Assembly (NCBI GenBank): GCA_044892505.1
Contig: CM097882.1
Span: forward strand, 610,835,859 to 610,888,000
Origin: Schmidtea nova
Lineage: Eukaryota
Direction: 5' to 3'
DNA: 52,142 nt
Positions within the stretch are counted from its first letter, which is position 1. Each line of letters starts with the position of its first letter. Both the position numbers and the translations under genes were made by a program. Positions 1 through 52,142 of this stretch are shown here, one piece after another. The notes under the pieces are model-generated. The model was not told the origin of the DNA. It was given only the letters and a program-made list of their open reading frames with translations, and searched no databases.

Positions 1-1973
1 AATCGTTTTGTTTCAGCGCAAGATGGATACTCACAGCAATTGCAGAGCGACCCTAACATCCTCATTAAGTATTTATTGAGTGAGATTGTGCCAACCAAAT
101 TCTATGAGGAAATCTAATTAACTAGCCGTTACTTGTACTAATTTGCCATATCATGCTCACCGTTCCCGCCACTGCCACCGCAAGCGCAGCCGCCAGCCTC
201 CCCATGACAACCAGCAGCACAATTATATCCATTGCTCCCAAATAGCGCAACTGGCAGAAACAAGAAGTTCTGCTCTCTCCCCGGTGAAGAAAGAAAGAAA
301 TGAGCCGGTACCTCCATCTGCGTAATAAGCTAATTACCCTAATGGCCGCTGAAATATTGATGAGGTAGATAGGACGCGCAGGAGAATGGAAAGTTAAGAC
401 TGGGCAAGGCAATGTCTTGTGGGAAATACAACTAAAACGGTGTCTTAATATCCTATTCACAATATTGTCATTGCATCGAGCATAAGAAACAGATAAAGAT
501 GAAATGGACAAAAGTGGGGAATTTGATAGAGCAGCCAATAAGTTGTCGCTGTTGAATCGCGCTTCTAAATGGGATAAAATATTTCCGTTGATCGCCCCAG
601 CCTGATGCTGTCAGCCCCCCCCCGCCCCTGCGCCCCTCTCCCCATTGCCATTGTCCGTGGGAACAAGCTCAAACATTTCATGCTGGTTTTGACAAATGAG
701 GCCTTGACTTAGTGATATTCATTTCCCAGTTTTGTCATGTTTATGGCTGTATGGGTCACGGTGGCCAATCGGAGGCAATCAGGGGTCTGTTGATGAGGTT
801 GGGCACCCTGTGCGGTTATGGCACTGTCACTGAGCCTTCACCTTGTCCCCCACATTTATTCGGGCCCCTGATTCCTTATATCACGCACTGCAGCAATCGC
901 ACGGCACAGTTACTATGATTTCTATATCAATTTTTCAAAACTTTTTAAATGATTTAATTTTGAAAAATTATTATATAATAATTNNNNNNNNNNNNNNNNN
1001 NNNNNNNNNNNNNNNNNNNNNNNNNNNNNNNNNNNNNNNNNNNNNNNNNNNNNNNNNNNNNNNNNNNNNNNNNNNNNNNNNNNNNNNNNNNNNNNNNNNN
1101 NNNNNNNNNNNNNNNNNNNNNNNNNNNNNNNNNNNNNNNNNNNNNNNNNNNNNNNNNNNNNNNNNNNNNNNNNNNNNNNNNNNNNNNNNNNNNNNNNNNN
1201 NNNNNNNNNNNNNNNNNNNNNNNNNNNNNNNNNNNNNNNNNNNNNNNNNNNNNNNNNNNNNNNNNNNNNNNNNNNNNNNNNNNNNNNNNNNNNNNNNNNN
1301 NNNNNNNNNNNNNNNNNNNNNNNNNNNNNNNNNNNNNNNNNNNNNNNNNNNNNNNNNNNNNNNNNNNNNNNNNNNNNNNNNNNNNNNNNNNNNNNNNNNN
1401 NNNNNNNNNNNNAAGCAGCATTAAGTATTAAATTAATTAATAAATAAGTAACAAAATAAGCCTTTGCTGCAAAAATATAATTTTATTAAATGAGAAAATT
1501 TTCGATTATCAAATAATCCTCGTCAATCTCTAATTCGGCAAATAACTGGTATCTTCATTCATTCTGTTGTTTCTTTTTTCGTGATTTCTCTTCCTTTTCA
1601 TTGGATGTTAATCTGATTAATAAATTTTTTAAATTCTTAATTGTTTTTTTTAAATGTTTATTTTGTTAAAAATTTAAAAATATAAAATAAAAACTCCAAA
1701 ATTTTTAAAAAATTTTTCTAAATTTCTTTTCGAATAAATAGATTTATCCTTTTTTTTAAATTTAAAATTTTTAAAATTTTTATTGCTTGCATTCTACATT
1801 TTTAATTTTCTAACCCTTAATATTTGATTTAATTTTTTTATAAATTTACAATTTAATTATATTATATCTCTTTGAAAAGCCCATAAATTCTCTGCACTAT
1901 TACTTTTCTTTCTCCATTTTATTCTATCTTCCTTTTACTTTTATACCTTCTTATTTGTAGAACTACATGTTTT

Positions 1974-2318
1974 TTAACAAGATAGTAAGTGGGCGATTTC
2001 GCTAATTTCCTCCTTAGAGTTAATTTTTGGGTGTTTGTCTCTAATGAGAATAGCTTCTTTAAGTCTGAGATTTTTTTCGTCGTTTTCGTTGGTCAATATT
2101 CTCACTGATATTAATTTTTCCTTATTTTCTGTCTGACATTGGTGGAGATGTCTATATACAGATGACTTTCCACCAGGATCAAGATGTTCTTTAATTCTCT
2201 GATGCAAAGTCCGAAGGGTGCTTCCGATGTAAATTCCTACGCATTTATTACACATGATGCTATAGACAATGTGCTTGCGAAAGCATAATTTCTTTGGTGT
2301 TTGGCAATTTTCCCACAA
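1974..2318 (-). mobile_element. Penelope-like element, GIY-YIG endonuclease C-terminal fragment (5'-truncated)
   Basis: ORF contains VYSIMCNKC-x3-YIGST-x-R-x-L-x2-R-x-KEH, then SSVYRH and LRLKEAILI-x4-P-x-IN, the typical Penelope GIY-YIG layout. An in-frame stop lies just upstream and no RT is visible. Confidence 0.85.
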
Positions 2319-2380
2319 CGTAGTGCTTCATACGCCATGAATGTGCCGGCAAGAAATCGTCATAAACACTATGATCGAAT

Positions 2381-3480
2381 TTAATTATGAAAGTGTACGG
2401 AAATATTGTGAAATGTATGTTCAAGTAAAAATCTTTCAAACCTATTACTGGATAAAATTGAAACATTGTGATAATGTAATCGATCAAAGATCATAATGGG
2501 TTATGTTAATGAATAATGTTGATTGTAACAATAATAATTATGTGTGAGTAATAAGCTTTGGCAGATAAAAACCATCACAGAAGAGGTTCTGCTAGAAAGA
2601 TTCTTCTACTGGATAAAATTGATGAAAAATGTAAAATAAATGGTTTATTAGTCTTTGTATTTATCCAAAACAAATTTAAAAATTCATTAAAATATAAAAA
2701 ATAAATTAATAAAAATATGAATTATTTAGAAAATATATATCAAATTTAAAATATTTAAGAAATATTAAATTAATTTGTTTAAATTAATTGTTTGCACAAA
2801 GTAAAAAGTATTTAAATTATTACAAATTATTTACAGAAATTTAATAATTATTAAATTAATTTTCAAAATTTAATCAAATTAATTAAATTTAATCAATACT
2901 TACATTGAACATTCCTCACCACATCAAATATAAATCCATCATTCATAATATTTTCATTACTAAGACGCATAATTTGAACGTAAATTTACTTATTCATATT
3001 TGCATCGTCTAAATTAATATATAAATAAATCAATAATTAAAAATATTTTCCAATTTTATTCTCTATTAATTCCTCTATTAATTCAAAGAGATTGAAATAT
3101 TCTCACTTGTATTTACTAAATTAATATAATAATAGAAAATAAAATATACCATTTTCTTTGTCATTTGGTTCATTCATAAAATTAATTTTCATTGAGCTCA
3201 TTTCTAAAGTTTCGCATATGTTAAAAGTGAATAATGAACCGTTCTAGCAGAACCTCTTTTGTGATGGTTTTTATCTGCCAAAGCTTATTACTCCCACATA
3301 TAGTTATTATTGTTACAATCAACATTATTCATTACCATAACCCATTATGATCTTTAATCAATTACATTATCACAATGTTTCAATTTTAGCCAGTCACAGA
3401 GACAAATTGTGATATGTTTGAAAGATTCTTACTTGAACATTCATTTCACAATATTTCCGCACACTTTCATAATATTTTAA
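2381..3480. repeat. Fold-back/MITE-like element with ~220-bp imperfect inverted arms (about 2381-2597 and 3242-3480) around an AT-rich spacer
   Basis: 2447-2597 (actggataaaattgaaacattg...accatcacagaagaggttctgctagaa) is the reverse complement of 3242-3392. The match continues outward (cggaaatattgtgaaatg / catttcacaatatttccg). Confidence 0.8.
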
Positions 3481-4400
3481 TGATAATTTCTGATGGGTGT
3501 GTGATGATTTTCTATGTATTTTTGATGATTTTCTTTGTATTTTCTTTGTTTTCTATGTGTTTTCTGTGTTTTCTATGTCATTTTGTGATGATAATTCATG
3601 CATGTAATGATATTTTGTATGTGTGGTAAAGTTTTATGTTTTTCTGATATTTTGTGTGTGTACTTTTGAGGATTTTTGGTGTATTTTCAATGTTAGGACA
3701 CTAAAGTATGATGACATTTTGTGATGATATTTCATATGTGATGATATTTTGTGTGTGTGATGGATTTTTGTGAAATTTTGATATTTTATGTGTGATGAAT
3801 TTCTATGTATTCTTGAGATATTTTGTGTATCTTTGTTTATTTTCCATATTTTTTTGATATTTTGTATATGTTTGATGTATTTTGTGTGTATGTGATGAAT
3901 TTCTATGTATTCTTGATATTTTGTTTGTAATTCTTGATAATTTTCTAAATATTTCTGATATTTTGTGTGTACTTTTGATAATTTTTGGTGTATTTTCAAT
4001 GTTAGTGCACTAAAGTATGATGACATTTTGTGATGATATTTCATATATGTGATGATATTTTGTATGTGTGATGAATTTCTATGTATTTTTGATATTTTAT
4101 GTGTCATGAATTTCGATTTATTCATCACATTTTGTGATTATATTTTGTAAGTGTGTGTTTATTTTTTATGTATATGATGATATTTGTTCTGTGTATTTCA
4201 TGTATGTAATGATATTTCATGTATGTAATGATATTTCATGTATGTAATGATATTTCATGTATGTAATGATATTTCATGTGAGTTTTGCACTATAATGTGA
4301 TTATAATTTGTGTGTGTGTATCATAAAGTTCTATATATATTGTGTGTGTTTGTACTATACTGTATAAAATATTTTGTATGTAATGATTTCTATATTATGA
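3480..4400. repeat. TG-rich low-complexity region with a ~310-bp-period internal duplication and a 19-bp tandem (tatttcatgtatgtaatga x4.5, 4194-4279)
   Basis: The segment at ~3648-3790 recurs at ~3959-4095. The 19-mer was read directly. Confidence 0.75.
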
Positions 4401-5834
4401 TAATTTATCACGTGTATTTACCCACCCAGTCTCGTGTGATGCTTTTTGTCATTTATTTATCATAGTGACAGAACCTTCGTAGCAGCATCTTTGGTAGTAT
4501 AACTCTTTTTGTGATGAACTTTGAGCCCAAAATCTTTCTACTTGAACATATTTTTAATAACAAATATACTTTTTCTAAAAGAAAATTGATAATTTTGTAC
4601 TATAAATTGATATTATAAACCTTGATAGCAGCACATTTGGTAACATAACCCATTTGTGATGGTTTTTGAGCTTAAAAGCTATTTCAAACCAATGTATGAT
4701 CACATGAATTTCACTATATTTGATAATGATCATGATGAAAAGGCTACATTAATAAAAATGTTCATGTTACCCAGTAAAATATCATTTTAACACATATCAA
4801 ATAAGATAATGTTTACTCTGATTTGCTTCAACAAATGTAATTCGTTTACCTGACTAACAAAGTTAATGAGTACCAGAACCCTAGTAGCAGAATCTTGGTG
4901 ATTAAAGACCCAACTAAATGTTTTATGCACATTTATTCAATATTTTATCAAATTATATCTAGTAATTAAATATGTATAAATAAATTCCATTTGTTATTCA
5001 TTTATGTCAAATTTAACATCAAATGATAAATTTTAATTATTTTCATTTTAAGTTTGATTTTTAGAAAACTCATGAAAATTTTTATATTCAAGAGCTTTAT
5101 CAATTAAAAGAATATATTGGGCTCCAGAAATTATATCATTTCGAATATGGATGTCAACTGGGATCGAACTTATGTACATACCGATGTAAAAGCTGCATTG
5201 ATCTGTTGACGACTTATCATTTTGAGGAAGGAGTTGGGAAAAAATCTTTTCACATGTAATGTGGATAATTAATAAATCAGTCAATTTGTCTTTTTTATTA
5301 AAGTTTTTTGTTAAAAATATTTCACTGGTCAGTGTTTAATTTTAAAATTTCGGGATATTAGTATAACAATTTGCATGCAATATGTGCACAACAAACATGA
5401 AATGACTCACATAGGTATGCACTTCAACAAATGCATATAATGAATAATTCACACATGTCTCATACAGGTCACAATCATTTATCGTATACACCCACCATGT
5501 ATCCTTCTTAACTGTAACCTTGCATTATAATTATCTGAAATATTTTAGAAAATAAAAATGTCAACAGTTACAACTTGTATTTGTGATTGTGTGCAATTTA
5601 TTGCATAAACTTCATTGATATATTCAAAAAATCAGTTTTTGACATCAATTGTTGTCAAATACCGCTAAAAAACGACAAAATGTTTACTAAAAATAAGCAC
5701 AAAAACCCTAAACAGGTATGTTTTCACTAAGAAATCTCTCTTATTTACACATAAATTACTTAATAAATTACCTGACAGTTACGAATCCATCCATTAAACT
5801 TTATACTATAACTGTGATATACCCCATGATTATT

Positions 5835-6180
5835 CTATCAGTTTTGACCCATCGCATTCCATGTTATAAGATAGCGCCATTTAACTATCAGCTTTGACCC
5901 ATCACATCCCAAAATAGCGTCATTCGCCTATCCGTTTTCACCCATCGCATCTCATGTAAAAAATGGCGCCATTCGCTTATCCACTTTGACCCGTACGGTT
6001 ACTAAATCCCAATGTTTAATAAAACACACATGTATGTTAATTTGTATATAAAATAATAACCCACTAATAATAAAATAATAATCCCACCCATTAAAATTCA
6101 ACAAGTACTTATATGTCGATATAATCTTTGACCCATCGAAGTCCATGTAATAAGATGCCGCCATCAACTTTGATACACGT
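5835..6180. repeat. Degenerate ~50-bp minisatellite with core tttgacccatcgca
   Basis: The core recurs near 5843, 5894, 5936, 5982 and 6128, followed by similar atagcgccat/atggcgccat tails. Confidence 0.5.
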
Positions 6181-6409
6181 GGTTCCCAAATTCCAATGTT
6201 TGATAAAACACATAAATATATCCATTTGGTCGCAAGATTTACATACTCCGACATGTTTAACTGTATTTAATTAGTCATTCAAGAACCATTTTTATTAAAA
6301 GTTCAATAAAAAACTCCTATTTTTTCATCAAAATTAGACAGTTCAACTAAATCTAAAATTAAATTAATATTTATTAAAACTCTTAAATAAAATCTTAATA
6401 TAAGTTAGA

Positions 6410-6528
6410 TTACAAATTATTAAATAAAAATTTTCAAAGTTATATTGCAAATTATAGTTTAAATAAAATTTTCAAAGTTATATTACAAATTATAGATTAA
6501 ATAAAATTTTCAAAGTTATATTATAATT
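6410..6528. repeat. ~38-bp tandem repeat x3 (acaaattata-g-ttaaataaaattttcaaagttatatt)
   Basis: Read directly from the sequence. Confidence 0.75.
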
Positions 6529-9524
6529 TACCTTTATTTGTAAGATTAATTTAGTTTTATCCCAATATTAAGTAAAGACTTTTTAAATAATAAATTAATT
6601 AAGTAAGTCTTTTTGTTTTATTATTTCAAATTAATTATTTTATTTTAGATAATATTCAAAATTAATAGTAAGAAATCTTTTAATTTTTAACTAATTTACT
6701 TTTTATTTAAATGTTTAGTTTTAAATGAAGTTGGATTAATGTAAATTTATTTTTAAATTATAATTATATTTTTAATTTAGATATGATGAAATGTTTAAAA
6801 TATGGAGAAACAGATGTAAAATTTGGTTATGTAAGTATTTTTATTTTAAAGTAATTAAATTAAAATAAAAAATGACCTTTGACCCCGAATATACAATGAA
6901 CTCGACCTCGAAACGACCTTGGCATCGATTACGTAATTATGATGTCATATCTGGTGTGTTGTGTAAAAAGCCCGAGAAATATTATATAATAACATGTGTG
7001 CTATGTAAACCAGAAATTGTATAATGATTACGTAATCATGTGTTCTACGTAAAGACCGGGTGATTATGTAATGTACACACAGAGGGATTGGCGCAGACTT
7101 GACATAGCCTCCTACTTGCCAAAATATCGTGTAATTAATAACAAAAATACCCAAAACATTGACCTATAGTCTTAAAATTATGTAAATTGTTGATATAAAT
7201 AAAAGGAAATCAAAGATAAAACCAAAAGATAATTACGATATTATTATTAGTATTACAATAGTTTTTCAAAAATATAAAAAATAAAAAGATTCTATGAAGA
7301 AAAGAAAGGAAAATTCAAATTACATGCAATTATTTATTAACAGACACAATGAGCGGTGAACAAAGCTCGCATTTATTTGTAAGATTTAGCGATTGAGTCA
7401 CCCCCAAAGTGAAGTCAAAGTGTCTGATATAATCAAAGATTTTGGTATATCACCATATTAGCTATATTATTGTAGCTTGATGCCATTTAAACTGTGTGAT
7501 TTTATGAGAATAATTAAGTCTGGCGCGTCATGGTTTTGTTTCAAAATAAAGATCATTCTCGATAGTCAACTAACAAATAATAAACTATCAACGTATACGA
7601 GACATACATGTTTCACATATAAATCAAGTATACGTCCACAAACATACTGCTATGTCGTAGGTTCTATGATTAAACTATGTATTTAATTATAATTGAAATA
7701 AAACTTTAGGAGGCTTCCCTTGTTCGTTGGATTACTGATATCCGCCACAATATCCGGCATTTAAAATAATATTTGGTTTAATTAAGGGTTGAAAACGGAA
7801 CCCACTCACCCTTATATGATTAAAAACGAAAAACAAATAAAATAGCTAATCTTCTTTACCTCTTGTTTTTACTGACTTTACATGAGTAATTTATATCTCA
7901 AATAAATTAATTTACTATTTCCAAAGGTATTTTTCCGGAATGTTGAATAAAATAATTTGTAATATACAATTATTAAAATTTAAGTTTAAATTAATTATTT
8001 ACGATGAAATGCGTTTATTTAAAAATATTTACAAAAATATTTCTAAAACATTTACCAAATTTAAATAAATATTACTAAATTTACTAAATAAATGTTGTTG
8101 AAATTATTTACTTCCCTTAAAATGCGAAAATTTAAAAGTAAATATACAAAATGTTTTGTAAACAAATTACTAAAAAATTTAATTAATAATACTAATAAAT
8201 GTTGTTTAAAATTTCTTATTTTCCTTAAAATGCAAAAATTTTAAATTGTTATTAAGAATGTAATTTAAAATTAATATTAAAAGTTCAATGTGTGGCCATG
8301 GTCGAGTGGAAATGGATGACGGGGTTTCTGATGTTTGTATTGTGGGAAATTTCAATAACATTATTATTCTTAGGGTCAGACCCTTGGCCTTTAAAGAATA
8401 AAAATATAAAGTTTTAATAATAGCAATATTTAATTACTTAAAATAGATTAAAAGAATAAATAATTACTATATATACAAAATTAAAGAAAACAATTACTAA
8501 AAATAGAATTAGGCTATTTTTGGTAATTATTAATAAAGCAATGGTAAAAAAAACCAATTTTAAATACTAAATATAGAATTATTATTTTGATTTAAGTATA
8601 TAAACCCAAGTAAAACAAAGGCAAAGGACGAAAGTTTGAGACGAAAATTTGAAGATACACTTGTGGACGATAAATCCTTGGACGGAAATTTGAGGACGAG
8701 AACTAACGAGTGACAAAGACGCAAAAGGTTTAAGAGTGAATTTAAAAAGGGCGATAGATTACTAGAGGAGAATTTGAACAGATTTAATTAACGGAAGTTA
8801 TTTGAAAATAATTGGAACAAAGAATTGATTAGTGATTATGACTATCACTTGTCGAAAATAGAAAGAATAATATGCGAGCGTTGCAAAAGAAGATTTAGGA
8901 GAATTAATTGTTTAAAAAGAAGCGAGATTATTTTTCATTTCAAAAACTTTTATTTGCGGATATCAAGAGAAGGATCAATTAGGAAGGATAATAACGATTA
9001 TTCGAAAATCGTCTGATAATAATTGCAAAGTAAAACGGGATTTTTCGAAAGCAAACGTTAATTACTTTTCATAGTATTAACCGTTTTCTAAATAAATAAA
9101 TAATAGTTTTAATTTTAAGAAGTACAGAGAAACAATTACCGTTTCACCACTACTCAGGTTGCCCCAAAATCACATTCTTGTTTGCCCTCTTTCTTTATTT
9201 GCGATAGTTGTTGCTACTCAGGGGCCAACTAATTCTTACAGGCTGGTAAAAACAGCATGACCAGTGAATCTATTCCTTTGTATTTTATCTTTCATAATTT
9301 GTAAAACACAACAACAGATTTTGTAAATTGTATTATCTAATTAAACATTAGAAAAAGTAATTTTCTTGGTGTTTATTGATTTATATAAGGACTAGCAACC
9401 GGCTAAATATAAACTATAATATTTACATATTATTATTTATAAAAAACAGTTTTATTTATAAATGGAGTCCCCCACTTTCGCTATTAACATTATTATTAGG
9501 GATGGGTTCTTAATAATTTCTTAA

Positions 9525-9713
9525 CCCCTTTACCGGTAAACCCGAGTTAACTCGTTTTATAGATTTAGTTAGTTAACTTTTATTCGTTATTAGTTGTTCG
9601 TTATTGTTGATAACGATGATTGAAAAAAAATTAAAAAATTAAATTTTTTTATAATCGCCAATAAAGTCGCCAATTAAGGGTCGATTTCAAAAATAAAGTT
9701 GACGGTAAAGGGG
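9525..9713. mobile_element. piggyBac-type MITE (189 bp)
   Basis: TTAA at 9521-9524 and 9714-9717 flanks perfect 11-bp TIRs CCCCTTTACCG / CGGTAAAGGGG. A TTAA target plus CCC-starting TIRs is the piggyBac signature. Confidence 0.8.
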
Positions 9714-9782
9714 TTAATAAGATATTCTTATTAATCTTCTAATCCCTTAAATGGACACAGAAAATATTAAAAGTCACAAGAA

Positions 9783-10790
9783 ATGAGCAAAGAAAAGCAT
9801 AACTTGGAATTATTTTCCTGAGATAGATGAACACGGTGCAAAATGTAATAATCAGCAGATTTGGCCATGCGAACAGCACGATCATCCACATAAAAACAAC
9901 CCCCTCAATTTAATGACAGAAAATGGGACTCCCATGCTTGCGGACATTGGGAAATGACACAGATTATTATATGCATTATGAATTTGTGAATCTTTACCAA
10001 TTAGAATGTTGGATCCAGAACATTTAGCTTATTTACTACATGAAATAAATCCCCATTTTACTTTACCACCAAGAAAAACATTAGCCACATTATATTACCA
10101 GCCGGCACAATAATATAAAATCATAAAGACAGATTTGGTGCATGGACATCCAGTAAATTGGAATCCTACACGAGGATGGCAGTCCGCTTTTTCGACGAAG
10201 AAATGCAAATAAAAATATTTTACTTGACATTTTATCCATTTCTGATCGGCATCCAACCGACAACCTGCCAGCGAGATACAATTTGGGAGGGCATAGATTG
10301 GGAATAGCTGCTAAGATGGTATCAGTAGTACACAATAGTTCAAGTAACATTATAAAGGTAATGGGAGCTGTTTCAGGGTCTGGTTGGCGATGCTTTGCTC
10401 CTTCATTGCAGTTATGTGTTAGCCACAGGGTACAAATCCTGCAAATACAACTCTGCTCGGGACTTTTCGAAAAATAATTGGCCATTCCAAACACAGCGCA
10501 ACAGCCTCGTCCCTTTTAGAAATTAAACAATTGTCCTTAAACTTGCCTGCCCACTCAGCCATTAAAGACGTAACAACAAGATGGAAGTCGACCTTGTATA
10601 TGCTAAAGCGTTTGATGAAACAGAAAAATGCAATTTATGCAATTTATGCAATTTATGCAGTTTAGCTGATCAACAATTTATCTGATCAAGATGATGACCT
10701 GCTAGAAGCAATGACAACCTTATTGATACCATCGGAGGAGCTACAACTGATCAACATTCAACCATGTCACTACCCTACCAGCAATGTCAC
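9783..10790 (+). pseudogene. Decayed hAT (Ac/ZBED1-like) transposase with BED zinc-finger start
   Basis: Segments in several frames: KKSITWNYF-x7-AKC (BED finger), LLHEINPHFTLPPRKTL, GIAAKMVSVVHNSSSNI-x-RCFAPSLQLCV, and KIIGHSKHS-x-LNLPAHSAIKDVTTRWKSTLYMLKRL-x2-QKNAI (DVxTRWNST motif). Multiple frameshifts and deletions. Confidence 0.85.
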
Positions 10791-10852
10791 AATTAGATAA
10801 TTTTGGTACGCTAAAATAGAAAAATATTAATAATAGTTTTATATTTATTTTG

Positions 10853-12382
10853 TTTGTAAACAAACGATGTCCGAAATAACACTTTTGTAAACAAAGGATG
10901 TCCGAAATAACACGTTTGTAAACAAAGGATGTCAAAAATAAAACGTTTGTAAACAAAGGATGTCCGAAATAACACGTTTGTAAACAAAGGATGTCCGAAA
11001 TAACACGTTTGTAAACAAAGGATGTCCGAAATAACACGTTTGTAAACAAAGGATGTCCGAAATAACATGTTTGTAAACAAAGGATGTCCGAAAAAACATG
11101 TTTGTAAACAAACGATGTCCGAAATAACACGTTTGTAAACAAAGGATGTCCGAAATAACACGTTTGTAAACAAAGGATGTCCGAAATAACACGTTTGTAA
11201 ACAAAGGATGTCCAAAATAACACGTTTGTAAACAAAGGATGTCCGAAATAACATGTTTGTAAACAAAGGATGTCCGAAATAACACGTTTGTAAACAAAGG
11301 ATGTCCGAAATAACACGTTTGTAAACAAAGGATGTCCGAAATAACATGTTTGTAAACAAAGGATGTCCAAAATAACACGTTTGTAAACAAAGGATGTCCG
11401 AAATAACACGTTTGTAAACAAAGGATGTCCGAATTAACACGTTTGTAAACAAAGGATGTCAAAATAACACGTTTGTAAACAAAGGATGTCCGAAATAACA
11501 TGTTTATAAACAAAGGATGTCCGAAATAACACGTTTGTAAACAAAGGATGTCCGAAATAACATGTTTGTAAACAAAGGATGTCCAAAATAACACGTTTGT
11601 AAACAAAGGATGTCCGAAATAACACGTTTGTAAACAAAGGATGTCCGAATTAACACGTTTGTAAACAAAGGATGTCCGAAATAACACGTTTGTAAACAAA
11701 GGATGTCCGAAATAACATGTTTGTAAACAAAGGATGTCCAAAATAACACGTTTGTAAACAAAGGATGTCCGAAATAACATGTTTGTAAACAAAGGATGTC
11801 CGAAATAACACGTTTGTAAACAAAGGATGTCCGAAATAACACGTTTGTAAACAAAGGATGTCCGAAATAACACGTTTGTAAACAAAGGATGTCCGAAATA
11901 ACACGTTTGTAAACAAAGGATGTCCGAAATAACACGTTTGTAAACAAAGGATGTCCGAAATAACATGTTTGTAAACAAAGGATGTCCAAAATAACACGTT
12001 TGTAAACAAAGGATGTCCGAAATAACACGTTTGTAAACAAAGGATGTCCGAAATAACATGTTTGTAAACAAAGGATGTCCAAAATAACACGTTTGTAAAC
12101 AAAGGATGTCCGAAATAACACGTTTGTAAACAAAGGATGTCCGAAATAACACGTTTGTAAACAAAGGATGTCCGAAATAACACGTTTGTAAACAAAGGAT
12201 GTCCGAAATAACATGTTTGTAAACAAAGGATGTCCAAAATAACACGTTTGTAAACAAAGGATGTCCGAAATAACACGTTTGTAAACAAAGGATGTCCGAA
12301 TTAACACGTTTGTAAACAAAGGATGTCCGAAATAACACGTTTGTAAACAAAGGATGTCCGAAATAACATGTTTGTAAACAAA
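10853..12382. repeat. Tandem array of a 31-bp unit (tttgtaaacaaaggatgtccgaaataacacg), about 49 copies
   Basis: Highly homogeneous array. The 31-aa period of the minus-strand ORFs equals 3 x 31 nt, so those ORFs are repeat artefacts. Confidence 0.97.
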
Positions 12383-12613
12383 ACTACTCTGGTTCATATA
12401 TTTGTTGGCGAAATACTCCTTTTCAGATCCTGAATCCAACAATCAAAGTTTATTGACAACAAATTTTTTAGTTTTGTTTTCATTATTTGTATTAGCTTTT
12501 TATGTAAATGTTTTAATTTATTAAACTTTTTATTAAATAAGAAAAAGTTTTGGTTTTAAAAAAAAGTATTTTAGTTATGAAAGTTTTGATTAAATGAGAA
12601 TAAGTAAGAATGT

Positions 12614-13132
12614 TGTCTTTGTTCATGTTGCACGTGTATTGCAAAGTCTTTGTTTAAGTTGCACGCGTGTTGCAAAGTCTTTGTCTTTGTATTTTGAATG
12701 TCTTTGTTCATGTTGCACGTGTATTGCATTGTCTTTGTTTAAGTTGCATGCGTGTTGCAAAGTTTTCGATGACTCATATTTGTGTTAAAAAAATTTGTGT
12801 TAAAAAAATTTGTGTTAAAAAAATTTGTGTTAAAAAAATTTGTGTGAAAAAAATTTGTGTTAAAAAAATTTGTGTTAAAAAAATTTGTTAAAAAAATTTG
12901 TGTTAAAAAAATTTGTGTTAAAAAAATTTGTGTTAAAAAAATTTGTGTTAAAAAAATTTGTGTTAAAAAAATTTGTGTTAAAAAAAAATTTGAAAAAAAT
13001 TTTTGGCGCGAAAAAAAAAATTTGAAAAAAAAAATTTACCCCCCCCCCGGTGGGGTCTCGAAAAAAAAGTTCTTTGTTTAAAGTTTTACGCCCACGCATT
13101 CCTTTGTCTTTGACTCCACACATCTACCTACT
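12614..13132 (-). mobile_element. Polinton/Maverick-like terminal repeat copy 1 (solo): ~28-bp subrepeats, 15-bp A-tract tandem (12778-12990), GC motifs, terminus CATCTACCTACT
   Basis: Reverse-complement homolog of 38955-39861 with the same module order. Similarity ends sharply at ...catctacctact(ca). The 5'-AG terminus (AGTAGGTAG) fits Polinton ends. The Polinton assignment is inference. Confidence 0.6.
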
Positions 13133-14473
13133 CACCTGTTTTTATTCGATCGCTCTGGCAACCTCTGGGAATTTCGTATCGTTTATTTACTGCTTATTTT
13201 AATGAGTTTTTCCAAGCAAGCTGTCTGGCGGTTTCTTCTCATTGCCATTTCCTAATTACTCTACTTAAAATCAGACATTAATAATATCTTCGTTAATTAT
13301 GCTCCTAGGGTTTTCTTTTGAGCGATATTATTTCCAGAACTAATTATCTCGGATTTCCCATTAGCCAATTAATTATTGGATTTATTTTTTTTTATCTTCT
13401 TTTGATGACCCCCGTTGATTTTATTTTACCATTTTCGGATTCATTTCACGATTCAGCATACACATACAGATTTGCCCCGCGCAATTTTTACTTTCAAATT
13501 TTCTAACTTTTTAATTAATTTCAGTATATATTTACAGTATGGGAATTCCATTTCTATGTTATATTTAGTGATTGTTTATTTTTAGATTTCAACTGGAATT
13601 CCTCAGTATTTCAACAGTTCACTTGATTGCCAAGAATTTGCCGTAATTTACTTTATTTTTGTAATTTTGGTAATTTTCATTTGATTATTTCACAGACGCG
13701 AGATGCAATTTTACATTATCGTTTCTCAGTAAATATCAGGGTACCTTAGCATTTGATATCCAATTAACTTAGCGGCTCAAATGTAAGGGGGGGGGGTTCC
13801 AATATCTGGATAATTTGTTGTCTAGAGTGGTAGATTTATTGCATGACATGACTAATTCCGACGGGTGTTATAAACGGCAAGTGGAATCTCTCGGAGCTAT
13901 GAGAAGCTTTGAATTACTAGTAAGTATATCAGATCTATAATGGGTCATAAATTACAATTGCAAAGTTAATGCTCTAGGATGTTAATGAGTGCAGATAAGG
14001 TAGACTGACGCTATGGGTGTTGCAAATGCACAAATTAAACTAATTATGGTAGGTCATCATCAATTGCGAGTTAATTCCAGTCCTCGAATGTTATTCACTG
14101 TATGAAGGTTGTGCATAAAATATTGTGGTTTGTAAGGGATGTATGTCGTCGGGTGAACAGGTAACTTAACAATGATTATAGATTCGACATGAATTATTGA
14201 TTCTACGTGAATTTTCTTGGTGTATATGCTGTTGATGCGTGAATTTAAGTGTTGGATGACGAGGGAAAACCCATAGGGGTACTAAAAATTAATAAGTATT
14301 ACCATACAGGCAATAATAGATACCGAGTTAATATCTATCTGAAAAAGTAATCCCCAATCAAATCGTCAATCGTCTGTCGCAATCATCAATTGTCCGTTTT
14401 AAGTGCCCGTTTTAAGTGCCCGTCTCAACCACCTCAATACAATAATAACAGCAGTAGAAATTCTTTTCGAAAA

Positions 14474-15027
14474 ATGACTATAATCAATCAATTCAAAACC
14501 TGTCTAACAATTCACAACCCTTCATTGTCTATCAATCTTTGTGATCATCATCTGACTAATTAGTGAATTTTATTTTACCCCCACAAACATTCGAAACTGT
14601 TATTTTATTATTAATCTGTAACTTTATTATTATTGAATTATGGAAAATTTTGTATATTAAATTAGTTTAAAATTTTATTATTTTATATTGTTGTAAATTA
14701 ATTTTTCATGTGAAGTTCGCAAACAAAATTTACTAAATGTCATGGTATAAATTGATTTAATTTTTCAGGTGAACTTTACAAACGGAATTTACTTTTGAAT
14801 TATTAAATGTCAAAAAATCTCCTTCGGCATAAGTGAATGCCAATGCCAGCACAAATTTGGGTATATAAGGCAAAGGCAATTCAGCCAAATTGCCATAAAA
14901 TCCAGCTGTAAAATTTTGCGGATAATTTTGCTCTCTCATGTACAAATTCTGTAGAGCTTTTAAAATAGACCAGTTGGTCAAAAATATATAAAATTAAACA
15001 GTTAACAGAACTTTGAAGTTAAATTTA
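14474..15027 (+). repeat. ~550-bp direct repeat, copy 1 (copy 2 at 18564-19184); possibly partial LTRs of the element between them
   Basis: Near-identical from atgactataatcaatc to gaagttaaattta. Copy 1 lies upstream of the LTR-end/PBS junction. Candidate LTR starts are TGTAAGGG at 13782 or 14131. Confidence 0.7.
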
Positions 15028-15203
15028 AAGTTTAACTTGAAAAGTAGTATTAAATTGTAAAACGTTTTCAGTGTACAATTTTTATTGGTAATAATTTTGC
15101 TATTTAATAATTTTTTCAAACAAACATCTTATTGTCTTGTTTATTTATATAGGAATCACCTTCAGTTGAGATTTCAAATACACATATTTAAGACCTCAAC
15201 ATT

Positions 15204-15221
15204 TGGTGCCGCGAACCGGGA
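15204..15221 (+). promoter_or_regulatory. Primer-binding site of an LTR retroelement (tRNA-Phe/His-like), preceded by LTR-like end CA at 15200-15201
   Basis: ...ctcaaCA-tt-TGGTGCCGCGAACCGGGA, upstream of gag. It resembles the tRNA-Phe PBS TGGTGCCGAAACCCGGGA. Confidence 0.7.
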
Positions 15222-15459
15222 CAAAAAAAATTTATAATATCAATCGGGGGATAGGAATTGCGATTAGAGGGATAGTGTAATATATATTGGGAAAATATAT
15301 TTATATTTGAATATTAATTGACCAAAAAATTAAACTCAAATTAACGACATATAAACCTATAAGGTTAATAATAACAAAATAGGTAGAAAGATAAAGAAAG
15401 TTAATATAGATAAGCCACCTGAAATATTGCACAAATTAAGAAAAGAGTTAATATACAAA

Positions 15460-16980
15460 ATGAGTAATAATAGTATAGGCAGCAGTAATAATGGAAGTAA
15501 CAGTAATACAGACAACATAAGCAGTCATAATTTTATAAAAACACTGCCAATAGAATCTTATAAAGGGGACCCTGAAAAGTTCGACGACTTTTTTGCCGAA
15601 ATCGCACAATATGCGGAAGCATGCGGGTGGACATCGAACGAGTTAAAACAAAGAAAATCACTAAATTTAAAGTGATATGCATTACAGGCATACAACAATT
15701 TAGCATTTAAAGGCATTAATTATCAAGAATTAGTTACAAACCTTAAAAAAGAAATAGTAATAGATCGAGACTTACAAAAAATAAATGTTCAAAAATTTAG
15801 AAGTAGATACCAAGGAGCCAGAGAATCAGTAGGTGAATATATATACACGATAACAGAATTAACAAAAAAGGCATTTGGTGCAGGAGATCACACTAGTAGA
15901 TTAATTGAGGATCAATTTTGGAACGGAATCCAAAACATTTTATACAAAGCATTAATTACAATCGAGTATGAAGACTTAAATGAGTTAGTTCAAAGGGCAA
16001 AACGTGTTGAAGCAAGAGATAGATTTAAACCAGAGATAGATGCTGTAGAAATTGAAAAGCAACTTGAGGTGAAACCTGAGTTGAGAAATAAAGATGATAG
16101 TATCCCTTGGGAAGAAATGAAACAATTATATTTGAATTTTGTTAATAATAGACGAAGAGTTAGTCCAAGTAGAAGCCAATCACCTGAAAACAGGGGAAGA
16201 TTTGACAGCCCAGGAAATAAAAATTACGATAATAGAAGTAATCCTTTTAATTTTAAAGATAGAAGAAATACTAATAGAGATAATTTTAGAGATGGTCGTT
16301 CTGAATATAATAGTAATACTAGAGACAGTCGTTTTGATTATAATAGAAGAGACAATAGGTACAGAGATAATTCGAGAGATAGACAAGACAGTCCAGTAAG
16401 GCAAACTACGTCTAATAATGATGGCAGAGATAAAGTGAATTTTAATGGACAAATAAAATATTATAATTGCCAGAGGTATGGGCACTTAGCAAAAGTATGC
16501 AATAAACCACGAGCTGGTTCGCCAATTGGAATAAGATTTAAAAAGGAGCCTGAGATAAAGCAGGTAAGTAGTGATGAGCTTGAGTCAGCAAATAAAGAGA
16601 TAAATATTTTAAGAGAAGAATTAAAAGAATTTAAAATTCAATATGGAAGACTCATTGAGAGAAAACTTGAAATGTTTATAAATGAATTTAGCACTTTTAC
16701 AAATTACGTAGATATTGATAATGATGAGTTAAAAGAAATTAGAGAAGCAGATGAAATATTTCTTACAGAAGAAAATAGACAAAAAGAATTAATAGAGGAA
16801 TTTAAAGAGGTATTGTATAAGCAACCATTTGATGACAATGAAACATTAAGGGTAATTAATAAAATACAGGTTAATAGTATTGATTTAGAGAGGCTTAGAA
16901 ATTTAATACCAATGATGGTAAAAAGACAAAATTTAACGAGGGTATTTGAGTTAGAAATAGAAGATTGCACGAAACACTAA
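15460..16980 (+). pseudogene. gag: Ty3/Gypsy-type Gag with one premature stop (TGA 15673-15675) and a degenerate zinc knuckle, followed by an acidic coiled-coil extension
   Basis: SYKGDPEKFDDFF...YAEACGW...LK*YALQAY...FRSRYQGARESVGEY...QFWNGI...DLNELVQRAKRVE (capsid motifs); RS/N-rich linker; YYNCQRYGHLAKVC (CCHC with first C mutated). The frame is open from 15676 to 16980. Confidence 0.85.
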
Positions 16981-18563
16981 ATGTAACGATCGAGTCAAAT
17001 GATAATTATTTTTTCAGTAATAAACAACGGATACATCCTTGCACTAAAGTGAATAAATTAAAGCGAGTGGTAAGAGCCAAATGGCCAGGAACCATCGGAG
17101 AAAGAGATATAATAAAATTATATTTTAATGGAATAGAATTATTGAATGACGAATATTTAATTGACTATGGGATAAACCCAATAAGTGATAATATTGTGAT
17201 AGCTACAATAAAAAAGCAAACGATTAATGAAATAATGACACCACCACCGTCTGTTGAGTTAAGTATAAATGAGGAAAATGATTTTGATAAATTATTCAGA
17301 CTATGGGACAAATCACCTAGTGAAACAAAGAAATTGGCAACAGAGGAAGAAATTATATTTAAACTTATAGATGATAAGTATAGTAACCTAAAAGAAACAA
17401 TAGAAAGAATAGCTGACGAAGCAAAAACGAAAGATGCGGAAACATTAAAGCGAGGTAGAGGAAGACCTCGAAAATCAGAAATTATAGAAAAATCAGAAAA
17501 TAGAAATACGGCAGAACGATTAAGAGAGATTACAAATCAACAAAGACATGAACAATCAGAGTATCAAGATGATAATAATGAAGTAAACAAAATAAAAGAA
17601 ATAATAAAAGCAATGAATATTAAGCTATTTCCAGAAACAAAGCCAACAGTACAAATTAGAAATATAACTGAAAGGATGATGTTAATTAAAAAGGATACCA
17701 AAGAACTAGCCACAGAGGAGACAATTGAAAAAACAGTATTAAAAATCCTGTTCAATACAGGGATAGATAAAGATAAAATAATAACGGCCATGGCATACTT
17801 GGCCGCAAGATATAAAAAACTCATAAAGGAAAATCCAAAAGAGCAATTAGAAAAAGTAGCAACAATGATGTTTAAAAGATTGAAAGTAGAGGCAATACCA
17901 TGGATAAAAAAGAAAGGAGGATGGAAAGTATTATATGATAAAGATACGACGAATAAAGAGAGTGATACAGATGAGGTAATAAAACAATTAATAACGAAAG
18001 CAACAATAAAACCAAAGACAGAGAGTAAATCGATAACTTCCATAGTAATAATCATAATCACTTTGTTATTAGATTTAATCAGAGGGAGCAATGCAATGGT
18101 AACATATGATTGTCAAATTCCAAAGTGGGGGCAAAAATACTCACTGTTAGATGTTGAAAATTGCCCTGAAGCAAATCCAACTAAATTAATCATGTCAGAG
18201 TCTCAAATATTCCATGTTTATCAAGAATCAATTTTTATTCATACGGAGGCTAAAGAGTGTATCGTAAAGTACCAGGAGGAAGCATATGTATGTCATGCTG
18301 GGGTACGAACAGTGTTAAAACCTACGTGGACACCCGAAGCAGTAATATTGTCGCCAATAGAGTGTGAAGGAGCATTTAAAACAAAGAAAGTAAAATATAG
18401 CGGTTATAAAGGAATCGAACTAGAAGCAAGAATAGGAGCAAAAATGAGACAAGATGTAAATGTCGTGGGATGGACATCAAAAGGAGGAGAATATACAATA
18501 TGGGGTGAAAAACTGAGAAATGTTGTAGTAAGGAGACACTACATGGTAGAACTGAGAAAGTTC
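16965..18563 (+). CDS. Second ORF of the LTR element: ubiquitin-like domain, AT-hook, Bcl-2-like domain, hydrophobic signal/anchor and Env-like glycoprotein N-terminus (truncated at 18563)
   Basis: aa5-82 TKVNKLKR...IKLYFNGIELLNDEYLIDYGI (UBL); aa162-170 KRGRGRPRK; aa258-321 VLKILFNTGIDKDKIITAMAY...PWIKKKGGW (BH1/BH2-like); aa357-377 ITSIVIIIITLLLDLIRGSNA; aa378 onward YDC-x9-SLLDVENC with spaced Cys residues. Confidence 0.7.
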
Positions 18564-19184
18564 ATGACTATAATCAATCAATTCAAAACCTGTCTAACAA
18601 TTCACAACCCTTCATTGTCTATCAATATTTGTGATCATCATTTAACTATTTAAATCATTGTCTAACAATTCACAACCCTTCATTGTCTATCAATCTTAGT
18701 GATCATCATCTGACTAATTAGTGAATTTTATTTTACCCCACACAAACATTCGAAACTGTTATTTTATTATTAATCTGTAACTTTATTATTATTGAATTAT
18801 GGAAAATTTTGTATATTAAATTAGTTTAAAATTTTATTATTTTATATTGTTGTAAATTAATTTTTCATGTGAAGTTCGCAAACAAAATTTACTAAATGTC
18901 ATGGTATAAATTGATTTAATTTTTCAGGTGAACTTTACAAACGGAATTTACTTTTGAATTATTAAATGTCAAAAAATCTCCTTCGGCATAAGTGAATGCC
19001 AATGCCAGCACAAATTTGGGTATATAAGGCAAAGGCACTTCAGCCAAATTGCCATAAAATCCAGTTGTAAAATTTTGCGGATAATTTTGCTCTCATTTAC
19101 AAATCCTGTAGAGCTTTTAAAATAGACCAGTTGGTCAAAAATATATAAAATTAAACAGTTAACAGAACTTTGAAGTTAAATTTA
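18564..19184 (+). repeat. Direct repeat copy 2 of 14474-15027, with an extra internal ~65-bp duplication
   Basis: Direct sequence identity. It truncates the env-like ORF. Confidence 0.8.
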
Positions 19185-19278
19185 TGTAAAATAATAAGCG
19201 AGGGAACAAATATAAAATTGATGTATCGGCAACCACGCCAAAAATCTGAATACCTTGGTGTGGTTTCTGGTTCATCAA

Positions 19279-19566
19279 ACCAAGCATCGACCCTTGTAAT
19301 TGCTAAGAAGCTACATGAAGAAGTGAAATCATAATTGAGTGTCCTTGGAAGGGATAAGAACATCACCAAGTCTAAACTGGACGGTCATTGCTTATCCACA
19401 AAGAATTGCCATATTTGTTAAAATGAAATTCTCGGTTTACATAAAAAAAAATTCTTGGGACAAATGATGAAAGGTTTTCAAGTATTTACGCGATCCAGTG
19501 ACCTTATTCGGTAAATATGGTCGACAATTCTTTGAATTAAAATTCTTTCTTAAATCGTTCGAAACT
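19279..19566 (+). repeat. ~285-bp dispersed duplicated module (second copy 26409-26694)
   Basis: accaagcatcgacccttgtaattgc...aatcgttcgaaact is present at both positions with few substitutions. Confidence 0.85.
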
Positions 19567-19622
19567 TGTTCACATAAAAATAGAAAATATTGGAATACGT
19601 TGAATCTTAATAAAATTTCTAG

Positions 19623-19790
19623 TCCATGACCAGGCGCAATACTCTCTCCATGAAAAGGCGCAATACTGGGTCAATGACCAGGCGCAATACTTGGTCATTA
19701 ACAGGCGCAATACTTGGTCATTAACAGACGCAATACTTGGTCCATGAACAGGCGAAATACTTGGTTCATGACCAGGTGCAATACTCGGTC
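19623..19790. repeat. ~22-24-bp minisatellite, core caggcgcaatact, about 8 units
   Basis: Read directly from the sequence. Confidence 0.85.
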
Positions 19791-21135
19791 TAGTCAATAA
19801 ACTGTCAAAATATTTGTCTGCAAATATTTCTGTAACTGCGCGACAACCCATTTGTTTAATAAGTATTTGTACTGGGTTTATCGCAAATAATCATTTGTAT
19901 GGAGGGCCCTAAGTGATTCTGCGTCATTACATCAGTAACGCCAGTGGAAATTCTAATTGAATAGCCAATGGGATTTTGTGTAATTTGCTCTTTACCATAA
20001 AACCCTGCTTCCCTTCTAGATGATTTCCCTTCAAAGTGCAAGCATCATTCACTACTCTACAAATATTAAAAAAATGTTGTGATAAAAGATTTACCGCTTT
20101 GAATAACTCTTTTTCTTATTTCTTAGTGAACAAAAATAAAATTAAAATTCGCTAAGTATCTAATTATTGAGATGTGGGCAACTAAAAATATTAAAAGCAA
20201 AAATTTTAAGATTTTGTAAAAATTTTTATTTTCTAAATATAAATAAAGGTTAAAATTAAAAATTTTAAAATAAAAACACTTATCTAAAATTAAATATCTT
20301 TAAAAAGTTGAAAATTTTGTAATAATAAAACTTTAGGAAATTTTTCAAAAAGTAAATTGTTTAATGAACTTATCAATTTTTTATAATATTTATTAAAGAA
20401 ATTAATTCCAAATAAAAAAAAAATAAAAATTCTTATACAATTTGTTTTATTAAACAAATAATTTCAATTAATTAAAATATCTTGCTTTTCAATGGTGAAA
20501 GTTGAAGCCATTAGTAATTTGAATATTTTTGAATTGTCATTAATTTTTATCAAGTTTTAGTCCGCATTTCAGGAACTGGTCAATGATTGATCGGTAGCTC
20601 CAAGAAGCATTTGACATTTGATTGTAATTTCGGTAGTATATGTCACGCAGTGGCCGTGGCAGTGCAGAACAACATGATGCAGAATCCGGATAATACAGAT
20701 ATGTACAGCAGGTCAGATGCGGATAATTTTTAATATTTATGATGCTAAATGCCACAGTTATTTCTATAAATATTTATTTATTCCTCATAATGATGATAAT
20801 AATTGATTGCATAAGTATTGCTTGGGGATCCATGTGGGGTATTCTAGTGTTGTCCCAGTGCATCATGTGTACTTTCAATATCACATTGGGATTCATCAAG
20901 ATCCACCTGAATTCTATATAATGTTATTGCCTTCCCCGCTTGATGGGCTTACCGTTTAGATATTGCTAAATGCTTGGCACATACAATGTAGTTATCATCA
21001 CTGAGCTGGATTAGGGCCATTGGTAGGATATCTGCCCATTATTATGCCTGCGCATTCACTAGTTTCATTGAATTCCATTAACTATAACCGTAGCAAGTTC
21101 CCTCCTGTAGGGGAATAATAATAATAATAATAATA

Positions 21136-21600
21136 ACTTCCTCTCTTTGTACTCGAGTCAGTCTATTAGTGTCTTTTTATAGCTGGTGGTTCTACTCCCA
21201 CGCTGCCGGACAAGCATCTTACTCATCCTCATACAAACACTAATACTCTATTAAACTCGAGGCTTTGATAATGTCTTGCCTGGTTCTTCAAGAGATTTAT
21301 ATACATGTTTGCGTCCAGTTTTCCCGGTTCATCATATATATAAAATAAATAAAGTAAAAGGATACGCTTGTTATTGCAGAAGTTCGAATAGGCATAAAGA
21401 ATAATCAAAAGTAGTTTAACTTACCACAGGATCTTCTCGAATGCACAACTTGGAGCCTAATAGCGGGATTTATACTAAAGGAGTTTCACCTGTTCTTGCA
21501 CCCTCAGCTCATCATACACCACACCCTTTGAGCGAAAGTCGACCCGCTACGGACTGTCGTGAGAATTCTTCGCAGCTTCTTGCTGTTATCTCTGCAATGG
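21136..21600. repeat. ~460-bp duplicated module (copies at 26813-26850 plus 27255-27668)
   Basis: Shared cttcctctctttgtactcgagtcag and gtggttctactcccacgctgccg...gagaattcttcgcagcttcttgc. Confidence 0.8.
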
Positions 21601-21639
21601 GTCTCGGAAGCGGCCCCAAATCCACGAGCGAAGTCTATA

Positions 21640-21945
21640 AAGCAATTCTGTTTATTAGTTTGAAAAACCTGTTAATTGATTGGATTAGGTATTCATCGGT
21701 TGCTTTTGTGAGCTCTAATCCTCCTTGGTCCATTGGTGAGTAGAATATGGCATCCATAAATGGACTTTTGTTCGGCAGATCGAGGAGCGTCTTTCCTTTT
21801 ATCATCAATCGGATTCTACTATCAAATTCCGTGAGCTGGGCTACTCCTATATCCTCCACTTGGAAGGGCAATATAAGCTTGGAATGGCAGAATGTTTTAA
21901 AGGCATCAATATTTTGATAGGTTTGAATCAAATATTGATTTGGTA
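21640..21945 (-). mobile_element. NeSL/R2-superfamily non-LTR retrotransposon, RT thumb fragment
   Basis: IDAFKTFCHSKL...FDSRIRLMIK...LDLP-x4-MDAIFYSPMDQGGLEL...EYLIQSI fits the post-RT D-x2-IR-x2-IK-x2-L-x-LP...GGLG pattern. Confidence 0.7.
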
Positions 21946-22051
21946 ATACCTACCACTTCCTCGAGAATGTCGTAGATGTTCCGTTTTTTTTTAATAATAA
22001 TAATAATAAAATTATAATAATAATAATATAATAATAACATTTTCCAAATTT

Positions 22052-23462
22052 TTATTTTCTTCTTCATTATTCGTCACAGCATGCACATCCGTTTACACAG
22101 GATACTCTCATCGAATCTTCACAAAATATTCAATATTCAACGCATTTAGCATTTGATCCGATAACCATATCAATTCTAAAATATTTTGTAATTCTTATAA
22201 ATTAATAAATTTGCCGACATCGACCGTCACAGTAATTGATTGAATCTCTGAATTTCAAATCCCCCGGCTTTAACGGTTAATGCATCCCATTACCCGACAC
22301 TTACTTGCCGCTTTTGTCAACAACTTGTTTCGGTTTGCCACTCAGGAATATCATGCCGGGAACTAAACATTTACCTTTATAATTGATGTTGCTCAACATT
22401 TTTGATTAATTAAACAAATATAAACAATATTAATTAATTAATTAATTAATGAAAATGGAATTTAGAAATGATGCCGTATATCAAATAGTAGGACCCAGCG
22501 GGAGTGGGAAAACCTTGTTTGTATGTATATTATTACAATCAAAAATATTTAAATCGCAATTCAATAAAATTTATTGGCATCGGGGTGCTGATGAAGAACA
22601 TGGATTGACTCAAGATCAGTTTTGTAAATTAAAAATGACTATTATAAAAGGTTTTGACAAAAATTTATTTTCTTCTTCATTATTCGTCACAGCATGCACA
22701 TCCGTTTACACAGGATACTCTCATCGAATCTTCACAAACTATGCAATATTCAACGCATTTAGCATTTGATCCGATAACCATATCATAATGAAACTCAAAT
22801 AATTGACATATTATTACAAATTGGGTTATAATTTAATTGGGTTATTTCCAAAAGTTATTTCCAATTAATTTTATTTTATTAAAGTTTCTTCATTTCTAAT
22901 CTGTTTTCCTGAAATCAATTAAATTAATTGATTTCTTCAATTCTTTTAATTTCTGTTTATAATATTTTTTTGCATTTCTTTTCCAATTCTAAAATATATA
23001 TTTCGACTTCAGCACCAATAACCCTACCCTCATTATAATATCCCCATTTGAGCGCTAGAAAAAAAAAATAAATCAACTTTGAAATTAAAAATAATACTAT
23101 TATTTTATCACAGTCTAAATAATACAATAAAGTACATAATTAATAAGAACAAAAAGAAATAAAATACAAATATTTATTGAAATAATAATAAAAACTTAGA
23201 AAAAACTTAGATAAAACTTTGAAAAATTTTGAAATAAAGAACAACTAAATCGCAAAACTTTATTATAAATTATAAATTTCGTTATAATATGCTTTACGCA
23301 TTTCTGACATTAAGATATGCACCGAATGATCTCTTTTAAAATCGTGACAGCATGCACATCCGTTTACACAGGATACTCTCAGTGAATCATTGCAAACTAT
23401 ACAATATTCAACGCATTTAGCACATTATCCGATAACCATATTATAGTGAATCTCAAGCAATT
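22052..23462 (+). repeat. Three dispersed copies of a ~120-bp module (22052-22172, 22662-22803, 23342-23462)
   Basis: tcgtcacagcatgcacatccgtttacacaggatactctca...caacgcatttagca...ccgataaccatat is seen three times. Copy 2 truncates the ATPase. Confidence 0.85.
22449..22661 (+). pseudogene. Polinton/Maverick packaging ATPase (A32/FtsK-HerA-like), N-terminal fragment
   Basis: YQIVGPSGSGKTLFVCILL...FNKIYWHRG: Walker A plus the F-x2-IYW motif typical of Polinton ATPases. No Walker B, because the fragment is cut by a repeat. Confidence 0.8.
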
Positions 23463-23534
23463 GTTCGATATTGATCCCAGTAAGCTTGTATATCTTATGA
23501 ACCAATAACTCGGGTGCACAGTAATCCAAAGAAT

Positions 23535-23800
23535 TTTAAAATTTTATTTATGTTATCTTCAAAGGTCTCCTTCAAAGTTCTTCCAGGAAGACATTTTAAC
23601 TCCTTCGCATAGGCTTTTTCAATGGTCTCAAAAACATTATCTCTTGCAGCAAAGATGCTAGAATCTCTAGTTTCAGTATCATAAAGACAGTCAACAATAC
23701 CGATGCTGTGACCTTCAATGAGAAACCAGTTATTTACTACTCTTTGAACATCATTGAAAAAGTTTCCGATAACCTCATAATTATGTTCTAGTGGATATAA
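23535..23800 (-). pseudogene. RPB1: Divergent fragment of an RNA polymerase II-type largest subunit (funnel region)
   Basis: FFNDVQRVVNNWFLIEGHSIGIVDC...VFETIEKAY-x2-EL-x3-PGRTLKETFEDNINKIL aligns by eye with eukaryotic RPB1 [24 protein letters not shown]...[33 protein letters not shown]. The flanks are not homologous. Confidence 0.85.
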
Positions 23801-23929
23801 TTCTTGAATTTTCTTCAGGATCACTTCAAATAAATAAGCTAAATAAAAAATAATAATAATAAAGATATTTAAAAATAATACTTACTTTTAGACATTTTCT
23901 TTCACCATTTAATTCATTATATTATAAAA

Positions 23930-24790
23930 TCTTCGCAGCTTCTTGCAGTTTTTTTTGGCGACCCACCTTTACAGTGGGCCTATAAATTTATTCAAATAAA
24001 AAAATTCTTCGCTCCTAGGAGACGAGTCCTGTCCTTTCAGACCGCCCGGCCGAAGATGGCACAGGCTATTTTCATCCATGTTTTATTTTATTTTCCCCTT
24101 GAGCCATGGTCTAGGGACCAACGACTGAGCAGGTTCAGCATTGCGAATTGAATCGGCAGGTATTCATATTTATTTCGGAGTGGAAAAAAGCTTTTATCGT
24201 CATTATCCATTCATTGTCATTCGGCAGGCATTCCATTATTCATTTAGTTGTTCATTTAGTTGTATTCATTTCGAAAGTCTTCATCATTATAGTATCATCA
24301 CCATTATGGTTATTTCCATTTTATTAATTATACAGATGGTATAATTAACGGTATAATTAATTAAGTATAATAGTCTCGGAAGCGGCCCCAAATCCACGAG
24401 TGAAGTCTACAAAGCAATTCGACCCTTCCCATCTAGCTTTGTGTACAACAAGTCTCGCATCGACTTATCGCACGCCAGGGAGTCACCAACTTTAATAGGC
24501 TTACTCCACTTGGCTAACAAGTTTCTGACGACATCCTGCTCCACTAATCCGCGAATCCTTCCATCACTGCTATCGGCAAGCTTCTTCAATCTGGTTACCT
24601 TCACAAATTTGACTTCAGCCAAGAGAGTAGGTACCCGCATTCCCCCATCTTTAACCTTGGAGTGATTGTATGAAAAGCACGTATCTTTGGGTAGATGTAA
24701 CCATTTACGAACTAGCATCCGGGTCATCTTGTCCAGTTCACCGAGCTCCGAATCATCAGTTTCGCCTAAAATTGCTTCGCGCAAAATGCC
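23930..24790. repeat. ~860-bp duplicated module (second copy about 27655-28525)
   Basis: Near-identical, including ggagacgagtcctgtcctttcagaccgcccggccgaag and the R2-like thumb fragment. Confidence 0.9.
24407..24784 (-). mobile_element. R2-like non-LTR retrotransposon, RT thumb fragment (copy 1)
   Basis: LGELDKMTRMLVRKWLHLPKDT-x4-HSKVKDGGM-x2-PTL...RLKKLADS...LYTKLDGKG matches the R2 LD-x3-R-x2-VR-x-WL-x-LP...DGG...DG-x-G pattern. Confidence 0.8.
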
Positions 24791-25480
24791 TCAGAATCTT
24801 CGTTGCTGCAATGGGTAACCAGTGGTGACAGAGCCCCATTGGCAGCAGTTTCAGATTCATTAGAGGAATTTATAATATTATTAGTGTTGTTAAAATTATA
24901 ATTTAAAAGAATCTCCCCCATTTCCATTGATGATAGCACTTCGTCCACTACTGAACTGATCCAAGATTCAGTAAGAGCTGATTCAGAACTCCTAGTGTCC
25001 ACGAAATCCGATTGGGGTGAATCGAATATCTTCTCTAGTAAATCTGCTGTCGCGTCATCTCTTTCAATCGATTTCTGAATCTGTTTTTTCAATTTTTTCT
25101 TTTCCTTTTTCCTTTTATTGGTGGACGCCTTGGGATTAGATTTCTTATCTGCTGCATTACAAATTAAAATGTCATTTTTATTAATTTTATTAAAAGGAAA
25201 TTTATCAGTTTCATCCGCGTTTGGTGCTCCTATATTTTCTATTAATACTTTATCCATGTCCCTGAAAACCGGGGTTTGCGGGCTGTTCCTTATCTTGTGC
25301 AGCCATGATTCCGGGACATGAATGTTCTTGATAATATCTTCCCATGACAATGATGATAGATCTTCATAGGATTTTATAATAGCATCACATATGATGTTTA
25401 TCCTTTTATAATTATCTTCAGTTCCAAAGTCGAACTTTGTGATACACTGTGTTTCTGTATTGGTTATGTGATGTTTGATA
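24790..25480 (-). pseudogene. N-terminal coding fragment, probably of the same non-LTR family (paralog of 28810-28980)
   Basis: The open frame includes GAPNADETDKF-x-FNKINKNDILICN...KSNPKASTNKRKKEKKK, which recurs upstream of the Ulp1 motif near 28850-28975. Confidence 0.45.
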
Positions 25481-28159
25481 TTTCACATGAATATTCTGCA
25501 GGTGTGTAGGTTTGGACATATATTAGGTTTGATGTGTGCGTTGTCTTCTTTTTTAATTTTGTGTTTTTGTGTGAGGTGATGGTTACTATTGATAATAATA
25601 ATTACCATGCCTACTGTTAAAAATTTCATGAATTCGTTTACAATGCTAACTACTCCTGTTAATACGGGGATAGATAACGATAATGATAATAATAATAAAA
25701 TAATAATAAAATTAATATTCACAAATTTAAATATTAAAAAAATGTCTATAGCTATTATGAATCCTATTGATGATATAAATGCTATGAACGCTTGTCCGCA
25801 ACAAGCCGCAACTATATAGGGGGAGTGAGTATAATGATGAAAATAATTATAGTTTAACTACAAATAGAAAAATTAGAATTAATAATAAACCGTTTAAAAT
25901 AATGAAACCAAACTTGAAAAGTGAAAAATTATATATAAAGAAAAGTATATATATAATGAAAGTAGAGATATATATTTTGATAATGACAGAAAGATTATAA
26001 ATGAATACAATGATGAATGTCAAAATAAAATAGAGTCTGAGGCTGCCTATTTTGGGGATCTATATAGAGACTATGTCAATTTATTAAAGGTGCCACATTA
26101 TTTCTTTTTACACATAAGTAATGATATATAATGATATATATCTGTCACATTAAATAATACAGTTCTTTATGAAAATAATTTGATCCCAAAATTATCTTTA
26201 AATATATTTAATTGAAAAACAAACTACATAAAATGCCTTTGACAACTCCACCGCATGCCATAGACTCTTGACGTAGAGGCAATTTCAGGCACATTCAGAC
26301 CACTTCTTCCAATTCCAGCAATAACAAGACCTTCTTGTTTTCAATGTTTGTTTTCTCAGTTTAAGGAAGATTCTTTAAAACTCGTAAATATTTCATATTG
26401 GTCAAAGGACCAAGCATCGACCCTTGTAATTGCTAAAAATCTACATGAAGAAGTGAAATAAATTGAGTATCCTTGGAAGGGATAAGAACATCACCAAGTC
26501 TAAACTGGACGGTCATTGCTTATCCACAAAGAATTGTCATTTTTGTTAAAATGAAATTCTCGGTTTACCTAAAAAGAAATTCTTGGGACAAATGATGAAA
26601 GGTTTTAAAGTATTTACGCGATCCAGTGACCTTATTCGGTAAATATGGTCGACAATTCTTTGAATTCAAATTTTTTCTTAAATCGTTCGAAACTAACAAT
26701 AGCGACCGGATCCATAAAAATGAACAACAAATAAAAATGTTATATAAAAATATACTACCTGCTGTAAATGTGAGCACCAAGAATCTGAAGCTCATGTAAT
26801 AAACCATTGTCTACTTCCTCTCTTTGTACTCGAGTCAGTTTATTAGTGTCGAAGTGATAGATTAATGCCAAATCGAATCATAGTGGCGAACCACAAAATC
26901 AACGACCAACATTCAACTTACATAACAGTTCGACGGATTCTTCAGGGGACAAAAGATTTTGGTATCCGACTCCCCCTGATCTGCCCCCACCACAGGTACG
27001 TTATTAAGGCAATCGTATTACCGGCCGCCTTGACGCATGTAAAGCAACTCAGCAAGCCGAGTGGTGTAGTTTATCTTTTTATAACTGGTGGTCCTACTCC
27101 CACACTGTCCTTACAACTTAACACCAATCAGCTCCAAATATCTTGCTTTCGCTTTCATTTAAAAGGTGAGACTGACACTAAGCTGCGCTTCCACTGGTCA
27201 TGATAAGTAGTCATAACTCATGTAGTCCTATTCAGCAATCTGAATAGCGTAGTTTGTCTTTTTATAGCCGGTGGTTCTACTCCCACGCTGCCGTACAAGC
27301 ATCGTACTCATCCTCATACAAACACTAATACTCTATTAAACTCGAGGCTTTGTCTTGCCTGAATCTTCAAGAGATTTATATACATGTGTCCAGTTTACCA
27401 TGTTCATTATATATATATAAAAATAAAATAATAAGATAAAGTAAAAGGATACGCTTGTTCTTGCAGAGAAGTTCGAATAGGCCTAAAGAATACTCAAAGT
27501 AGTTGAACTTACCACAGGATCTTCTCGAATGCACAACTTGAGCCTAATAGCGGGATTTATACTAAGGGAGTTTCACCTGTTCTTGCACCCTCAGCCCATC
27601 ATACACCACACTTTGAGCGAAAGTCGACCCGCTACGGACTGTCGGGAGAATTCTTCGCAGCTTCTTGCAGATTTTTTTTGGGGACCCTCCTTTTCAGTGG
27701 GCCTATAAATTTATTCAAATAAAAAAATTCTTCGCTCCTAGGAGACGAGTCCTGTCCTTTCAGACCGCCCGGCCGAAGATGGCACAGGCTATTTTCATCC
27801 ATGTTTTATTTTATTTTCCCCTTGAGCCATGGTCTAGGGACCAACGACTGAGCAGGTTCAGCATTGCGAATTGAATCGGAGGTATTGTCATTCTTATCAT
27901 CGGCAGGTATTCATATTTATTTCGGAGTGGAAAAAAGCTTTTATCGTCAGGAGGCCATTCATTGTCATTCATTGTCATTCCCATTATTCATTTAGTTGTT
28001 CATTTAGTTGTATTCATTTTGAAAGTCTTCATCATTATAGTATCATCACCATTATGGTTATTTCCATTTTATTAATTATACAGATGGTATAATTAACGGT
28101 ATAATTAATTAAGTATAATAGTCTCGGAAGCGGCCCCAAATCCACGAGTGAAGTCTACA

Positions 28160-30010
28160 AAGCAATTCGACCCTTCCCATCTAGCTTTGTGTACAACAAG
28201 TCTCGCATCGACTAATCGCACGCCAAACTTTAATAGGCTTACTCCACTTGGCTAACAAGTTTCTGACGACATCCTGCTCCACTAATCCGCGAATCCTTCC
28301 ATCACTGCTATCGGCAAGCTTCTTCAATCTGGTTACCTTCACAAATTTGACTTCAGCCAAGAGAGTAGGTACCCGCATTCCCCCATCTTTAACCTTGGAG
28401 TGACTGTATGAAAAGCACGTATCTTTGGGTAGATGTAACCATTTACGAACTAACATCCGGGTCATCTTGTCCAGTTCACCGAGCTCCGAATCATCAGTTT
28501 CGCCTAAAATTGCTTCATGCAAAATGCCTGGTATAAGGAAGTTAGTTAAGACTTCCAGTTTTTGTTGGGGTTTAATAGGGTAGATAGTAATATTGTTAAT
28601 GCGTTCTGTATATATTTTAGTTAGATTATTTTTCATTTTGCCGCTTCTGATGAAGTCACACATGTATTGTATGACAAATACCCCACAGTCATAGTTGTTC
28701 GGTTGGAGAGGATATTCACATTTGCTAAGGGATGAATTATCCAATTTTTGTTCAATTGTGTTTTCCACACATTTATCTAATTAAATATTGCAAGACCGAA
28801 AGTTGGTTATTTGGGTCAATTATTGCTGAGGACAATTTTTTCCTCTCCTTTTTCTTTTTATTGGTAGACGCCCTTGGGGTTAGACTTCCTTTCTACTGTA
28901 TTACAAATTAGAATGTTATTTTTATTAATTTTATTAAATAAAAGAAAATTATCATTTTCATCCGCGCTTGGTGCTCCTCCAGGATCTCCAGACTTCCGAT
29001 GAGCAGCAGGATCTTCGGCATGTTGAGCATCGCTTTCTGAAAATAATAATGCGACCTGATTATCGTTCAGGTCAGACGAAACAGAAGTACCTTCGGTACT
29101 TCTGGGGGGCCCGATCGACCCCCCAAAAGCTTTATCTCCACATCTTCATTGGAGATTGTTCGTTATCCATTGTGAATTGATTATCTTGGTTATTTTCAAT
29201 AGATTTCTCCATTTCAACCCCACTACCAGAGGGATAACTGGATTGTGGGGGACAAGCGATTGACATTTTTTTAGGTTGCATCTTTTTAATGTAATTTTCT
29301 CGAATAATCCATATTTTCTATTGAATTATATTTTGTATTAATCAGAATTTTTTTCTGATTATTTTGATCTATAACTTTAGAAGATTCATTTGAGGATTGC
29401 AATCTTTTTTTAAGATTGGAATTTATGATGAAATCATCATTAAATATTTCATCATATTTTATTAAATTAATATTATCTGAATATATGTAGCTTCTCTCCA
29501 AGTTATCCGATTTAGTTAAATTTTTTTCCATAAAATCCAGTATTTTTTTCTGAATAATTTGGTGTAAAATTTTTGAAAGTTGATCGATATTTGACTCCAC
29601 TATTTTATCTCCACTTCTTCATCTGAGATTGGAGATTGTTCTTTATCTACGTTTTTTCCAATAGATTTATGGTGTAAAATATTTGTCAATTGTTCAAAAT
29701 CTTTGCAAATCTGGGCATTTGTTTCGGTTGTAATATGAATATCTTCTTTATTTTTTATAGAATTATTCATCATTTCAACCCCACAACCAGAGGGATAACT
29801 GGATTGTGGGGGACAAGCGATTAAAGTATTTCCCATTTGCATTTTTTCAATATAATTTTTAAAAAGTGATTTAATTTCGCAATTTAAAACAATTTTATCT
29901 TGTTCATTGATGATATTAGAATATATGGAACTTTCTGAATATTCCATATTTTCCAATAAATTCTTTTTTGTAATAACCGGTTTTGTAAGGTCCTGACTCT
30001 TGTGATCCAT
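28160..30010 (-). mobile_element. Internally deleted NeSL/R2-type retrotransposon: N-terminal ORF pieces, Ulp1/C48-type protease motif (28652-28720), then R2-like thumb (28160-28605)
   Basis: CEYPLQPNNYDCGVFVIQYM (Ulp1 Q-x-N-x2-DCG-x-F motif) is joined in frame to ERINNITIYPIKPQQKLEVLTNFLIPGILHEAILG (R2 PLKPQQ motif). The RT core is missing. An internal duplication links 29150-29265 and 29625-29825. Confidence 0.7.
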
Positions 30011-30059
30011 GTGGATTTAGCGTTTTAATGTTTTTCACATATTTGATTGTGCCTTCAAG

Positions 30060-30420
30060 CCATTTGAGGGCATCTTCAATTGATTCTATCTTTTCTGTGG
30101 TTCTTATTTTTGCCACATCTATTAGTTATTCATAGAATATCTTTCTGATGGCATTATGGCTACTGTTTAGTAGTTTCAGGGACCTGTTGATTGTTTGTAT
30201 TGTCTGTTCATCAACTAGTTTTGTGACTTTTTCTCTTGGAAAGTATATAATGGCATCCATAAATGGACTGTTTGTTGGGAGGTCCATTATGTCTTTCTTG
30301 ATCATTGATTTTATTTGTAGATGTCTTCACCTTGCAATGCGAATACGAATTTTGAGTGCCTAAAGGTGTTGTAGACTTCAATTAGTTGTTCGTTTCTTAA
30401 TAAAGATTTGAATATTGTTG
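30060..30420 (-). mobile_element. Second NeSL-type RT thumb fragment, homologous to 21640-21945
   Basis: LIEVYNTFRHSKFVFALQGEDI (frameshift) MIKKDIMDLPTNSPFMDAIIYFP...QTINRSLKLL parallels IDAFKTFCHSKL...QVEDI...LDLPNKSPFMDAIFYSP. Confidence 0.65.
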
Positions 30421-33244
30421 GGCCAAAACGCAATTTGTTTTAATAAAGCGATAACCCCATAGGTAGAGAACGCGCAAGATTCCATTTTTAACCTTAGCTT
30501 CCATTAAAAATCCAACAATTAAGTGGAAAACACCAAAAGGTGAAGTGGAATCAAAACACATCAACTGGTAGAGTACGCGCTAACTGCGAATTTATAAATA
30601 TTTTCACTGAAATCTCGAGAAAAATTAAAAGCAGAATGTTTGGAAGCTAGAATAGGCGGAAAACCCATTGAAAGTGCCCATAAAGAACAGAATTTTGTCA
30701 TAAAATCTTCAGTGCAGAAAAATTAACAAAATTTTAGAAGAAAATTGTGAATTTATCACAAAATTTCACATTTAACAATAGAAAGAATTAATATGGATCG
30801 AATATCATAAATTAAATCAAATCGAACAAATTTCGATTCAAACATAGAAATTTTGAATAAAAATAAATTATTTATAGTTTATAAAAAATTATTATACAAA
30901 AATATGGAATTAATTTTCGGAAAATGATTAGAATTAATTTAGAAAAAATCAAGAGAAAATTCTAGAACAATTTGTTTTATTGCACTACCGGGGATAGAGA
31001 AAATTTTGTGACAATCTTTTCATTTTTGTTTTGAACAGAATTTGAATTTGCAAGATTTTCCATTTAGCAGAATTTAGCAGAATTTGAATTTGAATTTTTA
31101 AAGAAGTGGTGGAAAAAATTGAACATTAATCTTGGAGAGAATTTCCGAAGAAGATAATAAAAATTTTAATTTCCGAAATACGATCCTTTCAGAAAAATCT
31201 TTCCCAGAACTTGGAACGTAAGGATTGTTTTATTTTTATTACTATTCTCTTTTTAACCTTGTTCGAGGGGTATGGGATCGTCGGAAATCATGCCTGTCGA
31301 TCATCCCATCCCTCTCGCTTTATTGCTTGATATGATATTTGTTATTTGTTAATTTTAATTTAATGCTAACACCTTATTATGATATTATTAAAATATATTA
31401 TTTGATTCATATTTTATTCGATTTAGTTTCAAATTTTTGTTTTTGGTTATTATTCCTATTGTCACCAATTCCCAAATTGATTAAAATTTTATATAAGCAT
31501 TTATCTAAATACGAGAAAAATAAATAAATTTTTTTTTTATCTCCCATATCTTCTGACGATCCGTCCAGCCTTGGTTGTGCGGATCTGTTAGTAGCCTGGG
31601 TGGATCGTTGTCTGATTGGTAATCGGCCAGCCCATATTTCCACTTTAAGGTGAGGCTCATACATCCAAATTCTCGTCATCCCAACTGGGGAATCGTGGTT
31701 TGGCCAAGAGCAAGGTTTTGTTATACTAATGATTTTTATTATAATAGAGTATCATATTTTTATTATCTACATAAGCAATTTCGTAATATAACATAACAAT
31801 TTCTAACTCATGTCTTGAAATCTAAAATAGGAAATATTACTGATTAAAAAATCGACTCGTACTCACCTTCACCTTCACACTCTCAACAACGTTCATCTCA
31901 TGAAAAAATGCAAGAGAAATGGATGCTAATGATGAAAAGAAAATCGTTCGAAATAATGCTCGAGTCTAGAATAATGCTCACGAAGTGAAATGAATTGTGA
32001 AACAAGTATTGATTTAATCTGAATTAAAACTCATTATGGTCTAAATAAGTTTTCCTGTGAATCTTGTTTTTCGAGAGCCTGAAATTCCTAAGTGAGGTGT
32101 CCCGAAAAATTCGCGTACACTTTAATTGGGAAATTCATGCTCAACAAAACCGAAATTTACTTCACTTGATGTTAAAAATATTCGTCGAAAAAGGTATAAC
32201 TTATTTTATTTTATTTTTATTTTTATTTAGTATATAAAACTCTTTAGATTAAATGCATATTTAGATCTCGAAATTCATGGATAAAATATTTTTATCAAGA
32301 ATAAAAATTTGTTTTTTATTATACTGCAAAAATTTTAAAATGAAAAAAATTATAAACCAAAAATTTTCCCAATATTGTTAATATATAAAAGATTTTATCA
32401 TTTCATAAAAATCCCGAGAATCTGAAAATCAAAAGGTGTACTAAACCCCATAGAAATTATAAATTGAAATTTTATTATTATATTAATAAATTTTTATATT
32501 TTTATAAAAATCTGGATTCGAAATTTTTTAGAAAAAATTTAAGATTAATATAGTTATTTCTTAAAATATAAAAATTTAATTTCAAAAACCTATATTATCA
32601 AAATTATAAATTTTATCATCCTTTAATAAAATTGGAACATTAGAAATCCAAAAAAGTAATATAAAAATTAGTATTATTATTTTGATTTAAAAATGATTAT
32701 TATTATTTTAATTTAAAAATATTTTATATAGTTTATTTAAATTATAATATAACCCCCCCACGATATCTTAAAAATAATGATACATCACTCATTGCAAAAA
32801 AATCACACCCTTTTCACTCAATAGCATCATCCATACTAATACACAAGCATCATACATATAAAACACAATACACACACATACACAGTATCATTCAATAACA
32901 TTCAACAATCACATACACACCCACAAACCATACCAAAAATTCCACACAGACATGCTAGTCAGAACTGTACGTTCAACCACACTCACAAGCATCCATTTGT
33001 TTTAAATCACCTATTCACAAATCACACGCAGACGCAACAATAACAATAGAACACACAGTCATTATACTACCCTTCATCCAACTACCACGACATACAACCT
33101 GACAACCCCTACATCTCCATCATATATCATCACCATTCATCTCAAAACCACCTTATATAAAAATTCAACCCCCATCACCACAAGATTCACCAAGTTGAAC
33201 ATTATGGGTAATCTACATTTATATGTAACCACATCATGCATATT

Positions 33245-33510
33245 GGACAAAACACGTGTGCATCACAAAATACGACAACTTTTAGATTTCTAATTTTGTA
33301 TGCTGATTTTTTTGTAGAAAATTAAATTTTATTTCTCCAATATTACAATGAAAATTTATTAAAGTTACTTTTTTATATACGAAATATGGAAATTTAAGTA
33401 CAAAACATGTGTGTGTATTAAAACACCGACAAATCAAATTTTTAATCAAGCCATTCTATAGAAAATTAAATTTTATCTTTATGTAATTACAATGAAAACT
33501 CACTAAAGTA
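33245..33510. repeat. ~145-bp satellite-like unit with aaaaCACGTGtgca head; two units here, four more at 36935-37390
   Basis: Heads near 33253, 33404, 36941, 37085, 37231 and 37329 share aatacgacaacttt and ttacaatgaaa body motifs. Confidence 0.7.
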
Positions 33511-33873
33511 ACTTTTGTTGGGCTAGCCAAACTGAGTAAAACGTAAAATAAATAATAATAATGAGAAAAAGAGAAAAAATAAAGAAAAAGGAGAAACAAT
33601 AATTTTAGGGAATAAAATAATTTAGAAAAATAGAAATAAATTAAGAAATAGGTTGTAGAATAAAAATAAACGAATTTGCGATAATTTAACCAGTAAATGG
33701 CCCAAGGGACACCTAAAATAAATAAAATATAAATGATTAAAACAAAATAATAGTACTTTTTATTGGTTAATTGTTTCCAAAAACTAGACCACCGAGAAAG
33801 AATCCAATCTAAAAAATAAAAATTAATTGGATCAACAAAATAATAATTAAAACCACCATGAAATCGGCCAAAC

Positions 33874-33930
33874 CTGATTGGCCAGTCTAGACTTGACTGA
33901 TCAGTATATATACCGATCAGAATTTAGTTA
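33874..33930 (+). promoter_or_regulatory. Possible Pol II core promoter (reverse CCAAT 33877-33881, TATATATA 33905-33912, TTAGTT 33924-33929), possibly in an LTR ending at gtaaca ~34551
   Basis: Motif order and spacing only. Confidence 0.3.
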
Positions 33931-34711
33931 GAGCTAGCCATTTTTTGCACTTTGTAATTACGTACATAAATTCAATTTGAACTTCAAACCGAATTTTTGA
34001 CTGAACCTTGTGGATTCAATTTAGATCGATTTTTAACAGACAATCATATTTTGGACCGATTTTTGACTGAACCTTGAAAATTCAATTTCAGTACTTTGTT
34101 TATATTTATTATTATTATTGTTCGATGATATAATTGTAATCATGTTTTGTTTCATAAATATTTATGCATTGTTATATTTGATTGCATTAACTTACATCTT
34201 AATCATATTAATTTTGCGCCGATTGGGAGCTTCAGGTTCCCAAGGTGTCAGTCCGTGGTGTGGTGCTCGAGGGCTCCACACACGGTAAAGTAATCATCAA
34301 CTAACCGGAGTCAATAGAATTTGCACATGGGACACCCACAAACCATCGGGGGACTATTTTCAATCGTATTATATGCAGAAGGGACGATTCCTTGTAAAAA
34401 CGTAGAGGTATATGATAGGAAAATTTTTTTTGGCTTTGAGAAAGTACAATTTGCCGCTAGCACCACAACGTAGTTTTCACACAGACCTTGACTATAATGT
34501 TCACCATAATTACCATAGTACCTTGTAAATTCAGGTAGACACCAGCGTAACATACCGAGAGTAATCTACAATTCGACAGTCTTCCCACGATTTTTCGTCT
34601 AGAGCCTAAGGAGTAAAATGACCAAAATTTTGACACGAGGAGAGATAACGTTTATTAAATTAACTACTATATAAAATTTTCAACGTTAAAAAATTATAAT
34701 CTACTAGTAAA

Positions 34712-35236
34712 ATGGCAAAGGCGAAACCAGTTCATCAAAAGAAAGAAGCAATCAGAACCCAGAACCTGTGGAGCTGGAAACGGGGCTCACGAAAAAGAAA
34801 TCAAGTCCGAATTAGCCCATTAAAGCCGGCTTCATTTGAAATATTGCAACAACTCCACCAGAAAATGTGGGCCTGGCGCCGAGAATTAGAGACATCCTGT
34901 CCCTTTACGGTATGGGACCACCCTCGGCATCACGTGTGGTACCGAGGCTGCGCCAACTGGCCAATCATCCCAGACGAGGAATTCGAACCCTGGCACGCCG
35001 CATGGTTCGTCCTGATGCTGGACAAACAGGGGTTCAAGAGCTGTGTTATATATTGGGGGTACATTCCGGCCTCCACATTCAAGGAATTGGGGTTTATTTT
35101 CAACACGGCAATCCGACCCCTTCGGGAAGCCGAGAGGACCCGTCTCCAACAAGCCTCACCCAACCCCACAGGAATCAACACCAATCTACAAATCCGGTCG
35201 ATATTTTCATATCGAGGGAAGATGACCGACGAATGA
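34712..35236 (+). CDS. Orphan 174-aa ORF, Trp-rich, GC-rich relative to its surroundings
   Basis: ATG-started open frame with a downstream AATAAA. No recognisable family. Confidence 0.4.
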   Translation: MAKAKPVHQKKEAIRTQNLWSWKRGSRKRNQVRISPLKPASFEILQQLHQKMWAWRRELETSCPFTVWDHPRHHVWYRGCANWPIIPDEEFEPWHAAWFVLMLDKQGFKSCVIYWGYIPASTFKELGFIFNTAIRPLREAERTRLQQASPNPTGINTNLQIRSIFSYRGKMTDE

Positions 35237-35301
35237 TAGTTGGATCCACCTAATTCTGTGGCCACATGATTTGAAGTTAATAAATGTTTTTTGAGAAATT
35301 T
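35139..35301 (+). repeat. 163-bp direct repeat (copy 2 at 36250-36412)
   Basis: cccgtctccaacaagcctcacc...gttaataaatgttttttgagaaattt is present twice, almost identical. Confidence 0.9.
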
Positions 35302-35594
35302 GCGTGTTTCATTATGTTAGTAGTGTAGAAAGATAGTCTCGACGAATTTATTAATATCTAGTGTTGTAGTTGCTAACAGTAATAATTATCGTCCGTAGGA
35401 AATGCTTTTACTAGTACTGAATAGTTAAATAATTTCTACGAATCTCAAATAATAGTTAAATATTTTTTAGTGAAAATTAAATAATTAAAAACATTAGTAC
35501 GCATTTTTCGCTCCTTCATAATAGTCGTCGCTTAAATTAAATAACGTTGTGGATAGACGAACCAGCGAATTAAACGTTTTAATTTTCAGATATC

Positions 35595-36170
35595 ATGCCG
35601 ATTTCGGAAAACTCCAAGAAAATCATAGGTCAAATCCAAGATAGGAAGTGGAGGGACCAGCAACGGCAGATCAAACGACTCACGGTCGCCAATGATGAGT
35701 TGAGAGCGAGGTGGTTTTCACCCGAACAAATGAAGAGCTAATCGCAAATGCTTGAGCGGGTGCAGGAAGCCTTAGCCGCAACAAAATTGGAACTCGACGC
35801 CGTCCAGAGGGAACTGCGTAACTGCCTGAACGCAGTAACTAAAGGCTACATCGAGACGGAATTACGCACCTTGATTCGACCGATCACCGCTCAACGCTGG
35901 GCTGCGAGCACCTTCCAAGATGTCGCGTGTGGAACGGAGGATGGAATCATCATGGTCCCGACTCTTATGACGGACGAATTACCTACCCTTCACAGTGGTC
36001 AACCTAAAACATTAGTTCCCGCGTCCGTCGTAAATCAGCAACATCGAAAACACCGAATGGGATCGCGGCAACGTCGTCGTCGTCGAGAATTCGCGAAGCG
36101 ACTGGACGAGCAAATCAATCACCTAAACACATTAACCGAAGAAGAGTTGATTCAGGAGATTAACCTTTAG
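35595..36170 (+). CDS. Orphan coiled-coil ORF with an Arg-rich motif; one in-frame stop (TAA 35739-35741)
   Basis: ttttcag acceptor at 35583-35589 precedes ATG 35595, in frame with the 35748-36170 ORF. Contains HRKHRMGSRQRRRRREF. Confidence 0.4.
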
Positions 36171-38364
36171 TTTGCATAGAAAAACGTCGGTGTTGAATAA
36201 CAATAGTTTCATTTTCATCTCAATAAATATTTTGTTAACTTAAGGTTATCCCGTCTCCAACAAGCCTCACCCAACCCCACATGAATCAACACCAATCTAC
36301 AAATCCGGTCGATATTTTCATATCGAGGGAAGATGACCGACGAATGATAGTTGGATCCACCTAATTCTGTGGCCACATGATTTGAAGTTAATAAATGTTT
36401 TTTGAGAAATTTCTCATCGTGCGAAGTTTTCGAAATAAATTGAACGCAACCTAAATAAATTGTTACAGCGAACCATCTCACCAATAATTCTCAAACCGAC
36501 TGTTTCCGCGTAGAGACCGATTGATTACCAAGTAGATCAGCTAGGAAAAGGGAAATTAGAGAAAGCGTGTGATAAATCATAAGGATATATAGAATAAAAC
36601 TCATTGGGGGGACGAACATCCATGGAATGTAAATGCGTAAGACCTTCTAGCGGCAGCAAGGACCCGAGGGAAGATAAATGGGGAGTAGTTTTGGCAACAA
36701 AGCTCACCTGCCCATCATTTTTCCACCACCGTGTGCAGTACCAACTTGACTAATAGGGAATAGTCAAGGGCATACGCGTGTAGTAGTCATGTTATGTATG
36801 GTTATGGGTGCGGAATCCCTAGTATACTTATTTATCATTATTCGTTTGATTAATTATGAATTATTTATTGTTACTCAGTTAAAACCCACCCATAAACCCA
36901 GCACTTTAGATAGCTTAAAATGCTAAAATTATTAACGAAACACGTGTGCAACACTAAATACGACAACTTTTAAATTTTGAATAAAGCGATTTTATAGAAA
37001 TTTAAATTTCATCTATACTTTATTACAATTAAAACTCAATAAATTTATTTTATATACATGAAAAAGGCAAAGATTAATTACAAAACATGTGTGCATTACA
37101 AACACACCAACAAACTAATTTTCTAATCAATCCATTTTATAGGAAAAATAAATTTTACATACACTTTATTACAATGAAAGATACATAAAATTACTTTATA
37201 TTGTTGAAAATTTGAAAATTCAAAATAAAACACGTGTGCATCTCAAAATACGACAACTTTCAAATTTCTAATAAAGCCATTTTGTAAACAATTAAATTTT
37301 AAGTGAAATATACAAATTTAATTAAAAACACGTGTGTACAACACAATACGCAACAATTTAAAATTTGAATAAAGCCATGTTGTAGAGAATTAAATTTTGC
37401 CTATACATTGGTACACTGAAAACCTGATCAGATCCATATGAAGTGTAAAAAAGAACGTGAGAAAAAACGGGAGAGTAGGAGGAAGTGTGGACGGGGGGAA
37501 ACATAAATCAAATAAAAGCGAATATAAATCATTTTGGATTTTAATTATTTCTATCTTAATATCCATTTGATTTACGTCAAACGTGTGGGAGATTTTATTC
37601 AAGACTTCTTGTATGTTAAAATTGTTCTGGAAGACATTCAAAAAAAGCAAACGAAGGTTTCAATCTTTTTAAAATCTTCAAATTCGTTTACAATGCTAAC
37701 TACTCCTGTTAATAAGGGGACAAATAATGATAATGATAATAATAAAATAATTAACTTACAAATAATAATAATAAGTTGCTGATGTTTAGGAACTGAATTT
37801 GTGATTAATTTAGAATTTTTAAAGAATTTGATAATTAAGGTCGGTGCCATAAATGCTATGAAAAATCATAAGGCTTACCCGAAACGCGTGCCCCCCCTGA
37901 AGGGAACCACGCTCTGCTACCATTAGTTGATTTACCATTAGTTGCTTCTGATTTTCTGAATCCTTTCATAGCGTTTCATTCGAAGACAATGTAAGAAAAC
38001 TTTCAGGGAATCTAAAAACACTAATGAAATTTTATAATACACATGATAAAAATTTACCTGGAAAATACGAAAGTATTGTCCCCCAAAAAATCAATAAAAC
38101 AACAAATTAAAATTTACCATTCATAAATAGAATGACAGATAAAAATCTGCCATTCTCTTTTAATATTAATATTCCAAATGAGATTTCGGACTAATTATGA
38201 TCACTGGATTGAGGCGGCGAAGAGTTCATTGCATAATAATTAGCAGCATCGTCAGCATTAGCTTCCAAAACATAACATTTGATAAAACTGCTACTTCATT
38301 GAATAATTCTAAGAGATAATAATATTCCATTCAAGCTAAATTCACCTAATAAAATTGATAATAA

Positions 38365-38952
38365 ACGTGTAGTTGGAATACAAGATATTTTCCAACCACT
38401 AAAGTTAGCCAATCCATATTTAGGAATATGGAGTTATGAAAAACAATCGGTAGTTCCTTACGAATCTGCCTAGAAAGATTACATTTCGAACAAGCAGCAC
38501 CCAAGAATTCACCAGTGTAATGGTCATGATCTCTAACCGGATTAAGTAAACGATTTTTACAAAGTTAACAAATGGTCCATTAGGCAAAAGATCTTTTATT
38601 ATCAAATGTCATAAGAAGTGGTTCCTTCTAGTTATTTTTATAAAAAGGATAAACAATTTCTTCACCTATATCGCTAATTTCAGAAAGGAACCTAATCACA
38701 CAATCTATACCTAAGAAACTCTTGTATGCTTTTTCACCAATAAAGTTATTAACAAGTAAAAGTCCAGCAGATTTAGGTACATGTCTCTGAAAATACTTAT
38801 CATCAGAAGTTACGATCGCCTCAAAATTAGTGTAAACTATAAAAGGCGGAGTAATTGTTTTACCCCAATTACTAAATTTCAAATAAGGGTTTTTAGGTAT
38901 TGTGCCTAATTGATTTTTAGAAGACAACTCTTGATGACGATCGTATGCATCT
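38365..38952 (-). pseudogene. polB: Polinton protein-primed DNA polymerase B, N-terminal/pre-exonuclease fragment with stops
   Basis: YLKFSNW-x5-PPFIVYTNFEA...FQRHVP-x-SAG...F-x-G-x-DCV-x2-FL, then IC*LC...PVRDHDHYTGEFLGAACSKCNL...LPIVFHNS. Confidence 0.85.
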
Positions 38953-38954
38953 TG

Positions 38955-39861
38955 AGTAGGTAGATGTGTGGAGCCGGGAACAAAGACATTATGACTCATT
39001 GCGTGGGCGGAAATAAAGAACAAAGACCCCCGGGGGTAGAAATTTTTTTGATGAGTCATCGATGAGTCATACTTTTTTTGATGAGTCATCGATGAGTCAT
39101 AATTTTTTTTTCAAATTTTTTTTTCGCGCCAAAAATTTTTTTCAAATTTTTTTTGCGCCAAAAATTTTTTTCAAATATTATTTTCGCGCCAAAAAATTTT
39201 TTTCAAATTTTATTTTCGCGCCAAAAAAATTTTTTCAAATTTTTTTTTAGACAAAAATTTTTTTTAGACAAATTTTTTTTTAGACAAAATTTTTTTTTCA
39301 AATTTTTTTTTTTAGACATTTTTTTTTAGACAAAATTTTTTAAGACAAAATTTTTCAAATTTTTTTTTAAGTCAAATTTATTTTTACACAATTTATTTTT
39401 AGACAAATTTTTTTTTAGACAAAATTTTTTTAACACAAATTTTATCAACACCAATTTTTTTTACAAAAATTTATTTTTTAAGACAAATTTTTTATTACAC
39501 AAAATTAGAGTCATCAAAAATATTTGCAACAGGCGTGCAAACTAAACAAAGACATTGCAATGTCTTTGTTGTATTTGTGCATGTTTAATTAATTAGTATT
39601 TGTCAAGTATGAAGCTTTTGCACATCAAAACCATCACAGAAGAGGTTCTGCTTCCAGGGTTCTGATCGCAATGTTCTGCTACTAATGTTGTTATTTATTT
39701 ATTTAATTATTTCACAAATTATTATCTTTCAAACTAAACAAAGACATTGCAACACACGTGCAAGTTAACAAGGACTTTGCAACATGCATGCAAACTAACC
39801 AAAGACATTGCAACACACATGCAACACTTTGCAACACATGTGCAACATAAACAAAGACATT
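38955..39861 (+). mobile_element. Polinton/Maverick-like terminal repeat copy 2, starting AGTAGGTAGATG and abutting the polB fragment
   Basis: Inverted homolog of 12614-13132 with expanded subrepeats. A ~170-bp insert (39561-39729) carries the motif aaaaccatcacagaagaggttctgct also seen at 2568-2593. Confidence 0.6.
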
Positions 39862-40084
39862 AAAAAGCCAAAATAAAATTTATTTATAAATATATTGTTG
39901 TGTGCGTGTACAAAATTTCGTTTCAAAATTATTTACATCTAAATTATTACTTGGAATATTACTCATAGGAATATTATTCATTGTAATATTATTCGTCGGA
40001 ATATTATTATTAATTTTCGGAATATTATTCTTTGGAATATTTGATATCTTCTCCAACCGTATGGATGCCGATAATACCATTATA

Positions 40085-40288
40085 AATAACTACTCGTAAT
40101 AATAATATTAATAATAATAATAATAATAATTATAATTATAAATACTCGTAATAATAATAATAAAATAATTATAAATACTCGTAATAATAATAATAATAAT
40201 AATGATAATAATAATAATAATAATAATTATAAATACTCGTAATAATAATAATAATAACTATAACTACTTGTAATAATAATATTAATAT
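40085..40288. repeat. (AAT)n microsatellite interleaved with aaatactcgt units, running into a gap
   Basis: Read directly from the sequence. Confidence 0.85.
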
Positions 40289-41010
40289 NNNNNNNNNNNN
40301 NNNNNNNNNNNNNNNNNNNNNNNNNNNNNNNNNNNNNNNNNNNNNNNNNNNNNNNNNNNNNNNNNNNNNNNNNNNNNNNNNNNNNNNNNNNNNNNNNNNN
40401 NNNNNNNNNNNNNNNNNNNNNNNNNNNNNNNNNNNNNNNNNNNNNNNNNNNNNNNNNNNNNNNNNNNNNNNNNNNNNNNNNNNNNNNNNNNNNNNNNNNN
40501 NNNNNNNNNNNNNNNNNNNNNNNNNNNNNNNNNNNNNNNNNNNNNNNNAAATAACTTATAAAAATAACTTATAAAAAGTAAAAATAATAATTTATAAAAA
40601 ATTAACAAAAAAATAATTCATTAGTTTTAATTGATTGCGCAATTTATTACAATCAAAATGTATTGGCCCTAAAGAGGGCCATTATTTCGTGCACAATCTC
40701 TTTTCTGTTTTCTTTTATCTTTTCGGTTTATTATCATAATTTATATCTTTTCATTTTCGGTTTATTTTCATTTTCTGTTAATTTTCAGTTTTCGGTTTTC
40801 TCAATCTTTTATTTTTGGTCCTGTTTTCATTTCTATTTTCGGTGAGGTAAATTTTCTAAAACTGCTAATTTAATATTTTTTTTATACAATCATAAATTGT
40901 GGCCCTGAAGAGGGCCGATTGTTCATTCACATATCTTTTTGGTTTTCTTTATATCTTTTTTTTTTTTTTTTCGGTTTATTCTTTTTTTTTATATCTTTTT
41001 TTCCATGTCA

Positions 41011-41082
41011 TCATCCGAAATAATCAATTGCGGTCGGATTATAAAAATAGTACGCATCTTCATCATCATAATCTGCCGGACC

Positions 41083-41141
<59 letters not shown>

Positions 41142-41955
41142 GAAGCTGCTGCTGTTCTTGATTGCCATCCCGGTCACCTACAAATATAGTGGTGCCACCC
41201 CCCATATAATGGCCATACGCCAAACTTTTATTTTTTTCCACCCAGTTCCTCTTATCATCCCTACAAGATAAGGCCCTCTTATTGCTTTTAATACTGAAAA
41301 GTTGGTGGTTTTTCGAAGTAATGCGGAACTGGGGGACATTATAGATTTTGTCATTTAAAAAGCAGTCAAGGTAAGACTGGTGTGTGAGACCTGCATCTTT
41401 CAAACAGATACCCTTGGCTTTCATGCAGGCCTCGTCTCCCATCAGGCTATAACACTTAGGTCTTAAGAAAACCCACTCATCATACAGTAGACCCTTGTTC
41501 TCATCCTTAAATTTACCAATCACAGAATCAAGGGTCCTACTATACAATGCATGATGAGTGTCGTAATTCGAAGTGTCCAAAAGCCTATCGTGAATCATGG
41601 CGGTCAAAAGAGTGTTTAGGTCAAGATGTTTTATTTCTAAGAAGAAGGAATCAGTATCCCCAGCAACGATGTTAATTTCGCAGTTGAAGTCGTTACGATA
41701 TTTTTGTAACTCTTTATACTGCAGCTGGTACATACGAAGTTTGGATAAATCCAGTACGGTTTGTCCGATGTAGCTGGGTCTATCCAAACATACTGATTCC
41801 TTCTGAAGCAATACGGAGATGAGGTCACTGTCAATTTTATTTGTTTTTTTGAAATTAGGTTTTGACGTGTAAGTCAGCAGTTTTTGTGCCGAATTACACA
41901 ATCTTAAATTGATTCGTTTTTTTAAGTTCTCTACGGTTTTGCCGTAGAGACTATT
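41011..41955 (-). pseudogene. polB: Polinton pPolB C-terminal half (uninterrupted) with a poly-Q tail
   Basis: NSLYGKTVEN, LDRPSYIGQTVLDLSKLRMY, GDTDS, DTSNY, VIGKFKDE, FLRPKCYS, KAKGI, DDKR, LAYGHY (ends 41206), followed by a 65-aa extension. Confidence 0.95.
41083..41142. repeat. (TTG)20 microsatellite encoding Q20 on the minus strand
   Basis: Read directly from the sequence. Confidence 0.95.
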
Positions 41956-42388
41956 AAAAAGATATGAGAACGAACAATCGGCCCTCTTCAGGGCCACAAT
42001 TTATGATTGTGTAAAAAAAATAATAAAAAAAACTTTTAGCTCACAGAAAACAGAAATGAAACAAAATTTGAAAAGAAAACCGAAAAGAAATAATCAAACA
42101 AAAATTTAAAAGAAAACCGAACGCAAAAAATTTTAAAATATTGAGAAAACCGAAAACTGAAAACAAACCAATAAAGAAAAATTAACCGAAAATGAAAAGA
42201 AAAAAATGATGAAAATAAACCGAAACTGAAAAGATAAAAGAAAACAGATTGTGCACGAAATAATGGTCCTCTTTAGGACTTTATTTTTGATTGTATATAA
42301 AATTGCGATAACAATTAAAACTATGAACTTACTAATTTTTTATGTGTTATTCAATTATTTTTTTTTTTAAAGTTTATTACTATTTAAG

Positions 42389-44241
42389 CATGGCGGACAC
42401 GCGCGGATGATGCAATGGTCAATAAGGGTGCCGGATACGTGCGGATGATGCAATAGTATTTCTATAATTAGTAGTTGCCATTGGCAACACGTGCCATAAG
42501 TGTGTCTTTGCACAAGTTTGCTGGTCACGTACGAGTGATGTAATGGTCAAGTGTCCGGTGTTATGTAACTTTAAAAAATTTGAGGGGGGGGTAACTGATC
42601 TGACGGGGACACATCTTACTACTGACTTTTCGTCTTTCTTTTGATAATCTGTATTTAGTTTGCTATTGTGAAGAAATGATAAATCAAGATTTTATGCAAA
42701 ATCCAGAAACATCTCCGTAACTTTGATTCAATCTTTTATTATTAATAATCATGATAAATTTGATCAATGAATGTTAGGAGCGATTGGGGAGTTACATTTG
42801 AAATATTCGTTTCCATATAGATTTATATAGATTTCAATAAGACTGTCTAACGGCTTCCAGGGTCGCCCACAATCTCTCACAGCGATCAAGCACCCAAATA
42901 ATTATTTTAATTATTATTTAATTAATTTAAAAAATATTTTAAGAGCGGGTGCGACCACACCATTTAGTATTGATGAATATATTGATTTTAATTTTCTAGA
43001 AACATTAGAAATTTTCAATTTGTCTGTGATTAAATCTCGCGATCTCAGTCTGAAAACCAAGAAAAATAAAGAAAGCAATAGGAGCTGGATGCGCCGAACC
43101 ATGGTGGAATAGCCTTTTCAGGAACTATTATTTCTTGATGAATTATATTTCGTATTACATTTTTTTATGTAACTTTGTATTTAAATGATTATCATAATAA
43201 GAAGTCTTGTAATACTTGTTACAATATTTGCAAAGTTTTTGGCTTTGGCTTGTCATTTCTTGTATTTTTATTTTTATTATATAATTTCACAAATATAACC
43301 AATTATTCCACTAGAGTAGCGATAAAAAGGTAGACCAAAGTTGGCTAGAATGTATTTTAATTCATAAGTCTTGAAATATATACTTTGAAGTTATGAGCGA
43401 AGCGAATAACTTGAAGCATATACTTTTAATTCTAATGACCTTCAAATATGTACTTTTAGCCGGCTTTGGAAAATACAAATTAAATGTACCATTATTTCCA
43501 TATTGATTTCCGTTCGATTGTCCAGCAGCAATTTGTTCTCTAGTAATTTCCTCTGGTTTAAAAATTAAAGCTAATTAAAGGTAATATAAAAAATAAATTA
43601 AGATCAATGTCCACGTTTAATCGTTCATTTCTGCTTGCAGCTTGAAATTGGTTAGTGAATTGGATATATTTAACTAAAAAATATATATAATAATAAAATA
43701 TATAATCTTTTACCATTTTTGTTATCATTTTCAGGTTTTGAATTGGATTCATTCATATTGTTTAGATTAATATTTCCTAAAAATAAATATATTGTAAATA
43801 AATAAAATAAAAATTACCAATTCTGATTTTTCGGATAGAATCCTTTATCGATTGAGATATATTTTGCATTTTGTCAATAGTTGAAAAGTGTTGTTGTTGA
43901 AAAAGTGAAAAAATATGAAAACATATAGTATACATCACGTTTATTACAAACTTTATTCACGAGGCAATCAGAATCGAGATAGGGAAGAAAAAGTTGGTAT
44001 CTATGTTAAAAAATCACTCACAAAATATGTGTCATGACTTTGTAAAAGTTTGCCTTATGCATATTCGATGCAATGTTACAAAGACATTATGTGACAGTAG
44101 TAGGATGTGTCCTCATCAGATCAGTTACCTTTATGGCACGTGTTGCCAATGGCAACTTATTATTATAGAAATAGTATTGCATCATCCGCACGTGTCCGGG
44201 ACATCTATTGACCATTGCATCATTCGCACGTGACCGGCATG
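42389..44241. repeat. Inverted homologous segments 42389-42499 / 44131-44241, plus 42591-42615 / 44104-44129, with tgatgcaatggtcaa subrepeats
   Basis: The reverse complement of 44131-44241 (catgccggtcacgtgcgaatgatgcaatggtcaata...ggcaacacgtgccataa) matches 42389-42499. Confidence 0.8.
42814..42854 (-). ncRNA. Planarian-type spliced-leader (SL) exon copy lacking the downstream GT donor
   Basis: Minus strand GCCGTTAGACAGTCTTATTGAAATCTATATAAATCTATATG versus the recalled triclad SL GCCGTTAGACGGTCTTATCGAAATCTATATAAATCTTATATG: two CpG-type transitions and one deletion. It ends in the flatworm-typical ATG but is followed by GA, not GT. Confidence 0.8.
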
Positions 44242-44536
44242 TTTATTGACCAACACACATATGGATAGTAACCGGCATACTTATTGACCGACACACCATC
44301 AGGTTATCACTACCCGCCATCCGCCCACTGCGCTCCGCTGTTCTCAACTGCGATCCATTAAACTATTGAAAATCTAGATTAGTATTATAAATATATAGTT
44401 TTCAAGTTATATAAATGCAAGATTTCTCATAAGGATTCAGATTTATAATGCTTTCATGAAGTCTGTAGTGCCCATTAGACTTTTTTCTCGTACACGTTGC
44501 ATTTTATAAATAATTCAACACAAAAATGTCTAATGA

Positions 44537-44890
44537 TTGGAAATCGTTGTGAAAGGTGGAAAACATAAAGCAAAAACACAAATATCAAAAGGCGAATTGA
44601 AAAGGATCAATCAAAACAATCTCAATAGCAACAAATATCGTTTGGCTATGGATGAAGAAACTGACAAATCACTTTCACCTGAACAGACAAAGACAACATC
44701 AAAACCCAAATCTAAGAAACCAACCAACTCGTTCAAAACCGAAGACTGTATCAATCAACAACTCAATAAAATCACAAGTGAATCCACCAAGAAAATCTAC
44801 AAAGAGTTGCTATCAAAATTTCCAACTCAAACTCTTGTGTCACTCCTTGATTTGGCTGTTCATTTGAGCAATGATCAAATCAACCGATGA
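44537..44890 (+). pseudogene. Basic low-complexity ORF, possibly the N-terminus of a retroelement ORF
   Basis: A/C-rich coding-like strand beginning (MSNDW)EIVVKGGKHKAK. No diagnostic motif. Confidence 0.3.
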
Positions 44891-45454
44891 AACAATGAAA
44901 ACAATTAATTTCGATAAACCAGATTTCCCTTATGCTTTGTTATCAAATGGCACTTCAAATGCTTTTAAGGCTATTTTCAATGGACTTTCTAATGTCCAAA
45001 CGAGCAATTTCCCAAAATCAGCAATGATACAATGATTCTATTGGTCTACGCTTATTAGTTCAAGCGTGCGTTCGTTTGAAGCCGACTGTTTTCATTACCA
45101 ATAGGAAACATTTCTTTGACTTATTGAATTTGCACCGAGAACAAACAGTGAAATTCAAATTATTGACATGGGCTCTAAGACAAGCATGCTCAAAATACAA
45201 CTCAGCTTGCCAAATTTGGCTGATTTATTTCCTTCCGTTTATCTCCCAAAAATGTCACACTGAATTTGTCATCAGTTTCGGTGAAGAAATTTAAGATTAT
45301 CCGATTGATGCTACTGGTAATGATTCAGGTTTATTGGTAAATGACTTTGTTCCAATCATTGACCTTATATTTACTCAACACTCCGATCCTCAAAATGATA
45401 AAAAGTTCAAGAAAGAACAAGCAAATTTTCAGTTAACTCCCAATCAAATTTCGC

Positions 45455-46545
45455 CTTCCCGGCTTTTCTAATCGTTTCTCGCACTCATTTTACATTGCCG
45501 ACACAACATTCCCGATTCTAGGCCTCGATTTCTTAACAACCGAAGAAGTGAACATCGACTGTAAAAACAGAAAATTGTATCAACTCCCTCATCCAGTTTC
45601 CGCGATAGTGTCGCCAAAAACAACAATCACTTTAACAACAGACAACGTAGAATCAGTCATCGCCACAAATTTCCCGAACCTTCTGACCAAGTCTACCACA
45701 CACGTACCCAGCAAAGAATCCGTCCATTTCATCACCACTGTTCCGTGCACACCACAAAGCTCTCGTTCCCGGCCTCTGGCTATTAATAGACGACAGGCCG
45801 TCGAACTAAAATTTTCCGAACTCGAAGACAAAAGCATCATTCGACGCACCTCCTCCCCATGGGCTTCCCCTATCCATGTAGTCACGAAGAAAGATGGCTC
45901 CTTCCGCCCTTGTGGTGATTTTCGAGCGTTGAACAGCGTAATGATTCATGACGCCTACCCTATGCCTCTCATTAAGGACCTATTTTCACGTTTTTTGGGG
46001 AATACAGTCTTTTCAACGATCGACCTTGCCAAAGCATTTCACCAGTTCCCTGTAAATCCAAATGACGTTCTAAAAACAGCTGTAACTACCCCTTTCGGCA
46101 ATTTCGAATACTTGTTCATGCCATTCGGCCTTAGGAATGCCGCACAAACACTCCAACGCTTCATGGACATCACCTTCAGACATCTCAACCACACCTTCGT
46201 CTATCTAGACGATATCATTGTCGCTTCTACTAACGAGTTCTCACACGCAAGAGACTTAATACAGGTTTTTGAAGTCCTCGACAAAAATAACCTTCAAATT
46301 AGCGTTGATAAATGTCAATTCTTCAAGTCGCGCGTCCGTTTTCTATGAAATATACTGTCTGCAGACGGATGTGAACCATTGCCAGAAAGGCTAGACATTA
46401 TCCGATCATTTCCCAAACCGTCCACGGTCACAGAGCTTCGCAACTTTCTCGGAACTGTAAACTTCTGCCACAGATTTATCCCAAACTTGTCCCGCATTAC
46501 CGCACCACTATCAGCACTCAATCACGGACCCAAAAAGGCTTTAAT
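45455..46545 (+). pseudogene. pol: Ty3/Gypsy pol fragment: protease C-terminus and reverse transcriptase, one stop at 46346-46348, truncated before RNase H
   Basis: FYIADTTFPILGLDFL; SSPWASPIHVVTKKDGSFRPCGDFRALN; DAYPMP; KTAVTTPFG-x-FEYLFMPFGLRNAAQT; VYLDDI; LRNFLGTVNFCHRFIPN. Confidence 0.95.
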
Positions 46546-46605
46546 CAAAATGGTGTCAGAAATCCTCCTGATGACAGTCAAACAGGACTGTTTACAAAAC
46601 AACAA

Positions 46606-47045
46606 ATGAATCAATTACCACAACAAATGACTCAAATAATTCCAATAAACATTCGGTTTAGAGAAAATTCCGCCGAAGATAGCTCTTTACAATTCATGCA
46701 GGCTCAGAGGAATATGCAAAGCCAAATGCCACCTGCGAGAAGTGGTTATCAAAATTTTCACAATTCTCACATCCCATTTGCAAATCCAACCGGGAACTTT
46801 CGACAAGAAAGACCTCAAATGAATGAATTCAATGATCCAAGTTGTCACAAATTGTGGCCAATGGCAAAGCTGATGCCCAACAATGTGAATCCAAATAACC
46901 GGCGTTCTTTCCACCAGGAATTCAATAAACCGAACGAGCACAATCGGCATAATTTCTACAATAATCGGTCATTTAATAGCAAGAACAAAAGAATCAAATA
47001 TGTCAATGATCAATCTTCAGTAATCAATCTTCAACATCCACACGG
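46606..47045 (+). pseudogene. N/Q-rich segment resembling a Gag C-terminal region with a frameshifted zinc knuckle
   Basis: tgt cac aaa t(t)gt ggc caa tgg reads CHKCGQW if one T is removed. Low-complexity N/Q/R composition. Confidence 0.35.
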
Positions 47046-47211
47046 CGAGTCATATTTTAAATTTATACTATTAATTATTTATTTATTATACACATTCCTC
47101 TTAAATTGCATAATATTATATATAATACCTATTATAATTATAAAATTTTATGCTGCACAATTTTTCTACTCTCCCATTAAAGTCTATGCTAATAACCCCA
47201 CTCAATCCACC

Positions 47212-48030
47212 ATGTACAACAACGATTCCTTCGCCACTTCCCGAACATATGTACTAATGCGTTTCAACCACAAAACACGCCAAATCCCCATTTTCACGGA
47301 TTTGCGCATTGATATCGCCACCTCTCATCTGCTTAATAGGAATGATTTTTACATGTCGTACAACGGTTTCCCAGTTTCATCACTCACCGACATTCCACCC
47401 AATGCTATAATAGAAATTCATTGCCGCGTTTTAGGAGGCGTCCGAACCACAACAGAACCGTCTTATTCATCCACGTCACGCCCAATTTTGTTCTTATTGG
47501 ATCCCAACGGCACACCCTCGTCATGGTTCCGCATTTTCGAATCACGCACGTCTTCCTTTCCGATATCACGCGCCGATTACCTACTCGATAGCTTACCATC
47601 TGAGCTGATAGCCGAGCTTGCTCCGAAAATAGCCGACGCGCTTTACGCAGACAACCCGTACGATGATCTCAAATCCCTGATAGTGTCAAAATACACCTCA
47701 TCACAAACCCAAGCTCTCACAAAGCTTTTGGCACCACAAAATTACTCAGGACAACAGCCAAGCCTATTCCTAGCACAGATTGCCCGCTCCAACGACACCG
47801 CCATTCCAGATCTGTCCAAAAACACTCAACTCTTAAAACACCAATTCCTCTCCGCACTTCCATATAATCTACAAACCTCCCTCGCATTGGTAGACTCTGA
47901 AGACCCGTACCATCTTGCTAAAAAAGCTGATCGCATTTATGCACTTCAACCCCATAAACCGCGCGCTGATAATTACACACCACCACCGCCACCTTCCATT
48001 GTCAACGCAACACATTCACCCGAAAACCAC
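47212..48030 (+). CDS. gag: Ubiquitin-like domain (76 aa, ends RVLGG, 47212-47439) fused to a Gypsy Gag capsid; 3'-truncated by a non-LTR RT fragment
   Basis: Counting from ATG 47212 puts Gly-Gly at residues 75-76. Then PSSWFRIFE...PSELIAEL...NPYDDLKSLIV...ALTKLL...QQPSLFLAQI...LLKHQFLSALP-x2-LQTSLA...LAKKADRI, the Gag type that usually accompanies RPCGDYR-class RTs. Confidence 0.8.
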
Positions 48031-48059
48031 TACACCTGCAACGTCACAAAGAATTCCAA

Positions 48060-48826
48060 AGAATTCCAACTATACAAACTGGGTCAGCTGCAATAATATC
48101 CTACATATCGGACAAAAAGGAGGTTCGATACATGAAGGCTGCGTCGAGCATAATTCAATACTATCTTCTGCCCTTGAACATTCAAAATATAGTAAATACT
48201 CCCCATTATCGATTGCATGGTTGGATATTAAGGATGCATTTAGAAGTGTACCTCATGACTACCTGTGGAATGTTCTACAAACCATCGGAGTCAGCGAAAA
48301 TTTCACAACAATTATTAAACTACTTTACACTGACACTTGCTCCTTCTACAGCTGTGGCCCAATTCAAACACTTGATCTTTCAATCAAACAAGGTGTTAAG
48401 CAAGGATGTCCTCTTTCTATGATTCTTTTCTCGATAGCCATAAACCCTGTTCTTGAAGCTATTAGTAAATCACAGATTGAACCATTCATGATTAGTGACT
48501 CACCGATTCAAGTTCTTGCTTACGCTGATGATATTGCACTTGTTGCCAGAAATGTTGATGACCTTCAACAAATTGTTAATATTGCTGTTGAAACAGCTGC
48601 TGAAATAGGTTTCGAATACCGTCCTGAGAAGTGTGGGTATCTGCAATTGCCGAGAATACACATAAATTGCGAAATTCTGATAAATGGAACGAAAATCGAG
48701 AAACTGCTTTCAAAAGAATTTTACCAGTATCTTGGCGTTCCAGTAGGCGAAGATAATGACCAAAGTCCTTACAAAATTTTACAAAACGTGATCATCGACG
48801 CTAACAAGATTGCAAATTCAGACTTG
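48060..48826 (+). mobile_element. NeSL/R2/Utopia-type non-LTR reverse transcriptase core, uninterrupted fragment
   Basis: QKG-x4-EGCVEHN, WLDIKDAF-x-SVPH, GVKQGCPLS, LAYADDIAL, PEKC, YQYLGV. Confidence 0.92.
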
Positions 48827-48827
48827 T

Positions 48828-49738
48828 ATCATACAATAATCGGTATTTTTCGACAATGATAATGAAGTTACATTGAAATGTTAGAATGTAGATGAAGGTT
48901 CAGCATAAGATCCATTATATTGATTTTCAGCTTGAAAAGCTACAAGAATGAAATTAGGCATTCTTCTATCTCCAAATATTTGCTCCTTGTAAAATGACGA
49001 TGCCCCTTTACCGATTGCAAACGATACGATTTCTTTGGATTTTAGTGGATAAATTGCATGTTTACTATTTAAACCAATTTGATGTCCTGCTAATACTGAA
49101 GACTCACACCGAACTCTTCTTACCATTAATTTAGCGTCTACTAATTGGATTATTGGTTTCCCAATTGCGGATTTCAATGATAAATGCAGATTCAGATCGT
49201 TTCAATCTAATATGTTCATTAACTCCAAGAAGTAAGTATTTAGGTTGATCCATAAAATCGAGTTGTAATGATGAACACATGTTGAAAAGTTTTGATCCTT
49301 TGATCCACTTTTTTCTATCTTAAGATGAACCATATCTCATTGGAGTAAGACATGTTTCTTTTGTATCGCTAGTATAATTTAAAATAGTTTCGATTATTGC
49401 CTTGTGTGCATATGTATTGTTTCCACCCTCAATTTTTATATTATTAAATCCAAGAATCGCATCTTTGAAAAGAGTATGAAACAAATAGTTATTAGGTACT
49501 ACATTACTCGCATCAGCAAATTTATTTGTATCCCATCTAGAACCTTGACAGTAACGGATAATAAATTATCGTTCAAATCCAAATATTCGGTTGCCGATCC
49601 GTTAATGTAAAATTCTACATCATTTCTACTATCTGTAAAAGAATTCATTGGAAACACATCTTCAAACACCCCATATTCAATAACTGCTTGGGGTGATGGT
49701 CGATCGAAAATACATAATTCAGATTTATCGCAAATCAT
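48828..49738 (-). pseudogene. Polinton/Maverick major capsid protein, disrupted and C-terminally truncated
   Basis: CDKSELCIFDRPSPQAVIE...VEFYINGS-x2-EYLDLND; VVPNNYLFHTLF...YAHKAIIETILNY...DFMDQPKYLL-x-GV; DAKLMVRRV...HAIYPL...YNGSY. Confidence 0.9.
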
Positions 49739-50100
49739 TCTTCAAATATAGTTCCATGACCTTTCATTCGATTTTTTATAAGCTTTCTACCCTTTTTACG
49801 TCTTGGTCCTACTGGTTCAGGTTCCGGTTCATTATTTGTAAACATATTTGAAATTGACGGCATCGCCTTGGATACAGCATCCATAGCATTAGTTTTCAAT
49901 GAAGGTAATATTTTCTGATCTTTCACGATAACATCTCTAGCAGTTTTCATTCCAAAACTACCTAGTCACTTAAGTATTGGAAGTGCAAATCTACCGATAG
50001 TTTTCAACCAACCTGATCCATACTGTTTACCTACAAAATACGGTAATTCGCCACCAGTTTGGCTATTACTGTACAAAAAAGCTATATCGCGATTACTCAT
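49735..50100 (-). pseudogene. Polinton small basic core-like protein, one in-frame stop (49966-49968)
   Basis: MSNRDIAFLYSNSQTGGELPYFVGKQYGSGWLKTIGRFALPILK*LG...LPSLKTNA...RRKKGRK. Its start and stop overlap both neighbouring genes, a compact viral arrangement. Confidence 0.75.
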
Positions 50101-50306
50101 CGCTTTTTCGAAAATGTAGAGTCAAATGAGTTTTTGAATCTTTTGGAAAGTTTATTAAATTACCTCTATCATCTCGGATATTAATTTCTATATTGTTTAT
50201 ACAAGAAGTTGAAACAGATAAATACATTGGATTTTCCACTATAATTTGTACAACTTCATCTTGCTCATGTTTTTCAATCCAACGGATTTCAGTAAACAGA
50301 AAACAA
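50093..50306 (-). pseudogene. Polinton minor capsid (penton) C-terminal fragment
   Basis: IVENPMYLSVSTSCINNIEINIRDDRGNLINF-x5-THLTLHFRK* matches the NP-x-Y-x2-V...IEI-x-IRDD-x-G...LHFR pattern. Confidence 0.8.
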
Positions 50307-50581
50307 TTAGGTACTTTTTATATGAAAATTAGATATTATTAAAGTCAAATTAAGTAGGTCATATATGAAAATATTATTATTTAATTTAAATTAAGTAGGT
50401 CATATATGAAAATATATTTATTTAAGACAAAATTAAGTACTTAATATATGAAAAATATTTTTATTTAAAGTCAAATTAGGTACTTTTTATATGAAAAAGT
50501 AGATATTTAAAGTCAAATAAAGTAGGTCATATATTTAAAGACAAATGAAGTAGGTCATAAATGCTAAAATAAATATTTAAA
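50307..50581. repeat. ~40-bp degenerate tandem repeat (aaattaagtaggtcatatatgaaaata...) running into a gap
   Basis: Read directly from the sequence. Confidence 0.75.
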
Positions 50582-50791
50582 NNNNNNNNNNNNNNNNNNN
50601 NNNNNNNNNNNNNNNNNNNNNNNNNNNNNNNNNNNNNNNNNNNNNNNNNNNNNNNNNNNNNNNNNNNNNNNNNNNNNNNNNNNNNNNNNNNNNNNNNNNN
50701 NNNNNNNNNNNNTCTCACAAGTCAAAACAGTACTAAATAAAAACACCGAATAATTCTAAACATTTATTAAAAATGCACAAGTTAAAAAATC

Positions 50792-51136
50792 TCAAGTAAA
50801 TCTTGCACTATCGATTCTCCAAACTGGTGAGATGATATCCTTGGGATCCACTTTGTAACCTTGAATTGTAATATTTATAAACCATTGTTCATTATCCCTG
50901 AAATCAATTGATTGGAACGCGTCATGAAAACGTGTGTTTCGATTGTTAATAAATATAGTTTCTTTGCAGAATAAATTTTTATTGATTTTCGATAAAACTT
51001 TATTTACTGCAATAACATCTTCTTTATTCAGATGGCCGATTAGGTTTGTATATAATGATTTTGATAGCTTGACCGGATAAGAGAATCTGAATCGTATTTC
51101 GTCTACCAAGAAATATATTTTAAAGTCATGATACAT
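50792..51136 (-). CDS. Unknown 114-aa ORF, possibly a Polinton accessory gene
   Basis: ATG-started, same strand as and upstream of the capsid module. No recognisable motif. Confidence 0.4.
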   Translation of the reverse strand: MYHDFKIYFLVDEIRFRFSYPVKLSKSLYTNLIGHLNKEDVIAVNKVLSKINKNLFCKETIFINNRNTRFHDAFQSIDFRDNEQWFINITIQGYKVDPKDIISPVWRIDSARFT

Positions 51137-51764
51137 TTGAACTGGCTAAACGCCATTCTTGATTTTATTGGCTTTGACATTAGATTTTTTTTATTTGAGA
51201 TGACTTTATTGATTTAATTGTTTCTTCAGTCTTAATAGGGCTGGTTTCTTTAAATACATTCGAAAATTTTCCAAAACTGATTTAGTTGATTGCATTTTTA
51301 AAGAAATTATGAAATTGTCTTGGTTTGTCTTTGTATTTATAAGGTTAGAAATGTTGATGTAACCAATCAAATTCATGTATCTGTACGGTATATTGGTGTG
51401 CGTCACGATTCATTACTTATATATATATATATATATATATATATAAGTGTGTGTATGTGTGTTGCAAATAACCTCTGTGACCTATATGTGTGCATGTATG
51501 ACTCATTTATGTATTTGTCATGCATTCACATTGCATTAGTATTGCATTTGTATAAATTATTTCTTTAATAAAAACTGATGTCAAATAAAATTATTTATGA
51601 TAAAAAACCGTTTAAACTATTTACTTTAATATTCATTTATAAACACATACAAAATAAAAAAGATAATAAAAACAAAGACAAATACAAGTCAAATATTTAT
51701 TAAATATCAACAATAGATGAATAACGGAATTTTTTCAATTCTTCCTTAAAAGCCATGTATGATA

Positions 51765-52010
51765 TTATTTCACACGCTCGAAGCAACATTCGCATCGATA
51801 TGCACAAATGCTGGCTTTATTCACAATCGGGAGATCCTCGTCTACCATCATGAGATGATCGATCAATATAGTACGGAGATCGATACCAGTAATTGCTCGG
51901 ATCTTGAATGGTAAAATTTCTGGAGCATAGTAAATGAGATCCGTCATCATTCTAGGATACAACTCTTCTATCTTTCCGATGAGAATGGACATTAGTTTAT
52001 CTAGAAACAA
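51765..52010 (-). CDS. Unknown short ORF with a Cys-rich C-terminus, possibly a Polinton accessory gene
   Basis: Coding-like composition on the same strand, ending ICAYRCECCF. Confidence 0.3.
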   Translation of the reverse strand: MFLDKLMSILIGKIEELYPRMMTDLIYYAPEILPFKIRAITGIDLRTILIDHLMMVDEDLPIVNKASICAYRCECCFERVK

Positions 52011-52142
52011 ATAAAAGTAAAAATAGAATATAAAATAAACTATGCTTACTATTATTTGAAAACGAAGACATTTTTGATAAATAACTGAAAAGTCTGATGG
52101 TATTTATACTAATTTATTTAGACACACTCATACAAACAATCA

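Follow-up and report, generated by a model that had tools for sequence, protein, structure and literature searches.

The window, meaning the whole 52,142-nucleotide stretch of Schmidtea nova DNA analysed here, contains a deleted, non-coding copy of an element family and cannot make that family's products. We consider it fairly probable that the family is a compact Burro-like Ty3/Gypsy element whose polyprotein likely passes through the ER membrane, with a tethered Bcl-2-fold protein that dampens host death or stress signalling as a likely product. The window copy has the following features.

14250–15201, + strand: 5′ LTR of 952 nt with TG...CA ends, terminal motifs that are common to family LTRs
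15204–15221, + strand: primer binding site for tRNA-Phe(GAA), 18/18 bases complementary to the 3′ end of host tRNA-Phe with CCA added
15460–16960, + strand: gag, with a capsid-like region, a low-complexity region, one CCHC knuckle (~16462–16503) and a coiled region
15673–15675, + strand: premature stop in gag, absent from 13/13 copies
16955–16980, + strand: copy-specific frame break, found in 0/26 other spanning copies
16977–17210, + strand: ubiquitin/SUMO-like domain (UBL; PF11976 E 0.008 with the match spanning 16977–17231, PF00240 E 0.034, both below cut-off)
17448–17477, + strand: AT-hook-like motif, aa167–176 (PF02178 E 0.2, below cut-off)
17553–17948, + strand: Bcl-2-fold domain, with BH2 W-x4-GGW kept at 17901–17924 and BH1 NWGR replaced by DKDK at 17766–17777
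18030–18095, + strand: putative internal signal sequence for env; cleavage is predicted after S-N-A, and the Bcl-2 domain would stay tethered to the membrane
18096–18563, + strand: first quarter of env, a Monjiviricetes-type fusion glycoprotein, cut off (PF24664 positions 23–180 of 653, E 1.3e-6)
18564–19184, + strand: 3′ LTR remnant without either end, matching the 5′ LTR at 95.5% identity over 89 nt and 98.5% over 528 nt

Read alone, the window suggests a pol-less element that makes a UBL-Bcl-2-env protein by programmed −1 frameshifting, which was the original prediction. That design is extremely improbable and, as far as copies were sampled, refuted. The overlapping −1 frame is a lesion of the window copy: gag to integrase forms one frame elsewhere, and a short stretch near 16961 that is missing from the window is present in all 26 junction-spanning copies (27 examined). 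The gag stop is likewise private to the window copy (0/13 other copies). Only the first quarter of env is left, and it abuts LTR sequence at 18564, a junction unique to the window among 40 scored of 351 candidates, and the 3′ LTR has lost both ends. The rest of env, pol, ORF2 and the polypurine tract are missing, and no other full-length-copy sequence was found in the window. It is true of both the window and unbroken copies that no protease, reverse transcriptase or integrase lies between gag and env, but the absence of pol is not an element feature; pol comes after env in full-length copies and was lost here. Window gag-env is 91–93% identical in DNA to eight unbroken copies, and the gag assignment holds, with a zf-CCHC match that is weak in the window (Pfam E 0.067) and better in an unbroken copy (E 0.002). 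The prediction of an LTR retroelement with a UBL, a true Bcl-2 fold and a Monjiviricetes-type env is upheld; these features are common to many copies, a recurrence that excludes a locus-specific chimera. The window 5′ LTR, which like the premature gag stop went unmentioned in the original prediction, shares two blocks of 70–75% identity with a full-length copy's LTR.

Intact copies, in which pol and the remainder of env lie downstream, were found in genome G000. Full-length relatives are 11.8–13.9 kb long with LTRs of ~1.0–1.1 kb, a polypurine tract and a tRNA-Phe primer site. Their single reading frame of 3,057–3,082 aa has the order gag-UBL-AT-hook-Bcl-2-signal-env-PR-RT-RH-IN followed by a hydrophobic-ended tail; one frame of 3,068 aa carries Pfam domains in gag-to-IN order, and Pfam places RVP at 1649–1746, RVT_1 at 1982–2140, RNase H at 2224–2352 and integrase at 2438–2610 in the L029 polyprotein. 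LTRs with TG...CA ends, primer binding site, polypurine tract, target duplication and PR-RT-RH-IN order all mark these elements as Ty3/Gypsy. Target duplications of 4 bp occur in 15/15 elements checked, across all families. Of the 13 family copies examined, 11 have an LTR pair (98.7–100% identical in 10 of these and 94.9% in one); judged from sequence, the family is recently active or spreading. Bcl-2 matches in this genome number 141, with 28 inside open frames of at least 3,050 aa and 56 inside frames of at least 2,000 aa. Four families were recognized, with polyproteins 35–74% identical, and all keep a Bcl-2 match before env; P0002 and P0003, proteins from outside these families, keep one there too. 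Sister families are 15.7–17.3 kb long and scored two or three CCHC knuckles versus one in the window copy's family.

Beyond the shared core, a second ORF 3′ of the polyprotein is related to ISG20-like exonucleases, and a second membrane protein is predicted after integrase; the post-integrase tail matched no Pfam family. A conserved ~200-aa spacer between PR and RT has no PF00692 (dUTPase) match. With an E limit of 1, neither the polyprotein nor ORF2 gave a Pfam match to MATH/TRAF, BIR or ankyrin domains. These domains occur in a separate 24–26 kb element type of the same genome, and the two BIR-bearing giant elements examined had no match to the compact family's polyprotein within their LTRs. 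Searching proteins of 295–940 aa with the window ORF gave none at E ≤0.001 among 8,000 scored, and an Atlas search gave no usable match.

The UBL was predicted from the window sequence, and a weak match to PF11976 (Ubi2/SUMO-like) lies at the predicted position; the domain aligns in all four families, with an apparent second copy in two when judged by eye. The predicted AT-hook is also present in the window. It is missing from the other three families in the alignment, and similar motifs occur in P0003, P0004 and P0005.

Evidence for the Bcl-2 domain comes from profile, fold and motif, and bears out its prediction. Residues aa254–325 match PF00452 at E 2.5e-6 with 28.4 bits (cut-off 31.4), and a six-frame genome search gave 31.8 bits, above cut-off; otherwise, most Pfam scores do not exceed the cut-off, and two families give weak ones (E 0.004–0.04). 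A model based on an alignment restricted to element sequences (pLDDT 81.9, pTM 0.78) is a Bcl-2 helical bundle, for which Foldseek returned Bcl-xL (E 1e-3, probability 1.0). It replaced a single-sequence model (pLDDT 56, Foldseek E ≥0.25) whose top rows were still Bcl-xL. The best structural match is Bfl-1 (rmsd 3.2, 129 residues aligned) at Z 12.6; for helical bundles the tool sets its caution level at 13, close to this score. All of the top 34 matches are Bcl-2 folds (Z 12.6–5.7), and an unrelated protein first appears at Z 5.0. Pro-survival proteins of cellular and viral origin lie nearest (Bfl-1, A179L and Bcl-xL, Z ~12). The BH2-like motif is W-x4-GGW, as predicted, and invariant in 8/8 aligned sequences; counting those of the motif, six positions are invariant among sequences that are 15–39% identical. 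The BH1-like call stands only in part: the segment aligns with the BH1 of Bcl-xL, with DKDK in place of the NWGR found there. BH1 is degenerate in every aligned element sequence (DKDK, NRDR, DKEV, NREV, DKSR), and sister-family copy L040 reads NWDR. In the available text of PMC9027176, the Gly and Arg of NWGR matter for BH3 binding. The degenerate motif argues against a presumed canonical mode of apoptosis modulation.

Conservation of the domain exceeds that of flanking linkers in both family pairs compared (43% identity versus 27% and 20%; 49% versus 33% and 33%) and is lower than that of env (72–85%) and RT (85–94%). Non-synonymous differences are 0.32 and 0.27 per site versus synonymous differences of 0.71 and 0.73, with ratios of 0.20 and 0.13 that are rough because synonymous sites are near saturation. 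Between two distant family pairs the ratio of 1.19, at 19% identity, is uninformative, and within-family changes (3 synonymous, 4 non-synonymous) are too few for a ratio. P0005 has the same layout without Bcl-2, so the domain is dispensable in this kind of element, and P0005 shows that the module is gained or lost among relatives. In a donor search, 14 host-like Bcl-2 exons scored 4.6–25.6 bits against the element profile with no clear winner.

The predicted hydrophobic stretch after Bcl-2 was located at aa361–377, a run of 17 aa with a hydropathy of 2.61. Positions −3 and −1 of the predicted cleavage site hold small residues in 7/7 proteins, and the spacing from the BH2 Trp to YDC is 63–78 aa in all seven proteins that have both. 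It had been proposed that this segment is both Bcl-2 tail anchor and env signal peptide. The spacing fits a combined anchor and signal, but P0005, which lacks Bcl-2, carries the same segment, so it is primarily an env signal. The YDC env call is confirmed by the PF24664 match of the window fragment; in L029, env covers the whole domain (positions 5–638 of 653, E 7.8e-88). Env has 17 cysteines in 4/4 families and a weak BDV_G match (E 0.002), and an env profile had 0 matches to solved structures. A C-terminal anchor exceeds the hydropathy threshold in 3/5 full polyproteins and falls below it in the window copy's family. A chuvirus glycoprotein is reported, in the available part of 10.64898/2026.08.30.748148, to model as class III.

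The preferred reading, a compact element with a membrane-threaded polyprotein, would work as follows. The segment after Bcl-2 would serve as an internal signal. Cleavage by signal peptidase would give env a free N-terminus on the lumenal side, and the env anchor would bring PR-RT-IN back into the cytosol. If the polyprotein is threaded through the membrane in this way, Gag synthesis would take place at the same membrane in which env sits. The element protease would then release Gag, UBL and Bcl-2, and the released Bcl-2 would be held by its C-terminus, as are cellular tail-anchored Bcl-2 proteins. The Bcl-2 domain would keep the producing cell alive, a putative anti-apoptotic function. Since BH1 lacks NWGR, a survival effect may act through a non-canonical surface. 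A more ambitious version, to which we give only limited credence, is a still-active enveloped Ty3/Gypsy lineage with a flavivirus-like multi-pass polyprotein, in which the env signal would double as Bcl-2 tail anchor, a second membrane protein would follow integrase, ORF2 would supply an ISG20-like nuclease, the death block would be NWGR-less and hundreds of copies would constitute a dispersed stem-cell survival gene.

Poxviral A46, A52 and B14 are Bcl-2-fold proteins with a signalling role, and the same element could likewise have a Bcl-2 fold repurposed as an adaptor or membrane scaffold outside BH3-type apoptosis. This alternative is the most credible of those considered, although distinctly less probable than the preferred reading. 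The BH1 signature is gone in all element sequences while fold and BH2 are retained, A46, A52 and B14 are among the fold matches (Z 5.9–7.3), and the UBL and ISG20-like ORF suggest interference with host signalling; yet the closest folds, at Z 12, are pro-survival. BH3 binding also remains feasible with a divergent BH1, and poxviral homologues function with altered motifs, according to the available text of PMC8310162. A Bax/Bak/Bok-like domain that permeabilizes membranes and aids particle exit from the ER or cell is improbable. BOK (Z 11.4) and BAK1 (Z 11.1) score within ~1.5 of the best row and in one family the domain contains a strongly hydrophobic helix, but the top structural matches are pro-survival, hundreds of candidate open-frame copies would burden the host, and viral Bcl-2 proteins known so far are mostly pro-survival, which also counts against a pore. 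Slightly less probable again is a decaying host-captured passenger retained merely by being in frame. Low Pfam scores, degenerate BH1, P0005 and conservation below env and RT would suit a passenger; conservation above the linkers and the invariant positions have already weakened this case, and the predicted structure keeps a complete helical bundle.

Burro elements are said to have been described originally by Grohme et al. 2018. Burro-1 (GYPSM1) to Burro-4 are giant Ty3/Gypsy LTR retrotransposons of dugesiid planarians, with BCL2-like, Ubi2/SUMO-like and env domains in frame between gag and pol (PMC6431247 section 7). The domains predicted here are real, while the claim that no retroelement with a Bcl-2 fold had been described does not survive: for Burro, publications of 2018–2019 already place Bcl-2 in front of an env in the same frame. 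Both types share one long ORF with Gag-CCHC, PF11976 Ubi2/SUMO-like, BCL-2, in-frame env and then PR-RT-RH-IN, a likeness drawn from the published description, and Burro-2 to Burro-4 may be closer than Burro-1. The compact family is smaller (11.8–13.9 kb and ~3,070 aa versus >30 kb and an ORF1 of 4,873–5,140 aa; PMC6431247) and has a single CCHC knuckle where Burro has two or three. Burro has MATH/TRAF, BIR and ankyrin domains that are unmatched in the compact family, and a dUTPase-like domain between PR and RT called by HHpred where the compact spacer has no PF00692 match. Burro env, like the PF24664 env of the compact family, resembles mononegavirus fusion glycoproteins; with regard to a class III fold, PMC6431247 instead reports homology to gypsy Env. 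BH1 without NWGR sets the compact family apart from Burro, and its ISG20-like ORF2 and predicted post-IN membrane protein are unmentioned for Burro in PMC6431247 section 7.

Bcl-2 proteins of large DNA viruses (A179L, KsBcl-2, BHRF1, M11L, ORFV125) share the fold (Z 5.7–12.2) and, by analogy, the purpose of element Bcl-2 is likely the same; they are stand-alone genes, in contrast to a polyprotein domain with a predicted env-signal anchor and NWGR lost. Arthropod glycoprotein-capturing elements are BEL/Pao elements that encode the glycoprotein in a gene of its own and are not known to carry Bcl-2. Such retrotransposons, with chuvirus/Jingchuvirales glycoproteins, are LTR elements with a PF24664-family env, as here, and are described in arthropods in the available text of PMC7642597 and PMC10084718. 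Among the matches listed, only PMC6431247 describes the layout and none describes the compact family or the signal-as-anchor idea; Grohme 2018, Lee 2026 and their supplements may contain either.

The role of Burro domains merits testing, yet this is hard in such a complex element (PMC6431247). The four compact, recently active families offer natural variation (35–74% identity), together with a confidently modelled fold in a domain small enough to be produced by itself. Burro1 is likewise a planarian LTR element with a host-type apoptosis regulator, B-IAP (Lee et al. 2026, Dev Cell), for which a protective effect on stem cells is reported, as far as the available text of PMC13465017 indicates; B-IAP is a BIR-RING caspase inhibitor, unlike the Bcl-2 fold inside a BIR-less polyprotein. 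Should the Bcl-2 domain prove protective for host cells, element-borne control of cell death would have a second example, working by another mechanism than Burro1 IAP.

The element in the window has the following parts, with both ORFs taken from an open-frame reading of the window:

14250-15201, 5′ LTR
15676-16980, first ORF (434 aa)
16950-18653, second ORF (567 aa)
18564-19184, 3′ LTR remnant

Pfam analysis recovers the predicted UBL (PF11976, E 0.008), Bcl-2 (aa254-325 of the second ORF, E 2.5e-6) and env domains (the env stub, PF24664, E 1.3e-6), with a weak AT-hook match in the second ORF (E 0.2). When this ORF was compared with sequences of solved structures at E values up to 10, all 55 matches were Bcl-2-family chains or fusions, although individually weak (best E 0.12). 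The primer binding site was also predicted correctly and pairs with host tRNA-Phe(GAA) at 18 of 18 bases. In the genome searched for relatives (G000), the gene for this tRNA sits in a tandem array unit with a 240-nt period (G000:C1:566906065 onward, L105-L107), with 2,592 pattern matches.

The locus is a dead copy with 91-93% DNA identity to unbroken copies. Its frame change between gag and UBL is due to the loss of a short stretch near 16961; this place is spanned by 26 of 27 other copies, none of which shares the loss. A premature gag stop at 15673-15675 is absent in 13 of 13 copies. Env stops after ~155 aa and passes directly into LTR sequence, a junction that the window alone carries among the 40 scored of 351 candidates, and a search for further element parts elsewhere in the window found none. 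Because these defects are private to the window copy among those compared, the overlapping -1 frame and missing pol noted in the original prediction are not part of the design; the unbroken copy L029 encodes protease, RT, RNase H and integrase. A 68-nt LTR unit is repeated in the 3′ LTR remnant (near 18564-18720) and has grown to a ~3 kb tandem array at G000:C3:129494421-129497443. Other sequences in the window are:

1974-2327 (-), GIY-YIG endonuclease fragment, which we take to be Penelope-like
10728-12440 and 12708-13048, tandem arrays of 31-nt and 15-nt units
24233-24790 and 27981-28780 (-), two non-LTR-like element fragments, 99% identical to each other, one adjoined by a weak Ulp1-protease match
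22446-22769 (+), 38628-39110 (-), 41011-42000 (-) and 48881-49201 (-), fragments with a weak P-loop match as sole Pfam result, by eye similar to the ATPase, DNA polymerase and capsid genes of Polinton/Maverick elements
45437-46348, 46375-48096 and 47894-48859, other-retroelement fragments with two RT domains (E 5e-28 and 8e-24) and DUF7041

When G000 was searched at the DNA level for the Bcl-2 region, 231 candidates came up, and the 40 scored are 95-100% identical. Six top matches were taken with flanks: one has an unbroken 3,068-aa frame and five are broken at varied places. Seven further copies from a profile search of G000 were picked for long open frames, which biases the sample towards unbroken copies. 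The Pfam order in the unbroken L029 frame is zf-CCHC, Bcl-2, Monjiviricetes fusion glycoprotein, protease, RT, RNase H and integrase, with E 4.5e-5 for Bcl-2 and E 7.8e-88 for the glycoprotein; pol lies 3′ of the complete env in a single frame. LTR pairs occur in 11 of 13 copies, and the near-identity of 10 of those pairs (98.7-100%) suggests that the family moved recently. Fifteen elements, drawn from this family and two sister families, were checked for target duplications, and each has one of 4 bp; those of this family are 11.8-13.9 kb long. The Bcl-2 profile search of G000 gave 141 matches (150 scored of 1,679 candidates), 28 of which lie in frames of at least 3,050 aa. Fourteen of 30 fetched matches (L030-L038, L041, L049, L051, L055, L058) are unlike the element at the DNA level and appear to be exons of Bcl-2-family genes of the host; in several, BH1 is degenerate.

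A single-sequence structure model of the Bcl-2 domain was poor (pLDDT 56). A second model, based on an alignment of eight element-derived sequences that left out host and viral Bcl-2, reached pLDDT 81.9 and pTM 0.78. Foldseek placed Bcl-xL and Bcl-2 on top (E 1e-3, TM 0.5-0.65). With an independent structural aligner the top 34 chains all have the Bcl-2 fold, the best being Bfl-1 (Z 12.6, rmsd 3.2, 129 aligned), and the first unrelated chain appears at Z 5.0; the proposed helical bundle is thus upheld. BH2 is invariant across the aligned element sequences. The BH1 NWGR position reads DKDK in this family, NRDR, DKEV, NREV or DKSR in relatives, and NWDR in one sister-family copy. The Gly and Arg of NWGR are described as important for BH3 binding (PMC9027176), yet poxviral homologues with SPGR or NDNR are described as still binding (PMC8310162).

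The domains are not a locus-specific chimera, as they recur in many G000 copies and in three further families with the same domain order (frames of 2,992, 3,401 and 3,393 aa; elements of 13.4-17.3 kb; Bcl-2 E 5e-5 to 0.04). The AT-hook is missing from all three in the alignment. In those of 15.7-17.3 kb (L083, L085) the UBL is apparently repeated twice and there seem to be as many as three CCHC knuckles; their primer site appears to differ from that of this family. Polyprotein identity is 65% and 74% inside family pairs and 35% across pairs. The Bcl-2 domain is 43% identical in one pair, against 27% and 20% for the linkers, and 49% in the other, against 33% and 33%; its conservation is below that of env or RT. 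Its dN/dS values of 0.20 and 0.13 for the two pairs are rough because synonymous sites are near saturation. Within the family, the post-integrase tail (L029:8500-9300) is the quickest-evolving part of the polyprotein (dN/dS 0.40-0.48). A search of 1.84 billion representatives outside G000 returned three proteins: P0003 (gag-UBL-AT-hook-Bcl-2-env; Bcl-2 E 0.055), P0002 (Bcl-2-env; Bcl-2 E 7.7e-5) and P0004 (UBL region match). Another outside protein, P0005 (3,865 aa), has gag, env and pol in that order in a single frame, with a signal ahead of env and three protease-like domains; it gave no Bcl-2 profile match and has no BH2 motif.

BH2 sits 63-78 aa ahead of the env start. The hydrophobic segment between them is preceded by basic residues, and in seven of seven proteins its -3 and -1 positions are occupied by small residues; its most plausible reading is as an internal signal sequence. 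Serving as the signal for env appears to be its first role, because P0005, which lacks Bcl-2, has the segment too. After signal cleavage the Bcl-2 domain would stay in the cytosol with its C-terminus as anchor, the topology of cellular Bcl-2 proteins, and flaviviral capsid anchors provide an analogy. An env anchor, which is over the hydropathy threshold in three of five full polyproteins and in this family can be seen only by eye, would return pol to the cytosol. Further hydrophobic segments after integrase (four of five full polyproteins) and near the C-terminus (five of five) suggest a second membrane protein. In L029 the post-integrase tail contains a Thr-rich stretch in addition to two hydrophobic segments, and a Pfam search of it found no family. 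We infer all processing and functional steps of this polyprotein model. Separate ORF2 sequences resemble ISG20/REX4-type DEDDh exonucleases:

L084:4086-5534, ORF2
L024:1670-3583, ORF2

ORF2 of one sister family matches ISG20L2 (E 5.8e-7) and ISG20 (E 1.3e-5). That of this family is homologous to it (pairwise E 6e-19), has its own ISG20 match at E 0.004 and appears by eye less complete in catalytic motifs.

Two G000 LTR elements of 24-26 kb (G000:C1:364303412-364327393, L096-L098; G000:C1:529411961-529437962, L100-L103) have LTRs of 4.0-4.5 kb that are 99.9% identical. Their ORFs encode SUMO-like, protease and ankyrin domains, RING-TRAF-MATH and BIR-RING (IAP); neither gave an RT match. Apparently these are Burro1-like elements that are non-autonomous and carry an IAP and a TRAF. 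The presence of such elements in G000 points to a probable dugesiid-like planarian host. A BIR profile gave 1,295 candidates in G000, and most of those scored lie in 399-aa frames. The Burro1 BIR-RING protein is reported to protect stem cells (cited in PMC13465017), Burro expression is shown to be under PIWI control (PMC8532177) and the large size of Burro elements is restated (PMC11410931, PMC13238120).

The belief that no retroelement with Bcl-2 had been described does not hold: planarian Burro elements encode Gag, a Ubi2/SUMO-like domain (PF11976), BCL-2 and an in-frame env that follows gag and precedes pol, and their env matches mononegavirus fusion proteins (PMC6431247). Compared by description rather than by sequence, the Burro layout is like that of this family (gag, SUMO-like, Bcl-2 and in-frame env before pol), but this family has neither the giant size nor the MATH/BIR/ankyrin set, both of which are defining for Burro. 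The Burro domains have been proposed to meddle with host apoptosis and ubiquitination (PMC6431247), and this family is a new compact variant of the Burro-type layout.

Follow-up and report, generated by a model that had tools for sequence, protein, structure and literature searches.

What is a spliced leader (SL) exon doing in the 52,142-nt stretch of Schmidtea nova DNA analyzed here (the window), when no splice donor follows it, and does the DNA that it heads form a single transposed unit? The interval in question, 42358-42854, is a composite of two unrelated pieces, an SL relic and a Polinton-type end. In 42854-42624, an SL exon runs directly, at its exact splice boundary, into 190 nt of other DNA, with a common repeat upstream. 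By the features examined, the locus behaves as an SL relic and is neither an SL gene nor a SINE. The explanation that we tentatively prefer as a whole, with somewhat less than even confidence, is that the relic is the fossil of a reverse-transcribed SL-capped RNA, which was joined to a repeat, amplified and then cut by a Polinton. The features are listed in Table 1. The window has a GC content of ~30% and is interrupted by three assembly gaps. It is a patchwork of fragments of mobile elements, with gypsy and LINE-type reverse transcriptases (RTs), a GIY-YIG piece, an Ulp1-like protease piece and pieces of Polinton-type polymerases.

Table 1. Features at and around the SL copy (window coordinates).
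Feature	Position	Strand	Remarks
Donor-less planarian SL exon copy	42814..42854	minus	41 nt, ends in ATG; 2 transitions and 1 lost T relative to published SL1
190-nt segment joined exactly to the SL end	42624..42813	minus	28% GC; no +1 GT donor, no Sm-like site; multi-copy in public contigs
Proximal part of the upstream repeat	42855..42942	minus	common 5' of many SL copies; 45 nt GC-rich (53% GC), then AT-only stretch
Distal part of the same upstream repeat	42943..43131	minus	lower coverage; neither open frame matches a protein
Polinton/Maverick-type terminus	42385..42623	minus	starts AGTAGT at 42623; exceeds its twin by ~90 nt; stops abruptly at 42385
Second Polinton-type terminus	44096..44300	plus	starts AGTAGT; faces away from the first; homology to 44245, right limit approximate
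C-terminal part of a protein-primed PolB	41182..41970	minus	0.6 kb inward of the 42623 end
Inverted arm	41956..42365	minus	73% inverted copy of 40580-40940; the pair brackets the PolB fragment
AATAAA + A11	42358..42378	minus	beyond the shared module, where the inverted arm 41956-42365 has its AT-rich outer edge

The 41-mer occurs only once in the window, and its position, its terminal ATG and its junction with GAAACG are as described in the sequence-only reading from which this analysis started. The SL origin proposed there is borne out as well, the match to Schmidtea SL genes and to SL-capped mRNA contigs being greater than expected by chance. The leader sequence points to a freshwater planarian as host. 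The SL genes printed in Fig. S6 of PMC10899757 are five from S. polychroa and SL1 of S. mediterranea, and the differences given in Table 1 were counted by eye over the 35 exon letters printed in that figure. The window copy has the length (~42 nt) and the terminal ATG of an SL-gene exon. In that figure, all six SL genes show a GT donor, a U-rich Sm-like site and a hairpin after the exon; at the window copy, the GT directly after ATG is absent (ATG|GAAACG), as had been stated previously. The window exon is a fossil, a dead copy unable to donate its leader.

A short SL pattern identified five loci in metagenome contigs, namely two SL-capped mRNAs, one possible relic (L003) and two chance matches (L001 and L002), none of the five being an SL gene, and the long SL pattern gave 0 matches in metagenome and viral contigs. 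The two mRNA contigs, L004 (Omp85-family) and L005 (thiolase), are unrelated and carry one common leader at their start, 23 of the first 25 letters of which are identical to those of the window copy; since both leaders begin at GCCG, the start of the SL was placed there. In L004, which comes from a related animal, the leader ATG opens a real reading frame. In the AT-rich contig of L003 (960-1040, minus strand), 24 of 26 letters match the 5' part of the leader, without any donor after it, and this is perhaps an SL relic in another flatworm or else a chance match.

The junction was followed in public contigs from four runs (X1-X4) of a single study, corresponding to at most three samples, in which 33-38% of the sampled words were shared. 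The contigs were mapped on 42250-44130 at 80%; they are relatives, possibly other alleles, and their contig type is unrecorded. The evidence is drawn from what was listed, namely 24 loose-end rows (of 868), 15 joints (of 16), 32 pieces (of 5604) and 40 difference rows (of 128). Because the contigs run unspliced through 43482-43701 and no intron-type joints occur among the 15 of 16 listed, they behave like DNA. Their summed depth cannot be read as a number of copies. Most of the long joints whose shorter side has 20-26 letters were counted as chance AT-rich matches.

The SL junction at 42814/42813 is multi-copy. One contig (X2 record 11) spans 42649-42835, including the junction, with a depth of 102, as compared with 10-16 in the lowest listed contigs, and continues past its matched stretch with 65 further letters differing from the module at 42385-42623; records 5, 20, and 28 cover 42666-42795 with a depth raised likewise. 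The canonical SL end is completed and then followed by mixed sequence in 19 (X2) and 26 (X3) contigs (agreement 0.54 and 0.49), with no GT plurality after the SL end, this group being found at 42819 among the listed rows for X2 and X3 only. The search for SL-exon copies lacking GT that had been suggested along with the sequence-only reading yields, in the public contigs, these 19 and 26 contigs with mixed non-donor flanks. The window copy and these two sets of contigs alike have a leader that stops precisely at the splice boundary and is followed by sequence other than an intron.

Upstream of the SL, 14, 19, and 10 contigs run into a homologue of 42855-42880 (agreement 0.79, 0.69, and 0.86 in the rows listed); these contigs and the mixed-flank SL contigs are separately counted groups. 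Coverage is high over 42817-42942, approximately tenfold less over 42943-43131 and lower still beyond, although this stepwise drop is inflated by chance matches to the AT-only stretch 42898-42945. In other copies of the repeat, a short tandem duplication (GAAGCC) is seen where the SL begins. A group of four contigs (X4) reads from the repeat via GCCG into non-SL letters, this continuation resting on the last consensus letters, and one X1 contig departs from the SL at 42851 into other AT-rich DNA. Protein searches with the two open frames over the repeat gave no match, retroelement proteins included, which is weak evidence, and a literature search for the 5' flank of planarian SL genes found none. 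A coding role was ruled out for the 45-codon frame that traverses the SL (42764-42901), in view of the frame-shifting indels present there in related copies. The upstream repeat may be either the end of a retroelement or the promoter or flank of an SL gene.

The tentatively preferred explanation includes an RNA intermediate because the exact exon boundary points to trans-splicing. An RNA would have been trans-spliced to the SL, and the RT of a retroelement would have copied this SL-capped RNA up to its capped 5' end. The RT would then have continued onto a second template, the now-upstream repeat, via the short GCCG/GAAGCC match at the SL start, either by a template jump onto a repeat RNA at its 3' end or by strand transfer inside a terminal repeat. 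The common, stepwise-fading upstream sequence and the small variants at the junction fit an RT jump from the cap or a strand transfer of this kind. The SL-repeat chimera would have been integrated and then amplified together with its neighborhood, and in the window copy a Polinton would have landed 190 nt after the SL, the remainder being lost from view. NeSL/LIN-type RT genes are present in the window, which speaks for this explanation. Searches of the window and of proteins showed neither a parent transcript nor an acceptor site, a poly(A) or a TSD belonging to the SL-headed copy, and no parent locus with an AG acceptor came up by protein search or among the 24 of 868 loose-end rows listed; the 3' part of the copy, where a poly(A) end and a TSD would lie, is hidden because the Polinton end replaces it at 42623. 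An RNA-derived junction, in line with the retroposed trans-spliced transcript envisaged in the sequence-only reading, is the best account of the first 231 nt, but not of the whole 500-nt unit to which it had been applied.

The main alternative, which we consider rather unlikely, is that the upstream repeat is the 5' flank of an SL RNA gene which lost its intron at the donor, by means of either an SL-capped cDNA or an SL-targeting element. In the first case, the cDNA would have paired with the SL gene through the exon, and the mixed flanks would be those of different mRNAs; in the second case, the 5' end of a NeSL/CRE-like non-LTR element would lie at the donor, and the mixed flanks would correspond to different 5' truncations. 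The disruption of an SL gene by an insertion had been among the earlier proposals: the missing donor has been confirmed, and the disruption itself is kept as an option because the DNA 5' of the SL is common to many SL-bearing contigs. In three of the four runs, the repeat is the best-supported sequence 5' of the SL, and no drop in coverage occurs across the SL start. In addition, SL genes are often multi-copy with common flanks, as described for S. mansoni, the G directly after ATG is the same as the first letter of a donor, and planarian LIN families target small-RNA and rRNA genes (PMC4640811). However, the LIN targets listed in that source are 28S rRNA, tRNA-Arg, and tRNA-Glu and not the SL, the 7-nt length difference at the start site and the non-SL continuation suit a promoter poorly, and the window contains neither an SL intron nor the 3' end of an element, the 190 nt being devoid of RT-coding sequence.

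Under the tentatively preferred explanation, the 190 nt following the leader are presumed to be a candidate 5' end of a trans-spliced RNA. They gave no coding match, no likeness to the LINE-like copies in the window and no RT-coding sequence, and no Sm-like motif RAT(3-6)GR was found among them. The folding analysis gave z = 0.04, the exon hairpin alone being stable. In Rfam searches, 0 matches in the window passed gathering, and the four obtained for 42300-44400 when E up to 5 was allowed are at the level of chance. These data bear on another reading, according to which the locus is a diverged or decayed SL RNA gene paralogue composed of a flank, an exon and a degenerate intron, with perhaps a shifted donor AAT|GTAAC (GT at 42795). 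In its favor, short colinear matches, weak and made by eye, were detected between 42795-42720 and the published SL1 intron, a 12-letter motif chosen post hoc occurs once in the window, 83-94 nt past the SL (0.09 expected), and flukes have been reported to carry donor-less SL pseudogenes. This reading is nevertheless improbable given the missing Sm-like motif and the fold score; moreover, related copies keep the canonical exon end yet differ inside the 12-letter motif (42724), and a near-intact exon beside a barely alignable intron is at odds with neutral decay.

The frame opened by the SL ATG was correctly described in the sequence-only reading (METNISNVTPQ...): it consists of 24 codons, METNISNVTPQSLLTFIDQIYHDY, and is closed by three TAA. 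When searched against proteins with the stops read through as X, it gave no match, which is weak evidence. Another reading takes the locus for a plain retrocopy of one trans-spliced host mRNA, with the SL ATG as its start codon, inserted in an older repeat and later duplicated with its surroundings. The 24 open codons and the real frame started by the SL ATG in L004 speak for such a retrocopy, as does the similar depth of 42649-42813 and 43482-43799 (X2, X4). It is distinctly improbable, however, since three stops follow and no change was observed there in related contigs (40 of 128 difference rows listed), since there is no protein match and since the 10-19 distinct contigs joining the SL to one upstream repeat are left unexplained.

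Leftward of 42623, the DNA is the end of a Polinton/Maverick-type element. It shows inverted homology with the second terminus, 42385-42499 being 88% identical to 44245-44131 and 42590-42624 being 91% identical to 44129-44095, with a local score of 160 between the two copies, as against a maximum of 30 in 500 shuffles. The homology of the tail with 44104-44241, noticed previously, is thus real, but it is inverted, starts at AGTAGT and stops at 42385. The motif AGTAGT, or 5'-(AGT)2, is given as the commonest Maverick end motif in PMC8097293; it occurs in the window at a frequency of 2.3e-4 per position and is found at a sharp boundary at both termini. In the public contigs, the joint rows and X4 record 27 quit the match exactly at 42623 or join at 44096. 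Of 1698 candidate proteins, 273 matched the PolB fragment 41182-41970 at E up to 1e-5, the best of them being 67-70% identical, and the relatives of the fragment are annotated PF03175 and PF02945; it was not recognized in searches of PHROGs, PDB, and Pfam. A further PolB piece is located at 38344-38954. The 5'-(AGT)2 end, the subterminal repeats and the protein-primed PolB lying inward are as described for Polintons/Mavericks in PMC8097293; the window differs in that its two ends face apart and belong to two decayed insertions. That they are two insertions, around 1.47 kb of other DNA, is deduced from the termini facing away from each other.

The two modules were also considered as the inward-facing TIRs of one element, which was ruled out, the sharp end and the end motif being on the inner sides. 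No partner ends or 6-bp TSDs were found in the window, in which there are only two end copies, facing away and with different flanks, and the assembly gap 40289-40548 may hide a partner end. No matches to the Polinton terminus pattern were obtained in viral contigs. The segment 48881-49198 resembles double-jelly-roll clusters in its features, with sub-threshold recognition (PF21738 is annotated on 32% of the members), and a P-loop piece at 22446-22766 gave a weak match. Each of the arms boxing the PolB fragment (40580-42365) contains two GGCCCT-type hairpin motifs, and the PolB frame terminates in a long CAA (poly-Q) run.

The AATAAA (42378-42373) and the A11 run (42368-42358) are present where the sequence-only reading had placed them, 4 nt apart, and no TSD is evident, as also noted there, the longest word common to the flanks being 4 nt. 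An AATAAA occurs within 30 nt upstream of 8 of the 38 runs of at least 8 A in the window, so that the signal at 42378-42358 is at background level. The region shows a loose, AT-rich alignment with the outer edge of the arm pair 41956-42365/40580-40940. In addition, 10, 17, and 12 contigs (X2-X4) diverge from the window at 42385, with an agreement of 0.84-0.92, and continue onward like 44245-44275; the A-rich stretch is therefore not the end of the module. The AATAAA and A11 are incidental AT-rich letters in the decayed interior of a Polinton-type element. A ~500-nt unit with a shared 3' module and a poly(A) tail is not supported, since the module is an inverted Polinton-type terminus and contigs leave it at 42623. 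The ~500-nt SL-headed SINE-like family built on such a unit is almost certainly not the right explanation: an SL head, a multi-copy junction and an AATAAA with A11 are all present, but the module is inverted relative to its twin and opens at the Polinton end motif, its coverage is far above that of the body (approximately a thousandfold in summed depth, X2-X4), it is missing after the junction in X2 record 11, and the A11 lies beyond it, without a TSD.

Several other features were observed in the surrounding DNA. An LTR-like element with 95-98% direct repeats occupies 14474-19184, and one stretch of its long frame 16950-18653 resembles Bcl-2 (E 2.5e-6, short of the curated cut-off). Several LINE-like copies with RT pieces and an Ulp1-protease-like piece, in a NeSL/LIN-type layout, are found at 21170-29145 and 47894-48859; no tRNA gene, a possible LIN target, was found in the window. 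A homogeneous 31-nt satellite (~49 copies, 96% matches) extends over 10852-12382. Long inverted arms of short tandem repeats, ~26 kb apart, are present at 12614-13031 and 39197-39872; together with the P-loop (22446-22769) and PolB pieces that they enclose, they possibly correspond to another decayed Polinton with nested insertions. On the minus strand at 43400-43870, four small exons with 40-60-nt GT-AG introns were discerned by eye, in a fragment covered by multi-copy unspliced contigs; a deeply covered repeat lies just upstream of it (43888-44013). A short frame at 43155-43286 (minus strand) resembles zf-C2H2_jaz (E 1.5e-4, just under the cut-off), and a protein search with it gave no homologue, which is weak evidence.

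Donor-less SL copies beside mobile elements are already known from flatworms. Among 1179 candidate loci from 24 parasitic flatworms, 597 were discarded as partial leaders beside LTR/LINE elements, the interpretation being that trans-spliced RNA of retrotransposons had integrated there (Calvelo et al., 2025, PMC12582326). As at our locus, a genomic SL is present there without the rest of the SL RNA and in a mobile-element context, whereas the animal studied here is a free-living planarian, the exon is of full length and a common repeat lies 5' of the SL. The classic case of relict leaders is that of the DinoSL retrogenes of dinoflagellates (Song et al., 2017, PMC5585692), in which a leader tag is likewise fossilized in DNA at the exact splice boundary; here, in contrast, no surviving gene was found behind the tag, and the upstream DNA is a common repeat rather than arbitrary DNA. 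NeSL and the planarian LIN elements (Kojima and Jurka, 2015, PMC4640811) are comparable insofar as their insertion into multicopy RNA genes could strand an exon without its intron, and related RT and protease pieces occur within the window; the targets listed in that source are 28S rRNA and tRNA genes, however, and no element sequence could be linked with this junction. Template jumping by non-LTR RTs has been published for U6/L1 chimeras and the R2 RT (PMC8857657, PMC2104539, PMC6789731). Such chimeras likewise consist of two RNAs fused during or before reverse transcription, with a common 5' part on varied 3' parts, but here the 3' partner would be an SL-capped RNA, and we infer the mechanism. 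Our literature search, in which the primary SL papers (Zayas, 2005; Rossi, 2014) were not included, gave no planarian account of donor-less SL copies.

A match to the SL exon in a planarian assembly, these findings suggest, often marks something other than an SL gene, and an AATAAA followed by an A-run carries little meaning at 70% AT. The repeat common 5' of many donor-less SL copies is a lead worth keeping. Planarian genomes might harbor dozens of different trans-spliced RNAs that are all joined, by way of an intact SL exon, to a single upstream sequence and so make up one family; we regard this as decidedly unlikely. If this were true and the upstream sequence were the SL-gene promoter, it would amount to a route by which retrocopies receive a ready snRNA-type promoter and a start codon, or alternatively to the trace left by a flatworm retroelement that targets SL genes and has so far gone unreported. 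With the 19-26 distinct non-donor SL junctions and the common 5' repeat suggested by the contigs, SL-tagged retroposition could be counted in an animal whose inheritance runs through stem cells, and it could be decided whether the SL genes have been targeted or hijacked.
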